Shown here in pieces: positions 1-64,000 of a stretch of DNA of 64,000 bases (positions are counted from its first letter, which is position 1; the number at the start of each line of letters is the position of its first letter). The DNA is from Eukaryota sp. TZLM1-RC. Its lineage: Eukaryota; Protista; Metamonada: BaSk clade. The stretch covers positions 496,001-560,000 of the forward strand of contig JAUPSS010000001.1 of assembly GCA_040285825.1 (NCBI GenBank). Direction: 5' to 3'. The notes beneath the pieces were generated by a model. It did no database searches and was not told where the DNA came from. It saw only the letters and a list, made by a program, of their open reading frames with translations. The position numbers were made by a program, and so were the translations under genes.

Positions 1-1147
1 TGTCGTAAGCTTCTTGATTTCCACTGAAATATATTTTGTGGTCATCAATTGCATCCCTATGCCATTTGGCAGGCCTGGGAGTAGCAGCTTGATATTTTGA
101 ACGAGGTGCGCTAAAATAGCAATCCTCGACTGCACTCATTCCACACGAGACTGCCGAATAGGTAAGATCATCCAATCTCTTCAAAAGATTTGGACTCTGA
201 TCATAACTCTCGTAGACGACGTCGTCAAGTGTTTTGCCGTGGGCTTCCCCAAAGAGGAAGGGCCAACGTTTCGCTAAACAGTCACGTCGGACCTTCTCAC
301 ATTCGGCTGGGTCTAGTTCTCTCGCAAGACGCTCTGACTCATTCTCAGCCATTTTTAATAATTCGTCATCACTCCAATCCATTACATCTTCGGGAGGATT
401 GGCGATGAGGTCCAATAAGAAATCTCTAGCTACAGCCTCAACTGCCTTTGCTAATTTCCTTCGGTAAGGACCCTGAGAAGTCCTTTCCGTAGATGGGAAA
501 CTAGGAGTTGGATTAGGAGGATTGGGTGTATGAGGTGGTTCATCATCGCTCTCATCCCCCCTCCTGCTGTAGTTCTGATTAAGAGATCCTCTGGAATCAC
601 TTTGAGGTTCCTCACTTGAGCTGATGTCAGAAGTAGGTGAGGAGGGAGTTTTACGTGAGGAGCTAGTCGTAGACTGTTGCTCGCCTTCGCCTCCTTTACC
701 TGCTGTACAAGCGTCAGATTTATTACTTACAACAAACGCTTTGAATCTCCGTTGCTCGCTCGGAGTGAGAAAACTCTTCCTACAAGGAAGGAGCTCCGAG
801 GAGTTATTGGGATATGTGTACAGTTCTGTCACATCCACAACGTGGTTACCTCTCTCCTTATTAGGGAGGTGACTTCCTGTCTGGGAGGAAGGACTCTCCT
901 CAGTGTGAAGTTCATTCTCCTTATTGGGGAGGTGGCTTTCTTTCTGAGAGGCAAGGCTCTTCTCAGCGGAAAGCTCACTCTCCTTAGGAGGATTACTCTT
1001 CCCGAAGGAAGGATTACTCTCTGGAGGATTACTCACCGTGGGTGGTGGATTGTTCTCCTTCAAAGAAGGGACATTACTCTTCCTCAGAGAGGAAGGAGGG
1101 TTATCATTGTGGCTTTTCAGGCCATTAATTAATGATGCTTTATCCAT
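1..1147 (-). CDS. Uncharacterised ORF running off the left edge (>=382 codons; Ser/Pro/Glu-rich N-terminus), possibly a retroelement gag/ORF1
   Basis: Manual translation from ATG at 1147 (MDKASLINGLKSHNDNPPSS...ESNPP-like repeats...GNQEAYD) finds no stop before base 1. It is absent from the ORF track, probably because it has no stop. It lies next to LTR pol remnants. Confidence 0.6.
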   Translation of the reverse strand, partial: MDKASLINGLKSHNDNPPSSLRKSNVPSLKENNPPPTVSNPPESNPSFGKSNPPKESELSAEKSLASQKESHLPNKENELHTEESPSSQTGSHLPNKERGNHVVDVTELYTYPNNSSELLPCRKSFLTPSEQRRFKAFVVSNKSDACTAGKGGEGEQQSTTSSSRKTPSSPTSDISSSEEPQSDSRGSLNQNYSRRGDESDDEPPHTPNPPNPTPSFPSTERTSQGPYRRKLAKAVEAVARDFLLDLIANPPEDVMDWSDDELLKMAENESERLARELDPAECEKVRRDCLAKRWPFLFGEAHGKTLDDVVYESYDQSPNLLKRLDDLTYSAVSCGMSAVEDCYFSAPRSKYQAATPRPAKWHRDAIDDHKIYFSGNQEAYD

Positions 1148-1339
1148 ATATGATAACAAAGAATAAGGAATAATTTATTAGAATTTCACCGGCCCTTATA
1201 AAGGCCATCACTAGTGAACTATGTTATATAAACATAAATGTACTAGACTAATTGTCCACAGTACAACAATCTGCGTTTATTCGAGCAAAAGGTCGATCTG
1301 CTCAAAGAGAGCCAGATGATTCAGTGACAGTTTTAGGCA

Positions 1340-2152
1340 GATGTGCCTTCTTTTGGCATGCTGGACTTCTCTTCATTTAATTAAACATGTCTTTGCGCAT
1401 GTCTGGCCAAAATTAATCACTTTCAAGTAGTTTCTTTACACTAGTCGTCACACTAGGATGGCCAACATTTGCATGTCCATAAACGATAGTTAAAGTCTGC
1501 TTGTTTAAGCTATCTGGAATAACAATTTTCCCACGATTGTTGGTAAACAATTGAATAGATGAATCATACTTGTAATCTTTATAATGATCTGGGTTTGGAT
1601 CAACGTCTATGAGTTGTTCTTGTCAGATTTTCGAAATCCAGTTTCAATTTTAAATCAAATTTAGGATTTTCAACTGCTTCTTATAGTGTCAATAAGCTAT
1701 TAATCGTGGGTAACTTAAATGTTGACAGTTGACTAATGTCACTTACTTGTTGGACTCGATGGTGTTTATGGGTTTAAATCAACCAATCTAGACAACAAGT
1801 CTGCCCAATAATTCTCCTCGCCTGCAGTGTGAACTACTTCAAAATTGAATTCTGACAATATTGTTAGCCATTTTTTCACAATTCTGTTCTTTTCAGGAGC
1901 TGATATGAGGTATGCTAAATTTCTATGATCAGTGAAAATAGTTAATTTCCTCGAAATTAAATAATTTTCTAAACTACTGTTGGTGATAATTAGTAAAATT
2001 GCATACAACTCTTTCTGAAGTACAGACCAACGTTTTTGTTGAAAAGATAATAACCTGTGAAAGAAGGCAATAAGAACAACCTTTCTCTTAATTAGCGTTG
2101 TCGTTCGATCTTTTGTTGGGTTAACTTCTTCCCATATTACTCCACCTACAAT
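1340..2152 (-). mobile_element. Degenerate Ty3/gypsy-type LTR retrotransposon pol fragment (RNase H + integrase zinc-binding region)
   Basis: RNase H motifs QKRWSVLQKELYAI, FTDHRNLAYL and HTAGEENYWADLLSRL (ORF 1766..2008). Downstream is the integrase HHCC-like segment VGHPSV...FWPDMRKD...PACQK with stops. Confidence 0.85.
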
Positions 2153-2401
2153 TGTCGGGAATTCTTGTCAAGAAAACAAAATAATTATATGTTCGATGAT
2201 GGCTTGCTGGAACTCGAGTGTTCTTGTTGTGGGAATAACCTCGAATCAAAGTAGATTTCTCGCAAAAATAAAGATAAACTACTATTACCATTTTATTCGG
2301 GATAGAGAAAGCAAATTGACAGGTCGCAAATTGTTTATTTCTACTTTGAGCTGGTAGTTACCTTATAACTGAGACAGTACGAGAGTGTGATTAAATTAAC
2401 A
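2153..2401. mobile_element. Candidate solo LTR (249 bp, TGT...ACA) with 4-bp CAAT flanking duplication
   Basis: Begins TGTCGGGA at 2153 and ends TTAACA at 2401. CAAT at 2149-2152 and 2402-2405. Abuts the pol remnant. Confidence 0.35.
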
Positions 2402-2577
2402 CAATTTGTGAATATTTCATCGAAAAATTCTTAATAGTTGATGTATTCAATCATTTGCCTGATTATCAAACAATTGAATTTTATAAGTTTGTTCAGTAGT
2501 ATCTAAATTTATAATCATTTGTTGATTGTTTCATTAAGCAATAGCCTAAAACTTTCCAAATTGTTCCTTACTAAAAA

Positions 2578-3489
2578 TTACAAGTTTGGTACAGTTTGAG
2601 TAGCATCTTTTGCAAATAAAGACTCTGCTTCGCATATCCAATCAATCTGTTTACCTTGGTGTCGGACCACTAGATTTAACGAAGGATATTTCAAACCAAG
2701 TCGAAGTAATCTTGAAACTTGAATCTTTCTTTCAATTTCAACTTCATCAATAGGAAGACATTCAAAAGATACATCTTCGTTGAACAGGCTAAAAAATAGT
2801 TTTCCTTTGCTTAGCCTAACAAAAACTGCTTCCATGCCCAAAAATGAACCTAATAGAGTTTTTGTATGGGGAGTAATGGTGAAACTGTCTAAACTAGGGT
2901 TTGCCTCCTGAATTTCCATATATGGGTGTTCTCTTATCCATTCCCTAACATCATTTACTTTGCCACTTTTCCAATCTTTTGAAAGGGCCAGCAAATAGTT
3001 ACAAAGCTTGTCTAATGTATTCGAGACACCTGAAGCAACCTCATTAGCTCCATATTCTTCTATAACGATACCATTCTGCTTGCAATCTTGAACTTTTCTT
3101 TCTTCATTGTCAACAAGAATTACACTGGACAAGGAATGATCCCGAGCTCCACGAAGGATTTTATTCAAGCACCTTTTGGTGTCCCACTTGTTTTCCCCTT
3201 GTGGATCAGGAATGTTGTACTCACGATCAAATACTTTGTCCACCAAATGGTTAATGGAACATGCATTGAGGACAGGAGTTATGTTGTGGTACATGACAGA
3301 AGAATATACAGCAATTTCATAGTAGGGGCTGAGTTTTTCAAGGATTTGTTGAACACCAACACGGGGATAAGAGTACTTTCTGCGTACATAGAGAGCAGCT
3401 CTCACGCCATTAACGGGAACCTCGGTACGATACACAATTGTACCGTTGAGATCCAGAAGAAGAAGGGGACGCTCTGGCTTTGACATCAC
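2578..3489 (-). CDS. NIF/FCP1-homology HAD-family phosphatase domain protein (DxN variant)
   Basis: LLLLDLNGTIV motif I, RVGV..IL..L...YEIAVYSS, and VILVDNEERKV motif IV. The canonical DxDxT reads DLNGT. Confidence 0.75.
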   Translation of the reverse strand: MMSKPERPLLLLDLNGTIVYRTEVPVNGVRAALYVRRKYSYPRVGVQQILEKLSPYYEIAVYSSVMYHNITPVLNACSINHLVDKVFDREYNIPDPQGENKWDTKRCLNKILRGARDHSLSSVILVDNEERKVQDCKQNGIVIEEYGANEVASGVSNTLDKLCNYLLALSKDWKSGKVNDVREWIREHPYMEIQEANPSLDSFTITPHTKTLLGSFLGMEAVFVRLSKGKLFFSLFNEDVSFECLPIDEVEIERKIQVSRLLRLGLKYPSLNLVVRHQGKQIDWICEAESLFAKDATQTVPNL

Positions 3490-3554
3490 CTAGTAGCACA
3501 AAAATGCCAAACAGAATAAGAATATTAAGAATATTTTGCAAAATTGGTGAATTA

Positions 3555-3600
3555 CCATTCCCATTCCCATTCCCATTCCCATTCCCACCCCATTCCCAAT
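3555..3600. repeat. (CCATTC)n hexamer microsatellite; G-rich minus strand
   Basis: Five perfect CCATTC units plus degenerate units just upstream of the phosphatase gene. Confidence 0.9.
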
Positions 3601-3992
3601 TCTCAAAATCCATGCCGTTTAACACCGATCATTTTTTTTCTGATGTCAATTTACTTCAACTTAAGGAAGGATTGGTGTTCTATTTTTATTCTTTTATTGG
3701 AAAAAACAAATCTGTCAAAAGTTTTATTGGATAATACAAATTGTTTAAAACTAATGTCGCTGTAATTGAGTGCGCACCAAACAAAAACAATGTTATACCA
3801 AACGCACCATCGTACCACCGAACAAAAAAAGTAATAGTAATAAAAAGTAGTGGTTGTGGTTATCCAATTGCTCCTTTTGTGGATTCTTCTCAGGTTGTTG
3901 TTGACTTTACTACTGTTGATTCTTTTGCTTCAATTTACTGTGAAGATGTCTTAGTTAGTTCTAATGGCCACTTAGACAAGGCTGAGTTGATT

Positions 3993-4880
3993 CTAATTCT
4001 TTTCTGTTGATTCTAATTGTCTCTTCAGTAATAACTGATCCTTTTCTGAGCTCTTCTTCCACTCATCTTTATAATTTTCAAGTTTTTCAATCCATTCCGC
4101 GTCCTTTGAACTACAAATATTTGTCAGCTGAGACTTGACACTTGTCAGCTCAGAGAACAGCTCAGTGACACGTGTTTCTGCTGAATTCAACTGACTTTTG
4201 TAATTTTGCGCTTCCTTTTGAATTTGTTGAAATTCAGTTTCTAAAATATTATTTTCAGCCACTTGATTAGTTAATTCCAAATCCTTTTCATTAATTTCAG
4301 ACATTAACTGGGAATTTCGGAATCTTAACTTTGAAATTTCAGTTTCCAGTTTAGACATTGTTGATTGGTGATCAGAAACTTGCGATTGTAAATTAACCAA
4401 CTCTAACTGTTGGTTGACCGCCTTGCCATCGTGATTGCTTTTCAGCTCAGTTATTAACCTTTCCTTTTCAATCAAATCATTTTCAAGTTCGGAAAGCTGC
4501 AGACACTGAGATTGAGTAGTTTCATTTAATTTAGATACTTCACACTCAAGTTGCTGGTTTAGTGATTGAACACTGCTCATTTCTTGGTTAAGTTGTGATA
4601 TGTGCGCATCATGAGAGTGTAGAGACGACAGAGCAAGGGAAAGAGAGGACTGTAGTTGAGATTCAATTGAGGTAAGTTCTGCATTGATATCATGGCGAAG
4701 GTCATTGAGATCAGAACGAAGCGAGAACGCATTTGAAACCTTCTGGAGTGTGTCTGGAGCGAAAAATACATCACTTACTTGTGGAAGAGGAAGATTATGT
4801 GATTTGCAGTAGTTTTGATAAGTAGTGATTGTGTGTTTAAGCTGAATCACCTTGGTTTGTAAAGAATTGAGTTTAGACAT
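3993..4880 (-). CDS. Long coiled-coil protein, possibly 5'-truncated and with a degenerate C-terminus
   Basis: Heptad-like L/E/Q/K/S composition over ~290 aa. An out-of-frame hydrophobic tail (YFLLLLLFLFGG) lies near 3800-3870. Upstream coding-like sequence ends at the Fanzor leader near 4980. Confidence 0.6.
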   Translation of the reverse strand: MSKLNSLQTKVIQLKHTITTYQNYCKSHNLPLPQVSDVFFAPDTLQKVSNAFSLRSDLNDLRHDINAELTSIESQLQSSLSLALSSLHSHDAHISQLNQEMSSVQSLNQQLECEVSKLNETTQSQCLQLSELENDLIEKERLITELKSNHDGKAVNQQLELVNLQSQVSDHQSTMSKLETEISKLRFRNSQLMSEINEKDLELTNQVAENNILETEFQQIQKEAQNYKSQLNSAETRVTELFSELTSVKSQLTNICSSKDAEWIEKLENYKDEWKKSSEKDQLLLKRQLESTEKN

Positions 4881-4983
4881 CGGCTAATAACACAAAACGT
4901 CAAACAGTGGTAACCTGTTGAGATTAATGGAGGACGTGGATAAAATGAACTGAGATGCTGAACTACTCAGTTGGAGAATTCTT

Positions 4984-5144
4984 ACAAAGTAAATGGAATG
5001 TGGGAAAGTGTGGGAATAGTGAAAACCTCCCAAAACCAAGTTGAGGGTTAAAAACCTCCCAGAATAGGCAACCAGAAGTCGAAAATGGGTGACAAGTGTA
5101 AAATTTGATAGATGAGCTCTTTATTCTCACTACATGTCAGACAC
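4984..5144 (+). repeat. Conserved 5' leader/left end of Fanzor element (copy 1)
   Basis: Aligns with the reverse complement of 26968..27160 up to and including the start codon, e.g. CAACCAGAAGTCGAAAATGGG(G)TGAYAAGTGTAAAATTTGATA...TACATGTYAGACAC. Confidence 0.85.
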
Positions 5145-7088
5145 CCCCTCTGTATCACGTGTATTCACTCGGTCTTGTGCACTTAACTCGCTGCTGACCC
5201 CTGCAGCGGTGCAACAAATTCGGACTGACCTTCCTGTGGTCACCGAGATTTGTCATGAAGCGTCTTTATTACTTCAATCTTTTCTTCTAAATTTTCCGTT
5301 GGCATCAAGAGGTTTAGTGGAACAGGATGTATGGTATCTGTTTATGACCGTCATCACCACTGGTTCTTTTCCAAAGCCTTCCACATCTAAAGGCCAACGC
5401 CAATTACTCCATATCTTTTACAATGGATTTCTTCCTGAATGCCCACAAGACAGGTCTCTTGTTTCTGTGTGGGAAAATTCTTTAGTGCCTTACAGAAATT
5501 CATTCCATCTTTTCCTCAATGATTGGCTGCAGTCCCAGAACTGTAATTTTATCAATAGAAAAGGGCTTTCTTCTTATCTTGCCTGTCGTGCTCGTCAATT
5601 GGCCTCCAACGTTAAGACATGTTTACCCAAAATTTGTCAATCCTGGACAAAAACTTTATTCGTGCTCATTGTAGAGCCCTGAATAAAACAAATGTCTTTG
5701 CAAATAATATTCTTTCACTTTTGCCAGATGAACTACTAGCCCAACCCGAGGAAGTAGTAGTTGATTCTGTTCTTGAATACCTCATCAATTTCAATTTGAA
5801 TAATTCAAGAGAAAGATTTTTTTTATTGAATGCATGTAGGTTTATCTTGAATCTCTTTCAAAGATTTCCTACCACTGCCTCCCTACTGTCCTCACATGAT
5901 AAAATCACTTTTTCATCAAAGGAAATTAGTGAGCTTTTTCTCTTCAATCTTAAAATTTCACAATACTTACTCACTTTCTTTTCTCATATGCATTGCTGGA
6001 AGATATTTAGAATAATACCTTTAGCTTCTCATAAAGGTTCTAAATTTATTGAGGTACCTTCACAAATTTTCCACTCTGTGAAAAAAATTTCCAATTATTG
6101 AAGGATCATCTTCCAAAACAAAGTTTATCAAAAATACATGTCTGAAACGAGTATTCAAACAATGTCCTTACCAAAAATTCAATATCAACAGAAAAGTTTG
6201 AAAAATAGATTTAACAAAATTTTATTGAAAACTAATGGTAATGAACTGCTTTTGACCTTTGAAGGTAAAAATAATGACTCAGAAAACACAGATGAGCTGG
6301 ATGAACCACCGAAAAAGAAAAGAAGATCAAAAAATGAAATGAAAAGTGACCCTGATGCCAACAAAACCAGAGAAACACAGTTGAAGGGTACTAAAAAAAT
6401 GCCCCGTCGAAGACGTAGACATCCAGTCGAAATTTTACCTGAAAGGCCCCTTATCGGCGTTGATCTTGGCCAATCAAGATTATGTGGTTACTTCTTAAAT
6501 GATAATCAATGTGGAGTTATTCCTTGTCCAACTGGCAGAAGATACGTGACAAAACCTTCACCCAGTAAACACTCTCCCAACCAATATTCCGTTCAAAATT
6601 TCAACCAATATTTGAACCATTGGAATTTGGTCAGGAGGAAAGTGTATTTGGAAAGTAATCGCCAGAAATGGAAAATAATTAAATTTGATAACCGCAGACG
6701 AAAAGAGAGACGGTTCAGAGAGAGTCTCAACAAATTTCAAAGGCTGGCTGGACATCCTGAAAAACTCTATCTTGCTGTGGGTTCTGCTAATTTCCCTTCT
6801 CATTGCCGAAAAGTCAATCGATATGGATCAGCAAGAGCTTTCAGAAAATGGTTGTGTTATCAAAAGGACGTGAAGCACTTGTCAACCAGTGAATTTAATA
6901 CAAGCAAAATGTCAAGTTGTTGCATGGCCGAGAATATTCAAGCAGGATCATGGCAGATGCGTATTTGTACTGAGTGTCAAATAGTATATGACAGAGATAT
7001 TTCCGCTGCAAAAAATATTCAAATTAAGAAGAAAGCGGAATTGTGGCCGGAAAGATACATTTGCCCAGATGCTCTGCTGAGGAGATGA
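5134..7088 (+). mobile_element. Fanzor (eukaryotic TnpB-like RNA-guided RuvC nuclease), split into three ORFs
   Basis: N-terminal CALNSLL...ICHEASLLLQSF, FRIIPL, LKTNG, RuvC-I LIGVDLG, LAVGSANF, RuvC-II STSEFNTSKMSSCC, Zn finger CTEC, RuvC-III YDRDISAAKNI. NLS-like PPKKKRR. Confidence 0.85.
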
Positions 7089-7362
7089 ATAGGGAACGTG
7101 AGCATACAGAAACAAAAACTTTTGAGACCGATCTACAAATACCTTAGTAGCATTTGGTAGATCCACTTAGATACATCAAGTCGCGAGGCTTTGTTCTGTG
7201 AATGCAGTAGGTGTATTTAAGTGAGGTAGCCCATTGATGAAGATCATGATTGTCTTTGTCAAATGATGCTACATGTCTCTTACAGCCTGTGAGTAGACAT
7301 TGAGAAAGTTGAAAATAGGAGTGAATTTCACAGGGGAATGCATGATAAGTGAAATTCACAGT
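7089..7362 (+). ncRNA. Candidate Fanzor omegaRNA scaffold / element right end
   Basis: Nested stems directly after the stop: GCATACAGAAACAAA (7102) pairs with TTTGTTCTGTGAATGC (~7205), and GATCTACAAAT with ATTTGGTAGATC. Further hairpins ATGTCT...AGACAT (7273-7300) and GTGAATTTCAC/GTGAAATTCAC (7321-7359). Confidence 0.5.
7329..7362 (+). repeat. 34-bp direct repeat, copy 1 (copy 2 at 8486..8519)
   Basis: CACAGGGGAATGCATGATAAGTGAAATTCACAGT is identical at both positions. Confidence 0.95.
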
Positions 7363-7745
7363 AAGAATATTTGAGAATAGATGATTTTCCAGTGATGATC
7401 ATTGATCAATCATCTTTTGTATGAATTAAGGCCATAAGACATTGAACTCTTCTGTACTTCCGCAAATACTGATGTACTAGAGTTTGGCCTCGACAAGAGT
7501 GACTTTTGGTAGACTCGGGTAGTTTAGTTGGCATTGAATTTTAATTAATTGGAACTCAAACTGTGAAGAACTTCCATCACAAATTTTGGAGACATTTGTT
7601 TTATAGAAAATGGTATATGACAAACTAAAATTCAAATGAGACAAATGAGGCAAATAAAATAAGTGAATTATTGCACAAATTTATACCAAATTGCAATGTT
7701 CATGACTAATGAATTCCTAAATTAACAAACACAGACAGACATCTG

Positions 7746-8366
7746 TTACGACCTACGCTTTTTCTTTTTACTAGGCCCACCCCTTCGTTTAGAACCAGCA
7801 GCTTTTGATGGTACTTTGGTAGTTCCAAAGTCTTCAACTTCTCCTGCTTGTATCTTTTCTAATATAAAGGTTTTGTATTTTTGCAGCATTGCTTTCCCTT
7901 CGCCAGGCACACATTGTGAAATTAAACTCCATTTACCATTGTGTTTGTTGTAAAATGTAATGACTTCTTGTTTTTCAAACTCCGTCAGACCACTATGGGA
8001 GGATGTTCGCTCTTGTTCTTCTGCGAGGACATGGGCAGCAATGTCTTGTTCGTCAAACCTACTAGTGTTAAACAATGTCATAACGGCATCGAACTTTTGA
8101 TCATCACTCATATCATCCCAATTAGCCATGTCATTGTCCTGCTTAGTACTGTCATAGAAAGCACGAGATTCAGCATCAGAGAGACATTTGTAAACCTTTC
8201 CTAAGTCTTGGAATTCTTTTGCTGCATCTGGTGAAGAGCTTTTGTCGGGATGAGTTTCCACAGCAAGTTTAAGATAAGCAACACGAATTTGTTTCTTGGT
8301 GGCAGACTCGGCGACGCCCAGGACTTCATAGTAGTTTTTGCCCTTGAAACGGTCAGATTCGAGCAT
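7746..8366 (-). CDS. DnaJ (J-domain) protein, DNAJC9-like
   Basis: NYYEVLGV...IRVAYLKLA...HPDK...FQDLGKVYKCLSD...RAFYD. Basic C-terminal NLS-like tail. Intronless. Confidence 0.9.
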   Translation of the reverse strand: MLESDRFKGKNYYEVLGVAESATKKQIRVAYLKLAVETHPDKSSSPDAAKEFQDLGKVYKCLSDAESRAFYDSTKQDNDMANWDDMSDDQKFDAVMTLFNTSRFDEQDIAAHVLAEEQERTSSHSGLTEFEKQEVITFYNKHNGKWSLISQCVPGEGKAMLQKYKTFILEKIQAGEVEDFGTTKVPSKAAGSKRRGGPSKKKKRRS

Positions 8367-8485
8367 AGATTTGAGAGTTTGAATGTGGTTGCTTTGGAGC
8401 CAAAAACAATGTATAAAAGAGGTGCTAATTGATTATTCTGAGGTTGAATTTTAGGTTGAATACAAATCCCTTGTTTTTGTACAAA

Positions 8486-8519
8486 CACAGGGGAATGCAT
8501 GATAAGTGAAATTCACAGT
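8486..8519 (+). repeat. 34-bp direct repeat, copy 2
   Basis: Identical to 7329..7362. Confidence 0.95.
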
Positions 8520-9273
8520 TACAATACTGACCCATTTTCTTTGTTCATTGTTTATAACCTTATTAGTATTCTTTATTACTTTTGTTAATAACTTGTATTC
8601 AAACATTGCAATAGCCTAAAATATATACATATTATACAATAAATACAGTATGATAGTTTATGAAATGCTGCATTGATATGCTGATGGTTATATTCTCAGC
8701 TATAACATTGTCCTATTGGCTTAAGAAGAGGATTGAATTCACGATAGTTATTATAGAATTATACTGTTAATTGAGCAAGCATATACCAATATTTAGCGGG
8801 TACGCCACCTGTTAAGTTCATTGAGTGCTCATACATCCGATTTAAATGAATTTGATCAATTATTTGTTCAGAAAACGCCAAATTTGTTAAATTGAATTTC
8901 AAGGTCTATATCGTGACAATAACGTCCCATTAAACTGATATATCAACACGCATATGAACAACACCTAAATTTAACTATGTTTTACGAAGCAAGCAATTAT
9001 AAAATCCCAACAAGAGACAAAATTTCTTCAGCACTTATTGCAGAAACGATTACACATTTTAAAATCAATCACTGTGACCAACAGTGAAGTCAGATAAGGA
9101 AATTTTGTATGGACATGAGTGGTCACACAAAGTCTTAAAATTGAGGGAAATATTGGGCATTACACATGCTCCAGCACAGTATTGAAAAGTTTGTACAATT
9201 TAAATGCTCTCCTATATTATATTACCAAACATCTTTTAAAACAAAAATTTATTTCAAGACCTACAAAAATATT

Positions 9274-12200
9274 CTACAATTTACTAAGATATGAATCATA
9301 ACTAGCATCTGTGGCGGCCTTGATGCTGTCCAACAACTTTCCATCAGTGAGACTCAGCTTGGTGACACTTGAGCCTGACAAAGACCCCTTGAAATACTGA
9401 ATCATAGGATCAAAGTAACTATGATTCCCAACAGGACACATCAAATAATTGATACTCAATTCTTTAGACTTTGCTAGAATTGCATCAAATCTAGACTCCC
9501 AGGTACGACCACTGGGATCTTTGGGGTGATTATCACCTGTGCCACAGTTGAACCTGGAGCCATGATTGGGAGCATCACCAACAATAAATATCATACGGTG
9601 ACCCTTCGGCCAAGAGAGTTCCAGAGCTTTATCCAATCCAGTACAAATGTCTTCAGGGGCATCACCACCTCCAGCAGCTCTTACACTGCGAATTTTGCTA
9701 CTCAGAGTGGATAGATTACCAAAAGGCAGGACCTCAAAAGGTGCAGAATCACCAATGTCGCGATCTAGAGTTAACCAAACAAAGAAAACATACAAGCTAC
9801 AAATCCAAGATTAACCTTAACGGTAGAGGTGTAACCATACGAAGAAGCAGTAGAAGATAAGGATTTTTCAAGCTCTCCGCCCATTCGTATAATGTTTTCA
9901 GCAGTTTCTGCGATATAAGAACCCATACTTGCAGTAGCATCAAACACAAATACCGCGGACATGTCAGTGTTGATGTCTTGTTTCTTGATGAAATCCAAGG
10001 ATAGTCCAGTGGATGGTTTAACTGAAGGCTTTGGCTTCTTATCATAGCTTGAATAGGAGGGCGTTGACTTGGAATTAGATCTAGACTTTGAGTTGGAATC
10101 TTTAGGTTCCTCACCACCAATACCAAAAACAGAACCAATCTTACCTAAAATACCAGAAGCTGTTCCTTTAGAACCAGATAGTCTGGGCATGGGGATACCA
10201 GCAGGATCACTGTTAACTTCCCAATGGCCGTACTTCTTGTAACACCGGGGATCATTCTTGTTCTTGCACTTAGAACCGTTCATACATTTATAAGGAATGA
10301 GAGGAAGACTACCATGAGAAAATTGGAAGCGATGTTTTGGATCAACAATGTCTCTACAACGTTCCCCATGGCGACATTCTTCACGTTCCAGATGGTGGAA
10401 AAGGGCACAGTGGCTTGCATCATCCTTGTCCCTACACCCACTACCAAAGCGGCAAATGTGTACAAAATTAGAAAGGTGGGTTTGTCCAGCGGCAGTTTTG
10501 GCTTTGGAACCATCGTAGTAGTACTCACAGGTCCAAGGATTGCGACACAATGGTTTAGATTCAGTGGATTCAGAGGTGGTTGGTGTGGTTGGTGTGGTTG
10601 GTGTGGCATTCCTAGTTGAAGTAGGGGCCTTCTCCATGGTTTGATCAGCAATAGATTTCGCTGAATGTAAGTGACGCTGAGCAGCATTGACAAAAACTTC
10701 CTTAAATGAAGCATACCCGTCTCCATTCAGCTTAAAACCTATGCAAACATCCTTTGATTTGCACTTCAATTGAGCATGAACAAATTCTAATGGAGGGAAT
10801 TTGAAAGCAGTTTCAGCACCAATTCTTTCCAGCTTAATTTCCCCATTATCTCTGTTGATCACAAGCCCAAACTTTATATAAAGTTCCTTCATTCGAGAAG
10901 GGAAATACAACCGTTGATTAGCAATTTGTTGACCATCGTGGAGATTTGTTGAATTGAAAACAATGACGTTACCTTCATTAAATGAAAAACACATTCCTGA
11001 AGCCTTAGCAATGATTTGCAGATGAAAATTCGTGGAAGCATTAACTTTAAAGGCAACACGAATGGGGTAACCATTGTTGAAGACCTCACGCAACTGCAAC
11101 GAGTTGCATAAAGGTTGAGGAGTTAACACAAAGCTATAACCTTTGCTACACTGGTTAGCATCTTCACTGTTGGTGGACAAATCAGCAGCATGGTCTAAAT
11201 ACTCCTTAGAGCTTACGTCGCCATCAGTTAGAACTAAAAAACCAGGTGTTACGGCATTCAAATCATTGAGTTGTTTTTGGGCTTCAGCAGAAAGCTCTTT
11301 GAAAGTTGACTTTGGCATTAGAATATGTCGAACATAAGAAAATGGAATCATTGGAGCTAAATGGCATTCAAAAGTGTGGTGACTATCAATAGAGAAAATA
11401 GTTTCAAGGCACATTTGGCATGTTACGGTGGACACGCCAACTTTCCTCTTTTCAGCAACCATTCTGGCTAAATCCCAAGCCAACACTTCAGATGCCTTGA
11501 TACAGCCCATATTTTGAATTAAGGAATAGTAAAATCTGATACGTTCGTTAGAATGGGTCTTGGACGGTAACTTGATGTAACTTCTGCCGGCATCATCCAA
11601 ATTTCCTTGGCTATAGTATAATGTTGCAGCAGTAAGGTGAACAAAAGAGGCAGGGTGCTTTGAAAGTTCATCGGAAAAGAATACAGAGATTGGTCCATAT
11701 CTGTGGAAGGTATTCGGACCCAAGTTGGTAAAGACAGTGTGGTCTGTTTTGAGAGCCCTGTCCTTATCGTATCCAATACCAACCTCCTCAGAATTAGCCT
11801 GTTGGTTCAATGTTATGGCAGCTTGAGCAATACCAGTAGCGAGCTGATTCAACTCCTTAAGAGCCTCATTGGGAAGATTCAATAACTTTTTCGATTCTTG
11901 TTGGGCAGCAACATCTACTTCCTGCCCACTAAGCCTTGAGAATTCATTTTTAGCAGCTGTAGCAAGATAATCTGCAACAGTTGAACGATTAGAGAACTTG
12001 TGCAGTCGGTGGTGATTGCGTGCAATGGATTCTATAGTATCGGAGTTGCCTAGCTTATTTTTCATAAAATTAAGAGAGTAAAAGTTGCCATGGGCTAATG
12101 AAGATAAGAATGGTTCTACCTTGATTCTATGGGTAGGCTTAAAACCTAAAATAAACTGGGCGATGCTGGCAATATTTTCGGGAACAGACTTTGTTCCAGA

Positions 12201-15200
12201 GGGTACAACAAACTTTCCAAGTTTAATGGCATTTTCGTAAAAATTAATCTCATGATCAGCAGATAATGAAGGTGGTCTCAATGAACCAACGATTTGGAAA
12301 ATCTTGCTAGAGGGATGTGAGAACATTTGCAAATGATTTGGATCACTCTGCTCAGTGCAACCAACTCTGTGACGGCATTCGTGGCGAGGATGGGGTGCAT
12401 TGTTGTGTTGATAGAGAGCTAGATGATTGTTATCAGTAGAGGAACAATTCTTATCTGGGCAGTTCAGACGGTTCAAATGAATGAAATGCTTAATATGGTC
12501 TGGGGACTTGTCAGTGCAACGAGTACCGTGACGACAAACAAAACGTTCATAGACCATTGGACCTGAACCACCGACAAAAGGATCTTCTGCAAGACGTACA
12601 TGGTTGAAATTATTGACGTGTTCTGAGGTAAGATCAACGCAATTCTTAAAAGGACATTGAACTCGATCGTGGTTATAAAGACATTTTTTGTTTTTTTCAC
12701 GACAATTGGTACCATTGGGACAGGAAGGTCGATGATAAAACGAAGCACGGTGTTTCTCACTTAGATTCTGACAATGAGGTCCGTCCCTACACGAAGGTGC
12801 ATGTTCAAAGGCAGCATCATGTCCAGGATCCTGATGATGGTGTAAACAATTCGTGAAATATTTACAAGGCTTGGTGTGAAAGAACAGCGCTGTATGGGTT
12901 TTTGACGAACGTAGAGAACAGTCAGTTCCATTGGGACAGATTGGGAGATGAATGAATCTTTGAGCATGATCTTTGTCTTTCAAATTTGTGCATTTGTTGG
13001 GTAACTGGGGGCAAGGAAGTTTCAAAGATTTGAGGTTGGTGGCTACAAGATCAGTTTTCAAAAGCGACGCACATTGATTGAGCTGGTCAGAAAATCCACT
13101 AAATATAATTGAATCAAAAAACTTGTGAAAAATGGAAAGTACAAATGATAAAACAGTCATTGCACCGGGAATAGGGTTTCTGAAAGCTCCACAACCAAGA
13201 GGGCAAATCACTAAATGAGTAATTCCGTGTTTAATGGCAGCTAAAAAGACACAAGTCCATCTCTTGTATAGTAATTGTAAATCATCAAAATGAGCATAGT
13301 CTTCACCAAAGTTTTCAACTTCTGAGATTTCTGGCTCCTGAGGAGCAGCAGTACTTATAATGGTAACTCTTTGTGGTTTTTCAAGCAATTGACATCCAGT
13401 AGCTTCAGTTGTTTTGAAAATTTCCACATTTTCGGTAACTACAACATCAATTTTAGCTGTTTTCCATGGATATGCTACCCTTTGGCCAGAAACTACCTGT
13501 CCACCATACTGTTCAGGATCCAAAGCAGCACCTAGAGTTGTTCTTCTGAAAAGTGATTCTTCCTGAGCACTGGCACCCGTGAGATAACCACCACCAGGAT
13601 GTTCCTCATTGGCCATATTGAGGACACCAACAACTCTGTTCCTGTTGGGTTTGATAGAAATAGCGCATTCAAGACAGTCTTTGGGCATGGGCTGGACTGA
13701 GGAGGTCTTTTTCTGTTCCAGAGGCGAAAAACTGTGGTTAATCACATCATCAAAGGAGTAGACATGGTTAATCAAATTAGGAACGTGAAGTTTAACCTCG
13801 GTTTTGTTTTTTGTGTTGTTATCAAAGATGGCATATTTGTTGCCTCCCACAGCACTAATTGTATGAGCTTGGACAATACATAGCGCCAGTCTATACGCAC
13901 CATTAGAACGTCGTCTTATGTTGTTGACATCAAACTTAGAAAGCACTGTCTCCATGAAACTTCCATACTTGTTGATCAATGTATTATAGCTTTTAGCAAG
14001 TGTAAGATGAGGTGATTCTTCTTTCAACAGCATTGGTAACGGAAAGCCAAAATGAAGACGATTAACAAAAGCAACAATTGATTCAACTTCCGAGTCTTCC
14101 CTTAACTTAAAAGAGGACTTCTCATTGATTGGACATCTATTGTGTTCAGTGAGTAAAATTAAACGACGGCCGAAAGTAACCAACCAGCATCTCTTTTCCG
14201 TAAGATCAAATGTTGTAATAAGAGCAGCTTTTGCAAGTTCCAAATCAGTTTGTGGTACGATAGCGAGCTCCCAAGCATGCTTAATCTTAAGATCAGATGC
14301 AGCACCTCGATGGATGACCACGATAAAGTCATGGATTTGCTTAGATGCGGAATTAAGTGATTGAGAGAGATTCGTTTCGGATGACTTGGAAAACACATCA
14401 AATTTGGCAATTGATATTCCCTTTTTGTTCTCATTTACCAATTCAATGACACAATTAGGAAGTTTGGATTGGAGTGACTTTTGTATAGTTGAGGCGTTCT
14501 TCCCACTAGAATAAATGGCTGTCAACTCAATCTTTTCATGATAAACGTTGATATGCATCTCGCTTGCACTAAGCCAAATGTTATTATCTCCAAGAATCAG
14601 ATCTAGAGCACGGACTGGTTCTACTTTTCTACAATTAAATGTCACCAGAAAGAATTGTGGGGAGATTTCTTGAACAGAAAAAGTACCTCCATCCTGAAGA
14701 ATCATTTTGGCAACTTCTTCTACACGATGCAGAGGAAAGGGCTTTTCAGGTTGGAAATACAAAGTGCAGGAAAAACTTTCATACTGCGCAACTTGTCTTT
14801 GAGGTAGTAGATTGCGGAAAACATGGACTTTGATGTTGGTAAACTCTTCAATGCAAGGTCTGATCTGAGGTTCTGCCCAAATACGACGCAGCGATTCATC
14901 TTGCATATCCTTCTCTTGGAGGAAAAGATAAGCTTGTGTTTCTTGATAGGAGGTCATATCTCTATCTATGGGGAAAAGATTGTTTTGTGAAGGATCTGGC
15001 TCCGGTTCTGAAGATGGTTCAGGATGGACAGAAGGGAAAGGGCATGGCATAGGATCATCATAGTGACTACTTTCGGTTTCGGAACTACTACTAGTATCGT
15101 GTACAACATTGTGTGGATTGACGTTAATTAATGAGGGGAACAAACTAGGGCCTGGTTCAAACGCTACATCTTCGGGAGGCTCAAACGGAGAGCTTTCAGC

Positions 15201-15380
15201 AGGGTCGGATAAATCCAATACAACAGTCTTGTGACTTGGATTGAAAAAATCGGGGAATGGTGCCTTGACCATCAATATCCTATTCTTGTTCAATTGGTGA
15301 GGAGGAGAATTATAAGCAAAAATTTGGTGAAGTTTACACATTTCAATGATTGTTACATTTGCACTTCTCCACACAAACAT
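9274..15380 (-). CDS. Multidomain protein: bacterial-type PARG (DUF2263-like) + 13 PBZ-like zinc fingers + putative ADP-ribosyltransferase-like domain + vWA; one 29-nt intron (9765..9793)
   Basis: VLNMANEEHPGGGYLTGASAQEESLFRRT and PLGCGAFRNP (PARG). Repeated C-x5-C-x6/7-H-x5-H fingers. MIDAS-type FDATASM. Splicing GTATGT...TTAACTCTAG restores VAYRDIGD and joins the 9274..9795 ORF (GGGDAPED, IVGDAPNHG). The true start may be MVKAPFP at 15272. Confidence 0.85.
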
Positions 15381-16227
15381 AGCATAATTGTGTTGGTAAT
15401 TATATCATCCATGTACAATTTTGCAACTAATTCAAAGAAGAAAAGAGACTGTATAAATAGTCAATCACTGTTTCCCTAGGGATAAGAAAGGCTCTTGTTT
15501 CTATTTTGAATTGAATCGTGTTATTGATGATATTTGTCTCATCGGTATGATACTCTTCATTAAAAATCAACTACACTTAACAAAATAGCCGTGTGCTTCC
15601 AAAGTATTTGTTTTCAGTTTTTTTACTTTGTTGTTTATACATAAACCTTGTACAAAAAACAGAAATAAGTCGTTGCTATATTTGAGGTAAAAAATAAACA
15701 AATGAATAGAAATGAATAAAATCACCACATGTTTGGATTATGGCGACCATGGATTGCGAGGAAATTAGATCATAATTTTTCTGAATCAATGTGAAATAAC
15801 AAACGATGATTAGATCATTGAAAATGATTTGAGATAGAGTTGGACAAAACTCGACTGAGAAGGTCCAGTTGCAGTTAGTTAGATGGAATATGGAATATTT
15901 TCAGATAACGTGTAATCAATGTGCTTATTCGAGATCAATGCACTTATTTAAAATATGCTTAAAATCTGATTTCCTTTAATGAATGTTCATTCTTTTAAAT
16001 CATGGATGAAAAATTCCAAGAATACTAAACTGTAGTAAAAGGCTATAACTTAAGACAAATATGGAGGCCTATCGCCACCACTATCCACTCAAAAATACTC
16101 TACAATACATAATGCTTTGATGGATGAAAATTTATGTTTCTGGAAAATTAATCAAAGACAGGATTCTTTTGGAACCATCCATAACCTTTGGCCACGTATA
16201 CTTTCTTCATTGTTTTAAACATCTTTT

Positions 16228-19200
16228 ATGGTAAAGTCTTTTCCAGGATACCATTCTTGTCATGAAGTTGCTGCTGGAGCTTTTGGAGTAGTATACAAAG
16301 CTGTTTCTTGCAAGGATCAAAAACTTTATGCTATTAAACAGTTTTTCCTTCCTGCTGATAACCCTGAAGCATTGATGCGTGAGATTGCACCCATGAAACT
16401 CGACCATCCAAATATCTGTCGTGTTATTCGCCATTTTCGTCATTTTGATGGTCAGCATACCAGCGATTGCTTGGTGATGCCGTATTATGAGACGAATCTC
16501 ACCAATTTGATATATCATTCACATATTCGTGAAGATAACTCTCCAGGAGAACCTTTAGAAAATGACCTTGCATGGAAAATATTTTGGCAATTAGTAGAAG
16601 GTATACATTTTTTACATCAAAAAGAAATATGCCATAGGGATCTAAAGCCGGAGAATGTACTGCTGGATGAGCACCTCAATGTAGTGATTTGTGATTTTGG
16701 TTTGGCTAAACCTTTTGACAACATCAACGGCAACCCTTTTAATACATTAGCCACTCCAGCCTACTATCCCCCAGAACTAATTGCATCCGGTCAATATGGC
16801 CCAGCTGCTGACTACTTTGCATTAGGGGTGATTTTCTACGAGATGTTGGTAGGAAAAATGCCTTATGATCCCCTTCTCCCAGATCGTACACTTGAGCCAG
16901 GTGTGCTATCCAAGGTAAATGACCCAAAAGCAAAACAAATCATCGAGAACCTCTTGAATGTAAGACATGAACCAAGATCTTATTCTTTTGATAATCTAGT
17001 CAGGTGGTTACGTCATCGCTTCGATTCTTCATTCCCAACATCATCAGTTTATGAAGTCAACAATGATGATAACGGTCATGTAGATTTGATCGGTTCGGCA
17101 CGTGGTAGTCTTGCCACAGAGGAACCTAGTGCTCCTCCAATTCAAGAAACAACAAATTCTTATACAAACGACAGTCATGGAAGAGGCAACTCTTTTGTTA
17201 CTAAGCCGGAAGGATTGTACCAAATTAGTAAGCTCGACAGTATTCCCAAACACACTCTTCAAGTATCACAACCTTCTTCAGTCACCAAAGAACAAACAAT
17301 CTCAATACACTTTGTTGGTGAGGATGACGTTGAAAGAGTAACTTCTGTTCTTCCATCAATGTTTAGTTCAGTGCAACAAACTGGCAAGTCTGATTATCGT
17401 AATTTCTCTTGTTTGGAATTTCTCGTTTATTACACTTCAAATGAACATTCTGTCACTCTTAAACAACTCGTTAGGAATGGACTGGCCAGTAGTGTTGATT
17501 GTGGCCTGCTTAATTACCCTGTTATTAAAGGTAAAGCTGATCCGTTTCCTGAACACGTTTTTGAGGTTGTTCTTCATCCCTATCTTCGTTATTCGTCAAT
17601 TATTCAAGCAATTAATGTTTCAACAGTTGGTAAAAAGCACAGATTTTATGTTTTAAATGAGCGGAGGTTGCTGATCATGACTTCTAACTATGGTGATCTA
17701 TCCCCAGGGTCTAGCTTTTCCATAAGATTTAACGGACAGAAATGCACTTTTTGCATAGTTTATATGAAAGAGTATAACCCTCTGTCGCCTATTCCAGTAC
17801 TGTTTAATGACGAAACAGCCTCTGTTGATTTGGTGAGGGATACTTTCAGTTGTGTTGATGGGTCATACAACCCTTCACTCAATTTGGAATTATTATCATT
17901 ATATAGTGATCGCAGATACTTTTCCCTAAAACATTGTTTATTCATTAACTGTGTCTCCCAAGCCCACACCTTCTATTGTATTGAAAAAGGAAGGTACTTT
18001 ACTGGTGATGGAGCTAGCAACAGTTTGGAAGTTCAATCAATCACAAATTCTACTTACAGCTTTCCTCAATTAGTGCAATCTGTCTCTGGAACTCAGTTAC
18101 CACAATTGTATTTCAACGACAACACTTTTTGCCTCCAAGAACAGGATTGTTTGGAATGCATTACCCAATGGATGCCCTTGAACGACAAAAAAGTTGGGGT
18201 TTTGTGTATGGGAAGCCCGGACTCTCCTGGAGGTGAGTATTCAAGTGGATCCAATTCCCAAGAATCTTCTCTATTCCGCAGGACTACCTTGATGGCTGGT
18301 TTCGCAGGAGAACAGTTTGGTTCTAGAATCCATTCTTCCAGTCAACGTGTCCCTTATCCATGGGATTCTAACAACATTGATGTTGTGGTTACTGAAGGGG
18401 TAGAAGTCATCAAGAGTACAGAGGTTGATGGCTTAAGACCATTACCTTCCCCTTTTGAAATTGTTGTTTTAACCTCTTCTGCCCCTCAACATCCAGCTAT
18501 TAGAAAACACTTTAAATTTGGTCAAGATTTTGCTAAATTGGATGACTTAGAATTACTCTACAAGAGATGGACCTCTGTCTTTTTAGCTGCCATTAAGCAC
18601 GGAATTACTCATTTGGTGATTTGCCCCCTTGGTTGTGGATTTCTCAAAAATCCTATTCAAGGTAGCATGGAAGCATTGAAAAGTTTATTAATGGTTTTCT
18701 CGCCCTATTTCAGAAGTATTTGTTTCTCAGCTTTTGAAAACTTTTCACAGTTTTCTAATTTATTAAAACCAGAGTTGCCCTTACCTTCAAGACCTCCACA
18801 AATGTTCCACGAACTATTCATCCTCCCTTTTTTCACTCCAGGGTTAGGGTTATCTAGAGTTCTTCCTTGTTGTAAAAAGGGTTCAAAATGCGGAAAGTTC
18901 AAGAATATTCTTTCTCATCAAGCGTTTTTCTCTCATCAAGCTAGTACTGATTTGGTTCTCAATTGCCCTAATCCAATCAAGTCTATTGAACTTCCCACTC
19001 GGCGTCTTCTTAGGTCCCGCTACCAGATCTCGTTTCACTCAAATCCTTTCTGTTCCTTGGAAATTGCATTTTCCTTTGAAAGGGGTGAAAATTATTCCGG
19101 TTTTTGTGTCAAATTTGAATCTGGGCATGTCTCGGTATTCAATTCACCAACTTCCTCCATTGAAGATGGTCCTGTAATCAGCCAACAACTATGTGATTCC

Positions 19201-19404
19201 CTCTGTACATCTTCACTTGCACGGTTTGTTATGTTATTTTACCAAATTGATGGTGACTATTTTGTGGAAGTCCAAGTGTCCGACAATGGTTGTCTTCTTG
19301 CACCACTTTCATTGTCTCCACAAGAAAACGAAATGACCTTCCTACATGCCAGAATGACTGAACATAATGCCACTTTATTGGGATTTAAATATGGGTGCTT
19401 ATAG
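16228..19404 (+). CDS. Ser/Thr protein kinase fused to a PARG-like macrodomain with altered catalytic motif and one PBZ-like finger
   Basis: YAIK, HRDLKPEN, CDFG, PPE, DYFALG. Then GVLCMGSPDSPGGEYSSGSNSQESSLFRRT, PLGCG and CKKGSKCGKFKNILSHQAFFSH. Confidence 0.9.
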   Translation: MVKSFPGYHSCHEVAAGAFGVVYKAVSCKDQKLYAIKQFFLPADNPEALMREIAPMKLDHPNICRVIRHFRHFDGQHTSDCLVMPYYETNLTNLIYHSHIREDNSPGEPLENDLAWKIFWQLVEGIHFLHQKEICHRDLKPENVLLDEHLNVVICDFGLAKPFDNINGNPFNTLATPAYYPPELIASGQYGPAADYFALGVIFYEMLVGKMPYDPLLPDRTLEPGVLSKVNDPKAKQIIENLLNVRHEPRSYSFDNLVRWLRHRFDSSFPTSSVYEVNNDDNGHVDLIGSARGSLATEEPSAPPIQETTNSYTNDSHGRGNSFVTKPEGLYQISKLDSIPKHTLQVSQPSSVTKEQTISIHFVGEDDVERVTSVLPSMFSSVQQTGKSDYRNFSCLEFLVYYTSNEHSVTLKQLVRNGLASSVDCGLLNYPVIKGKADPFPEHVFEVVLHPYLRYSSIIQAINVSTVGKKHRFYVLNERRLLIMTSNYGDLSPGSSFSIRFNGQKCTFCIVYMKEYNPLSPIPVLFNDETASVDLVRDTFSCVDGSYNPSLNLELLSLYSDRRYFSLKHCLFINCVSQAHTFYCIEKGRYFTGDGASNSLEVQSITNSTYSFPQLVQSVSGTQLPQLYFNDNTFCLQEQDCLECITQWMPLNDKKVGVLCMGSPDSPGGEYSSGSNSQESSLFRRTTLMAGFAGEQFGSRIHSSSQRVPYPWDSNNIDVVVTEGVEVIKSTEVDGLRPLPSPFEIVVLTSSAPQHPAIRKHFKFGQDFAKLDDLELLYKRWTSVFLAAIKHGITHLVICPLGCGFLKNPIQGSMEALKSLLMVFSPYFRSICFSAFENFSQFSNLLKPELPLPSRPPQMFHELFILPFFTPGLGLSRVLPCCKKGSKCGKFKNILSHQAFFSHQASTDLVLNCPNPIKSIELPTRRLLRSRYQISFHSNPFCSLEIAFSFERGENYSGFCVKFESGHVSVFNSPTSSIEDGPVISQQLCDSLCTSSLARFVMLFYQIDGDYFVEVQVSDNGCLLAPLSLSPQENEMTFLHARMTEHNATLLGFKYGCL

Positions 19405-19807
19405 CACAAACACGAGTTTGTTGACGACATTTTGTGTTTTCAATATTTGTAAATAAATTTTTTATCCAATGTGTGTAATTGAGAAAATGAGCATTTAAAA
19501 ACATTAAATGATCACCAAAGAGATTGAAAAATGAATACACATTACTGGAAGCGTATAATTTGGGAAAAGGGTCAAGGTAACTAAATGCAGTCAAAAGAAA
19601 CGATTGTAGGGACACTCATGAATCAATATCCGGAATCATGGCATGATTGGACAGTAATGAGTGTCATGAACGAATTTTCACGAATAATCATGGATATTGA
19701 TGTTGGTTGGAGAGGTTTTAAATTGGAACACGCAATGGTTCATAAATCAAAGTGAAATTGGTCACGTTTATTCTTTTCAAACGTGAATCACCATCAGTTT
19801 TCCCTAG

Positions 19808-21406
19808 ATGACAGACGGAGACCCTACATCCAACAGTTCGCAAATCTCTGAAGCAGAAAAGCAACAGAAGAGGCGTGAACAACACCGCCTAAGTGCCCGC
19901 AATTACCGTGCCCGCAAAAAAGCTGAGGTGACCTCTATGCAAGCCCGTATGCGCGAAATGGCATCTCAGAATGAGATGCTTCTGCGAGAAATTCAGATAC
20001 TAAGAGCTCGTCTTGCAAACGGTGAGTCACTTTCGACAGGCCGTGGTGGAAGTCCTGTTGCTGATGGTCAAAGGCATACCAGTTCTTGTCAACCTGACCA
20101 CCAGACTGAAAGTTATATCGCCCAAAGAACTGTATCCAACACTCGCAAATATGCTGTTCTACTTTCACAAATTCGCCAAGGAATCAGTAATCCTGGAACT
20201 CCTGACGAACACATAATCCATTTGTTAGATAAGGCATATTGCCAGATTTTAGGAATTTGCACATTCACCACTGATCAATGTACTTCCTGCCCATACCAAG
20301 ATACCCAAAGTTGTTTATGCTCGGATAGTAAACCAGCCTTTAATTTAATAAGTGGGCAGCCAGCAAATCATTTGTACACATCTTTCTATCCATGTGTCTC
20401 TCAACTGCTCCCTCAGATGGGGTACGGTTCAGACATGTCTACGCAACCCTCTCCTGCTAGTCATGAATCCATGTTCAAGAGTCCTGCATTTGAGCCATGT
20501 ATCAATAACTGTGCCCAGTGTCCCAATATTACATGTTCTTCTCGTTCCGTTCCTCCTGTTCAACCTGCGGTCATCTATCCTGGTAACCTGTATCCTTGTG
20601 TTAACAACTGCTCTATCTGCAAGAATGTCCACTGCACTCACAGGTCCCAACCATTAAGCTATCACCAAGGTAACGTGTTTCCTTGCATCAATGATTGTCA
20701 AAATTGTAAGAACCTGAACTGCCCGAATAGATCATTACCTCCCAGAATTCCATCCTCAGTAGTCCACAATGCAGTAACGTCCACTAACTCGAGAGTAACT
20801 GTTTCCTCCGATGATTCAGATGAACGTTCTGCAAGCGAACGTGAAGAGAAACTCAGTTGTCAAGCAATCTCTGTTTCCTTTTGTCAGCCTTTCCTACTGG
20901 GCAAGATGTTGTACGTACTCTACTCTGGTCCAGAAGATGAATATGACAAGGCTGCCATGGATAAGCAAAGAGTTGTTTTTGAACGCTGGTTACGGGAACA
21001 ATTGGTTACAAGATGTGGAAGCAACCTTGAAGAAGCTATTGCTAATGTCATGAATGAATTGACTAATTATGAGGTTCAACTCAAGGCTTTACTTCGCGAA
21101 AAGAAAGATTTAATAGAGTCTCTATGGTCCACTGCCTCGCCTTATGCTGAACAATGTTTGGCTCCATTTGCTGTTCCTTTCACCAGTAGTCAATGTACAT
21201 TGTCGCCTGGGCCTGATCTCACTGCATTTTCAGAAGCCAGTTCTCAATTGAGCAATATTATTGCCAAGCAACATAAACTTTTGTACAGAATTTTGAAGGT
21301 CACCAGACGGTATTCACCAAAGGTGGAAGCTGCTCTGTTTCTTGGTAGACATCCCTTCAATTCAGAAGAGGAGATGCTGGATGTTACTCTTCGAATGATG
21401 CTTTAG
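19808..21406 (+). CDS. bZIP transcription factor with three Cys-rich repeats
   Basis: Basic region RREQHRLSARNYRARKK plus zipper M..M..L..I/L..L. Repeats PCINNCAQCPNITCSSRS, PCVNNCSICKNVHCTHRS and PCINDCQNCKNLNCPNRS. Confidence 0.85.
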   Translation: MTDGDPTSNSSQISEAEKQQKRREQHRLSARNYRARKKAEVTSMQARMREMASQNEMLLREIQILRARLANGESLSTGRGGSPVADGQRHTSSCQPDHQTESYIAQRTVSNTRKYAVLLSQIRQGISNPGTPDEHIIHLLDKAYCQILGICTFTTDQCTSCPYQDTQSCLCSDSKPAFNLISGQPANHLYTSFYPCVSQLLPQMGYGSDMSTQPSPASHESMFKSPAFEPCINNCAQCPNITCSSRSVPPVQPAVIYPGNLYPCVNNCSICKNVHCTHRSQPLSYHQGNVFPCINDCQNCKNLNCPNRSLPPRIPSSVVHNAVTSTNSRVTVSSDDSDERSASEREEKLSCQAISVSFCQPFLLGKMLYVLYSGPEDEYDKAAMDKQRVVFERWLREQLVTRCGSNLEEAIANVMNELTNYEVQLKALLREKKDLIESLWSTASPYAEQCLAPFAVPFTSSQCTLSPGPDLTAFSEASSQLSNIIAKQHKLLYRILKVTRRYSPKVEAALFLGRHPFNSEEEMLDVTLRMML

Positions 21407-21829
21407 TTTTATTAGTGTGTTTTTTGTATTTTATTTGTTGTTTTGTGCTTTTATAAATCACTATGGTTTATGGAAATTCATGCCTGACAGAAATCTCAAA
21501 ACAGATGATGAATTTGTCAGCGCGCATGATATATCCATTCGACGAAAATATTCTGTTGATTTTATAGCTTTTAGCCATCAATTTTTGATCTTCAATTGTT
21601 GTATTTCACAAATAGATTGAAGATTTGTTTGTTTTTTGAATAAAAACTGTTGACGTTAGCTTTTGGTGCAAAAATTTTTGTTCTAACAAAATCTAATTTA
21701 AAGAAAGTTGCAAATGATATGATTATACTCAATTTTGTTGAGAAGTAAGCAAAAAGGCAAAAAAAAACAATTTATGTTGTGATGTAAGACGTCTTATGTC
21801 TCAATTTCTTCTTACAGCCAAATTATACT

Positions 21830-22381
21830 TAGAACTGTCCAGCTTCAGTTCGGAACTGGTTCAGTTCAATTCAGGTTCAAGAATGATAGGTTCAGGTTCC
21901 GAACTAGTTTGAACTGGTTCTGAACCAGTTCACCCAATGTCTCACATTGTTTTTCTACTACTGTTTATAACTTGTATTCAGTTATTGCAATGACATAAAA
22001 TAAATATAAAATATCCAGTAATTAATAAATTTATGCTGATTTTTTGCTTAATTTGGGTTTTCAAACCGTCAATTAGAAGTTTATATTTTGCAATGGGCTT
22101 CTGTCTGATTATCTTTCTGTTCAAGCTACCTCAATCACCTGTGAACAGTTATTTAGCTCAGCTGGTCGCACGGTTACTGAATACAGAGCCTCATTGTGTG
22201 AGGTAGTGTCGAAGCATTGGTCTTTGTAAAGGAATGGTGGAGATTTTTAAGAAATTAGTTTGTGTTGTTTTCAAAGTAACATTTGTTTTAAAAAGACTAT
22301 TCTTTTATTATACCGGTGCGGAACTGGTTCAGTTCAGTACAGGTTCCAAATTTATTTCTGAACTGAGCTTGGACAATCCTA
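21830..22381. mobile_element. hAT-like MITE (552 bp)
   Basis: Imperfect TIRs: TAGAACTGTCCAGCTTCAGTTCGGAA versus the reverse-complemented right end TAGGATTGTCCAAGCTCAGTTCAGAA. 8-bp TSD ATTATACT at 21822-21829 and 22382-22389. Subterminal GAACTGGTTC repeats. Confidence 0.85.
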
Positions 22382-22471
22382 ATTATACTACTAAATACAG
22401 TTTACAGATGTTCCTGTAAACCTTGGAAAGGGAAATTTCTATTGATTCGAAATTGATTTTCCAACAACAAA

Positions 22472-23482
22472 ATGTCGAAAATTTCTTCTCAAACAACAAC
22501 GTTTTACTCAACTACAGATGAAGTACTTCATCAAGTCGACGTTCTAACAATCGATCAAAATGTACTGTCGATGTGTAGGTTCTGTGGAATTCGCACGCCT
22601 GAAGCCACGCATCAAGTCTGCTTAAACAAAAACTGTCGTGACAGACACATTCATGCATGTGAGAACATCATGGCATGTGGGCATCTCTGCAATGGTTGCA
22701 TTGATCACACCTGCTTCTGTCTTCGTTGTGAAGAAGTGTCGAATGATCTCTGATCCATCTGTTTCACTGATTCATTGTTCATTGCTCCGTGTGTAAAGTT
22801 GAAATGCGGCCATGTGTTTCACCCAGCATGCATCTTACAACAACTGCGTTATGGGTATCAGACTCCTCATATCTCTTTTACTTACGCCAAATGTCCACAG
22901 TGTAGGTCCATGATTGAATCCAATGATATAGAAATCAAACACGAAATCACTACATCGTTGAAGGTTCTCCAAATGGTGAAGGACAAGGCGCTACGCAGAC
23001 TCCATTATGAAGGTGCTGACAGTAGTTGAAGGTTAAAAGACCCTACAGATGAGTATTATCAGAGGCCTGTTGAACTTGCCCTTCATAAATACCTTTACTC
23101 TCAATGCTGTGAGTGTCGTGTTCCATTTTTTGGTGGGACACGGGAATGTGCAGGAAACAGCAATGAAGATAATGACTTCAACCCAACCACACTGAAATGA
23201 TTGTCGTGTAAGACACCAAATCAGCAGACTTCTTGCTCTGTTCATGGTACTGATGCAATACAATGGAAGTGCATGTTCTGTTGTGAAGTGGCTGCATGGA
23301 ATTGTGGACATCATTACTGTGAAGCTTGCCACCGAAGATCTGGTCAAGTTTCCAACTTGTTGTCCTCTGGAAGACTCCCACCTTGTCCAGGTTCCTCTTG
23401 CACAACCAAAATCAGGCACCCTCAACCAGGAGTTTGTTTCTGCTTAGGGTGTGGTCTCTGTCAGGAAATTAATGATTTTTGA
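22472..23482 (+). pseudogene. MYCBP2/Highwire-type RING + tandem-cysteine (RING-Cys-relay) E3 ligase with three in-frame TGA codons
   Basis: A single reading frame carries CGHLCNG, *SICFTD..APCVKLKCGHVFH..C, CPQC, KALRRLHYEG, CCECRVPFFGGTREC, CSVHG...WKCMFCC, HYCEACH and FCLGCGLC. TGA at 22751, 23027 and 23198. Confidence 0.8.
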
Positions 23483-24252
23483 TCAATGTTGAGATTTAAA
23501 ATCAACCATAGCATTACAATTGGTACAGTGAAAAGTTTCAATTGGTAGGGAAAAACAAAAAAATGATTGTCTACTTGGGAGAAGCGATTGTTGTAAATTA
23601 CACAATAGGCGAGACTTTGCAATTTAAAACTTTGTATTAGCAATGTGCTTGAACTTGGTTGATCAAAGGAAGGTTTGGTTTGAATCAAGAATTGGAATTA
23701 TCTGTAACAAATAGTACACAATGGCAAATTTTAAACAACCTTAGTTTTTATGACTCTACCATCTCTGTCTTCTGCTTCTCACTGGCATTTAGTTTCCTAC
23801 TATAATATAATATTTCTAGAAACACTGACTGTGAATCTAGGATCAGAAGTTTGAAGAAGTTCCAATATCATATCATTCACTACATGGACTACCCTTTTGA
23901 TTGTGTTAATACTTCATGTGAGAAATTTATGATTGTATTTCAATGATCCACAGTAGGTCCTAATTAAATATTGTGAAAGGTGTAGTTTATTTTGTTTTCA
24001 GTTGGTCGTTTCATTCGTTTTAGTCAACTAAATTCAAATTTATTGTTAAGAATGCGAATAGAAGAAAATTGTATCACATAGCATAAGTTTAGATTAAAAG
24101 TATGGCGAAATTTGTGTGAATCACATATATAGTTGTAATTGATCAGCTGAAAAATTATGTCTTGTTTATAAATCAAAAACCAGCAGGTCCAACTCGAAAA
24201 TCAAACCTTAGCCGTTACCTTAAGTCAATTGTTCTTGATAATTGACAATTGC

Positions 24253-25860
24253 TCACAAGTTTGAATTTTTGCAGTAAAGAACAAGACGATTTGTAGCCTG
24301 TTGATTGGAATAGGTTGATAGATTTTGTAATTGTTTCTTTCTTCTTTTAATACCTTGGCGTTTTTTGCTTCTGATTTCTGGAAGTTGTCTTTTTTTATAA
24401 AACACCTTTTGTGAAATTTGTTCTGGGGTAATAGTTACAGCAGGTTTTGGAGAAACACAGTGCATTAAGTCATACTGGTTAGGGTCAATGGCAAATATTC
24501 TTTTATCTTTTAACTTCATTTTTTCGACGTTTTCAGCAGACATAGAATGTATGTATCGTTCTTGGTACGTTAACGTCTTGGAGGTAAAATTCTTGAAAAC
24601 ATTCCCATCAACCAGGTCTTTACGAATTAAGACCACGGAACAAGCAATCCCGTCTGTTACAATTGAGGAAAAACTGAATTGAAAGCAACTTTTAGTCTCC
24701 CGTTTGTAAGAATTTAAAACCTTATCAGTTAGTATTTCGGTAAAAACTGGTGATCTTATGTCATCTGCTCTCCCTTTGAACTTGCTAAATCTTTCGTTGA
24801 GCCAATGAGTATCGAATCTTATATGCTGTGGAGTCAATGTAGTTGTCAATGGAAAAGGATTACTGACTGACAAAGGTTTGCCATCCTAGGAACAAAATGA
24901 TTGAATGGTTCTGTTAATATATAGCATGAGAGAGAAATTTCAATGGCTTGGCAGATTGAGTATAATAAAAAATTTTACCCTCAATAAAAGTGGGAATTAA
25001 ACAAAGTTTCACATAAGCAAAAAACATCAAAGTAAACTCTGATTGGGGAAAGGGAAAAACAATGTGATCCTTGATAGGAAGTTCATCAAAGTTTTCACAG
25101 ATAATGGCTTCCCTGGCTTTGTTGAGTTTAGTCAATAATTCTTCCTTGAAATACTTTTCGTGAATTTGTTCTAGTCTGAGCTTCTTCACAACGATAATGT
25201 TTAACTAGCGAAAAACGTATTCATGAAAGTGTATGCTGAGATTATTGCCATAATTAATGGCAATTTGTTTGGCTGTGTAGTGCGAAACTCGATCCATTGA
25301 ATTATTATCTGGAAATTGAATCCTTCTTTGACCAAGCTCATTATCAAGATTGTGTAGAATTGGATGAAGAAATTCAAGTAATTAAAACTAATTTTCTGTT
25401 TCAAAGTGTAATTCAAAATATCCATATCTTTAATTACTTTTTTGGCTTCAATCTTTGACAGTTCCAAATCAGAAATATTTTTGTTTGACTTTGCAACAAA
25501 CATCCGTCTTAAAACTGATTGATTGATTCGCTAAAATCTGGTAGTTGAATTGAGAAATCATTAAAATCGAAATAGGTAACATAGTCGTATTCATGCATTG
25601 AATACGCAATTTCGATTGTGGAAAACGTTTCTTCAATCTAAAGGGCATCAAAATCATAATCATCCATCAAATCAATTTTTAACTTCCTATACTCAGTATT
25701 TTCATATTGACACAGCAAAAAAATTTCAAGGAGGGATTGTTCCTCTGACAGTGGCTAAGTGGTTTTTGTGAACACACTTATAAATCAAAGTTCGCTTGTC
25801 ATAGTCCTTGATTGTTGTATTTATTTTTCTTTTTACAACCTTTATTGGAGGTTGTTCGAC
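24253..25860 (-). mobile_element. Degenerate Fanzor, 5' part through RuvC-I; 3' half missing
   Basis: IKVVKRKINTTIKD...IYKCVHKNH (N-terminal motif), NPFPLTTTLTPQHIRFDT, FSSIVTDGIACSVVLIRKDL, RYIHSM, RuvC-I RIFAIDPNQYDLMHCV. Many frameshifts. Confidence 0.75.
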
Positions 25861-25879
25861 AATAGATTGAAAATGATGA

Positions 25880-26978
25880 TGAAAAAAGCGCAGTCTCATT
25901 TCATCAAAAATACGGATTACTTGTTGTAGATTTTCAGCCAGAAATTCTGTATTATCATTTCGCCACAATTTAGTAGTTTTGATTTGTTCTAACAGTTGAG
26001 CAAATTCTTTTTTTCTTTCAATGGAAACTGTAGTTAATACCAACCTTTGTTTACAATTTTTTATGAAAAAGTCAAGTTCTACTGTTGAAATGAAATTGTG
26101 AATTTCATGTTGAAACAGTTAAGAAAATACATTTTCAATGCTATTTATTCTTCCTCTAACAATATACAAAGACTGAATTACCTTTCTTAAATCTATAGTC
26201 ATAAAAGGTCCTAATCCAGTTTCGCTAAACCATTCTTTAAACCACAGAGGGCTATGAGAAATATAATCGTTTTAATTGGAAAACTTTTTCAATTTGCAAC
26301 AAATCACAGCGTTGAACAAAACAAGGAAGAAAAATTCGTCTGTGTTGTAGCCAATAAGTAACCCAGGCTTAATCTTAATCAATAAGTCAATAACTGAATT
26401 AATCATATCCTTCTCTGATGAACATAAGTGAATAGAACAGTCCTCTGATTGAGGAATCACTTTTGTGGAGAAGATGTGTGACTCTTCCGAATCTTCATAT
26501 ATAAATGCCAGAGTAATCATAATGAGAGAATTTTCGTGAGGATTTGACAGTAGTTCCTCTCTGTATGTTTCATGTTCTTCTTCAATTTCAGGAATTTCGG
26601 CATCAGGTTCTTGAAACAAAACAGTGGGTTCTTCAAAGGAAAAGTTTAGACTGTTAGGTGACTTTTGCGATTTTGAAATAATATTCACATCAAGACATTG
26701 GGTGTTGGTAATGACTCTTCTCAACGCCAAAAAACAATGTAGCGTATGAGTAGCTTGAGAGACATTTTCAATAGTGCATAATTGTCTTTTTTTCTATTCA
26801 GGAGTGAGTCTAGATCCAGTGTGAGAATGACGTTTGAAGATAGTTTTAGAAGATGTAGAAAGCAGCGAAGTAACACGTTCTCTGTCTTCTTCTGACCTAA
26901 GAAGAGGTACAGAGTATGAAACGGTGGGTGGGTCAATACCCAGGTTCAGCGACACAATGGGCGGAGAGTGTCTAACAT
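25880..26978 (-). pseudogene. Family-B DNA polymerase 3'-5' exonuclease-like domain, decayed, upstream of and apparently fused to the Fanzor
   Basis: IHLCSSEKDMINSVIDLLIKIKPGLLIGYNTDEFF (ExoII, GYNxxxFD-like), followed by GPFMTIDLRKVI. Starts at the ATG (26978) of the shared leader. Confidence 0.65.
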
Positions 26979-27160
26979 GTAATAAGAATTATGAGCTTCT
27001 TTATCAAATTTTACACTTATCACCCCATTTTCGACTTCTGGTTGTATTGATCTGGTAGGTTTTTAACCCTCGACTTGGTTCTGGGAGTTTTTTAACCCTC
27101 GACTTGGTTCTGGGAGTTTTTGACACTTTTCTCACACTTTTCTCATTCCTTTTCTATTGT
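26968..27160 (-). repeat. Conserved 5' leader/left end (copy 2) with a tandem 30-bp unit
   Basis: Homologous to 4984..5144. TTTTAACCCTCGACTTGGTTCTGGGAGTTT occurs twice (27061-27120). Confidence 0.85.
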
Positions 27161-27544
27161 CAGCATTGTTGACATTATGTTCGTTTTAGGATTTCGTCCC
27201 AGAAAATTTTAAATAAAATGTTTATTAATTTTTTGAGTTATTTTCATAAAAAGAATCTTTATCGCGTTTATAATAATAAGGAATGTTTTCAACTATGACT
27301 GTTGAATATCAAGCCCAACAACTGTCTAGGGGTGAAAAGAGGGTTTAAACCCTATTAAAGATAATATTTTACAATTATGTGCTCAATTCTATAACACAAG
27401 ATTCCCTCTTTTAATCACAGCAAACACAATCTTCTATCCTATATCAACACTATTCCAGACCTTCCGGATTCTGTTTCCTCTGGGGATACACGTCATCTCA
27501 ACTTCTTTGTAGATTCACCTCTCCCATTCCTTCTATCTCTGTCA

Positions 27545-28582
27545 TTGTCCCCAGATGATTTATCTCGTGCTCTTACCCAACTAGAAACCATCATCTCCTC
27601 ACCATCACCATCATGCCCCCCTTCTTGTCCTCGTTGCACTGCCACATCCCTTTTCCTCACAGAATTAAACCACATTTTACTCTCTTCGTGGGACCAAGTT
27701 CAAGCCACCTCTATCAAGGAATTACTCACTCTTGCTGACAATCTCGTCTCTTTTGATGAGGTTAGTTCTATGGTGCTCTCTATCGTAAACAAACTGGTTT
27801 TGATGATTGTTTCAACGAAATTCTTAGTGAGTCTCGAATTTTCAACGCATTTTTTGTCAATTTTGAGCCAGGTTTTTGACTTAATTGTGAATACCTTTGG
27901 TTTTAACCAGTGTATTGGGGTTTTTTCACAGATGTTTCCCCAATATTCGATGTTTTTGCCTAGTTTAAGCTTTCAATCATTTATGCAATCAAATAGCGCC
28001 ATTATTGACCCATGTCACGTGTACATCACGTCATTAGCAGCAGTTGATTGCTCTATTTTAGTCAAGTTTAGGGGTTTAATTAAGAACTTATTTGGGTTAA
28101 ATTACGTTGTGAGGTTAAAATTGAGCAATTTAAACAATTTAATTTGCTTTTTATTCAGTATTTCTAATTGTAATTGTTGGAATTTTATTCAAGGTAAATT
28201 GACTTTGTTAGTTGTCAAGGCACTTGACAAGAGCAATATTTCGTGGGTTGAGCTGTTTTTGTCAGTTTCCTTGTTGACAAGTTTGTATCTTTGCTCGAAA
28301 ATATCTGTTTTGCCTTATTTTTCTCGCAAACTATCTCAATTAATTTACGAAAAAAGGTCTACCCCTTTAAACCATTTTTATTCAGATTTAACCCAAAGTC
28401 TGAAGATTTCCTCTAATTCGCAGCATTTGAATGTATTTAAAATGGCTTTTCATTATTTACTTGTAAGGTTAATAAAACTAAAAAAGAAATCAGAAATTCG
28501 TCGATTTCAACAGTTTTTTAATGACCTTATTAATATATCAATATTTGATGAATTAGTCTTTGAAGTTTTCGGAATTAATTAA
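27545..28582 (+). CDS. Hypothetical protein (alpha-helical, Leu/Ser/Phe-rich); true start probably upstream
   Basis: 345-aa ORF with no recognisable motif. Confidence 0.45.
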   Translation: MSPDDLSRALTQLETIISSPSPSCPPSCPRCTATSLFLTELNHILLSSWDQVQATSIKELLTLADNLVSFDEVSSMVLSIVNKLVLMIVSTKFLVSLEFSTHFLSILSQVFDLIVNTFGFNQCIGVFSQMFPQYSMFLPSLSFQSFMQSNSAIIDPCHVYITSLAAVDCSILVKFRGLIKNLFGLNYVVRLKLSNLNNLICFLFSISNCNCWNFIQGKLTLLVVKALDKSNISWVELFLSVSLLTSLYLCSKISVLPYFSRKLSQLIYEKRSTPLNHFYSDLTQSLKISSNSQHLNVFKMAFHYLLVRLIKLKKKSEIRRFQQFFNDLINISIFDELVFEVFGIN

Positions 28583-29099
28583 TTAATTTTGCTTTAGTTT
28601 GTTTATAAATTCTGTGTATGTGTTTTTTCATATTTTAACCTTGACACTTTATTTAGAGTTTCTCTTGGGGGCCTTTTTGAAAATGTTTCTAGTTCTAAAT
28701 TAACTTTATCATCTAAATTATCACTGACTTTTGCACGTATATACTGCTATAACGTACATTTTTGAGTTTATGTCTATAACCGAAACGATTTGTACATTAA
28801 TGAAATAGATTTTGTTACCGTTTTTATGGTAAATGTTGTGGTTTAATTTTCCATTCTTCTTTCGAAAAATAATCGTAGCATTGGTGTAACAAATGGTGAT
28901 GTATTTGACCGATCTCTCTTTTAAGGGAAAAACATACATGTTTCATAATTTTTGCTTACATTGACGATTTTTCCCTTATTGGGTAAGTTGATCTACTACA
29001 TCCAGCTCCCCAATAATTAATTAATTAATTTTTAATTATTAATTTGCATAAAAATTGATTCATAATCTTTAAAATTGTAAGAGCGTATTGAATTTAATG

Positions 29100-30770
29100 C
29101 AAATGAAAATGGTAAGAGATCCAAACAATTATCTACAATATACTCTCAATCATTGTGTGAGCATTGACCTAAACTGTTTGGAAAGTTGATACATACTCTA
29201 TTATGGTGGTTGGCAATTGAATTTCTGAAGCGGTAATGTCATTTGAGACACACACTCATGATTGCCATTTGGGATAAGTATCAGAAAAAAAGAACGGAGA
29301 TGAGTATGTTGGTCAAATTACACATCCAAAGTTAGTTAGCCCGAATGTTCGGAATTCTAACAGTGATCACAGCTGTCGAAAAGTAAACAAAAAACCCACC
29401 AACGGCTACAAAAACAATTTAAATTTGAATTGCAATGGTTCATACACGGATGCTATCTGGTCATCCTTTTTAATTTTTGACGCGGAATGTTGACAACCAA
29501 ACTAGAGCAATTATTAATTTTATGGAATTGTACAAACAGATGATTATTCTATTTCATTATTGTTACAAAGAAAAAATTTGTTTGGACAAAAATATTCTTC
29601 CGTTCAGTTTTTTGCTCAAGATTACTACTTGGAACAATTGAAGCATAGTGAATCAGAAGGAATTGATTTGGTTGATAGAACGCCGGCCACAATTGATACT
29701 GGAATGTGAGTTAAAATCAATACCATGGCCGAAAAGTGTCAATTACTTGTCAAAATGATGAATATGTATATCTATATGTCAAATGATGAATAAATTTTTG
29801 TTGGTGAAAATTTCAGACCCCGAAAAAAGCAGAAAGGAGATTCAGAAACAGAAGAATTAAGTCATGTGATCTAAAGATGGAGCTATGGGAAAACCATCCA
29901 ACAAAGAGAACAGCAAAGCGAAAACCCAAAGATTTTTACAACAGATTCTGTTATTGTCAAGGTGAAAGAAATTTTGATTTGAAAACCATGCGTTTCCACA
30001 AGATAGATCAAAATATGTTAGAAAAAACTCAATGTCTAGATGTGATGTATTACAGAGGCTACAACTCAATTTTCTGAAATGGCAACACTGGGCGAAGGCA
30101 GATCAGCTGAACTTACACAAATCAAAACGTATATCGAAGCAAAAGAATTGTTCAATCTAAGAACTCGAGAGTTCTACAAGCAACCTTGGTTTAGAAAAAG
30201 ACGTCAGCAGCTTTTATCAAGCAGAAGAAGATCAGAAGACCAAATGATTGATCAATTCAGAAAAAAATTTGGACTTCCTTCTGATGTTGCTATCGGATTT
30301 GGCGATTGGAGACATGCTGATTTAGGAATCAAAAGTTGGGCACCTACTGTTAAAGAAAGATCTTTGAGCTAGTTGCTCAAAAAGCCAAATATACAGTCTT
30401 GTTTATTGGTGTATGCCGAAGTTGATATTGTTTTGCTTGTGCCAAATTGGGTCAAATCGGGATGAATTCTGAAAAACATGGTGTCAAAAGGCCTAAACCT
30501 GTGAATATAAGACGTTTGAGGAGAAGAAGAAAATATTTGAAACGGTTGTATGAAGGAGTCGAAAGACATTATAGTTCAAAATACGAAGAGGAAAAGTCAA
30601 CAGTAGACGCAAATTCAATTCCTTGGGGACTACGGAAGATGCTCAAGGTGTAAAACTTGATGGGATAGGGATTTTAATGCAGCCATCAATATTCAAGAAA
30701 TCATGAAGGCTAGGTTGCGTAAGGATAATAGACGTATAGTATTGTGTAGAGATAATAGGGACTAACATTT
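29100..30770 (+). mobile_element. Degenerate Fanzor pseudogene
   Basis: HCVSIDL, YTDAIWSS, ATIDTG (RuvC-I-like), FYKQPWFRKRR...RRSEDQMIDQFRKKFG, VAIGFGDW, WGLR, CSRCKT*WDRDFNAAINI (RuvC-III). Boundaries approximate. Confidence 0.8.
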
Positions 30771-30906
30771 GAATAAATAAAACGATATGACAAACAAATA
30801 ATATAGCTGATAATACAACTTTATCATAACTTAAACTTAAGATCATAACTTATCTGGTGGGATAGGGATTTTAATGCAGCCATCAATATTCCGGAAATCA
30901 TGAAGG
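30661..30906 (+). repeat. 49-bp direct repeat of the RuvC-III coding segment (30661..30709 and 30858..30906)
   Basis: TGGGATAGGGATTTTAATGCAGCCATCAATATTC(AA/CG)GAAATCATGAAGG, with 2 mismatches. Confidence 0.9.
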
Positions 30907-30965
30907 TTGAGGATTTCACAATCCTCTTTGATGCCCTAATTAACCCTCTGCGACCTCAATTCTGA

Positions 30966-31634
30966 TTGATTGCGTTACAGGTACATAGACAACAAGCATC
31001 TTGCAGATCGATGCCTCGTCATAAGTTCCATCTCAACGAACCTGATCTTCTATATCTTCACCGGAAAGGTGTTTCTTTAGACGAAGCTGCCAGATTACTT
31101 GGCTGTACACGACAATGTGTGACATCGAGATGCAAGACATTGGGCCTTTTTTTATGGAATTCTGGTGATGAACCACATTCGCCTTCTGGAATGTTTTCAC
31201 AACAAGTGAAGTATCCGATACAGGAACGAAGAGCTATTTCATTACCACGGGACGGCTATCTAACGGAAAGTTATCCTCAACACATATCAGAAACAATTGA
31301 AGAGAATCCGATTCGTCCTCCTCCATCGCCAGTTTCAGCTGAACAGCTACACCAAAGGTCCCAATCTGTTCTTCCTTCACGAGAAGAAAGATCCGTCAAT
31401 TTCAAGAAACCTCCAAAGAATTGGACAACCTCTGTTGATATGGCTAAACTGGAAACATCCACTTGTCCTAATCCACAACTACCCTCTAGATTGTCACGAA
31501 GTGACCCACTTATTGCCGAAGAAAAACTTTTCCATCTATGTAGACTCCCTGAAAGGACAAGAGAACAGGAAGCTGATCACCGCCGCCGAATAAATCTTAT
31601 ACTTCAGAACTGTGAAGCAAGTGACTTAGATTAA
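30966..31634 (+). CDS. HTH protein, RWP-RK-like putative transcription factor (likely start MPRHK at 31011)
   Basis: SLDEAARLLGCTRQCVTSRCKTLGLFLW resembles the RWP-RK pattern LxEAAxxLGVxxTxLKRxCRxxGIxRW. Confidence 0.5.
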   Translation: MIALQVHRQQASCRSMPRHKFHLNEPDLLYLHRKGVSLDEAARLLGCTRQCVTSRCKTLGLFLWNSGDEPHSPSGMFSQQVKYPIQERRAISLPRDGYLTESYPQHISETIEENPIRPPPSPVSAEQLHQRSQSVLPSREERSVNFKKPPKNWTTSVDMAKLETSTCPNPQLPSRLSRSDPLIAEEKLFHLCRLPERTREQEADHRRRINLILQNCEASDLD

Positions 31635-32099
31635 TTCTACCTGTATTATCAGTATTTTTTGAGCAGTGTACATAATTGCAAACTATTGAACGTTTATTGA
31701 ATGTTGTTTCATTATAAAACTCTTACATATTAGCTTATTAAGTTTATTTTTGTGTAAATCTACTATAGGTGTCACCTTTTAGTGTGAATTTCTATCAAAA
31801 CGCACTTCTGGCTTTTTGGACATAAAAAAGTAAACACTATTTCTTCCCGATTTCAACATTATTTAACATTGAACTAATGAGCTATTAACTAAAGATGAAC
31901 AAAATATTATTAAATAAATGCTAATGTTTGTCGTTGTCTACTAATATTTTTGCACTGTTTGAGATTCGCACAAACGCTACTTTTGCTCCTTTGAGATCGA
32001 AAAATGAAGTACTATGGCTCCTTCCCAATAATGTAGAGTACAGTACAGTAAACGGTGTAACTAGTCCGGTGCAATAATTAAAGGAACAGCTTTATGTTT

Positions 32100-32532
32100 G
32101 CAAAAATTCTGCTGCTCGTTTAGTGTATTCCGCTGATTCGCCGTTATCTAACGCCGAAAAAAGAAGATAAAAAAATATGAAGAACCTTTGGCACAGTTAG
32201 GTAGAGTGGAACATGTGAAATATCAGTTTGTGCCGTTTACAATTTCTCTTTTTGGCAATATTGGACCTTCAGGGTTGCACTTTTTGGAAAATTTTAAAAA
32301 AGTGTTACTGAATAGGTCTGGTAAAACAATGAACTCCACTTTCTGGTTAAATAGAATTGTTTTTTGCATTTTCAAGTCTATTCCTACAATGATTTCAAAG
32401 GCAGTTTTAGCTATTGGTGTAGAATATGAACGTAATGCTGTGAGTAGGTTCAGTAATAGTGACGCTTGTTTGGAGGATATTGAATTCTAGATGGTTATTT
32501 TGATCTCAATAAATATGAGTTCTGAAAAAAAA
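32100..32532 (+). mobile_element. 3' fragment of an RLE-type non-LTR retrotransposon (subfamily A)
   Basis: KKYEEPL..YQFVPFTISLFGNIG...FWLNRIVF, then AATAAA and an A-tail. Near-identical to 53173..53550. Confidence 0.75.
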
Positions 32533-33655
32533 GCTTTATTAATTAACAAAAACTAAATTTAAATTATTGCTACGCCATCACACGTGATTTGATGTCCTCA
32601 TCTAACACCACCCCTTCTCTACTTCACTTCTTTAGTGATGGCAAATTCCTTGTAAAAGGATTGAGTACAATAAATACGGCTCTTCATTTGGGGAATCACT
32701 GCCATAAACATTCAGCACGTCTTCAAGGCATGAGTCAAAACAGTTGTTGACTATTTTTCACTAACAACACAAATAACAGTGTTCACCTGTTCTAGTACTA
32801 TTATACTGTGAACATAGGTAAATTTTTCAGCATCGTAAGTTTGGACATAACCATTGCGAAGAGGGCATTTGATAGCAATATGACCTGGATTATGATATTT
32901 ATAGCAAATTTTAGCAGAATAAATCTGTATCTCTGGCAGTTGAGCGAGCATCTGTAATACAGATAGATTCTGACTAAATTTAGATCTATCATGATCAACA
33001 GTTTCGTCGATAGCAACGTGCACGATGGTTTTGAAATCAGGCAACAATTGGACATGGATACGGGAAACAAGAGATTTAGCAAGTCATTTAGAAAAAATAT
33101 CAACAGCAAATGGTTTTATAAACACAGCTTTAGAAATGGCAGGACAATCATGTTGGTTCTTCAGCTTCAGAAAGCTTTACATGTAACTGTTCTTTTTTTG
33201 GCACTAGAAATTTTCATGTTCATTTTCAACTGAGAGAATGTCTCATTGAAAGCTTAATAGGAGCAAAAATTGTTGAAAGATTTCAGATAACTGAGCAACA
33301 CACTATCAGAGGTCTTTACCTTTGGTTCATACAACTTCAAGGATTTCAAATTAAACGGAGAGATTTAATGAAACCACTTTAGCGCTATCAGTGACAGACT
33401 GATGTAACTGAAATTTGCTCAAAAACAAACATACATTTTCCCTAGACAGCGACGTTAGGTGAGGACCGTCGACAGAACGCATTTCATGGTTTCACCAATG
33501 GCGGGAACAAAAATAGTAACGGTCAGGGACCCGAAACAGGGTCAAGGAGATTAACGTTATTGTTGGATTCCACTGCAGTGATCAAAGGAAAATCTTTATT
33601 ATTTAACAAACACTAAATTAAAACTATTGCCACGTCATCACACGTGATTGTATGT
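32530..33655. repeat. ~65-bp direct repeat (32530..32595 and 33590..33655): shared 3' end of two decayed minus-strand genes ending NHV*
   Basis: CTTTATTAWTTAACAAAMACTAAATTWAAAYTATTGCYACGYCATCACACGTGATT is seen at both sites. Confidence 0.8.
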
Positions 33656-35585
33656 TATCCAAACTCCAACATTTGCCTCCCATACAAATTTTTCTGTCAA
33701 ATCAGGCAAGTTATGTTTACCAAGGTCACGAAGGTTAACTGAGGTCATTAGTCGTATTGAATTGTGCAAAGGCAATGTTGATTGGGTAATCAAATACCAT
33801 GAAGTGTTGGGGAAGGGTTCTGCGGTTGCTTTTGGTATATGTATGAACTTTTCCTTCACGAATGTGAATTGTGACAGCTCATTCATGTAAGCCACATGCA
33901 ATGGGTAAAAACGGAAAACGTCATCGCCAATTTGTACACAGTTGGCTTAAAAATTGTACACATTTTGTATAAATGTGAATCCTCAAACCATTACTCACAA
34001 TTTATTATTTATCATTTATTTATTTATTTAGGCTTAAATACTTCTTTGGCTTAGTGTAATTTTTCAAAAACTAATCAAGATTATTTCATTCAAGATGAAC
34101 ATGCTCACGAAAAATAAAAATAAAACGTAATTAATCTGGTCCAAACTAATTCATATTTTAGACCAACTTAGAATCTAGTCTAATTACACCGTTTACTGTG
34201 GATAGCAAAAACTGAAAAGGTCTCGTTCCAAGATTTGTTTGTTTGATTACTTCGTTGAGTGTGTTGATTTGTTACATAATGACACACTGTTTTTTTGCTT
34301 TTCTTAAACCAATAATGGGTTAGTGTCGTTTAGTACAGTGATTAGGGAATCAAATAGTGGATTTGCTAATGAATATACAGGGTCTATCGTCGACTACAAA
34401 CAGTAGTAGGCAAAGTAGCAAACTTCAGAAATCTGGAGGGGCGTCTTTGGTTGTTAAACTGAAATTGTTAAAGGGATAACACAGGTAGTTTGGCCCTTGA
34501 AGTACGTTAATGATGGAGACGGCTCCTTCATTCGTTACCTAACTTGTAATCGTCTTTTTGGTGTTTGGCTCCACAAAGAAGGAAGCTGCTTTGAAATTAT
34601 TGTTCTTCTAAAAGTTTGGTTTGAACTAACCTGGCGTTGAACATTGTTCTTTGTTTCTGACAGAAATAATGCCTGGCAATGCTTCGTCAGATTGTTGATT
34701 GAACTGATTTTTCTATCTGTCTCACATTCACCATCAACTCGTTCTTTCTTAAGAGGGACAGTGAATTTGCGATTGACTTCGACATCCGCAAAGAGAGTTT
34801 GGGTCTGTTTGAAGGGTCCATGATATAGAAGAATAGTGTAAAAGCCTATTTCTGTTATTTTCGTAATTTTCTGTATCGCTTTTGGAAATGGATTGTTTGT
34901 AACGTGTGGTGAATGGTGTAGTTTCAAAGTATTCTCCATTTTAGGTCAAAACTTCGTCAATTGGTCCAACTCATCACTTGATTGATTGTCTAATTGAAAA
35001 TTATGCTTTTAAAGAGATCTTTCACAGAATTATTCGCAAAAAGCGGGGTTCCAAAAGATTAAATGTAGTCGACATGGATTCAGAATTATCCAAAACTTAA
35101 TGAATTAAATCAAAAATATAAGAATGCATTAACTCAGTACTTTTATTCAATGATTCAACTGAAGTTGAAGTAGTATTCAGTTTTGAAGAGCTCAATTAAA
35201 AGGAAAATCATCTTGATAGGTTGTGACAAGATTCATTTTACAAACAACCATTGTGTTCGTATTTAGTGGAATTTTCAACAAATTCTTCTTAAACCACCAA
35301 TATATTTAAGCAATTATATTGGCAAAAGACAGAGTCTAGTTGTAAACTTCTTTCTTTAACAGATTTTACTGCCCTTGAAAAGAAAAATTGTTTTTAGTAA
35401 AACATTGTATTAAATATACAATTAAAAAGAATTAATTCAGAAGTATGACTATAGAGGAGAGCTGAATAGATTGAGTATTTAAATTTCATGAACAGCCAAA
35501 TATGTCACACGGCACTATATTCATTTTTACATTATTTGTTTTGTTTTGCTGTCAAACACTCATGATTAAAAAGAAAAACAACATT

Positions 35586-36641
35586 TTACATTGGATTTAT
35601 TTTGGAAGCAATCCTATCTTTCTGAATCTGTAACCAAGTTTTTGGTTCTTCACCTTCGCAAGCCTTAACAAAAACTTCCATTCCCATTGAATAAAAAGCT
35701 TTTGTGATCAAATCTAGCTCAAAAAGACACGTTTTTCTTGCATTTTCAAGCCTTTTCTGAGCTTGTGCCGACTCTTTTCTACATTTACTACTCCTCTCTT
35801 CAATCAATTTACCTACAACTAGTTTCAATTGATGCTTTGAAAGACTGGCAATCACTCTTGGTAAATCGTCATCATCAAGTTCATTCAAATTGACAGCTGT
35901 CTCTTCCTCTTCCTCTTCCTCTTCCGTTTTTCCTTCTTCAAGTTGAGCTGTCTTGAATTTCAGGTCATTTACCAAGACTGTTTGGTCGTGTAATTGTTGC
36001 TCCAGATGTTGAATTTCTTGTTGAAGAAAGGTAACATCAGTTTGGGAGGCCGACATTTGAATTAATCTAGAAGAGTAGTCCTGTACAGTCGCCTCGAGAT
36101 TGGTAATTTTTAAATCTTTTTCATTATTTTCTGATTTAAGTTTCTCTATTTGATTTTCCAAATCAATGACTAAAGTTTGGAAGTTTTCTTCTACTGATTC
36201 TTCCTTGACTTCCTCTTCAACTTTTTCTTCTTCTTTATGAAGAAGAGGTGAGGCTTGTTCTAACAAATAAGTTCTTGATTCAGACGGTAAACTCTCCAGT
36301 TTAGGGTCTAGTTCATCTTTGGGTGTGGTGGCAAGTAGTGCAATGCAACTAGCTTCTATCAGTCTCTCAATGTTGGAAGGATCTCTAGCCAGAATCTTTC
36401 CAAGCTTGAGATCGGGAACAGGTAGGTCGCGATTAGAGAATAAAGACGAAAGTTGTTTAATGAATGTTTTAACGAATGTTCTTTTCTTGATCACATCTCC
36501 TTGATGGGGAGAGAGTGGAGGAAAAGTAAATGGATCTACACTAGACAAGATGTTTGAGAGGATTTGGCAATCACCAAGATCATCAATAGAGCAGATATCA
36601 CTGTTATACTGCTGTAACAGAGTGATGCAATGAGTGGACAT
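35586..36641 (-). CDS. Hook-family microtubule/dynein adaptor
   Basis: N-terminal CH-like Hook domain (DDLGDCQILSNILSSVDP), coiled coil, and C-terminal ELDLITKAFYSMG...TWLQIQK. Confidence 0.65.
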   Translation of the reverse strand: MSTHCITLLQQYNSDICSIDDLGDCQILSNILSSVDPFTFPPLSPHQGDVIKKRTFVKTFIKQLSSLFSNRDLPVPDLKLGKILARDPSNIERLIEASCIALLATTPKDELDPKLESLPSESRTYLLEQASPLLHKEEEKVEEEVKEESVEENFQTLVIDLENQIEKLKSENNEKDLKITNLEATVQDYSSRLIQMSASQTDVTFLQQEIQHLEQQLHDQTVLVNDLKFKTAQLEEGKTEEEEEEEETAVNLNELDDDDLPRVIASLSKHQLKLVVGKLIEERSSKCRKESAQAQKRLENARKTCLFELDLITKAFYSMGMEVFVKACEGEEPKTWLQIQKDRIASKINPM

Positions 36642-36729
36642 TGATGGTTTATTTAAAAGGATTGTTGTTTGAATTGAAGAGCTGATTGAGTTTTTAAAAA
36701 AAGAACTTTTGCAAATCTTTTACAAGATA

Positions 36730-37555
36730 TGTGAGATAGTGCTTCTTCTGCCTTAGTAACAACAATTCCTCAAGTGTATGGCACTCTCCTAACTGATTCT
36801 GCTTGGACTTCGAATATGAGATTTCATTCCTTTATCTGGCCTGATAATTTACCTCATAATTTAATTTGTAAATATTCTCCAGAAATTACAATTACTTATT
36901 TGTTAAATTGTAAACATTTTATTACTTTTAGAAGCAAGGTTCATGATGCATTAAGAGACCGGTTATATTGTATGTGTAAGTCTCATAGAATTGAATCGTT
37001 TCTGGAACCTCTGTTGTCAAATCTGTATGATACTGAAGATGATTTTCATAACAATAATAGAGGTGATGTAATAATACCTGGATTAGATGGAAGCTTCACT
37101 CTATTGGATGTAATGTCTGTTGATCGTTGTAATGTCTCAAATGAAAGGCTTGCGAATTCTGAAATTCATTATCCTCGTTCAAATGCTGAAAACTTCAAAA
37201 TCAAGAAATACAATGAACCTTTGTCCCAATTGTCCAGCCAACAGCATGCAAAATTCAATTTGTATCCATTTCTATTTTCTCTATTTGGTTCACTTGCTTC
37301 CACGGCTATACGTTTTTCGGCAGATTTTGAAATAATTGTAAAGAGAAAAACTAACAGAAATTTCAACAGATTGTTTTGCCAAAATAGAATTGTGTTTTCT
37401 ATTTTTAAGGGGATGTTGAAGATGGTTTCTGATGGTTTGCTTTCTCTTGGATCCCACTATGAGAGATTTGCATTTAGTTGTTTTGTTTTGGGATAGATGA
37501 ATTTTTTAGATGTTGATTTATAAGTTTTCTAATAAATAAATATTATTAAAAAAAT
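36730..37555 (+). mobile_element. 3' fragment of an RLE-type non-LTR retrotransposon (subfamily B; zinc knuckle + restriction-like endonuclease)
   Basis: LLNCKHF...RSKVHDA, RGDVII...LLDV, KIKKY, YPFLFSLFG, RIVF. AATAAA and A-tail at ~37530-37554. Confidence 0.8.
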
Positions 37556-38049
37556 TGAGTTGAAAAATATCATTTGCCTTCTTCACCGTCTTCACTAAAA
37601 CCGTCTTCGCAGTCTTCACTAAAATATATATTGTTTTCATAACACTGTCAAATTGTGATCAATGAATGCGATCAATGTTAGAATGGCTGGAACATGTATT
37701 GGAATAGCAATCAAGTACATTTTCTCTTACAATGTTTAATGATTTGCTTTCTCTATTGCAGCTCTTGTCATTATTCCATCTTAATTCTTTACTCTAAGCA
37801 CTGTAAGAAATTTCAATCATGTTTATTGTGAAAATTCTATTGTTTTTGGAGGACGAGGAAAAACTTACGGAAGAACACGTGTTTCTCAGTAATTACACTG
37901 ATGATGAAACCTCTAAAGCAAACAGTGATTGAAAAGATATCGTCAATGTCTGGAGAAAACTGTCATTGAAAAATTTTGGTTCTGATGACAGAGGTGATAT
38001 TTACTGCGATTGGATTGAAAACTCCTAAGTTATTGTTGATTTTGTCTCT

Positions 38050-38475
38050 TGTTGTGTTACAAATGGCATTTTGGATCAAAGAAGGAAACTTTATCCTGTA
38101 AAAGCTCTTGAATATAAAGCGCATGAAGACAATAGAAAATTAGACAGAAATAGCGAAGAACCTAACACTGATAGAAATAGACCACTAGTTTTATTGCTTT
38201 TTAAACGGAAGACTTTCAGTAGAAGCAGTAAATTTTTGAATGATTTTTCAAAAATTGGTTCAAGAAAAAACAATGAAGAGATTTGATGTCCTTTTGTGGC
38301 GCTCTCGATTCAATTTGCCATTATCAATAGCTTACCTCGGTTTTTAATCAAATGAGAGAAGCTTTAGCGAGACAGCAAGCAGATTAAGATTTTGTAGAGG
38401 AAATCTTGGTTCATTAAATTTGGTCCCAATAATTATGAGTTTATTGTGTTAAGAATGCTGGTTTAATGAAAAAAG
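38050..38475 (+). mobile_element. 3' fragment of a non-LTR retrotransposon (subfamily C)
   Basis: Similar to 58730..59040 (TTTTRTGGCGCTCTCG, GAGAAGCTTTAGCGAGACAGCAAGCAGAT). RLE-like C-terminal motif; ends in an A-run. Confidence 0.6.
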
Positions 38476-38484
38476 TTCTTTGTT

Positions 38485-38700
38485 GAACTATATTTTTATT
38501 GAACTAAAATACTTTCTAATATTCAATATCCTCCAAACAAGCATTATTATTACTGAACCTACTCATAGCATTTCGTTCATATTCTTCACCAATAGCTAAA
38601 AGAGCTTTAGAAATCTTTGTTGGAATAGACTTGAAAATGCAAAAAACAATTCTATTTAACCAGAAAGAGGAATTCAATTTTTTACTAGATCTATTTGGCA
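38485..38700 (-). mobile_element. Short 3' fragment of RLE non-LTR subfamily A
   Basis: FWLNRIVFCIFKSIPT...ACLEDIEY, matching 32188..32490. Confidence 0.75.
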
Positions 38701-38788
38701 ATAGTTTCTTTATATTTCCAAAACAGTGTTATATACAGGTTAAATGAAAAAAAAGAGGTATCATTCAGACTTTCGCATTTTGTCAACA

Positions 38789-41700
38789 ATGCTCTCCTTC
38801 TCTCGGAAGCCGAAATACGAGGCTCGCGAGATCCGTACATCCAATGCAATACCTTCAGTGACACCTACATCCGCAACCCTTGTACAAAATGTAATTAGAA
38901 ATCAGAAGGTTTGTTACCCTTCTCTGTATTTCATCTCAGTACTCTATCCCCACGTTCGTTCCTCTTGTACTCTTTCATCAATTCAAATACTTCTTCAACT
39001 TATTTTTTCTTATCAGTATGTCTACCTCCTTTTCTCATCCCAGTTGCCTTAACTCAGTTCATCCCAGTCCTTCAAATCGGCTTCCTCTTCACTTACGTCT
39101 CTCCTCTAGCACTTGTCCTCACAGTCACTCTCTTTAAAGAAGGCTACGATGATTATAAACGTTACCAACGAGATAAGCAAGAAAATGGGCAACGGTACAT
39201 CCGCTATACCGCTGCAGGAACAGAAGAAGTCCCCTCTTCCGCTCTTCATGTTGGTGACGTCATCAAACTAACCCCCAACAGAAGAATCCCCGCTGACTGC
39301 ATCCTTCTCAAAACCTCAGAAAAAACTGGCGCTTCCTTCATTAGAACCGACCAGCTTGATGGTGAAACTGACTGGAAACTACGTCACGCAATACCTTCCA
39401 CTCAATCACTTTCCCTTGACCACGAGGTTGTTAACCTTGAATCCAAACTCTATGCTGAAGCTCCAAGAAAAGAGATTTACGAGTTTATAGGCACTTTCCA
39501 AGCCTCCCCAACAGCTCCCATTGAGTCTCTCTCTCTGGAAAATACACTTTGGGGTAACACAGTGCTAGCCACGGGAACTTGTGTATGTATGGTGATTTAC
39601 ACTGGGAAAGAGACCAGGGTCGCGATGAACTCTACCAAACCAAAAGCTAAATCTGGTCTATTAGATTGGGAGATCAACAAGCTTTCCAAGATGTTGTTTT
39701 CCCTGTTGGTTTTATTGTCCTTTATCTCTGTTTTTCTCAAGACTTACTATCAAGGCTGGGCAGATTCCACTCCAATTTACTTCTTCCGCTTTCTCTTGCT
39801 CTTGTCAGCCATTATTCCCATCTCAATGAGGGTTAATTTGGATATGGGAAAGACTGTCTATTCCTTACTAATGATGACTGACAAGAAAATACCTGGTAGT
39901 GTGGTTAGGTCGTCGGGAATTCCAGAAGAATTGGGTAGAATTGAATATTTCTTTACTGATAAAACGGGAACCCTAACCCAAAATGAAATGGTTTTTAAGA
40001 AGCTTCATTTAGGTTCAATATGCTTCAATAGAGATTCCCTTGAAGATGTATCTCTTGCTTTGAAAGATTACTTTAACAAAACTTCCGCTAACGACCAAAC
40101 TTCCCAACCTTCTGTCTTATCAATGAGAGCTGCCAAGAGTCACCATATGAGCCATCGTGTTGCTGAAGTGGTCTTCTCTATCGCTCTTTGCCATAATGTT
40201 ACTCCTGTTTATCCTGATGGAGAAGCCAAAACAGCCAAGAACAAGACGCTTCAAGCTGCCAGTCCAGACGAAGTAGCCTTGGTGAAATTCTCTGACTTTG
40301 TAGGTTTGTCTTTGGTGGATCGGGATTTAACTACAATTACTCTACAAAATAGATTTGGTAAGTCATTTGGGTTTGAAGTCTTGTACGTTTTCCCTTTCAC
40401 CTCCGAACGTAAAAGAATGGGTATCATCGTACGCAACACCGCCACTGGCAAGGTTACATACTACCAGAAAGGAGCTGACGTGGTGATGGCCAAGATTGTG
40501 AATCAGAACGAATGGCTTGATGAGGAAGTGGGTAATATGGCAAGAGAAGGGCTTCGCACTTTGGTTTTTGCAAAAAAAGACCTCAGTGAAGCTCAATTGA
40601 CGTACTTTGCCAATAAATATTCTGAAGCCAAAGCTAGCATTAAGGACCGTCAAGCCAAAGTGAATGAATCTCTAGTTGAACTAGAGCAAGGAATGGAACT
40701 GCTCGCCATTAGTGGTGTTGAGGATAAACTCCAAGACAACGTCAGAGCCACTCTAGAGCTTTTGCGAAATGCCAATGTTAAAGTTTGGATGCTAACGGGG
40801 GATAAAGTCGAGACAGCTACCTGCATTGCCGTCTCTGCTAGATTAGCTGCTAGATCTCATGTTTTGTTTACCTTTACGTCTCGCAATGTTTCGCAAGCAA
40901 GAAAGAGACTTGATCAATTCAGAGCTGTCTGTAGAAGAGCTTGCTTGATCATTGATGGTGCGTCTTTGGCTATATGTCTTGAATGTTTCCCAGAAGAATT
41001 CGTAGCGGTTGCCTCCCAGGCACCTGCGGTTTGCTGCTGTCGATGTTCTCCACAACAGAAGGCTGATGTAGTCAACCTTGTAAAGACCTTCAAAAAGAAG
41101 TGTTGTTTGTCGATTGGTGATGGAAATAATGACTGTCCAATGATCAGAGCTGCTGATTTTGGTATTGGTATAGAAGGAAAAGAAGGAAAACAAGCAGCTT
41201 TAGCAGCAGATGTGTCCATTAAACAATTCTCTTATGTTGCAGATTTAATGTTTTGGCATGGTCGTAATTCTTATAGAAGGTCAGCTAGATTGGCTCAGTT
41301 TGTCATTCATAGAGGGTTGATCATTTCTTTAATTCAAGGCATTTTCTCACTAGTGTTCTTCTACAGTCCCCTGCCTCTTTTCAACGGCTGGCTTTTAACT
41401 GTTTGTTTCTTTTTCTTTTTCTAATCGTAGGGGTATAGTACTTATTACACAATGTTTCCAGTGTTTTCTTTAATTCTTGATGAAGACGTAGATCGCGATG
41501 CGGTGATCACGTATCCTGAACTGTACCGAGAACTACAAAAGGGGAGATTGCTGAGTGGTAAAACCTTTGGCCAATGGGTATTTCAGTCATTATTTCAAGC
41601 CAGTGTCATAATCTTTGTTTCTCTGCAATCATTTGAAGGCTCTTTGTTCAATATTAGCTCAATTACATTTACTGCATTGATTTTGATTGAAATGTTGAAC

Positions 41701-41937
41701 CTTTCACTGGAAATGCATAAGTACCATTACCTTATGGTTGTTGCCCAAGTGTCTTCTATTTTTGTTTACGCTGTATCTATCATTCTTCTACACAATCACT
41801 TTGATTTGCTTTACATTAGCAGTTGGGGTTTTATTGTCAATCTTTTAGTTACAGTGGCCTGTGCTTATGGTCCTGTCTATTTGCTAAAGACTTTATGGTT
41901 GCATTTGCATCCTGATGTCGCCCAAAAGTTGAGATAG
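38789..41937 (+). CDS. P4-type ATPase phospholipid flippase (NEO1/ATP9 class); introns 38909..38939, 39016..39043, 41401..41430
   Basis: NVIRNQK|YSIPTF, DQLDGETDWK, IIPISMRVNLD, DKTGTLT, SPDEVAL, KGAD, MLTGDK, GDGNND. Splicing the three short GT-AG introns restores the frame. Confidence 0.95.
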
Positions 41938-42070
41938 AGTTTTGGAGCTAATTTTTGTGTTTTTAAACGTTTTTTACAGATAATAAATGTATTTACAATC
42001 AATATGTACAAGAAAATTGGTCAATTTTCGAAAAAAACATAATAAAATCAAAATCAATCAACCAATATTG

Positions 42071-44545
42071 TCACCTCCAAGCTCTTGTCTGTCTATGATT
42101 GGGATTGGGATTTTGATTGGGAACAACAGATTTGTATTCCATAACCTGGCTTTCATTAGCCAAAGCCTTTGATTTTGAAAACTTACGATCATAAATGCAT
42201 CCCAGAATAACAATTACCAGAATGGACATTGCAACAAAAAACAAAATCTTCCACGAGAACTCTTCATCTTGCACACACTGCTCAATTGTCAAATTTTTGT
42301 CACTTGTTGCTTGACATGTTGATGATTCCCACTCCCATTTACATTGACCACTCTCGACACACTGCTGACAATCATCGAAATTTTGACAGTTCGATTGGCA
42401 AAAAGATCCCCAATACCCATCAAAGCAAGCAACTCCATCTGAATTAACCACACCTCCAGGGATAGAGATAGACCCATTGCCGTAGATCAAAGGAAAAGAA
42501 TCAAAATAAATGTTTTTCACTTTGCTATTTCCAGAAAGATTAGCAGATGTTTCATTTGTCATTTTGAGGGTATCAATATCGTTAGAATTGTTAAGCAAAA
42601 TATGGCCAGAATTAATTTCAAGTAAAGAAAATTGACTGGAATTGACAATCAGATCACCAATTATATCAACATTGTCGACAATGATATCTACAGTTGAGTT
42701 CAACTGATCGCTGAACAAAATTCCGCCATAAACATAAACCTTACCATTCCCAATCAAATTATTTCCAAAAATAGCTGTTCCTGAATGTAATTCGGAAGTT
42801 CCATCAATTTTGATTGATCCAGACAAGAATAGTTGACCAAAATTTGAAATTTTTGTTTCCTGATCAATAATGATTTCTCCTTCGCTGGCAAGTGATCCTA
42901 AAGTCAAAATCTCAACTTCACTAGCATGTACATCCAAAAAACCAAAATTGCTGAAAATTCCGAAAATTTCAACTTTGAAGAGGTCAGCTGCCAAAATTTC
43001 ACCAAAATTTGAAAGTTTTCCTGTCGACTCTATAGTAACAAATCCCTGTAAAAGAAGATCACCCTGCAAAATATTCAACTCTCCTGACACCTTTAAAAAA
43101 GAAGAAGAACCGAACAAACCAAAGGAACTGATAGTTGAATTGACTGAAACTTCAAGAAACACATAATTCAAAAATTTTCCATTTGAGTTTATTGTAAAAT
43201 TAAATGAATTTAAATTTAAAGTTCCTACATTGATGAAATTAACATCAAGTACAAAAGAGCTCATGAAGGACACGTCACCATAGTTCAAAATTTGAGAATT
43301 TTGACCGACTAGGGCAATACTTTGATCAAAATTTTCAAGCTGACAGGAAGAATCCTTTGAAATTTCTATCCGTGAATCAATGAGCTCAAGTCCCCCGAAA
43401 ATTTCAAAATTTCCAGTAATAATAAGATTTATAAAAGAAAAAAACACGAATTCCTCACTGGAATTAAATTCAACAGTTTCTAAATTGAAAAGATGAATAC
43501 TCTGTAAAAAAGGTGAATTAAAACCTGAATTAAAAATAATCAAGGACGAAATAATTTTTAAATTGACTTTTTCTTTTAAATTCACAGTAGAATTGATGAT
43601 TAAATTTTGAATTTCTATATCTGATTTCATTGTTAACTGACCATTAATCAGATTGATTGATGAAATTATGGAGTTTTGGATCGTTACCGAATCTTCCGCA
43701 TTTGACAAATCAATCACCAATGATTGATTGTCGAAGGAAAGCACCTGACAGTCAACAATCAAATGATTGCCACTGTTGATTACCAAATCTTCACCAATCA
43801 AAGTCACATTTCCAAGTATTTCACTTTTTCCATTATCCAAATCCAAAAAACCTTGCAGAAAAAGGTGACCAACAGAATGAAAATTACCAAGTATATTTAA
43901 AACAGAATTTGATTGAACATAAACACTTCCAAAGCTCTCAAGCTCACCAGAAACTAAGAGATGATCACATGAAATATTCAAAAAACTGACAACTGAACAC
44001 CTTCCACTTACGGAAAGTGATGACGATTCAGACAAAGTCATGTGATTGACAGTTAAATATCCATCAACTTGGGTGATCCCATATATATCAACTTCCTCAA
44101 AAACAGCTTCTCCATTGATGAGAACCACGGAGCTCGAAGTAAGTGTGGTGATAAAGGTAGAAGATGACGACTGAACCACTACCGATCCATGGTTAAGAAG
44201 GGAGGAGAAATTAGTGGATGATTGAGATAAGACTAACGAACCATGGTTGATTAGGGGACCTAGCGAGGTGAGAGAGGTAGACTCAATTAGTAATTCCCCA
44301 TTGTTGGTGATTGTGGTGGATGCCGGAAGTATGAGAGAGCAATGTGAGGACGGTTTGATCGATAAAGAACCCTTTGAAGTGATGTTGATCAATGTGGTTG
44401 TGGGAATGGAACAGGTACTCCATGTTTCCCTCGAATCAATGATAAGTTCGGAGGCACAGCATGTAAAGAATAGAAGCAATGAAAGAACAGGTAACCTGGT
44501 CTGTTCAATCGATCTGATAAGCATTGTCTGTGTGACAAAATTCAA
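42071..44545 (-). CDS. Type I membrane/surface protein with beta-helix-like repeats and a Cys-rich EGF/PSI-like region
   Basis: Signal-like hydrophobic N-terminus, repeated I/L-x-N-x-G-x-L motifs, CFDGYWGSFC...CQQCV...CKW...C, TM segment ILFFVAMSILVIVILGCIY, short cytoplasmic tail. Confidence 0.7.
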   Translation of the reverse strand: MNFVTQTMLIRSIEQTRLPVLSLLLFFTCCASELIIDSRETWSTCSIPTTTLINITSKGSLSIKPSSHCSLILPASTTITNNGELLIESTSLTSLGPLINHGSLVLSQSSTNFSSLLNHGSVVVQSSSSTFITTLTSSSVVLINGEAVFEEVDIYGITQVDGYLTVNHMTLSESSSLSVSGRCSVVSFLNISCDHLLVSGELESFGSVYVQSNSVLNILGNFHSVGHLFLQGFLDLDNGKSEILGNVTLIGEDLVINSGNHLIVDCQVLSFDNQSLVIDLSNAEDSVTIQNSIISSINLINGQLTMKSDIEIQNLIINSTVNLKEKVNLKIISSLIIFNSGFNSPFLQSIHLFNLETVEFNSSEEFVFFSFINLIITGNFEIFGGLELIDSRIEISKDSSCQLENFDQSIALVGQNSQILNYGDVSFMSSFVLDVNFINVGTLNLNSFNFTINSNGKFLNYVFLEVSVNSTISSFGLFGSSSFLKVSGELNILQGDLLLQGFVTIESTGKLSNFGEILAADLFKVEIFGIFSNFGFLDVHASEVEILTLGSLASEGEIIIDQETKISNFGQLFLSGSIKIDGTSELHSGTAIFGNNLIGNGKVYVYGGILFSDQLNSTVDIIVDNVDIIGDLIVNSSQFSLLEINSGHILLNNSNDIDTLKMTNETSANLSGNSKVKNIYFDSFPLIYGNGSISIPGGVVNSDGVACFDGYWGSFCQSNCQNFDDCQQCVESGQCKWEWESSTCQATSDKNLTIEQCVQDEEFSWKILFFVAMSILVIVILGCIYDRKFSKSKALANESQVMEYKSVVPNQNPNPNHRQTRAWR

Positions 44546-44983
44546 TCCCAGCTAGTTAATCAATTAATAAAATAATTAATAATGGGATCAACTTCTTAAG
44601 TTAACAGAAATTGTTTTCCATATAGTTGAACATGCTCTTAACATGCTTAACATGCTTAACATGCTTTCTAGCCCGACAATAAAAGTCTATTTCTCGAGCT
44701 AGTCCTACTGAAACTGTATTAAAGCTGTTCAGCACATGGAAGAAAACCTCAATAAAGCAAAGTTTTTTAAAAACAGATTGAAGTACCTTTAGTGATATTC
44801 ATTTCATCGTTGATTTGATTCTTCTACATCTGCACTTTCACCTTTTCAGCATTGTCAAAAGAATAGAAATCTGATTACTGTCAATGAGTAGTAGATGATT
44901 TATACCATGAGTTTCTCATTCACAGTATTGAAATGCGAATTAATTGCCATTTTTCACAAATTCGATTTATACAAGAAAAGGAT

Positions 44984-45398
44984 CTATTCAATAGTAATTC
45001 TACGTCGTTGACCAGGAGATTCTCTCTTTTTAGGAATGTTCACCCTAAGGATACCATTCTCCATCTTTGAAGAAACTTGTTCTGATTGGCAGTTTGAAGG
45101 TACTAAGGTGAGCTTGCAAAGTGAACAAACATGTAAAACGTCTTGTGAACTTCCCAACCTCACGTTCTCTCAAGACTGCTCTTCTACCGGGCTTTTCTTC
45201 CTCTTTTCTGCGTTCACCAGAGATAATGAGGTCGTTTCCATCAAGTTCTATCTGAACATCTTCTTTTCTTAGTCCTGGACATTCAATGTCAATTTCCCAT
45301 TTATCTTCTTCTTCGTGGATGTCAGAGGTGAAACGAGTTCGCATTGTTCTGTGGAATGGTTCTTCCAAGAATGGATCGAAGAATGGACGAAGAGACAT
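44984..45398 (-). CDS. Small heat shock protein (HSP20/alpha-crystallin); 28-nt intron 45103..45130
   Basis: DIHEEED..IDIECPGLRKEDVQI...LIISGER...ERE.GKFTRRFT. Splicing gives LPSNCQSEQVSSKMENGILRVNIPK. Confidence 0.9.
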
Positions 45399-45433
45399 TG
45401 TACAAGAGGTAATGGTTTGCTTTGAGGTTTTTT

Positions 45434-45830
45434 CAATGTTAAAAGGTACTGTAGACCTCTTTACAGTCGAAACAAAACGCTGTAGACTTTGTTTACAGTA
45501 GAGTGATTCCTTTATTGTTTTTTTGAATACCACTCATTAAGAAGTCACATATTTATTGAATTTTAATTTATTGACGTATTTATTTATTTGTCTTTTCTTG
45601 CTAAATATTATGAAATTCAAATTTTTCTTGTATTTTGAAATTCATTTTAGCCCAAATAAAGTGAATTGTTCATTTGCAATGGTTTTCTTCAATGTTACGA
45701 ATAGTTCTTTTTCATATTCCTTTTCATAAACACATTTGACAAAAAAGGATTCAATTCTATGAGACTTACACATACAATATAATTGGTCTCTTATAGCATC
45801 GTGAACCGTGCTTCTAAAAGTAATAAATTA
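45434..45830. repeat. Inverted duplication partner of 63528..64000
   Basis: Reverse-complement match including the HSP20 upstream region and an RLE fragment, with indels. Confidence 0.9.
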
Positions 45831-47134
45831 TTTACAATTTAACAAATGAGTAATTAAATTTTTCGAGAACATCAACAAATTAAAATCTGAGGCAAATTAT
45901 CAGGCTAGATAAAGCAGATCACATTATAAGGTACTCATGTACGTATTTATCTATTTGCCTTCTCTTGCCAAATATTAAAAAAGCTTGTGTTGTGAAATTC
46001 GTTTTAGCTCGAATAAGGTAAATAGTCTTATTGTAGCATTTTTTGTTCAATGTTACAAATAGTTCTTTTTACTGTTCCTTCACAAACTTCAAGAGTAGAT
46101 TATTAATTTGACCTGATCATGTATTAATGACCTTTGTGAGAATTAGGGGGTTGCTAATTATTCCGCCAACAACGGTGCTCTAAGTTGATTGTACAGATAG
46201 AATGAAAGTCAGCGTCTCATCATTATTCAAAGTTCAGAAGATAATGAGCAAATCTTTGAAAAATGATCTATTTATTGATTTGATTTATGTTCTCAAACCA
46301 CAAACTGGAGATTTTGAGCAGCATAATCTTCTTTTCATTATTGTGAGAGAATTCTTGGTGTTTTGCAAATTAATGAAAGAATCAAATTCGATTGTGCAAT
46401 TCTATTAAAGCTACAACTAGCTTTTCAGAATCAGCAGAGATAACATTTGGTTTTGTCTTTCTCCACCAAAAGCATTGAATTACAGAAACAAATATCGAGA
46501 TTCTGACCTTCTTCTCAAACTGTTATATTTATTGCTCAGAGTGGGAAATTTCTGAATGTTTTGAAAACAGGAAGCTTTAAAAATGACTAACAACAGCAAA
46601 TTGTGGATTTAACCAAGAAAGCTTTGTTAAGATGCAGATAAACTTGGTCAAACATGACTTGACCATCACTGTATCAATTTTTCACGACAATAAAGAAGTA
46701 TGTCGAATTTCTGGACTTTGAAATAATTTGATGTTTACTAAGTTGTCGTATAACACATGATGAAAGAATCACAATTTAAATAACAAAAAATACTTCATTG
46801 GTCAACAAGATTCTGGTGATCCAAGCCACAACAATTGCAACAATGGAAAAGTTGTAAAAGCTTGGCTGTAATGCTGTTAATCTACTTTGTTTCCCACTTA
46901 AAGCACTGTATAGATGATCCTATTGAAATAAAATTTAAATTTAGAAAATGTTCAACAACGAACAATTAGCCAATTAATGTACATATTTATTGAATAAATA
47001 AAATAATAAAGGTGAAATTATAAAGATAAAGTAAAAATAAGTTGAAAACAAATTGAAAAATGACGATAAATTACAGTAAAAAATGCCAAAAAGAGTAAAT
47101 AAATTAAAAAATACAAAAATAACTCAAAAATAAA

Positions 47135-48625
47135 TCATCTTGCACTAAATGGTCGATTCCTGAAAAAGTCTCTTGAAGTCAAACCAAGGGCTCGTGATTC
47201 TGATCTATAAAACATAGCTGAAGAGGGTCTGAGAGAAATAGAAGCTCGACCACTCACAGGTCTTTTTCTGACTGTTTCTATTTTAGGTAACAATCGACTC
47301 AGAGGATCCTTACTTGATATTGACAATTCAAAAGAATAGTGTAAATAAAAAGTAGGACAAATAGTTAAATTGTTTTTCAACGTGGTTTTGCTTATTGAAT
47401 TACTAAATCGCCCATCAATTTTGTCAGCAACTGACTTTGTTTTAACCAGGGCCTTTGAATATAACTGCCAGTAATTGGGGTGATACTCCAAAAAGGAAAC
47501 CACATTTGAATCATCAACGGAAACTATTGTCGAAAGTGACTGCGATGACGTTTCCATGAGGGTCAGAAGGTGAGTAACATCACGTGACGAGCTTACGTCA
47601 CGGATTGACAGGAGATCGTGCCTTTTTGAGAGTGTTACAACCTCAATCTTGTTTGATTGATTTTTTGATTGATCATTCCTGGTCAAGGAAGGTGACGTCA
47701 GTTTCGATTGATTAGTACAAGAAAGGGTTAAATACTCATCAGAATCACTAATCAAATTGATAGTTCTCTCCCCATCAATCGAAATTGATCCTCTCGACAA
47801 GCAATCAATCAAATCATCTATCCAAGTTGCAGGTCGTTTTAACAGGGATGATGACGTGAGATAAGGGACAGTGATTGTGTTATAGTCATGAAATGATTCT
47901 TTACAACAAACAGTCGATTCAGATTCAAACAAGCTAAATAAATTATTGATAACGTTTAAGACAGAGCTTGAGACATCTTTAAAATCATTGGGTATTGGAG
48001 TAGGAAAACTTGAATTAATTGTCGTGAATGGGGTAAAAGGTGATTTTGGTGTTTGTAGAAAATTGGGGCTAGGGCTAGGGTTAGTTGCTACTCTTGGCGT
48101 AAAGTTTGAATGACCAAAACTAGGGCTGTTACATGAAGGACAAACCATAGCAGAAGAGGTAGTTCTAGCCGTGGAAGGTCTTGGTGTCTGGAAATAAAGA
48201 GGACAAAGACAATCATCTAGGTGGTCTAGAGCTCGTTTAAGAGAGCCAGTGTCCGAAAGAGGCAAAGGAGGAGAGATACCAAAAGGGTGCAGAATGAGAA
48301 AAAAAGAAGCCGAAGGGTTAGATGAGGTGGATCGGAGGACAGCAGGGGTTAGATGTGACGGTAAAAGTGAAAGTTCAAGGTAAGAGAAGGGTTCAGAAGG
48401 TGGATTACTGGATGTGTAGATGTAACGGCCTTCTACAGAGCGTAGTACAGGTTTCCAAAACTGAAGGTTGCTGAATTGACGAATCTTAGAACGAAAAGCC
48501 GTGATTGTATTGTCGAATAGATTGAGAGCAAGACGGGTTTTCTGACAGATCTGAAGTACTTTGACGTTTTTGGGAGAATCGCCAGATGGAGTAATTATGT
48601 ATGGGGCCGCTGAAAAGGTAGCCAT
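47135..48625 (-). CDS. Hypothetical protein (Ser/Pro-rich)
   Basis: 496-aa ORF with a CPSC motif; no confident family. Confidence 0.6.
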   Translation of the reverse strand: MATFSAAPYIITPSGDSPKNVKVLQICQKTRLALNLFDNTITAFRSKIRQFSNLQFWKPVLRSVEGRYIYTSSNPPSEPFSYLELSLLPSHLTPAVLRSTSSNPSASFFLILHPFGISPPLPLSDTGSLKRALDHLDDCLCPLYFQTPRPSTARTTSSAMVCPSCNSPSFGHSNFTPRVATNPSPSPNFLQTPKSPFTPFTTINSSFPTPIPNDFKDVSSSVLNVINNLFSLFESESTVCCKESFHDYNTITVPYLTSSSLLKRPATWIDDLIDCLSRGSISIDGERTINLISDSDEYLTLSCTNQSKLTSPSLTRNDQSKNQSNKIEVVTLSKRHDLLSIRDVSSSRDVTHLLTLMETSSQSLSTIVSVDDSNVVSFLEYHPNYWQLYSKALVKTKSVADKIDGRFSNSISKTTLKNNLTICPTFYLHYSFELSISSKDPLSRLLPKIETVRKRPVSGRASISLRPSSAMFYRSESRALGLTSRDFFRNRPFSAR

Positions 48626-48719
48626 ATGAACAGTGAAAACACTGTATCTTTAATGGAAGAAACCCAATTGAGAAGTTGATGACAGTATGTTTGGTTGGTA
48701 ACTCTAAATATGCATGTTA

Positions 48720-49980
48720 ATCCATGCTCAATAAATCTTAATTCCAATACTGTAAACAATCTTTCCCACTGGTACTGCTCGTTGCAGTACCATTGGTCTA
48801 CAATTATCATGAATATGAGAGTACGTAATCCTGTACCTGTTTAGAGCACTAATAACATCCTTATCTCAATAGACGCCACATTCACTGTTTTGACAGTGTA
48901 GCAGTCCTTGACATGGGGCTAGTTTGACACCACCACTTTTTTTTAGATTCCAATTGTGTTAAAGATCTTGAATTTTGTTTTCAAGATTTTGAATAGGATC
49001 AACTTCAAGATACTGTTTTTTAGCCACTCACAAGTCATTCTTTAACCTCTTCTTCTTACGTTTGAATCTTTTATAGGCATTGGGATCTTTGACCTTTACA
49101 TCACATTTGGTATTTCCTTCACGATAATGCTCAACACAAGCAGCACATCTCTTACTGGTACGATACTCGTCTACCAGGTATACTTTTATACCAGCTCTTC
49201 TCAGACTTCTTCTTAGCCCAACACCTCTAATTGTACTGGTTTTACCTTTACGATTGGTCTTAGCGTCCCAATCACCAAAACCAATTACAATATTGTGAGC
49301 GTCAGCCTTGAACTTAGCTTTTATTCGGTTAACCCAGGCAGCCTCACTCTTTTTTGTATTCAAATATTTGTATACAGTGTGGTCTTGATAAATGGGACAG
49401 AGCAATTCATCGTGGAGTTATTTCATTTTAATGCACTCCTTGAATTGCTGCAGATTCAAATATTTTTTTGGAATATTCTGATAATTTATTAGATATTTCT
49501 TGTACTGACACCTCGGATTGCGTAGATGGTGAATTGAATTCTCTGAATGTAAAATCGGGAAGAGATTTAATGATTTCCTCTTCACCATTGATTCTTTTTA
49601 TAACTGCAGTTTTGGAAGAGTTTTCAATGCTCTCAATCCTAAAAATGATCGAGTTTAGGTAGTTTGTTTCAGTTTCTCTGAACTTCTCTGCTTGAAGTTC
49701 AAAGTTTCGTCTACCAGCAGTGTAAGAATCAATCATTAGTTTGTCTCTTTTTCTTTAAATTATTGTCTTTTTCATTGAAGGAATTTTTAGGGTTTTTCCT
49801 TTTTTGATTTTCCCTATTTGCTTTTTGTCTATCTCTCTTGTCTTTTGCCTCACGCCTCTTGTTGTCTTTGAATTTTTCTAATTTTTTCCTTTCTGCTTCA
49901 GTCATATTGATTCCTTTGGATTCAATATGATTCATCCCAGCAGCATTTGATTGACTGATTCGGTAAGGAATTTCGTTTGG
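48720..49980 (-). mobile_element. Degenerate Fanzor, 3' half (RuvC-II, Zn finger, RuvC-III)
   Basis: SYTAGRRNFE, LSEYSKK, YLNTKKSE, IVIGFGDW, GVGLRRSLRRAGIKVYLVDEYRTSKRCAAC, GLLHCQNSECGVY*DKDVISALN, RPMVLQR. Confidence 0.85.
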
Positions 49981-52087
49981 ATTAGAAGCTTAATCAATTA
50001 GGAGGTAAGTCAAGTGGGAAAACATTCTAGTTATCAAAGGCTGCATTCAATATTATAAATCTGAATCAGCAAGGAATAGCACCTGGTCGGAGCCAATAAT
50101 GTAACAACATGTTACAATATTGATGTAGATGCCCCCAAGCAAAAGGATGGCATCTATGTTGAGGAACAAAGTAGTCATAACAAATAGTAGTGGTTGGTTC
50201 AATGTTAATTATCTAATATTGAATTGATGTTTCTTTGTCAGCCAAATGATAATAATGAGGAATTGAAGTTACCACATTACCATATCTTGCCCATTACATT
50301 TTGAACACGATCTAATTTCGTAATAAATTCGCATTATTCACAAAGACTAATTACTGCTCAAGTATTGAGGTATTCAAGTATTGAGTAAACGTTCTTCAAC
50401 TGGATCTTCAGCTGTTACCCTTACATTACTACTCGTTTTTACTATGACATTCACACACCTAAGCCTCTCATTTGTACTCAGTAGTATTTCTTGAACATTT
50501 GCTGCTGCAACAAAAATCTGACTAACACAAGCTAATTCACCATTCAACAACTGGCTTCTGTTCTATTTTATTGAATCCTTGTTTGTTCATATTGAAAATG
50601 GACACACTCATTCACAACAATCAGGGCATATTGATGAAGTGAAACCTTCAATTCTTCATCAATACATCAAATGAATTTCGTTACAGATGTTGAATCCATC
50701 CAATTTCTGATATTTTTGAAGACGTTTCTTTTGAACAACTGATGATTCGATTAACTCCATTAAAGGAGTTTTCATTAACTTGATTGGTCCAGCACAATAG
50801 TCACAAACAAGGTAATCATTGATTTAAGGTCACATATCAAATGTTTCAAAAAATATAACTGATAATACCTGAGAACCAGAATACTGGCCTTGAAAGAATT
50901 AATGCCAGGGAACTTATTATATTATCATTTTTGCTCTTTGGAAGATACCTTATTAGTGAGTACCTCTATATAGATTGAAATTAAAAGAAATTTTCCCCAT
51001 ATATACAACCACACCTGGGATGCCCTCCAGCAACATTAATTTATAAATCACATCCACTTTCATGATTGATATAGATTGATTTGTACCTAATACATTGTTG
51101 TACGAATGACAATTGATGCGTTTTTGGAGTTCACAAACTCCCAAATTAAAGTGATTGTACTTCTTACAGTAGACATTGTTTTATTACCTGAACTGGCATT
51201 ACCCCTGTTTACGCTGTTTTTGTCAACTTTTGAGCTGACTGTGATTTCCCGTTCAACAAAATCAGATACAGAATCTGGTGCATGTGGAAGAATACCAGAA
51301 TTTAAATACTTCCTCCACAAATATAAAGTTGGCATGTCATTACTACCTGGTACTTATTGAATTGGTATTTTATTACAGTAAAAACACAACGCTATGAGTG
51401 TTACTTTTGGAGAGGACCAGTCGATAAATCTTGACAAAATAGTGTTGCAACATAATATTACCATGTGAAATTAAATTCTGCTTTGATTATCACAACAGAA
51501 CAACATTCATTTCCAAGTAAAAAGTATTTCCCTTCAGGCTTATTTGAATAGTACTTCACACATATTCATCTTTCAACAGACGAAGTGAAATAGTTTGTTA
51601 GCTTGAAAAACCAATTCTGGTTTTATAGATTTTTCTATTCAAAACATCAATCCAAGGTCTCTTACATTTTAGCTAATGAAACCAAGCGAATTTCTTGTAT
51701 TCAGCAGAGCTTGTCAAGCCTTATTGTGTGTGTCACCTCTTTTTTTGCTACAAAACAGTAAAATATCGTCTCCAAGCAATGTATCCGTCTTGAGGTAAAT
51801 TCCATGTGATTTATATTTTATTTTAATATATTGAAAACTGTCCTTGATTTTTTCATTTACACTTTAGCAGTGAACATTGACACAGAGACAGGTTGACCAA
51901 ATCAGTAGAATAAGTCTACCATTACTTTTTGCCAAAAGACGATTGAATTTTATTAAAAATTGATCTGCTCAAGGTGTTACGTTAATCAGATCAAACTAAT
52001 CTCGATTGGAGGTTTTGATCTCATTCTTCTTGTATCAACACACATTGCCAAGTGGCCTCCTCCATCAACTATTCTCAATTCAAGTAG

Positions 52088-52990
52088 ATGAATCTTGACC
52101 ACCTTGCTCAGCAACTTCCCGACTATAAGGATTTCGAACGTATTGGAAAGGGGGGGTTTGGCGAAGTTTACTGAGCGAAACGAAAAGAAACCGGCCAGAT
52201 ATATGCAATACAAGTAATGTATAGCTGCCCAAAAGAGATGGGCATGTGGGAAAGGGATGTTGTTCCAATGACCCTTAACCATCCCTATATCTGTCCTACA
52301 CTAGATACCCATGCGCGGCAGAACAGCTACTGTGTGGTGATGCCTCTGTACAACTGCAACCTGGCAAAACTCATATATAGAGTCTCAGAACGAACTAATC
52401 TCAACCCAGGCAAGAAACTTGACCCTGTTTTAGCATGGAAGATTTTTCATCAGCTCGTAGAAAGTATCAATTACCTGCATGGCCGCGGTTTTGCACACAG
52501 AGACGTTAAGCCAGAAAATGTGCTCATCGATGACAATAACAATGCTGTGCTCAGTGATTTTTTGTTTGCAAAACGTTTTACAAGTTTATCCTCTACTCCT
52601 TTCAGAACACTTGCAACTCCAGCATATCATGCTCCTGAGATAGTTGAAGCTATGGATGTATTAGAAGACCAACCCAATGTGGAATATGGGCCAGCTGTGG
52701 ATTATTTCTCTCTGGGTGTCATATTTTATGAAATGATGGTTGGAAGGCTTCCTTATGATCTTGAAGGAAAAAGAACTCTTTCACCCGAAAGAACAGAAAC
52801 GATTTCTAAAATTGACCCATTAGCTCGGTGCTTTATTGAAGGCCTCATGTCCAAAGATCAAGATGCTCGGATTAAAATGTTTAAGCAAATCGTGGATGAA
52901 ATGCGAAATTCAACAGACGATGGTGGTTTCAAATCTTGCTTCTGTTTTCGGAGAAATGTACAAAATAGAACAGTCAATCGAAATTGTTGA
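52088..52990 (+). pseudogene. Truncated kinase paralogue of the kinase-PARG genes
   Basis: Closely similar to the N-terminus of 53789..56938, including the upstream region. Premature TGA in GEVY*AK, catalytic K replaced by Q (YAIQ), DFG reads DFL, no PARG part. Confidence 0.85.
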
Positions 52991-53172
52991 ATAAAGAATT
53001 CTGAAAAAATATCATTACAAAAAGTTTGGTTGGTATCGAGATTACAGACAACGAGACTCAGAAATTTTTGCAGTTGGAGTCAATATACATGTGAGTAGTA
53101 TTTTATCAACTGTCTTACATTAATTTGACCACTTTGGCTGTAGTTATTCCAATTTTAGATCAGTGTGCAAAA

Positions 53173-53550
53173 CTTTTTTTTTCAAACTGGAATATTTATT
53201 GAGATAAAAAACCCATCTAGAATTCAATATCCTCCAAACAAGCGTCACTATTACTGAACCTACTCACGCTACGTTCATATTCTACACCAATAGCTAAAAG
53301 TGCCTTTGAAATCATTGTTGGAATAGACTTGAAAATGCAAAAAACAATTCTATTTAACCAGAAAGTGGAGTTCATTGTTTTACCAGACCTATTCAGTAAC
53401 ACTTTTTTAAAATTTTCAAAAAAGTGCAACCGTGAAGGTCCAATATTGCCAAAAAGAGAAATTGCAAACGGCACAAACTGATATTTCACATGTTCCACTC
53501 TACCTAACTGTGCCAAAGGTTCTTCATATTTTTTTATCTTCTTTTTTTCG
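53173..53550 (-). mobile_element. 3' fragment of RLE non-LTR subfamily A
   Basis: Near-identical to 32155..32530. A-tail seen as the T-run at ~53174-53182. Confidence 0.8.
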
Positions 53551-53788
53551 GCAAAACAGTATCCTTATATAAAAATGTATAAATTACAGAAGAGTGCGAC
53601 ATAATTGAAGCGTATAACATGAACAAATGTTAAAAATGTTGAGAGTCGATTGAATTCCAGCGAAAATTGATCTGATTGGTGTTACATGTCAATCATTTTT
53701 CGAATAACATTGTTTGTGTAGATCTCATTCTTGTATCAACACACATTGCTGGGCGGCCTGCTGTATCAACTATTCTCAATTTAAGTAG

Positions 53789-56700
53789 ATGAATCATGAC
53801 CACTTTGCTCAACAACTTCCTGACTATGAGGATTTCAAACTTATTGGACAGGGGTCGTTTGGCACAGTGTACCGAGCGAAAAGTAAAGAAACTAACCAGG
53901 TGTGTGCTATAAAGATTGTGGCCAATCGCCCAGACGAGATGGACAGATGGGAGAAAGATGTTGAACCAATGACCCTTAACCATCCCTCGATCTGTAAAGT
54001 GCTAGATACCTATGTATGGAAGGAGAGCTACTGTGTTGTGATGCCTCTGTACAACTCCAATCTAACAAAACTCATATATGGAGTCCCAGAACGTACTAAT
54101 CTCAACCCAGGCACAAAAATTGACCCTATTTTAGCATGGAAGATGTTTCATCAGCTCGTAGAAGGTATCAATTACATGCATGGTCGCGGTTTTGCCCATA
54201 GAGACCTTAAGCCGGAAAATGTACTTCTAGATAATGATAACAACGCAGTGCTGTGTGACTTTGGTCTTTCCAAACGTTTTACAACTTTATCTGCTGCGCA
54301 GTTCCGAACACTTGCAACTCCAGCTTATCATGCTCCCGAGATACTCAAGGCTTTGAATACATCTAGAAACCAACCTACTGTGGAATATGGACCAGCTGTG
54401 GATTATTTTTCTCTGGGTGTCATATTTTATGAAATGATGGTTGGACAACTTCCTTATCATGTTGACGGTCATAGAACTCTCTCGCCCGAAAGGGCAGAAT
54501 TGATTTGTAAAATTGATCGTGTGGCAGGGCGTTATATTGAAGGCCTTATGTCTAATGATCACGATACACGAACCAAAATGTTCAATCAAATTGTGAAGGA
54601 AATGCGGAGTTCATTAGATGATGTTGGTTCCAACCCTTCGCCATATCATTTTTACAAAAAACAACTCACCGAACAGGGTTGTAGTCCTCTTTCTGTTATT
54701 TCGCATAAGAAATATGGCGGCCACACTGGAAAATTAACAGAGAATTTAATGCATATATCGACTGTCCCAGTGATTAAACATTCACCAAGGATCACACCTA
54801 ATAGCAGGGAAAAGATGGTCACCAAACAACAAACAATCTCAATACACTTTGTTGATGAGGATGACGTTGAAAGAGTAACTTCTGTTCTACAATTAATGTT
54901 TAATTCAGTGCAACAAACTGGTAAGTCTGATTTTCGTAATTTCTCTTGTTTGGAATTTCTCGTTAATTACACTTCAAATGAACATTCTGCCACTCTTGAT
55001 CAACTCGTTAGGAATGGAATGGCCAGTAGTGTTGATTGTAGCTTGCTTAATTACCCTTTTATTAAAGGTAAAGCTGATCCGTTTCCTGAATACGTTTTTG
55101 AGGTTGTTCTCCATCCCTATCTTCGCTATTCGTCAATTATTCAAGCAATTAATGTTTCAAGAGTTGGTAAAAAGCACAGGTTTTATCTTTTAAATGAGCG
55201 GAGGTTGCTGATCATGACTTCTAACTATGGTGATCAATCCACAGGGTCCAGCTTTTCCATTAGATTAAACGGACAGAAAATTAAGCTTACTATTATGTAC
55301 AGACATCAGTATAACCCTCTGTCGCCTATTCCAGTACTGTTTAATGACGAAGAAGCCTCTGTTGATTTGGTGAGGGATACTTTCAGTTGTGTTGATGGGT
55401 TATACGACCCTTCACTCAACTTGGAATTATTATCATTATATAGTGATCGTAGATACTTTTCCCTAAAACATTGTTTGTTCATTAACTGTGTCTCCCAAGC
55501 ACACACCTTCTATTGTATTGAAAAAGGAAGGTACTTTACTAGTGATGGAGATAGAAAACATTTGAAACTTCAATCAATAAGAAATTCTACTTACAGCTTT
55601 CCTCAATTAGTGCAATCTGTCTCTGGAACTCAGTTACCACAATTGCATTTCAATGACAACACTTTTTGCCTCCAAGAACAGGATTGTTTGGAATGTATTA
55701 CCCAATGGATGCCCTTGAACGACAAAAAAGTTGGGGTTTTGTGTATGGGAAGCCCGGACTCTCCTGGAGGTGAGTATTTAAGTGGATCCAATTCCCAAGA
55801 ATCTTCTCTATTCCGAAGGACTACCTTGATGGCTGGCTTCGCAGGAGAAAACTGTCCGTCTAGAATCCATTCTTCCAATCAGAGTGTCCCTTATCCATGG
55901 GATTCTAACAACATTGATGTTGTGGTTACTGAAGGGGTAGAAGTCATCAAGAGTACAGAGGTTGATGGCTTAAGACCATTACCTTCCCCTTTTGAAATTG
56001 TTGTTTTAACCTCTTCTGCCCCTAAACATCCAGCAATTAGAAAACATTTTAAATTTGGTCAAGATTTTGCTAAATTGGATGATTTAGAATTACTTTACAA
56101 GAGATGGACCTCTGTCTTTTTAGCTGCCATTAAACACGGAATTACTCATTTGGTGATTTGCCCTCTTGGTTGTGGAGTTCTCAAAAATCCTATTCAAGGT
56201 AGCATGGAAGCATTGAAAAGTTTACTCATGGTTTTCTCGCCTTATTTCAGAAGTATTTGTTTCTCAGCTTTTGAAAACTTTTCAGAGTTTTCTAGTTTAT
56301 TAAAACCAGAGTTGCCATTACCTTCAAGACCTCCACAAATGTTCCACGAACTTTTTCTCCTTCCTTTTTTCACTCCAGGGTTAGGGTTATCTAGAATTCT
56401 TCCTTGTTGTAAAAAGGGTTCAAAATGTGGAAAGTTCAAGAATATTCTTTCTCACCAAGCGTTTTTCTCTCATCAATCTAGTACTGATTTGGTTTTAGAT
56501 TCTGCTGATGAACCAATTTCTTTTGAACTATCGGCATACAAGGTATTGAAGTCACCTTTCAGGGTAACTTTCCATTCTGCTCCCTTTTCTACCATTGATG
56601 TTGCCGTTTCTTTTGAAGGCAGGGGTAATTTCTCTGGTTTTTGTGTTTGTTTCAGAGCTGGCAACGTTTTAGTCTATAATTGTCCTATTCCAACTGATAA

Positions 56701-56938
56701 CACAGCTCCTTGTTCCATACAACAACTCTGTAGAGATGGAGCTGACAATTCTATTCCAGTTGAACACTCTATATCTCTCTCAAAAAGTGGGAATGATTAT
56801 TATTTAGAGGTAGAACTAATTGGTCATTACAATGCTAGAGCAATGCTTAACTTATCTCCACAGACTGAACAGATTTGCAAACTACACTTGAGTTCGATTG
56901 ATTCTGCTGCTGTTTTAGGCTTAAAGTATAGTTCATGA
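53789..56938 (+). CDS. Ser/Thr kinase-PARG-like macrodomain fusion (paralogue of 16228..19404)
   Basis: GQGSFG, CAIK, HRDLKPEN, CDFG, APE. Then PGGEYLSGSNSQESSLFRRT, PLGCG and a PBZ-like finger. Confidence 0.9.
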   Translation: MNHDHFAQQLPDYEDFKLIGQGSFGTVYRAKSKETNQVCAIKIVANRPDEMDRWEKDVEPMTLNHPSICKVLDTYVWKESYCVVMPLYNSNLTKLIYGVPERTNLNPGTKIDPILAWKMFHQLVEGINYMHGRGFAHRDLKPENVLLDNDNNAVLCDFGLSKRFTTLSAAQFRTLATPAYHAPEILKALNTSRNQPTVEYGPAVDYFSLGVIFYEMMVGQLPYHVDGHRTLSPERAELICKIDRVAGRYIEGLMSNDHDTRTKMFNQIVKEMRSSLDDVGSNPSPYHFYKKQLTEQGCSPLSVISHKKYGGHTGKLTENLMHISTVPVIKHSPRITPNSREKMVTKQQTISIHFVDEDDVERVTSVLQLMFNSVQQTGKSDFRNFSCLEFLVNYTSNEHSATLDQLVRNGMASSVDCSLLNYPFIKGKADPFPEYVFEVVLHPYLRYSSIIQAINVSRVGKKHRFYLLNERRLLIMTSNYGDQSTGSSFSIRLNGQKIKLTIMYRHQYNPLSPIPVLFNDEEASVDLVRDTFSCVDGLYDPSLNLELLSLYSDRRYFSLKHCLFINCVSQAHTFYCIEKGRYFTSDGDRKHLKLQSIRNSTYSFPQLVQSVSGTQLPQLHFNDNTFCLQEQDCLECITQWMPLNDKKVGVLCMGSPDSPGGEYLSGSNSQESSLFRRTTLMAGFAGENCPSRIHSSNQSVPYPWDSNNIDVVVTEGVEVIKSTEVDGLRPLPSPFEIVVLTSSAPKHPAIRKHFKFGQDFAKLDDLELLYKRWTSVFLAAIKHGITHLVICPLGCGVLKNPIQGSMEALKSLLMVFSPYFRSICFSAFENFSEFSSLLKPELPLPSRPPQMFHELFLLPFFTPGLGLSRILPCCKKGSKCGKFKNILSHQAFFSHQSSTDLVLDSADEPISFELSAYKVLKSPFRVTFHSAPFSTIDVAVSFEGRGNFSGFCVCFRAGNVLVYNCPIPTDNTAPCSIQQLCRDGADNSIPVEHSISLSKSGNDYYLEVELIGHYNARAMLNLSPQTEQICKLHLSSIDSAAVLGLKYSS

Positions 56939-57887
56939 TGGTTTGTGTAAATAAAGATTTTTTTTACTAAAAGGGTTTTTGTTTGGCTTTCGCCATATAT
57001 TACTGAAAAACTGTTGACTAGTGCTTGAAAAATTGCTAGTATTGATTTTTGCATCACCCAAAACTTGTCTTGTGGTCAAACTATTGCATATCACATTTAT
57101 TCCATCGCCATTTCAATAGACTTAAAGTACACTTGAGGCTGATATCGACACGATACAGAATCAATAATACGTTTTCTTGTCCTTCAACGAGAAATGAAGT
57201 TAGACGTTTTTGCAGATGACGATTATGTGGATCTGAAAGATAACATTGATTATTATGCATCGAAATAGTGTTTATTGTTAATTTGTATGGACTTTTTAAG
57301 TTTTATTTTGAAAATAGATAGAAATGTAGAACAAAACTGTTGAAATCGTCATGCTATTGTCGCATCATCAGATACTGACAACCAAGACGATGATGAATGT
57401 AATCTTAAGGAGGATCAAGAAAAAATTGTGTCTATAATGACTAATTTATAGATTTTTATGCAAATCACAATAATGAAAGTTTTGATTTTGTTCGTTTTGA
57501 ACTGGCCTCAACTTATGAACCCTGTACAATCATAGTACTGTCTACTGGAATTCCCATCAAAGAAGAAGCAACTGATGCTTGTTAAAGTTTTGTTAATTTT
57601 GTAAATAAATTAAATTTATTAATTTGATGGACCGAATTGTTCTAAAATTTATTGAAAAACCATCACCAAACCACAGATTTTAGACAAAATTAAGTTTTTC
57701 AAAAGTGAATCAACATTTAATTTATTCACCACTTCACACTGTCTGTAAAAAACAGAAACTATTTCGAATATTCATCAGTACATCTCATATTTATAATGAA
57801 TTAATTACAAAAAAGCTTTTACCAAATTACTGATTGATATCAAAATGTGAATAAACAAAAAATAAATCTGTATAAACAATTTTATTT

Positions 57888-58671
57888 CTATTGCATTTCA
57901 ACATCAATTTGCTCAAACTAGGGTTAAATTAAACAAAAGAAGAACATACAAATGGTGCAATCTCATTCTCTCCCAGTTCTTGGAAATTCTCACTATTGGA
58001 AACAACACAGACTGAAGCACAAGATGCATTGAATGGTTCCTCGGCTGGTACTGTCTTCTTAAGGGCCTTTAATGCATGTACAATCAGATCTTCACGGGTT
58101 GCATCCCCAAAGGTAGGAGCATGTTCTTCTAGGTAAGTCTTGGCAGATTGGGATCTCGCACCAATTGCTTGAGCAACGTATTCAAAGTAATTACCACTGG
58201 GACAGGTTTGGTAGAGGTGAACTCCGGTAGAATCAGCACCAGCGATAAGAAGACCCACGCCATAAGGGCGATGCCCTACAAACATTGTGTGTGTCTGTGA
58301 TTCTGTGGTTAGTATGGAATAGACATACTGTCCGACAGAGAAACGACCAGACGTTGGATCGGTAGTTTTGATTCATAGACATAGTCATGGTTGAGGCACT
58401 CGTTGCGTAGGAATCGACTGAGAATTCGTGCATCGGCAGTAAGACCAGATACAACTGCTCCACAGTGATCGGCGTATTTGTAAGCTTTACGTTGGAAAGT
58501 AGAGAGAGTACCGACGGATCGCTTCAAAGCAGCGAGAACTACATGCGTATCTGATCGAAGACCAAGAGCAACGCTGCCTTGTTTGACACTCTCCATTGCA
58601 TATTCAACCTGGAAGAGACGTCCATCAGGAGAGAAAGTGGCTACATCATTATCATATTGACGACGGAACAT
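57888..58671 (-). CDS. PSMA1: 20S proteasome subunit alpha-6 (alpha type-1); introns 58303..58328 and 57918..57949
   Basis: MFRRQYDNDVATFSPDGRLFQVEYAMESVKQGS, RPYGVGLLIAG, AIGARSQSAKTYLE. Introns GTATGT...CTAACCACAG and GTATGT...TTAACCCTAG. Confidence 0.95.
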
Positions 58672-58729
58672 GTGAATTTATGAGTTTATGTGTTGAGAAG
58701 GTATTTTGTGAATCATCAAAAATTCTTTG

Positions 58730-59040
58730 AGTTGGTGAAATCCAACTTGCTTCTATTGCTTTCCCATTTTGTAAGAACGGAAGACTATCAGTAGAAGCAG
58801 GAACTTTTTTGAATGATTCCCAAAAAATGGTTCAAGACAAAACAATGAAAAGATTTGATACCTTTTTATGGCGCTCTCGAATTCAAATTGTCATTATTGA
58901 TAGATTACCTCGCTTTTTGAATCGAATTAGAGAAGCTTTAGCGAGACAGCAAGCAGATCAAAATTTTGTAGAGGAAATCTTGGTTCAATGATATTCGTCC
59001 ATTATTTATGAGTTTATTTCGTTAAATGTGGATGTTTAAC
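58730..59040 (+). mobile_element. 3' fragment of non-LTR retrotransposon subfamily C
   Basis: Similar to 38050..38475; reads FLWRSRIQIVII...EEILVQ. Confidence 0.6.
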
Positions 59041-59942
59041 AAAGAAATGAAATCCATGATAAAAGTCCACCATTGGTAATTAGCGTGTTTAGACAGAGGT
59101 TTGAGGATTCCATTTATGTTGTAAAAGCTGTTCAGATAAACTTCATCTAGACATCATTGCAAAATGGAATGGTAGTGTCATTTGGAAATCACACTAAACT
59201 TCACTAAACTTCAGCAGGATTTGGTACAGGTAACAATACAATAGAATTGAAATTTATTGGCCCAAATGATAAGCCGGGTTAGTTTGAAGTCATTAATTTT
59301 TGGTCTATTTGTTGTTGTGGTTTTGATTCTTTAAATTCTTTGATAGATGAAAATACAAAATTGATTTAACGATAATCATAAAATAGCTGAAACAAAAGCC
59401 AAGGATTTTCAGTCTTAATCTCAAACAAATACGACTGAAAATAAACAAAAATAATCAGAATAAAATAAAAAGAATAAAGAAAACACCAACTAAGGCAAAG
59501 CAACGTTTGCATTGTACTTTACTTTTGAATTGAGTTATTACAGACTTCAATTCCTCATCAACTTGAAAACACTTTTAAGATAATTGACACATTTAAGAAT
59601 ATTATTCAATAAACTCAAAATTAATAAAAAGCCAAAACAAATGCCAATCATTAGTAGTCCCCAATGGTTAAGAGTCCACCCTTCCCTAGAATTAATTACA
59701 AAAACAAAAAACAAACGAAAAAAAAACAAACTTAACCAGATTATTAGACAAAAGATCTGCTTGATTGGAACCTTTCAAAAGAAAATGAAATGATTTGAAT
59801 TGTTGTTGACTAATTTCACAAACATGGTCAGATCGGCAGTAAAGATCACATGGAGAGATATCAAGACTGACCAGTTCCAAGTCAACGCAAATTCTTGAAA
59901 AGACAGGAGGAGAATAACTTTTGTAAGAAATTCAGAATTAGT

Positions 59943-60551
59943 TCACACATACTTAGGGGTAGTCCAGAGAAAGGCAACATCCATGAGGTCTTTGGGAATA
60001 GTCAGTGATATGGGAGGGTGGCAGCTTGAATGGAAACAGTGATGGTAGTGCTGAAAGGCTTTTCCCTGTTCAAATAGTTTAAGTTCTTTCATGTTTGGTG
60101 TAATTAAGAAATCTCGAAAAACTGGGTTAAAATTTACAGTGACATTAGATCCTTTCAACAGGTTCATTCTACGAACAAGGCGTTCTCCATCAACGAGGGT
60201 AAAATCCGCACAAGTGGAGATTGGTGGATGGATCACTCTGTCAGGAATGTGAGGGCATTTCCACAGAGAAACGTCTAGATTAGTGACCATACGTAAGTTG
60301 TCCTTGAAGGTAATATCGAGCAACATAGTTGTGTGTGGAAAAACAGTGATCAAGGTTGAATGAGATATGTTGAGATGGATAAAGAATAGGACTCCTCCCC
60401 CAATGAAGAACAGAATGGGAACACAAAGAAGTAGTGATGCTTTACCTTGTAGATGAAGGCCTTTTGCTTGAAAATCTAATGAGTGGTTTGGTGACGAGTC
60501 CATGCATTCCGGTAGTCGATAGTTTGCAAGTTGATTTAAAAAAGCAATCAA
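59943..60551 (-). CDS. Hypothetical membrane protein, probably with further downstream exons
   Basis: TM-like segment LLLCVPILFFIGGGVLFFI. A possible GTATGT donor near 59950 suggests continuation. Confidence 0.45.
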   Translation of the reverse strand: MIAFLNQLANYRLPECMDSSPNHSLDFQAKGLHLQGKASLLLCVPILFFIGGGVLFFIHLNISHSTLITVFPHTTMLLDITFKDNLRMVTNLDVSLWKCPHIPDRVIHPPISTCADFTLVDGERLVRRMNLLKGSNVTVNFNPVFRDFLITPNMKELKLFEQGKAFQHYHHCFHSSCHPPISLTIPKDLMDVAFLWTTPKYV

Positions 60552-60760
60552 ATTTGATAATTTTGGTAGTAGAGATGGGCATCGTCTCTAATTGGCAGTG
60601 TGAAAAAGGTATTTAATATTCTTTTTTTTTCTATTTTAATTTATTCCAACAAATATGATTTAATATACTTGATCCAAATCAAATCTACAAAAAAGCAAAT
60701 TGAATAGTCTCATGAGTTTCTTCAATTATAACCAAATTAATCAAAAATGATTGGCTGAAC

Positions 60761-61390
60761 TTAGACATCAACTCCCAAAGACTGCAATTGTTCAAGGGAC
60801 ATTCTCCCCATTGCACAAGCCTGTTCTGTTGTTATACCAAATTCTTTAACCACTGTATTAAAAACATTTCCACAAATATCTTGCCAATTTGAAACCAAAG
60901 ATTTCAAATCTTCCACTTCCTTTTGTTGTTTGACAAGGGAAGCTGGGTCTGGATCTGCTTGTTTCACGTCCATTTCAAGTTTGAGTATCTTTACATTGGT
61001 CTTTTGGATGTTTGATTGGATGGAATCTAACTGGGATTCTAGTTTGATGTGTTCCTCTGTGGGCTTGTAGTTTTCCAGCTTATGTAGTAGTTGGGGGGTC
61101 TCGCACTTTATTTTAAGATAATGGTCATAGTTTGCCAAAGTGTAGAGAATATGAGTGTGGAAATCTACTTTGGCAAGAACTTGTTTATCAACCAATGTGT
61201 TGAGTACCATAGACAGGTCATCCGTGGAAATGTTACCTATTGAGCCAACAACTTTGGACTTTAATGATTCAATAGAGTGATAGGGAAAATGAGAGAATGC
61301 ATAAGCAACATGCTCAACAATGATATTGGGATCACTTGCGAATGAATAAGTGGATAGGTCCGACATTATAGGCCGGTAATGTGAAGTCAA
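60761..61390 (-). CDS. Mnd1/Hop2-like winged-helix + coiled-coil protein
   Basis: wHTH-like SMVLNTLVDKQVLAK...ILY, coiled coil, and C-terminal NWQDIC...VKEFG, as in the Mnd1/Hop2 family. Confidence 0.5.
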   Translation of the reverse strand: MTSHYRPIMSDLSTYSFASDPNIIVEHVAYAFSHFPYHSIESLKSKVVGSIGNISTDDLSMVLNTLVDKQVLAKVDFHTHILYTLANYDHYLKIKCETPQLLHKLENYKPTEEHIKLESQLDSIQSNIQKTNVKILKLEMDVKQADPDPASLVKQQKEVEDLKSLVSNWQDICGNVFNTVVKEFGITTEQACAMGRMSLEQLQSLGVDV

Positions 61391-61437
61391 AACTTCCGAA
61401 ATAGCCTCCCAACCCCTTCTTCACTTCCATCCTTATA

Positions 61438-62382
61438 ATGGGAGTCTTACTCTCTACGCTACATGTTTTAGGCCGTAAACAGCCTAATGAAGTTATTCTT
61501 GACTTTCTCAATGTTCCATCTTCATTTGAATGTGATGTAGTGAAATCCGTACAAAAGGTACTCAATGAAGGAAATGTAGTACTAGAACGCTTCAGGGCAT
61601 TTAAAAGTGAAAGTGCCCCCTACATAAAGAAAGCTCTTCAAAACCCTCTACCAGAACACGAAAAACAAGCTCTCACAGCGGTTATCCCATCAGTTGAACT
61701 CGCACGTACTATCTACGATTACGGACTTCAATTGGCATCAATTATTCCTAACCTTTTAGTTTTATTTGCCGAGGCCCAAAATAACCAGAACATTGAATAC
61801 CAACAAGTTATATGCCGTACAATTGCCTTCACCTTTGACTTTGTCCTAGGCTTTGATCAATCCAAAAGAGTGTCGCCTGACGTGTTAAAAGATGTCGGTG
61901 TGTATCGCAGACTTACTTCTAAATCAGTGATCCCAGAAGATGGATATTCGGTCAAAACTGATCCCATAAAGGATTCTGAGTTGGTAATGATCCTAGCTCA
62001 AGCCACACCTTTCACAACATTAATGGGAACAAAGCTGAAAGAGTTGATGTTAAGTAAGGATTCTGATGATTCTCTCCTAGATCCACTATGCGAGCTTTCC
62101 AATCTCTGCTCCCATGTCCTGAATAGCCATAAGTTCAGTGATCCAAAGTTGAATGTATTGCTGATGAGAGCTCTGACGGGGGCTATATTGCTGTATGATT
62201 ATTCAACACCACAGGGGGCTTTCCATAAGGGAACCAAAATTAACACAAGACTAGCGTTGAATGCCCTGAAAAAGTTTGAAAATGAAAGTAGGGATTTGTT
62301 ATCAATGTTAAAGTACTCAAGTAGTTCTTTTTCGCATAGTTCTACACCAAAAAGTATTCGTAATATGCTGAGCAGCTATTAA
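61438..62382 (+). CDS. CYRI/FAM49 (CYFIP-related Rac1 interactor, DUF1394)
   Basis: MGxLL N-terminus, VILDFLN, FDQSK...YRR, RALTGAILLYDY..PQGAFHK. 314 aa. Confidence 0.85.
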   Translation: MGVLLSTLHVLGRKQPNEVILDFLNVPSSFECDVVKSVQKVLNEGNVVLERFRAFKSESAPYIKKALQNPLPEHEKQALTAVIPSVELARTIYDYGLQLASIIPNLLVLFAEAQNNQNIEYQQVICRTIAFTFDFVLGFDQSKRVSPDVLKDVGVYRRLTSKSVIPEDGYSVKTDPIKDSELVMILAQATPFTTLMGTKLKELMLSKDSDDSLLDPLCELSNLCSHVLNSHKFSDPKLNVLLMRALTGAILLYDYSTPQGAFHKGTKINTRLALNALKKFENESRDLLSMLKYSSSSFSHSSTPKSIRNMLSSY

Positions 62383-62733
62383 TTTTAATTGTAAATGTAA
62401 TTGTCTTCAGTAAATAAACTAAATTCAAAACCAACAGTACAATTTTCTAGTTATTTGTACAAGAAGATTTTCTCCGATTGAGCAAGACCTATATTTTAAT
62501 TGTAACACCTCCTGTATTTTTTATTTAATTAGCCAATTTAAACTGCTGTAATGAACACTTATCCAGAATCATCAAAATGTTTCAAAGCATTAATGCATAA
62601 ATTATATAATTTTATAGACTTTTTTCACCAAGATTCATCAATTACATGAATTTCAAAGAAGAAAGCTTTTGTTGAGTCATATTGGGTGGAACATTGCCAA
62701 AATTTTTCAATTCATTTAACTTTGGTATTTGTA

Positions 62734-63036
62734 CTGTCAAGTGCCAAATAGAGCCCTATTAAATAGAGCCTACTCAACATTTACATTAATTGTGTATAAT
62801 TTTCTCTTCGAACATGAACTAAAATGTGTATTGTTATCATAAACTCTAACTCTCATTCTTTTACTTTCCTCTACAATCTTAAAAATTAATTAAACTGTTT
62901 ATTAGTTCATGTTTAACATAGGTTTTAGGTTAAATGTTGGGCCAAATAGAGTCCTTTTCTTCAGGGGCTCTGTGATAGAACCCCTCCAAATAGAGCCCAT
63001 CAGTAATTTTGCTGGGCTCTATTTGGCACTTGACAG
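62734..63036. mobile_element. Tc1/mariner-like MITE (303 bp)
   Basis: Perfect 23-bp TIR CTGTCAAGTGCCAAATAGAGCCC. Left flank TA, right flank TC. Internal AAATAGAGYC repeats. Confidence 0.85.
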
Positions 63037-63199
63037 TCTTTCCATAAATATAGCACTCGGCAATACTTCCAGTGCAGGAATTGACTGACGTAGCAGCAGG
63101 TCGCTTATTGGTCTAATGTAACACAGGAATTCCTTCATTAATGAAAAATAGCTGAAATCAGTGACAGTTTAAACACCTACTACAAGCTTGAAGACAGTT

Positions 63200-63645
63200 C
63201 CTCAAGTTGCCTTATCTGCCAAATTCCCAACATTTATGGCCTTCTACTTAATGATCACCAATGGACCACTGCAATGAGAATGAGCTGTTTTCTATGGCCT
63301 TGTTCTTTACCAAATGATTAAATTTGTCGCTGCAAAAGTGTTGTTACGCTTTCCCATATTTTAAACTGTAAGTATTTCATAACTTATCGCTCAATTGTTC
63401 ATGACTCAGTTCGTGATCAATTATATGCCATGTGCAAAAGTTTCAATATAGAGGCATTTATTGAGCCATTAGTACGTAAGCTGTCTTCAGATCAAACTGA
63501 TGATTCCTTTGGTAAAAGAAGGGCAGATAAACATTTTATTACTTTTAGAAGCGTGGTTCACGATGCTATAAGAGACCAATTATATTGTATGTGTAAGTCT
63601 CATAGAATTGAATCCTTTTTGGAACCTCTGTTGTCAAATGTGTTT
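63200..63645 (+). mobile_element. Chimeric RLE-type non-LTR retrotransposon fragments
   Basis: HILNCKYFITYRSIVHDSVRDQLYAMCK...KRRAD joined directly to a second KHFITFRSVVHDAIRDQLYCMCK copy. Confidence 0.7.
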
Positions 63646-64000
63646 ATGACAAAGGTCATGAATGCATGCTCAGGTCAAATTGATGCATATACTCTTGGAA
63701 TTTGTAAAAAGGAATATGAAAAAGAAATATTCGTAACATTGAAGAAAACAATCGCAACGGAACAATTCACTTTATTTGGGCTAAAATGAATTTTAAAATA
63801 CAAGAAAAATTTGAATTTCATAATATTTAGCAAGAAAAGACAAATAAATAAATACGTAAATAAATTAAAATTCAATAAATATGTGACTTCTTCATAAGTG
63901 GTAATCAAAAACAAATCAATAAAGAAATCACTCTACTGTAAAGAAAGTCTACAGCGTTTTGTTTCGACTGTAAAGAGGTCTACAGTACCCTTTAACACTG

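Follow-up and report, generated by a model that had tools for sequence, protein, structure and literature searches.

A protist protein joining PARG, PBZ-like finger and ADP-ribosyltransferase-fold domains in one polypeptide

DUF3626 is carried by the bacterial effector SopF (PMC6682159). In the ADP-riboxanase OspC3, the residues E326 and H328 are required, and the related CopC features the triad H137-F183/F207-E325 plus H327 (PMC9239266). Deamination by OspC3 needs the Asp residues D177 and D231. Bacterial-type PARGs also strip ADP-ribose from the 2'-OH of RNA as well as the 5'-phosphate termini of both RNA and DNA (PMC11833690), whereas protein-proximal ADP-ribose is not efficiently cleaved by PARG enzymes (PMC4245714). 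In the bdelloid rotifer Adineta vaga, a bacterial-type PARG with PBZ repeats is noted by Perina et al. 2014 (PMC4245714), with reference to Slade et al. 2011.

We analyzed a fusion gene of Eukaryota sp. TZLM1-RC (Skoliomonas, Metamonada), a free-living anaerobic flagellate. The window, the whole stretch of DNA that was analyzed, comprises 64,000 nucleotides. The fusion is a single gene in the nuclear genome of Skoliomonas sp. TZLM1-RC. The open reading frame list gives an open frame of 1869 aa (9771..15380, minus strand), and a direct reading of the sequence confirmed the 29-nt intron of the original prediction, placing it at 9765-9793 with GT..AG ends; its removal restores the frame as VNLGFVA-Y-RDIGD over the joint. 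The resulting product (1862 codons, one split codon, and 162 codons, 2025 in total) matches the 2025-residue product of the deposited annotation GCA_040285825.1, which starts at window position 15380. An alternative 36-nt intron was rejected, as the frame meets a stop.

The domain order is an N-terminal region, a PARG domain, nine fingers, an ADP-ribosyltransferase (ART)-fold domain, a beta-rich domain, four fingers, and a vWA-like domain. We hold these domain identities with high confidence. The features are as follows.

9274..15380, minus strand: whole gene, two exons, product of 2025 aa (open reading frame list, translation, splice joint, and deposited annotation)
9794-15380, minus strand: exon 1
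9765-9793, minus strand: intron of 29 nt, GT..AG, interrupting a Tyr codon within the part that encodes the vWA-like domain
9274-9764, minus strand: exon 2 (stop codon 9274-9276)
aa 1-150, minus strand: low-complexity leader rich in Pro, Ser, and Glu
13941..14933 (aa 150-480), minus strand: lineage-specific N-terminal region, possibly two ferredoxin-like/RRM-like modules
13056..13898 (aa ~495-775), minus strand: bacterial-type PARG macrodomain (Pfam, NCBIfam, and PDB sequence matches)
13557..13595 (G596-E608; E607/E608), minus strand: PARG catalytic loop GGG-x7-QEE (motif and PARG alignment)
12315..13013 (aa 790-1022), minus strand: finger cluster 1, nine PBZ-like CCHH/CCCH fingers (pattern C-x4-6-C-x6-8-H/C-x3-5-H)
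11241..12188 (aa 1065-1380, 316 aa), minus strand: ART-fold domain of an unannotated family with a helical insert of ~100 aa (AF2 and structure searches)
H1084 (12129-12131), F1217/Y1228, E1338 (11367-11369), and H1340 (11361-11363), minus strand: candidate catalytic residues (order and conservation)
10581..11228 (aa ~1385-1600), minus strand: beta-rich domain C-terminal to the ART domain
10224..10547 (aa 1612-1719), minus strand: finger cluster 2, four PBZ-like fingers
9277..9980, minus strand: C-terminal vWA-like domain, intron-split (weak Pfam VWA matches and homology)

The bacterial-type PARG signature that had been noted earlier is present at 13557-13595, where the catalytic loop reads GGG-YLTGASA-QEE and is intact (aa 596-608). 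Its identity is backed by Pfam (PF10021, E 4.4e-17, 63 bits with a cut-off of 23.5), by NCBIfam (TIGR02452, 69 bits with a cut-off of 50), and by PDB sequences, with matches to the PARGs of T. curvata (3sig, E 5e-12) and D. radiodurans (2e-9). In the alignment with these two enzymes, the GCGAF diphosphate loop is matched as well as the catalytic loop.

The ART-fold domain matched nothing in Pfam, PDB sequences, PADLOC, or NCBIfam. A sequence search of 1.84 billion representatives assembled a family of 139 relatives, and one of 37 relatives gave a chance-level DarT match (E 0.13). The AF2 model built from 115 sequences is very confident (pLDDT 96.1, pTM 0.92) and places the domain among the ARTs. 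SopF with NAD is the first Foldseek match (probability 1.00). A second look with VIA ranks SopF (Z 11.1), DarT (10.5), and OspC3/CopC (9.2) ahead of a fall to 6.8, and an exhaustive VIA search of 48,161 PDB chains, run without Foldseek, fills ranks 1-9 with ART-superfamily members (DarT Z 10.3, Tpt1 Z 8). In the ESM Atlas, the domain matches clusters of DarT (PF14487) and of DUF3626. TM-scores are modest (0.36 to 0.56) because ~100 residues form the helical insert. At the level of the predicted fold, the proposal of an ADP-ribosyltransferase domain thus holds.

The three motif strings quoted in the original prediction (aa 1082-1102, 1213-1229, and 1335-1355) are all present and coincide with the most conserved columns of the 115-sequence alignment. 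Within them lie H1084 (conserved in 72 of 76 sequences), F1217 (113/115), Y1228 (109/112), E1338 (103/108), and H1340 (104/108), which are candidate catalytic residues assigned from order and conservation alone.

The earlier label "DarT-like" fits the fold (Z 10.3), but its DNA-targeting connotation is not supported, because Pfam gives no DarT match, SopF/DUF3626 is at least as close, and the E-x-H motif is that of the protein-modifying OspC3/CopC. E-x-H is not known as a feature of DarT. It is quite possible, though less likely than not, that the domain modifies proteins like SopF and OspC3/CopC, possibly with OspC-like chemistry, and that the analogy with DarT, which modifies DNA, misleads on the target. 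SopF comes first in all structural searches, E-x-H is common to OspC3 (E326/H328) and CopC, and the large helical elaboration followed by a putative substrate-binding domain recalls SopF and OspC3/CopC. However, DarT lies less than one Z unit from SopF, which amounts to a tie, and DarTG likewise has a macrodomain hydrolase fused to its ART (7omu; one ESM Atlas match). Furthermore, bacterial-type PARG acts on nucleic-acid ADP-ribose (PMC11833690) and not on the protein-proximal unit (PMC4245714), so that a mono-ADP-ribosylated protein, if this were the product of the ART domain, would escape erasure by PARG.

All nine plus four Cys/His fingers are located where they had been predicted, and their PBZ spacing occurs far above chance. 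A loose regular expression finds 12 fingers in the protein, with 0.22 expected (2000 whole-protein shuffles, maximum 3), and nine in cluster 1, with 0.78 expected from shuffles of this Cys/His-rich stretch alone. By direct reading, 10 of 13 fingers have C-x5-C and 12 of 13 have H/C-x5-H, the exact spacing C-x5-C-x6-H-x5-H being found in two; two fingers are of the CCCH type, and one finger of cluster 2 holds a 16-residue insert. In APLF, ADP-ribose is contacted by an aromatic residue (Tyr) two positions past the first Cys and an Arg after the second Cys (PMC6264785). Direct reading finds such an aromatic residue in 3 of 13 fingers and such an Arg in 3 of 13. The predicted likeness to APLF-type PBZ thus extends to spacing, but the single fingers stay below the PF10283 cut-off (E 0.05-0.95, at most 14.1 bits; cut-off 22.7) and mostly lack the contact residues.

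The label "PAR reader" is plausible. Somewhat less probable, but possible, is that the fingers are nucleic-acid-binding CCCH/CCHH modules or plain structural spacers. This would fit the sub-threshold score of every scanned finger, the two CCCH fingers, the missing Tyr/Arg contacts in most, and one finger that is better fitted by Nab2-type and PAN3-type CCCH models than by PBZ. On the other hand, three of the ten scanned fingers match PBZ and no other Pfam family, the C-x5-C and H/C-x5-H spacings prevail, and PBZ domains that are significant in Pfam occur in relatives of the same layout (P0014, 28.0 bits; P0045, 26.0 bits; cut-off 22.7). The published A. vaga PARG with PBZ repeats (PMC4245714) also points to PAR readers.

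The ART domain itself is probably catalytically active. It is unlikely that it merely binds or senses NAD+, ADP-ribose, or PAR, or hydrolyzes NAD+, which would make the protein essentially a targeted PARG. Such a role would agree with the absence of sequence matches to active ART families in Pfam, PADLOC, and NCBIfam. In CopC, H137A and F183A/F207A have little effect and E325 alone is essential (PMC9239266), so that the triad pattern by itself is weak evidence of transfer. However, the H, F, Y, E, and H positions are near-invariant in more than 100 sequences from metamonads to rotifers, which argues for catalysis over mere binding, and the close structural neighbors are all active NAD+-using enzymes.

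At the C terminus, the predicted MIDAS was found as a MIDAS-like D-A-T-A-S (D-x-T-x-S; aa 1814-1818, window 9927-9941). The vWA assignment by Pfam stands in part: exon 2 alone matches PF25106 VWA_4 (E 5.8e-6), but at 26.4 bits falls 0.6 bits short of the cut-off of 27. The relatives P0006, P0007, P0010, and P0014 show similarly weak VWA_4/VWA_2 matches at their C termini, exon 2 shares 46% identity with P0006 (E 3e-50), and the vWA-like family profile found no match among PDB sequences. It is very improbable that exon 2 belongs to another gene or is an artefact of the annotation, with the protein stopping in-frame at 9771-9773. Paralogue P0003 does lack a vWA and ends past its second finger cluster, but a reverse-transcriptase gene follows its 3' end, compatible with secondary loss. 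In the Skoliomonas gene, the first strands of the vWA and the MIDAS-like motif are already encoded by the end of exon 1, the deposited product includes exon 2, and homologues with an uninterrupted vWA-like domain share the same C terminus. In P0006 (Eukaryota sp. GEM-RC1), the end of exon 1 and the whole of exon 2 align to adjoining parts of one unbroken domain.

Two further regions are specific to the lineage, and neither has a Pfam match. The N-terminal region (aa 150-480) has homologues only in the skoliomonad proteins P0003 and P0009; its AF2 model is poor (pLDDT 55.6), and its top structural matches (Z at most 7.5) are generic beta-alpha-beta-beta modules, from which two ferredoxin-like/RRM-like modules are possibly present. 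The beta-rich domain is conserved only in the skoliomonad paralogues P0003-P0008 and P0011; a language model points to Methyltransf_FA-like beta-sandwich clusters, but at a score of 0.87, which is under the trust level.

A PARG domain occurs in 41 of the 139 family representatives, always N-terminal to the ART domain, and in 25 of the 26 members of at least 1500 aa. Its carriers include Kipferlia, Pharyngomonas, Diphylleia, Adineta, Rotaria, and Didymodactylos. Because other protists and bdelloid rotifers share this PARG-fingers-ART core layout, the protein may represent an undescribed self-contained ADP-ribosylation system.

Taken as a whole, a modular ADP-ribosylation protein with the ART domain as active transferase is the reading that we favor on balance. 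Here we infer that the ART domain acts as a transferase and on what kind of target, that the fingers bind PAR, and that PARG reverses the ART domain's own product. The ART domain would bind NAD+ via the conserved His1084 and Phe1217/Tyr1228, and Glu1338 (with His1340, as in OspC3/CopC) would transfer ADP-ribose to the target. The fingers may tether the protein to partners that are ADP-ribosylated or are nucleic acids, ADP-ribose would be trimmed or removed by the PARG domain, and the vWA may dock the fusion protein onto a partner protein. That writer (ART) and eraser (PARG) act on the same mark is a tentative inference, less likely than not.

Among known enzymes, SopF (DUF3626, PF12294; a Salmonella ARF-activated ART) is the closest in structure (Z 10.9-11.1, 181-182 aligned residues), and DUF3626 clusters are also among the ESM Atlas matches. 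However, identity is 8-9%, Pfam DUF3626 does not match the Skoliomonas domain, and SopF is a secreted bacterial effector acting on a host protein, whereas the Skoliomonas domain sits within an endogenous eukaryotic protein. The compared DarT structures (PF14487; Thermus sp. 2.9 7omv/7omy, M. tuberculosis 7yk3, and the fused Thermosipho africanus DarTG 7omu) share the ART fold (Z 9.1-10.5 across 160-168 residues) and the motif order, in which a His strand near the N terminus leads into a helix and the strand with the catalytic Glu comes late, and fused DarTG also carries a macrodomain hydrolase on the same polypeptide. In contrast to DarT, the Skoliomonas domain has no significant PF14487 match, a ~100-residue helical insert, and the E-x-H motif; the hydrolase of DarTG is of the DarG/TARG1 type, whereas that of the eukaryotic, multidomain Skoliomonas protein is of the PARG type and N-terminal. 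OspC3 and CopC share the fold (Z 8.4-9.2 over 184-195 residues) and the residue order H...F...E-x-H, but the Skoliomonas protein is without their calmodulin-binding N terminus and ankyrin domain.

The PARG domain resembles the T. curvata and Deinococcus radiodurans enzymes (PF10021/TIGR02452) by a significant sequence match and aligned GGG-x7-QEE and GCG-x-F loops, but is one domain in a 2025-aa eukaryotic protein. The fingers resemble APLF/CHFR-type PBZ (PF10283) in their CCHH ligands, in the C-x5-C and H-x5-H spacings, and in forming tandem arrays, whereas they score under the Pfam cut-off and the ADP-ribose-contacting Tyr/Arg are mostly replaced. The A. vaga protein UJR32654.1 (P0061, 2297 aa) belongs to the same family, with PARG at 701-988, 14 PBZ-like motifs, and the same ART-fold domain at 1467-1678; the cited text on A. 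vaga (PMC4245714) names PARG and PBZ only, the ART-fold domain, which has no Pfam model, being unmentioned there. Compared with this protein, the Skoliomonas fingers are more degenerate, and the Skoliomonas protein adds the beta-rich and vWA-like domains.

The gene lies on the minus strand (window 9274–15380; contig JAUPSS010000001.1) and derives from the isolate TZLM1-RC of Skoliomonas, an anaerobic flagellate of the metamonads that is haloalkaliphilic (PMC11603281). Its two exons were taken from the ORF list and translated, and the intron was identified by direct reading of the sequence:

9771..15380, minus strand: open frame of exon 1, 1869 codons
9274..9795, minus strand: open frame of exon 2, 173 codons
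9765–9793, minus strand: 29-nt GT..AG intron, splitting a Tyr codon

Read directly across this intron, the frames join as VNLGFVA-Y-RDIGD. An alternative donor, giving a 36-nt intron, reads into a stop and was ruled out. The modeled length (1862 + 1 + 162 = 2025 residues) equals that of the deposited product exactly, and the deposited start lies at window 15380. The exons were searched separately and not as one spliced protein. Against residues 1150–1438 of P0006, a homologous protein from Eukaryota sp. GEM-RC1, the tail of exon 1 aligned to positions 60–123 (E 7e-13), and exon 2 aligned to positions 132–289 (46% identity, E 3e-50), the latter alignment extending to the C terminus of both proteins. 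These neighboring stretches mark the predicted exon products as abutting halves of a single domain. The original prediction of a vWA part joined through a 29-nt intron is supported, with the frame restored, the deposited length reproduced, and a homolog spanning the joint. The features of the single polypeptide described there (PARG, 13 fingers, middle domain, and vWA) are confirmed, and their interpretation finds support in fold and architecture.

The PARG domain (residues ∼495–775) is recognized by PF10021 (microbial-type PARG) on residues 503–624 (E 4.4e-17; 63.3 bits, cut-off 23.5) and by NCBIfam TIGR02452 (69.1 bits, cut-off 50), and a PDB sequence search returned the PARGs of T. curvata (3sig, 5e-12) and D. 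radiodurans (2e-9). The catalytic loop comprises G596–G598, seven residues, and Q606-E607-E608 (residues 596–608, window 13557–13595). Both glutamates are present, and the loop is in register with the same loop of 3sig. Likewise, the diphosphate-binding loop (GCG-x-F-x-N) reads GCGAFRN, with GCGVFGN at the aligned place in the T. curvata enzyme. With both loops aligned and both cut-offs exceeded, the intact GGG...QEE signature noticed originally is confirmed, and the domain displays all sequence hallmarks of an active bacterial-type PARG.

The middle domain (residues 1065–1380) is nameless in the curated libraries Pfam (searched with this piece and 37 relatives), PADLOC, and NCBIfam. PDB sequence searches, with the single sequence as well as with a profile, gave chance matches only (e.g. 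phaseolin and IFT81), and word-indexed searches, whether started from the domain or from the A1 profile, found only two proteins each. A full HMMER search with residues 1031–1610 against 1.84 billion representatives recovered 139 relatives with a common core at residues ∼1070–1375. A second match of the ART profile, in the N-terminal region, was dismissed as noise (domain E-value 36).

AlphaFold2 modeled the domain from a 115-sequence alignment with a pLDDT of 96.1 and a pTM of 0.92. When this model was compared with the PDB by Foldseek, SopF with NAD came first (probability 1.00), followed by OspC3 and CopC. VIA, a structure comparison that yields Z scores, ranked the Foldseek list as SopF (Z 11.1), DarT (10.5 and 10.3), E. 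coli DarT1 (9.3), and OspC3/CopC (9.2), below which the scores fall to Z 6.8 with matches to the helical insert only. Run without Foldseek on 48,161 PDB chains, VIA filled ranks 1–9 with members of the ADP-ribosyltransferase superfamily, namely SopF, DarT, OspC3, CopC, DarTG, and Tpt1 (yeast Tpt1, Z 7.7). In the ESM Atlas, the matches were a rotifer cluster that contains PBZ, along with clusters of DUF3626 and of DarT, one of the latter combining DarT with Macro. Since SopF carries DUF3626 (PMC6682159), Atlas and PDB point to the same families. We consider the assignment of the modeled domain to the ART fold, including the split β-sheet core, to be solid, in agreement with the original proposal.

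The most conserved columns of the family coincide with the three strings by which the middle domain had first been recognized. In the family alignment, H1084 is found in 72 of 76 sequences, F1217 in 113 of 115, G1221 in all 115, Y1228 in 109 of 112, E1338 in 103 of 108, and H1340 in 104 of 108. H1084, F1217/Y1228, and E1338 (95–98% conserved) are located in or beside strands of the AlphaFold2 model and follow one another in the correct order for the H-Y-E type of the superfamily, whose NAD+ pocket is lined by a His of the first strand, an aromatic side chain of the middle strands, and a Glu of the late strand. OspC3 requires E326 and H328, and CopC features the triad H137-F183/F207-E325 plus H327 (PMC9239266); the residue order H...F/Y...E-x-H is thus common to the OspC family and the Skoliomonas domain. 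From order and conservation, we infer that these candidate catalytic residues are competent.

The scores of DarT, SopF, and OspC3/CopC lie within about 2 VIA Z units of one another, which amounts to a tie. The writer had been called "DarT-like," which is correct for the fold (Z 10.3–10.5 to solved DarT, rmsd 3.3–3.5 Å, 163–166 of about 200–220 residues aligned) but not for the family, as the DarT profile PF14487 does not match the domain and hits one of 37 relatives at a chance-level E of 0.13. The likeness to SopF is also structural only, and the SopF family PF12294 (DUF3626) is absent among the Pfam matches of the 37 members. Taken together, the structural tie and the lack of a significant Pfam match to DarT or DUF3626 mark the domain as a family of its own within the ART superfamily. 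Pfam holds no model for the domain, and no mention of it was found in the literature searched, although an earlier description is possible. For a rotifer, a PARG with PBZ is already on record (PMC4245714). We regard the finding as a new ART family inside a partly known architecture.

The fingers are arranged as a group of nine (residues 790–1022) between the PARG and ART-fold domains and a group of four (residues 1612–1719). A loose pattern finds 12 of them, compared with 0.22 expected in shuffles. The exact spacing C-x5-C-x6-H-x5-H occurs in two of the 13, C-x5-C in 10, and H/C-x5-H in 12. The middle spacer measures 6 to 8 residues (16 in one finger), and two fingers are of CCCH type. Four of 10 fingers scanned gave any PBZ match, and the best single finger (14.1 bits, E 0.048) remained below the PF10283 cut-off of 22.7 bits, which is passed by two relatives of the same layout (P0014 and P0045). 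In the PBZ of APLF, Y381, Y386, and R387 contact ADP-ribose (PMC6264785), whereas these aromatic and Arg/Tyr positions are mostly replaced in the Skoliomonas fingers: an aromatic residue occupies C1+2 in three of 13 fingers (His in three more), Arg follows C2 in three, and Tyr in none. Thus, the 13 PBZ-like fingers predicted originally are confirmed in number and place, and such fingers are far more numerous than expected by chance, but neither the profile cut-off nor the APLF contact residues confirm them as PBZ. The Pfam-significant PBZ of the relatives and the PBZ repeats already published on the bacterial-type PARG of Adineta vaga (PMC4245714) favor a PBZ ancestry, and the kinship suggested by the finger sequences is real but loose.

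The N-terminal 480 residues are lineage-specific, and residues 150–480 (13941–14933, minus strand) have relatives only in skoliomonad proteins. The model of this region is poor (pLDDT 55.6) with generic ferredoxin-like structural matches only; in this low-confidence model, residues 150–480 look like two or more β-α-β-β (ferredoxin/RRM-like) modules. A 2H phosphoesterase, considered for a PHLTLA motif, was rejected, as a second H-x-T motif and a Pfam match are both missing. Directly after the ART-fold domain follows a β-rich domain (10581–11228, minus strand), which is confined to seven skoliomonad paralogs, including the kinase-ART proteins of GEM-RC1. It gave no family match and at most a weak language-model lead, and could be a substrate-recognition module of the ART-fold domain. 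The C-terminal vWA-like domain carries a MIDAS-like variant, D-A-T-A-S at residues 1814–1818 (D-x-T-x-S instead of the standard D-x-S-x-S; D-[AV]-T-[GY]-S in relatives). Exon 2 alone narrowly missed the VWA_4 cut-off (26.4 versus 27 bits). Relatives with the whole vWA-like domain reach 18.7–25.7 bits, and their vWA profile found no match in the PDB.

The combination of PARG and ART-fold domain recurs in distant eukaryotes. A PARG domain is present in 41 of the 139 ART-fold representatives, N-terminal in all 41, and in 25 of the 26 representatives of at least 1500 residues; PBZ-like motifs occur in 78 of the 139. The proteins with a named source come from Skoliomonas TZLM1-RC and GEM-RC1, from Kipferlia bialata, Pharyngomonas kirbyi, and Diphylleia rotans, and, among bdelloid rotifers, from Adineta vaga, Rotaria, and Didymodactylos; the vWA-like C terminus is also found in GEM-RC1, Kipferlia, and environmental members. 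The persistence of this fusion, as read from the protein sequences, argues that the two predicted enzymatic domains work together. Kinase-ART or kinase-PARG-ART variants (P0004 from GEM-RC1, P0009 from a skoliomonad record, and P0013 from Kipferlia) suggest that the ART module was shuffled in a signaling or conflict context in metamonads.

The same genome encodes a paralog, P0003 (1726 residues, 76% identical; JAUPSS010000010.1, L001 6001–11181 and 13400–14899). It cannot be the ortholog of another species, because the window comes from the same assembly (GCA_040285825.1). P0003 comprises PARG, fingers, ART, and β-rich domain, followed by a low-complexity tail without vWA, and is therefore useless for confirming the splice. 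Insertion of a retroelement may have removed the vWA part, as a gene for a reverse transcriptase follows immediately downstream.

The window also holds two paralogous genes for a protein kinase joined to a bacterial-type PARG domain (16228–19404 and 53789–56935, both plus strand), the first head to head with the studied gene at a distance of 847 bp. Their catalytic loops both carry GGE...QES in place of GGG...QEE. Judging from this loop, the two proteins are probably inactive hydrolases, which may still bind ADP-ribose.

To our knowledge, PARPs, ecto-ARTs, sirtuins, and Tpt1 make up essentially all eukaryotic writers of ADP-ribosylation. Another ART family, conserved between metamonads and rotifers and nearly always joined to a PARG of bacterial type, would extend this list, and a writer and an eraser in one chain provide a ready functional hypothesis. 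The ART-fold domain would also explain an old oddity, the bacterial-type PARGs with PBZ arrays scattered in few eukaryotes, and would give an identity to the C-terminal half of the Adineta vaga proteins, a long stretch without annotation in proteins that have been known since 2011. Transferase activity, target, PAR reading, and a closed writer–eraser cycle are predictions only; the support reaches as far as fold and architecture.

Bacterial-type PARGs remove ADP-ribose from the 2′-OH of RNA and from 5′-phosphate ends of RNA and DNA (PMC11833690), whereas the protein-proximal ADP-ribose unit is not efficiently cleaved by PARGs (PMC4245714). A PARG-type eraser would be better suited to a product that is a nucleic acid or a polymer than to a mono-ADP-ribosylated protein. 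Because bacterial-type PARGs have recently been shown to reverse RNA/DNA ADP-ribosylation (PMC11833690), the family makes it possible to ask directly whether endogenous, reversible nucleic-acid ADP-ribosylation exists in eukaryotes. A rather unlikely reading is that PARG, fingers, and ART correspond to fused DarTG as an endogenous system of eukaryotes: the ART-fold domain would mark DNA or RNA (at a base, a 2′-OH, or a phosphate end), the PARG would reverse the mark, and the fingers would read it. If true, nucleic acids would undergo a PARP-independent cycle of ADP-ribosylation, used in genome defense or damage signaling by metamonads, heteroloboseans, CRuMs, and bdelloid rotifers.

The Skoliomonas protein bears a likeness to two kinds of known systems. 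The E-x-H motif and the helical elaboration of its ART-fold domain are reminiscent of the protein-modifying SopF and OspC enzymes, and its fusion to a macrodomain hydrolase resembles that of fused DarTG.

Follow-up and report, generated by a model that had tools for sequence, protein, structure and literature searches.

Three genes of Skoliomonas litria, the free-living soda-lake flagellate whose DNA was analysed here (64,000 bp, the window), encode a Ser/Thr kinase joined to a microbial-type PARG domain without its catalytic Glu. We hold with middling confidence that these genes, K1, K2 and K3, are ADP-ribose-reader kinases in a family-wide system that writes, erases and reads this modification. 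They would be active soluble kinases whose PARG domain has changed its role from erasing ADP-ribose to reading it, and which, we predict, may be switched by an ADP-ribose tag.

Gene models and domain assignments

The spliced protein of gene A (P0009) is the database's own model, and frame-broken copies of the family were translated piecewise or with X at the break. PF10021 (DUF2263) matches are read against a gathering score of 23.5 bits. A search for sequencing runs turned up no RNA run; the three DNA runs, all of one sample, contained short scattered contigs only.

The kinase-pseudo-PARG genes

The K genes of the window and the parts of K1 are as follows.

16228..19404, + strand: K1, with kinase, alpha/beta module, predicted dead microbial-type PARG, one CCHH finger and ConA/galectin-like beta-sandwich; 1,058 aa, intron-free, without membrane segment
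16249..17013, + strand: K1 Ser/Thr kinase domain, with Lys 16336-16338, HRDLKPEN 16633-16656 and DFG 16693-16701
17287..17772, + strand: K1 alpha/beta module, the first unit beta-alpha-beta-beta-alpha-beta (ferredoxin/RRM-like order) in the predicted model
17941..18777, + strand: K1 pseudo-PARG, with GGEY 18229-18240, QESS 18259-18270 and GCGFL 18631-18645
18514..18658, + strand: K1 patch from gene conversion with active PARGs, 86-89% at the nucleotide level, with a near-identical core at 18541-18639, dropping off at the phosphate-loop Ala-Phe
18868..18942, + strand: K1 lone CCHH (PBZ-like) finger, omega ~0.14
18946..19401, + strand: K1 beta-sandwich tail, ConA/galectin/GH32-C-like fold, Z ~11 (model)
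52088..52990, + strand: K0, kinase-only broken duplicate preceding K2, with a stop at codon 29, Gln for the beta3 Lys and DFL for DFG
53789..56938, + strand: K2, second kinase-pseudo-PARG gene, QESS 55796-55807, without a divergent PARG neighbour

A preliminary description of this DNA had called the kinase motifs (K, HRD, DFG) intact, and they are present in K1 and K2, both of which score 154-156 bits against Pfam Pkinase. K1 has the beta3 Lys, the alphaC Glu, HRDLKPEN and DFG, and all of K1-K3 have the beta3 Lys, HRDxKxxN, DFG and the helix F Asp; in the alignment the alphaC Glu column holds Glu in K1 and K3 and Asp in K2. PKR is the top PDB kinase match of K1, but it ties with CDKL1 (94.5 vs 93.8 bits), and we do not assign K1 to the eIF2-alpha kinases.

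Database searches with the K1 alpha/beta module returned no match, and an ESM Atlas search came back blank. Each of K1, K2 and K3 has one finger of strict PBZ spacing. The PBZ-like fingers, the K finger among them, have zero matches to Pfam zf-CCHH at E up to 1, and the K finger lacks the aromatic residue that follows the first Cys in APLF.

Gene A carries an intact PARG motif and several further domains

Opposite K1 lies gene A, with the following parts.

9274..15380, - strand: gene A (P9112_013126), 2,025 aa, with module, PARG with intact QEE, fingers, ART-like domain, beta-sandwich, fingers and vWA
13044..13898, - strand: PARG domain, with GGGY 13584-13595, QEES 13554-13565 and GCGAF 13182-13196
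12306..13013, - strand: first CCHH finger array, 8 by strict pattern, 9 by eye
11151..12203, - strand: ART-like domain, with invariant His near 12129-12131 and Glu 11367-11369; none in K genes
10671..11150, - strand: beta domain, weak homology to the K tail
10215..10544, - strand: second CCHH finger array, 3 by strict pattern, 4 by eye
9277..9968, - strand: vWA domain, DATASM motif 9924-9947
9765..9793, - strand: GT-AG intron, 29 nt, within the vWA domain

The open frame runs from 15380 to 9771 (- strand), and coding resumes past the intron to 9274 with the end of the vWA domain. Gene A had been described as a PARG protein with an active motif. The motif is indeed GGG..QEE (GGG-x6-8-QEE), the phosphate-loop patch G[AV][FY] reads GAF, and the domain scores 63.3 bits against PF10021, above the gathering score; but gene A is more than a PARG, and its finger array, ART-like fold and spliced vWA domain had been overlooked. 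The CCHH fingers number ~13 in all, with 11 strict matches to C-x(4-6)-C-x(5-9)-H-x5-H, which is PBZ spacing. In the ART-like domain a first-strand His and a late-strand Glu are invariant across 10 sequences from 3 species, and when its model (pLDDT 67) was compared with known structures (VIA) the top five rows were all of the ART fold, with a moderate best Z of 8.4; the best Foldseek E with the same model was 0.03.

The homologous block said to be common to A and K1 is clear, residues 442-972 of K1 and 367-926 of A being 32% identical (E 2e-73). Of the beta-rich tail that was included in it, only the K1 part stands: homology there is real but weak (12.8 bits against the family profile, best shuffle 6.7), and the tails of K2 and K3 score no better than shuffles.

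The K PARG domains lack the catalytic Glu

As the preliminary description noted, the motif in the kinase fusions is GGE..QES, not the GGG-x6-8-QEE of gene A, and this holds for K1, K2 and K3 alike. Two more changes had escaped it, the domains having lost the preceding Asn and the loop Phe along with the catalytic Glu and third Gly; the first Glu, the Gln and the loop glycines are kept. The G[AV][FY] patch is lost as well (GFL in K1, GVL in K2 and K3). The domain is nonetheless recognizable, with PF10021 scores of 42.7 bits in K1 and 47.0 bits in K2, both above the gathering score. K1 matches Thermomonospora curvata PARG (TcPARG) with E 2e-11, TM 0.74 by target and Z 18.2; the top PDB matches of its model are 3SIJ, 3SIG and 5ZDA, and the best, 3SIJ, is the TcPARG E115A mutant. 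Among 30 positions invariant across 12 QEE proteins, nine are changed in K, seven of them in the catalytic loop or the tip of the phosphate loop; the Asp of DCL, the Gln, the first Glu and G-C-G are retained.

The Ser of the K QES occupies the column of TcPARG Glu115, and changing either the last Glu or the third Gly abolishes the activity of Arabidopsis PARG1 (PMC4287526). Because of that Ser and those mutant data, the K PARG domain is predicted from its residues to be almost certainly catalytically dead, as had been proposed. In TcPARG the first Glu is required for binding (PMC3519477). Readers of ADP-ribose have no activating residues at the distal ribose, which they bind in a relaxed state (PMC10789625), and the strain on this ribose comes from the G[AV][FY] patch (PMC7050489); judged by sequence, the K changes fit this described eraser-to-reader pattern. 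The new Glu of GGE may also block the ligand pocket.

Selection, conversion and origin

The PARG domain of the K genes is under purifying selection: pooled over K1-K3, omega is 0.39 for PARG (p 0.0006) and 0.14 for the finger (p 0.001), and for the K2/K3 kinase it is 0.24. At the codon of the catalytic Glu, K and A have none of the three bases in common, and synonymous sites of the domain are close to saturation in the comparison with A, so the loss of this Glu is not recent decay. The active PARG cores have been homogenized by conversion (gene A 13097-13632 matches paralogues B and C at 96-98% identity), a process from which the K genes are excluded save for the patch that ends at the loop.

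The K kinases group with the kinases of B, C and E in a single clade (99-100% support). Their contig also carries kinase-active PARG-finger-ART genes, of which the K genes are reduced relatives. A gene of the order kinase, module, PARG, fingers, ART, beta would have lost its ART and most of its fingers and had its distal-ribose residues replaced. Trees do not decide between A and B/C/E as the origin of K (p-AU 0.18 and 0.31). A strict reciprocity, dead kinase with live PARG and live kinase with dead PARG, does not hold cleanly: the kinase of C reads HMN, but in B HRD goes with DYD, and in E both HRD and DFG accompany QEE; C and E are broken, as are many copies in the family, K0 included.

Parallel losses in sister species

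GEM-RC1 and RCL each have a dissimilar kinase preceding an ART-less PARG copy that has lost the same Glu, with QEC in GEM-RC1, QEQ in RCL and no new Glu in either. This loss occurs in kinase-preceded, ART-less copies and in no other copy examined. These two copies are new here, and their losses arose independently. A single origin of the fused kinases in the three species is not favoured, although the tree test does not reject it (p-AU 0.22). Since a frameshift splits both loci in the assemblies, between or within kinase and PARG (the joints concerned are those of GEMRC1_012414, GEMRC1_012540 and RCL1_008593), they may be pseudogenes, and in RCL a phosphate-loop Gly has become Asp as well, which disfavours binding by that copy. 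A wider proposal, that in Skoliomonas dead-PARG-gated kinases evolved three times, once per species and each time from another kinase family, to form the output arm of a defence system that is self-contained, consists of ART, PARG and finger domains and relays ADP-ribose to phosphorylation, is tentative and seems to us rather unlikely.

Proposed mechanism and alternatives

The architecture, motif changes, fold, purifying selection and family context of the K genes are the observed part of the reader-kinase explanation. By known enzymology the K PARG domain would not hydrolyse. We propose that its pocket would still bind a terminal ADP-ribose unit on protein or nucleic acid, and that binding would localize or de-repress the kinase in cis, as PAR does ALC1. 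The family's ART-like domains (those of A, B, D and others, not of A alone), or else the ART of an invader, could write the signal, and the numerous QEE copies could erase it, perhaps in a defence or stress pathway.

The strongest alternative, though unlikely, is that the dead PARG serves as a folded scaffold, a surface for dimerization or a decoy that might, for example, bait an inhibitor of the active PARGs, with ADP-ribose binding gone. Purifying selection proves no more than that the fold is important, the site could be occluded by the Glu gained in the Gly loop and by four further loop changes, the RCL copy has its Gly-to-Asp change, and Arabidopsis PARG2 is an inactive PARG that has been kept, with no binding role shown for it in PMC4287526. 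On the other hand, K retains the Asp on the adenine side as well as the Gln, the first Glu and G-C-G, though just half of the domain is identical to A, and the adjacent CCHH finger is strongly conserved.

The preliminary description went further and read A and K1 as a dedicated sensor/helper pair. The layout on which it relied is as described, with A (15380-9771, - strand) and K1 (16228-19404, + strand) diverging from a gap of about 850 bp.

15381..16227, no strand: A-K1 divergent intergenic region, 847 bp

A co-transcribed pair with one bidirectional promoter, in which A writes and erases and K1 reads, would suit this layout and the writer-like and eraser domains of A, and in RCL the kinase-dead-PARG gene also lies head-to-head, ~2 kb away, with a kinase-finger-ART gene. 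We consider it improbable, as the linkage is not conserved, an outcome that the preliminary description had itself named as refuting: only one of the three K genes (K1) has a divergent A-like PARG neighbour, K2 and K3 being without one, and no kinase gene lies next to the A-type genes D or GEMRC1_011238. Across the loci sampled, divergent gaps span -22 to 1,868 bp (median 349), so 847 bp is ordinary, and neighbours are expected because the family is a local cluster. In RCL the partner has a frameshifting deletion within its ART, and its kinase is near-identical to that of the adjacent gene, so that pair looks like an inverted duplication. The A-K1 intergenic DNA has zero similarity to the upstream DNA of every paralogue. 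A promoter element common to the family genes was not found; K0 and K2 alone have upstream DNA in common, and B and K3 share a dispersed repeat.

It is very improbable that the domain is a re-tuned hydrolase in which the Glu of GGE replaces the lost one and acts on another linkage. All three K genes did gain a catalytic-loop carboxylate as the old one was lost, but the ribose-straining aromatic residue is lost too (PMC7050489), a third-Gly change kills Arabidopsis PARG1 (PMC4287526), and the GEM-RC1 and RCL copies lose the Glu and gain none. Least probable of all, the K genes would be chimeric by-products of a recombining retroelement-rich cluster with PARG as slowly decaying baggage and only the kinase mattering, which suits their mosaic structure (K1 vs K2 kinase ~44% and tail ~35% identical, core 94% at the nucleotide level), the broken paralogues and the retroelement-like pieces in every locus, but not the fact that all three K genes are complete open frames (1,045-1,058 codons), the omega values far below 1 for PARG, finger and tail, or the confident fold of the model.

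Significance

We know of no kinase that ADP-ribose gates directly by way of a dead PARG, and a literature search, of limited coverage, found none. If the K proteins bind and respond, they would directly link the ADP-ribosylation and phosphorylation systems and would be a natural conversion of an eraser into a reader; since the residues involved are already known, testing it is cheap. A PARG domain that naturally traps its substrate could also be put to use as a probe for ADP-ribose, and the repeated Glu loss in kinase-preceded copies offers a natural experiment on the rise of pseudoenzyme sensors. If binding fails, K is a lineage-specific pseudoenzyme of modest importance.

Comparison with known systems

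A and K are alike in sequence and fold to the microbial-type PARGs (DUF2263/PF10021; T. curvata 3SIG/3SIJ, Deinococcus DRB0099), with the full motif in A. They differ from these in that K, fused to a kinase, is missing the catalytic Glu, third Gly, Asn and loop Phe, and A is a 2,025-aa multidomain protein. Arabidopsis PARG2, in which the third Gly of the motif is replaced, is inactive and adjoins the active PARG1 (PMC4287526); it is, however, of the canonical PARG class, keeps QEE and has no kinase, whereas K is microbial-type.

By structural rank of the predicted model, the ART-like domain of gene A is nearest to SopF (Z 8.4), Tpt1 (7.9) and DarT (7.1, 6.8, 6.5), though it has <12% identity to DarT/DarG and SopF/OspC/Tpt1-like ARTs and no Pfam match. 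As in DarT/DarG, the putative writer and eraser are linked, in gene A within one eukaryotic chain.

RPS4/RRS1 is a head-to-head sensor/helper NLR pair, and A/K1 resemble it as divergent genes, one with a dead enzyme-like domain; they differ in that a Pfam scan gave no NLR domains and in that their linkage is not conserved. GCN2 is an active kinase regulated in cis by a dead HisRS-like domain that still binds ligand, and K likewise joins a kinase to a dead enzyme domain, with a different ligand and domain.

In ALC1/CHD1L, PAR binding to an inactive macrodomain recruits and de-represses the enzyme in the same chain (PMC10789625), and K too has an inactive macrodomain in cis with an ATP-using enzyme. 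The macrodomain class differs, and the ALC1 enzyme is a remodeller where that of K is a kinase; by analogy, K may work as ALC1 does, through gating released by ligand.

Kinase and pseudo-PARG fusion genes

Eukaryota sp. TZLM1-RC, which we take to be Skoliomonas litria, an anaerobic free-living metamonad, carries the following features in the window, positions 496001-560000 of JAUPSS010000001.1:

5022-5144: segment repeated inverted at 26968-27092
5134-7088 (+): Fanzor/TnpB-like gene in three frames, its last piece matching Cas12f1-like_TNB (30.8 bits)
7329-7369 and 8486-8526: 41-bp repeat flanking a DnaJ gene
9274-15380 (-): gene A, a PARG gene
16228-19404 (+): K1, kinase fused to a pseudo-PARG
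19808-21406 (+): directly behind K1, bZIP protein with Cys-rich repeats
53789-56938 (+): K2, a second such fusion

A preliminary description reported divergent A and K1 genes with a common homologous block and distinctive motifs, and all of these were found; the PARG motif reads GGG..QEE in A versus GGE..QES in K1 and K2, and the kinase motifs of both K1 and K2 are intact. There is also a third copy, K3, 50 kb outside the window, and all three K genes are open frames. This architecture is real and conserved, and it is apparently undescribed. A full protein search with K1 gave no other protein with both kinase and PARG among the best 150 matches, the weakest of which scored 124 bits, so that distant or split fusions may be missed. 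In word searches the K block occurs only in this genome, and active PARG occurs in GEM-RC1 and RCL (assemblies of two sister species), in Kipferlia and in proteins from public sequencing runs.

The structure model of K1 (residues 340-1058, pLDDT 73) starts with an alpha/beta module, followed by a PARG fold of the microbial type (matching 3SIJ, E 2e-11; Z 18.2 in a second structure comparison), then by fingers that are modelled poorly and by a beta-sandwich resembling those of ConA and galectin (Z about 11); no membrane segment was found in K1. Gene A extends past the frame first seen, through a 29-nt intron into a vWA domain. The model of the domain between its finger arrays ranks ADP-ribosyltransferase (ART) fold proteins first (SopF Z 8.4, Tpt1 7.9, DarT 7.1, then 6.8 and 6.5), and one His and one Glu are invariant there across three species; because the similarity is of moderate strength (Foldseek E 0.03), we call this predicted domain ART-like. 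The A architecture, including vWA, is also present in GEM-RC1 and RCL. Compared with A, the K proteins are without most fingers, the entire ART-like domain and vWA. By sequence, K1 is a mosaic with variable ends; its core (17281-18957; 54818-56494 in K2) is the 94% identical core common to K1 and K2/K3, and its ends are highly divergent from theirs (kinase 44-46% and beta tail 34-35% amino acid identity).

Catalytic site and ADP-ribose binding

The preliminary description considered the PARG of the fusions dead, and the residues bear this out. The K Ser aligns in the column of Glu115 of Thermomonospora curvata PARG (TcPARG), which corresponds to the catalytic acid Glu756 of the human enzyme (PMC3519477). 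In Arabidopsis PARG1 (AtPARG1), E273G and G264L (the third Gly) each block activity (PMC4287526), and K is altered at both matching sites; in addition, Cys replaces the Asn preceding the motif, and Leu replaces the loop Phe. Given the known enzymology of these residues, hydrolysis has almost certainly been lost in K.

Active-motif proteins have 30 invariant positions; K differs from them at nine, and seven of these nine sit in the two loops flanking the distal ribose, where G[AV][FY] is a patch that strains this ribose (PMC7050489). K keeps the DCL Asp, the Gln, G-C-G and the first Glu; TcPARG that has lost this Glu binds ADP-ribose less tightly (PMC3519477). Reader macrodomains have been described as holding the distal ribose in a relaxed state, with no activating residues beside it (PMC10789625), and the K pattern fits such an ADP-ribose reader. 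Equally, the bulky Glu of the K Gly loop may block the pocket; we consider the chances of a sensor role for K to be about even.

Family members and their history

Further family genes in S. litria
Gene B, same contig: 2,219 codons; kinase with HRD and DYD, QEE PARG, fingers, ART-like, beta
Gene C, L002 10001-16680, same contig: pseudokinase (HMN) fused to QEE PARG; the ART-like domain carries a single frameshift near 14900
Ten QEE copies, same contig: fingers, without ART; full-length ones have a coiled-coil front
Gene E, another contig: HRD, DFG, QEE; has a frameshift and a stop

With 99-100% support, the K, B, C and E kinases group in a single clade. The simplest history would be that a kinase-PARG-finger-ART gene was reduced to K by internal deletion and an active-site change; the trees give no exact donor among the family genes. 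Kinase-only and kinase-module members of the K kinase family occur on other contigs (P0034, P0038, P0035), and gene E is separated from another PARG copy by a DEAD/helicase gene (L011 16532-20007) that gives a faint dsRNA-binding match. Pieces resembling non-LTR retroelement ends are present in every family locus (window 36738-38202, 45753-45854 and 63196-63633; L001 7206-9459; L003; L011) and may drive rearrangement there; a Pfam search with them gave no match.

The active PARG cores of A, B, C, E, the A-type gene D and the coiled-coil copies hardly differ (91-98% nucleotide identity across window 13097-13632, L002, L009 and L011), and their flanks are deeply diverged, to saturation, which indicates gene conversion. 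Judged by this identity, concerted evolution of the active PARGs is confined to the catalytic core. What K has in common with these cores is limited to some 100-145 bp; in K2 this patch has 31/36 identical codons versus 23/54 in the flank (p 3e-5), and identity drops at the loop Ala-Phe. The K PARG is near synonymous saturation against A (pS 0.67-0.69), and all three bases of the catalytic Glu codon differ between them. From the one converted tract we infer that selection holds K dead despite active donors. By a simple counting method on three sequences, the pooled selection ratio omega among K1-K3 is 0.39 for PARG (p 0.0006), 0.14 for the finger (p 0.001) and 0.52 for the module (p 0.017), and it is 0.24 for the K2/K3 kinases.

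Repeated loss of the catalytic Glu

Two segmental copies in GEM-RC1 have PARG preceded by a RING-type finger and TKL-like kinase, one with QEE and ART kept and the other with QEC, ending after about three fingers, with a decayed ART; a frameshift in the kinase is common to both. RCL has a kinase carrying HRD and DFG that continues, past a single slip in a run of A, into a QEQ PARG; this copy stops short of ART and also has Gly to Asp in its phosphate loop. Each dead copy has an active sister with about 93% identity to it, so the two copies lost the Glu separately, and separately from K. Both copies are changed at 2/30 invariant positions, the overall divergence and the amount that neutral decay would give, and both changes include this Glu, for which the chance is about (2/30) squared = 0.004 (by hand, post hoc). 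Among the copies examined, no kinase-free or ART-bearing one has lost the Glu. The GEM-RC1 dead PARG has a branch omega of 0.31 (p 0.002), and its module 0.74. The fused kinases of the three species are dissimilar (BLAST 66-96 bits versus 163-208 within the family), and a single clade for them is not rejected by a tree test.

Several neighboring arrangements were also seen. An RCL gene (L012 2081-5215, -) has a kinase fused straight to fingers, ART-like (with a deletion and frameshifts) and beta domains, without PARG, and is head-to-head with the kinase-dead-PARG gene. In GEM-RC1 the duplication of the kinase-PARG gene included two further genes, one with a Macro domain and one of ThiF type (L006 3793-6046, L010 5267-7267), and K3 is followed by a ThiF/UBA gene. 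Kipferlia bialata P0021 (coiled coil, QEE PARG, CCHH fingers) is like the S. litria coiled-coil copies, and the PARG-finger cassette may therefore predate Skoliomonas.

Relation of A to K1 and possible function

The proposal that A and K1 are a sensor/helper pair did not hold up, as the linkage is not conserved: upstream of K2 is a broken kinase duplicate and upstream of K3 a retroelement-like piece, in neither case a PARG gene, and the A-type genes D and GEMRC1_011238 have no kinase neighbor. At 847 bp, the gap between A and K1 falls inside the range of divergent gaps seen locally. A dedicated A-K1 pair is thus unlikely on gene order, and A is one plausible writer among several.

Most likely, K would bind an ADP-ribose end made by ART-like domains of the family or by a foreign ART; binding would recruit or de-repress the kinase, and active PARG copies would reset the signal. 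The family's expansion, mosaicism and turnover, together with the reversal by bacterial-type PARGs of toxin-made RNA ADP-ribosylation (PMC11833690), suggest a role in defence. K would act in a manner like that of ALC1 or GCN2, but it is outside both of these families.

Follow-up and report, generated by a model that had tools for sequence, protein, structure and literature searches.

A polymerase-type exonuclease domain joined to Fanzor1 in a multi-copy element family of free-living protists

Among the systems described so far, the Fanzor1 proteins (SpuFz1, 8GKH and 9CEU-9CEZ; GtFz1, 9CER; PpFz1) have the same domain order as the elements reported here and share with them TDG, the RuvC-I aspartate, GDW, E..TS, the C4 zinc finger and RD, as well as multi-copy loci without a transposase (PMC3627910, PMC10432273, PMC11423790). 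Their motif is given as a RuvC triad D-E-D with the pattern D-X(125,275)-[TS][TS]-xx-C4 zinc finger-X(5,50)-RD (PMC3627910), and SpuFz1 is reported to cut after nucleotides 16-17 of the non-target strand and 20-21 of the target strand (PMC10432273). In T4 td intron homing, which involves I-TevI, the gp43 3'-5' exonuclease, DexA and RNase H, the cut lies 23/25 nt from the insertion site, and both the efficiency of homing and co-conversion are influenced by the PolB 3'-5' exonuclease (PMC2988022). The phage supplies this activity in trans from its replicative polymerase and uses a protein-guided cutter; the present family instead has a detached copy of the domain fused to an RNA-guided cutter. 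Other transposons carry accessory 3'-5' exonucleases, DEDDh in P/piggyBac and DnaQ-like in LTR polyproteins, which as described are neither PolB-derived nor fused to TnpB/Fanzor, unlike the present family (PMC3627910, PMC6338049). Engineered TREX2-Cas9 and T5 exonuclease-SpuFz1 place a guided cutter and an end-processing exonuclease in one chain, as is the case here, but our fusion is natural, PolB-derived and 3'-5'; the T5 5' exonuclease fusion reduced SpuFz1 editing (PMC13434818).

We found that, in a gene of this element family, the 3'-5' exonuclease domain of a family-B polymerase stands immediately before Fanzor. Compared with known Fanzor1, the fusion has a PolB exonuclease of about 300 aa just ahead of the first Fanzor strand, a 2A motif farther upstream, Ulp1 protease domain(s) in isolate GEM-RC1, an insertion of about 85 aa after RuvC-I and a predicted length of about 1475 aa. 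The closest match on the exonuclease side is the DEDDy domain of family-B polymerases, with Pol delta and archaeal PolB nearest; copies from isolate TZLM3-RCL share its Exo I, II and III, and the fusion has PD.E.D.I after Exo I and SE.E.L...F...I....P..I.GYN...FD, as proofreading domains do. Unlike PolB, it is without a polymerase domain and carries an acidic insertion of about 45 aa after Exo I and a family-specific block W..RW...GPF..D...Y.F.GGR.L.NV, and one clade appears catalytically degenerate. We found no exonuclease-Fanzor fusion of this kind in the published literature searched.

The window, that is, the whole 64,000-nt stretch of DNA from isolate TZLM1-RC that was analysed, contains a broken, shortened copy of the family, with the following features:

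26968..27153, minus strand: left-end leader, common with the exonuclease-less Fanzor locus at 4990-5146 (blastn, alignment)
26976..26978, minus strand: start ATG of the element gene, in frame in the related protein P0011 and out of frame with the exonuclease here
26746..26975, minus strand: N-terminal linker, with a TGSRL motif common to P0002 and the GEM-RC1 Ulp1-bearing copies
25880..26745, minus strand: PolB-type 3'-5' exonuclease domain, apparently catalytically degenerate (PF03104, tblastn, motif columns)
25729..26118, minus strand: junction frame without stop or intron, from the exonuclease C-terminal helix to the first Fanzor1 strand
24917..25845, minus strand: Fanzor1 N-terminal/REC region with several frame changes and stops; P0009 721-876 aligns to 25336-24917
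24253..24885, minus strand: Fanzor1 WED/RuvC-I part and bridge-helix start (9CER match; P0009 891-1084)
27299..27326, no strand assigned: 27-nt motif, joined directly to 26012 in one paralogous contig; single exact site in the window

Every motif quoted in an earlier note on this DNA was found on the minus strand where the note had placed it. That note described the upstream region as PolB-exonuclease-like, and the ORF at 26272-26793, carrying CSSEKDMINSVIDLLIKIKPGLLIGYNTDEFF, indeed matches DNA_pol_B_exo1 (PF03104; E=1.2e-8, 35.2 bits, cut-off 23), the only one of the 15 window ORFs scanned to exceed the Pfam cut-off; GPFMTIDLRKVI follows in the same frame at 26119-26271. By tblastn the domain aligns to P0009 334-579 (E=6e-11) and P0016 127-371 (E=8e-22). 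Exo I lies at 26716-26739, Exo II, without its Asp, at 26329-26349, and the Exo III-equivalent helix at 25891-25944. Across the junction, FLAENLQQVIRIFDEMRL reads directly into IKVVKRKINTT...IYKCVHKNH, with IKVVK, the first Fanzor1 strand, beginning at 25845; the stop-free run claimed earlier is thus present, but its stop-to-stop extent is 25726-26118 rather than 25726-26043, position 26043 being an internal TTG. A diverged paralogous contig covers 25619-25994, across the junction, with 51 differences in 375 bp. The frame changes near 25737, within the stretch 25848-25515 to which N-terminal pieces of P0016 and P0018 align, and a paralogous contig is one base shorter at that point. The Fanzor motifs TDGIACS and AIDPN, reported before, lie with FPLT, TDG (at 24657) and the RuvC-I Asp (24484-24486) in 24253-24885, which matches G. 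theta Fanzor1 (GtFz1, 9CER; E=1.8e-4). Overall, the window is collinear with the full-length proteins P0009 and P0017, three blocks of P0009 (334-579, 721-876 and 891-1084) aligning in the same order.

The earlier reading of an ancestral fusion is supported by single predicted proteins containing both parts, and the conditions that the note had named as refuting it gave the opposite result. A full HMMER search returned relatives from three protist isolates only. Two predicted proteins of TZLM3-RCL, P0009 (KAL0225525, 1473 aa) and P0017 (KAL0227451, 1479 aa), carry both domains in one chain, with PF03104 at E 5e-13 and PF07282 at E 2e-7 and 1e-6 (above cut-off); both are AUGUSTUS-type gene predictions, and the comparison is based on the protein models. 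They are 89-96% identical, region by region, and copy-to-copy identity is 92-95% in the exonuclease, 92-95% in the RuvC part and 89-91% in the Fanzor N-terminal part. Their cluster has four members, the other two, P0019 and P0018, being partial. In the second isolate, GEM-RC1, five proteins (P0004, P0016, P0007, P0023 and P0024) span the same junction, the exonuclease reading into the same KVVK/KVIK strand. PF03104 was above cut-off in 10 of the 12 proteins tested. Scanning of viral contigs and one metagenome yielded no further relatives, and tblastn against phages and plasmids returned distant polymerases only (33 phage records at 21% identity; one plasmid record). For the fused stretch no lead in the ESM Atlas reached 0.9, and the leads were to viral Fanzor-like clusters. 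An AlphaFold model of exonuclease plus Fanzor (pLDDT 41.6) was uninformative on domain placement and was without a Foldseek match. We regard a heritable exonuclease-Fanzor fusion family as almost certainly real.

Upon examining the Fanzor part of the full-length proteins, we observe in P0009 the set D1037, E1316, TS1319-20, CxxC 1323/1404 (two CxxC pairs), RD1413 and D1414. The Fanzor1 motif is present in both P0009 and P0017; the insertion after RuvC-I lengthens the D-to-TS spacing to 281, which exceeds the published maximum by six. The nearest solved relatives are structures of Fanzor1 and not of Fanzor2 or TnpB, namely SpuFz1 for P0009 (E=7e-7) and P0018 (E=2e-8) and GtFz1 for the window, an assignment made from these matches. 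A 2A/StopGo core is found in 6 of 27 stored proteins (P0009, P0010, P0012, P0017, P0022 and P0023), with DLTADG or NLxLDG upstream, matching the published core (D/G/C/N)(V/I)ExNPGP and its upstream classes (PMC12846837). The N-terminal cargo differs by lineage, being 2A only, 2A with Ulp1, 2A with two Ulp1-like domains, or none, with the Ulp1 protease domain(s) in GEM-RC1 copies. None of the window's six reading frames contains the 2A motif, and neither it nor the Ulp1 protease of the relatives is visible from the window alone.

Next, we consider the exonuclease. The top matches of its profile are Pol delta and archaeal PolB (E ~1e-10), yeast Pol delta is the best solved relative (E 4e-4), and the top ESM Atlas match (0.95) is PF03104; the exonuclease-only model (pLDDT 51.5) is weak, and its top Foldseek ranks, Pol delta and Pol II, have E>=0.054. 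The exonuclease tree has a single, very long outgroup, phage gp43, and does not separate host Pol delta from a virus as the donor. Exo I D-x-E, Exo II N...D and Exo III Y...D all occur in P0009, P0017 and P0019, and FDVET, YNCDKFD and YCxND in all three long TZLM3-RCL copies that cover the sites; P0005 has Exo I and II. In these two separate TZLM3-RCL branches (P0005; P0009/17/19), Exo I and II have persisted despite long divergence. Judging from the residues, both activities are probably live in the TZLM3-RCL copies. The window copy sits in a 99/99 clade of nine rows in which the Exo II Asp is replaced in 8/8 covering rows; in three of these an Asp occupies the preceding position. Exo III is not recognisable in this clade, and the register of Exo I is ambiguous: ungapped, it is lost in all rows, and gapped, D-x-E is kept in 2/9. 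Structural motifs (SE..ML, P.L...Y, W..RW, GPF..LD, Y.F.GGR.L.NV) are nevertheless kept at 20-35% identity across the clade. Because the Exo II aspartate is lost throughout, the exonuclease of the window lineage is predicted to be a pseudo-enzyme, and since the domain was kept through long branches without this residue, catalysis would therefore not be needed for spread of the element in that clade.

The window copy itself is dead, with several stops and frameshifts, and has neither RuvC-II/III nor a guide region; its decay and the loss of RuvC-II/III had been suggested. Three stops lie in the exonuclease frame, a TAG at 26794-26796 in the linker, where a contig of run X1 matches at 100% identity, and TAA at 26272-26274 and 26119-26121 in the domain. 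The element is truncated or decayed past ~24340-24253 and lacks its right end, where a Fanzor1 element would encode its omegaRNA, and of the Fanzor1 motif the RuvC-I Asp alone is present, without a RuvC-II/III or zinc finger signal. A search downstream detected no RuvC-II/III remnant (best signal -3.4 bits, equalled by 47 of 100 shuffles), and remnants of the RuvC-II region picked by eye below 24250 were ruled out by the shuffle test. A reassigned genetic code was also rejected, given long host ORFs of 1000-1900 codons without TAA or TAG. Of the changes between window and paralogues, 10 of 39 are synonymous (39 of 70 rows available), against 20-27% expected if neutral, and the divergence looks neutral.

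What the intact fusion might do is suggested by the geometry of the cut. We give an even chance to a model in which, once the RNA-guided cut is made, the exonuclease trims a short non-homologous 3' tail and thereby lets the cut site receive a new copy of the element; that such trimming for homing is the selected role, a reading by analogy, we hold with slightly less confidence. In this model Fanzor-omegaRNA, like SpuFz1, would cut the empty site at a distance of 16-21 nt from the TAM/insertion point and leave on the displaced non-target strand a 3' tail of ~16-17 nt, single-stranded and mismatched to the element-bearing donor, a tail that would have to go before repair synthesis could finish. 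The exonuclease, tethered on the TAM side through the N-terminal WED strand, would remove it, in parallel to yeast Pol delta proofreading, by which 3' non-homologous tails are excised (PMC9477423), and to the T4 gp43 exonuclease in td intron homing, where 43Exo influences homing efficiency (PMC2988022). The upstream 2A motif would free the exonuclease-Fanzor from a short leader peptide, and in the window/GEM-RC1 clade the domain would persist as a pseudo-exonuclease, at most binding the 3' end. Restorative homing has been described for bacterial TnpB, not for Fanzor, in the source consulted (PMC13565253), and the reduced editing by T5-SpuFz1 noted above counts against the model, as do the persistence of the domain without the Exo II Asp in the window clade, the apparent abundance in run X1 of a plain Fanzor with the same leader, and the neutral look of the changes between window and paralogues. 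More tentatively, the family may be a natural 'cut-and-trim' homing machine, combining a recruited Pol delta-type exonuclease with a virus-like 2A polyprotein and a SUMO-type protease.

Removal of a 3' tail fits better than the two functions initially proposed, end resection and guide trimming. The resection label is rejected because a 3'-5' enzyme has the wrong polarity for classical, 5'-3' resection, and the catalytic residues are lost in the window lineage in any case. Guide trimming is unlikely because PolB proofreading domains act on DNA. Maturation of the guide, in which the exonuclease would trim the 3' end of a read-through transcript and set the omegaRNA guide length, would suit a guide that is the 3' end of an RNA and needs trimming by something, and DEDD folds do include RNases; with the best matches all being DNA polymerase proofreading domains, we consider it very improbable. 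Even less credible is a chance neighbourhood, in which gene predictors or decay merely joined an exonuclease fragment to Fanzor: the relatives are indeed AUGUSTUS-type predictions, but the window's own DNA runs through the junction without a break or an intron, and predictions made independently for two other isolates place the junction at the identical point, which largely refutes the chance reading.

Other readings accept the fusion and differ on its purpose. The exonuclease might chew 3' ends after cleavage, blocking religation and causing deletions, as a natural counterpart of TREX2-Cas9 directed against viruses, competing elements or repeated re-cutting. The same intact residue sets would serve this, at SpuFz1-type 5' overhangs a 3'-5' exonuclease would start from the recessed 3' ends and open gaps, and engineered TREX2 fusions increase editing (PMC13370227); however, with many copies, most of them decaying, the family resembles selfish elements rather than fixed host genes, and a flank-derived guide would target the host's empty allele, where deletions destroy the homing site, so we find this reading rather unlikely. 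A little less plausible still is a non-catalytic job, in which binding to a host replication factor or to the 3' single strand, whether frayed or displaced, lets the domain boost Fanzor or pass the end to repair, catalysis being incidental and lost in one clade. The motifs kept across the clade without the Exo II Asp speak for it, as does the improvement of SpuFz1 by the DNA-binding add-on HMG-D (PMC13434818), but the long retention of Exo I and II in the P0005 and P0009/17/19 branches suggests selection on catalysis. Finally, a polymerase fragment, with Ulp1 and 2A, may have been captured in frame and tolerated without a role in the element cycle. Cargo that varies by lineage, the mostly broken copies and one paralogous contig seemingly without an exonuclease core are consistent with such a passenger, which we nonetheless judge improbable, since a clean single domain ends exactly at the Fanzor start, in frame across three isolates and deep branches, and its copy-to-copy identity equals that of the RuvC part and exceeds that of the Fanzor N-terminal part.

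The role of Fanzor in native genomes is a question that this fusion makes testable by point mutants, with leverage from active and dead exonucleases in sister lineages and from an exonuclease-less Fanzor with the same leader. If the exonuclease removes exactly the tail from insertion site to cut, Fanzor would be a homing nuclease. The full-length fusions are natural counterparts of the exonuclease-editor fusions engineered to steer repair; tail trimming for homing, if true, would offer a scaffold for biasing repair after RNA-guided cuts and, should Fanzors have taken up end-processing nucleases on more than one occasion, comparative evidence that they live by homing.

Regarding the element ends, we found no shared right end among the window's four Fanzor loci, identified no transposase or TSD for the element and obtained no Rfam match in the window element. 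We do not take the 25-nt inverted repeat at 24173-24197 and 27099-27123 for a TIR, since 131 of 300 shuffles were equally good. The 27-nt motif at 27299..27326 is possibly the outer element end, or marks a deletion derivative; the contig joining it to 26012 has a depth of 3.3, and the joint and a loose end lie in that one contig. Paralogue cover is absent at 26077-26452 in run X1, to which we give no weight as evidence. The multi-copy family has a common left leader: about 125 bp with the ATG at 26978 match the second Fanzor locus (5022-5146) at 85% over 127 bp (blastn), with a local score of 148 against a maximum of 30 in 300 shuffles, and a 29-bp local duplication lies inside the leader at 27051-27108. 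Of the shared leader ATG once placed before the exonuclease, the leader therefore stands, but the ATG is out of frame, the P0011 alignment running in frame -3 from 26978 and in frame -2 from 26961, with a frameshift within ~7 codons of the ATG. In run X1, contigs diverge from the window at 26968 and continue in sequence that matches the exonuclease-less Fanzor locus, and this plain Fanzor with the same leader has a contig depth of 37.7 versus 2.4 for unique pieces (a rough guide), so that it appears far commoner than the fusion in that run.

All of the pieces quoted in the earlier note were found between 26978 and 24253 of the minus strand, within eukaryotic DNA (GC ~36%) with long ORFs in the standard code. 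The region described there as PolB-exonuclease-like matches PF03104 DNA_pol_B_exo1 (ORF 26272-26793, E=1.2e-8), and ORF 24253-24885, also on the minus strand, matches a G. theta Fanzor1 (E=1.8e-4). A single minus-strand frame runs from 26976 to 25729, spanning 416 codons with its three stops read as X; the final 130 codons are stop-free, and the last helix of the exonuclease continues into a basic strand, IKVVK, at 25845. The observation of an exonuclease-Fanzor locus is confirmed. The copy is indeed decayed, with at least 5 in-frame stops and about 5 frame changes, and as stated it lacks RuvC-II/III, since nothing resembling them 3' of the copy exceeds shuffles (47 of 100 score equally well). 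We detected no TIR for this copy and no Rfam match at it, and it fails as a functional Fanzor1 member.

With the read-through frame as query and 1.84 billion representatives searched in full by HMMER, we obtained 11 proteins at the cut-off of E<=0.001, all predicted and confined to three isolates, by NCBI names Eukaryota sp. TZLM1-RC, GEM-RC1 and TZLM3-RCL. The two TZLM isolates presumably belong to the same group as the Skoliomonas sp. GEMRC metamonads. The Skoliomonas sp. GEMRC genome is among those of free-living metamonads in the available text of PMC11316075, in which "fanzor" has 0 occurrences. The nearest named relative is P0002, a TZLM1-RC protein (76%). PF03104 and PF07282 lie within one chain in two predicted TZLM3-RCL proteins, P0009 (KAL0225525.1, 1473 aa) and P0017 (KAL0227451.1, 1479 aa), whose cluster has four members, two of them partial. 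The window copy is collinear with P0009 (334-579 at 26535-25831, 721-876 at 25336-24917, 891-1084 at 24879-24343), and the same read-through from exonuclease to Fanzor strand recurs in the GEM-RC1 predicted proteins P0004, P0016, P0007, P0023 and P0024, which argues, as far as gene predictions go, that the fusion is inherited and old and no artefact of the window copy. The frame change near 25737 is bridged by P0009 and the related P0018, and a paralogous contig is one base shorter there. We are nearly certain that the fusion is real and consider an artefact extremely improbable. The interpretation in the earlier note is thereby partly supported: the ancestral fusion stands, whereas guide trimming, by which the domain would mature the omegaRNA 3' end, we rate as very improbable.

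The full-length form, as seen in P0009, has the following parts:
~110 aa: leader, ending in the 2A/StopGo motif DVEANPGP at 104-111
between 2A motif and exonuclease: low-complexity linker
275-570: exonuclease, with FDVET, YNCDKFD and YCVND present
from ~576: Fanzor1, with D1037, E1316, D1414 and two CxxC pairs

Among solved structures, P0009 comes closest to SpuFz1 and yeast Pol delta. In a profile search with the exonucleases, which gave 81 matches, the top ranks went to Pol delta and archaeal PolB, and the Atlas (0.95) was in accord with the PolB-exonuclease assignment. Judged by sequence, the full-length relatives fit the Fanzor1 definition in the accessible part of PMC3627910, except for a slightly long D-to-TS spacing. 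The 2A core is present in 6/27 collected proteins and absent throughout the window, and the DLTADG upstream in 2A-bearing relatives corresponds to a 2A class in the available text of PMC12846837. GEM-RC1 copies carry, inserted between 2A and exonuclease, a protease domain of the Ulp1/C48 type in which H-D-Q-C motifs are present, an order (2A, Ulp1/C48, exonuclease, Fanzor) that reads as a virus-like polyprotein layout. In the GEM-RC1 proteins P0010, P0012, P0021, P0022 and P0023, the 2A is followed by the protease, a dead exonuclease and the Fanzor start; P0012 has two protease-like units.

The exonuclease tree comprised 14 rows, namely 13 element domains (near-identical cluster members omitted) and phage gp43 as a distant outgroup. 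One clade (99/99) unites P0002 and seven rows from GEM-RC1 with the window copy; within it the Exo II Asp is missing in 8/8 covering rows, Exo III is not recognisable and Exo I, according to the register chosen, is either gone or displaced. TZLM3-RCL rows retain the exonuclease residues. The clade-wide loss of the Exo II Asp indicates that the window domain was a pseudo-exonuclease before the copy decayed.

In run X1, whose contigs include diverged paralogues of the copy, the TAG at 26794 lies within a contig with zero differences; as X1 may derive from the same source as the window, this argues only against assembly error. Several paralogous contigs cover 24354-25186 and 25602-26033 at ~86-92% identity; 10 of the 39 differences listed (table total 70) are synonymous, with 20-27% expected without selection, and the family in this sample looks old and dead. 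One paralogous contig joins 26012 to the following feature:
27299-27326: 27-nt hairpin-like motif, then CTAG on the plus strand
The joint may mark the element's outer end or a derivative that arose by deletion; that the motif is a Helitron-like end is a guess.

The 64-kb window holds four Fanzor loci, the other three and an associated repeat being:
4990-7370, plus strand: second, exonuclease-less Fanzor locus, leader as in the window copy, ATG 5134, three frames 5116-7088
7329-7369 and 8486-8526: 41-bp repeat (95%), the second locus's putative right end copied 1.1 kb downstream
29437-30762, plus strand: third locus, the C-terminal half of a decayed Fanzor1, aligned with P0009 951-1444 (E=1e-27)
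48755-49754, minus strand: fourth, decayed Fanzor1 fragment with GDW and DEYRTS, matching P0009 1240-1448 (E=4e-18)

The leader and ATG, called shared in the earlier note, are common to the window copy and the exonuclease-less locus at 5134-7088. The latter has D/E/D-type motifs and a PF07282 match (E=3e-7), and its 3' region (7080-7385) folds better than 99/100 shuffles (z=-2.4) and ends in an 11-bp hairpin; it is a candidate omegaRNA locus. Contig depth over the leader (37.7, run X1) suggests a high-copy exonuclease-less family, and the 8486-8526 repeat is possibly a ghost end. The third Fanzor1 diverges from the exonuclease element and contains a 52-bp duplication (30658-30709/30855-30906); as the missing half of the window copy it is ruled out by overlapping coverage and opposite strand.

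According to the accessible parts of the papers cited, cleavage by SpuFz1, counted from the TAM, falls after nt 16-17 on the non-target strand and after nt 20-21 on the target strand (PMC10432273), restorative homing uses the element-bearing chromatid as template to repair the empty site (PMC13565253), yeast Pol delta proofreading clears non-homologous 3' ends (PMC9477423), and T4 gp43 exonuclease influences homing of the td intron, also cut at an offset (PMC2988022). If Fanzors home, the empty site would be cut at an offset from the insertion point and repaired from an element-bearing donor. Because of this offset, the TAM-side 3' end would keep ~16-17 nt unmatched to the donor, a tail to be removed before synthesis and annealing could be completed. 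A Pol delta-like proofreading domain tethered to the N-terminal WED strand could remove it, and the yeast and T4 precedents thus suit it to this step.

We give this reading as a whole, fusion and tail trimming for homing, an even chance. Against tail trimming stand the clade with a dead exonuclease, the apparently abundant exonuclease-less Fanzor sharing the leader, and structure models that are uninformative. That clade has preserved the domain's structural motifs across long branches despite the residue loss; non-catalytic holding of the 3' strand appears distinctly unlikely, and a tolerated passenger without a role improbable. Chewing of the cut ends against religation, a destructive use of the exonuclease, is unlikely.

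No natural exonuclease-Fanzor or PolB-exonuclease-TnpB fusion was found reported in the open-access main texts searched. Main-text counts of the word "exonuclease" are 0 for PMC10530073, PMC10711439, PMC10432273, PMC3627910, PMC13565253 and PMC10691335, and Fanzor is unmentioned in PMC12338488 and PMC12846837. The available text of PMC11423790 describes a RuvC insertion and no exonuclease fusion; precedents in the available text exist for an accessory exonuclease (PMC6338049) and an engineered exonuclease fusion (PMC13434818). The interest rests on the full-length TZLM3-RCL proteins, not on the window copy.

Further repeats in the window are:
32152-32546, 36735-37496, 38204-38728, 53175-53564 and 63322-64000: repeated fragments
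16219-19404 and 53789-56938, plus strand: two ~1050-aa proteins with a common 1.68-kb block (94%)

The translations of the five fragments we take to resemble a non-LTR retrotransposon C-terminal endonuclease region. The two proteins are presumably kinase-like, and their common block presumably contains a macrodomain-like part, present too in the 1877-codon ORF 9771-15404.
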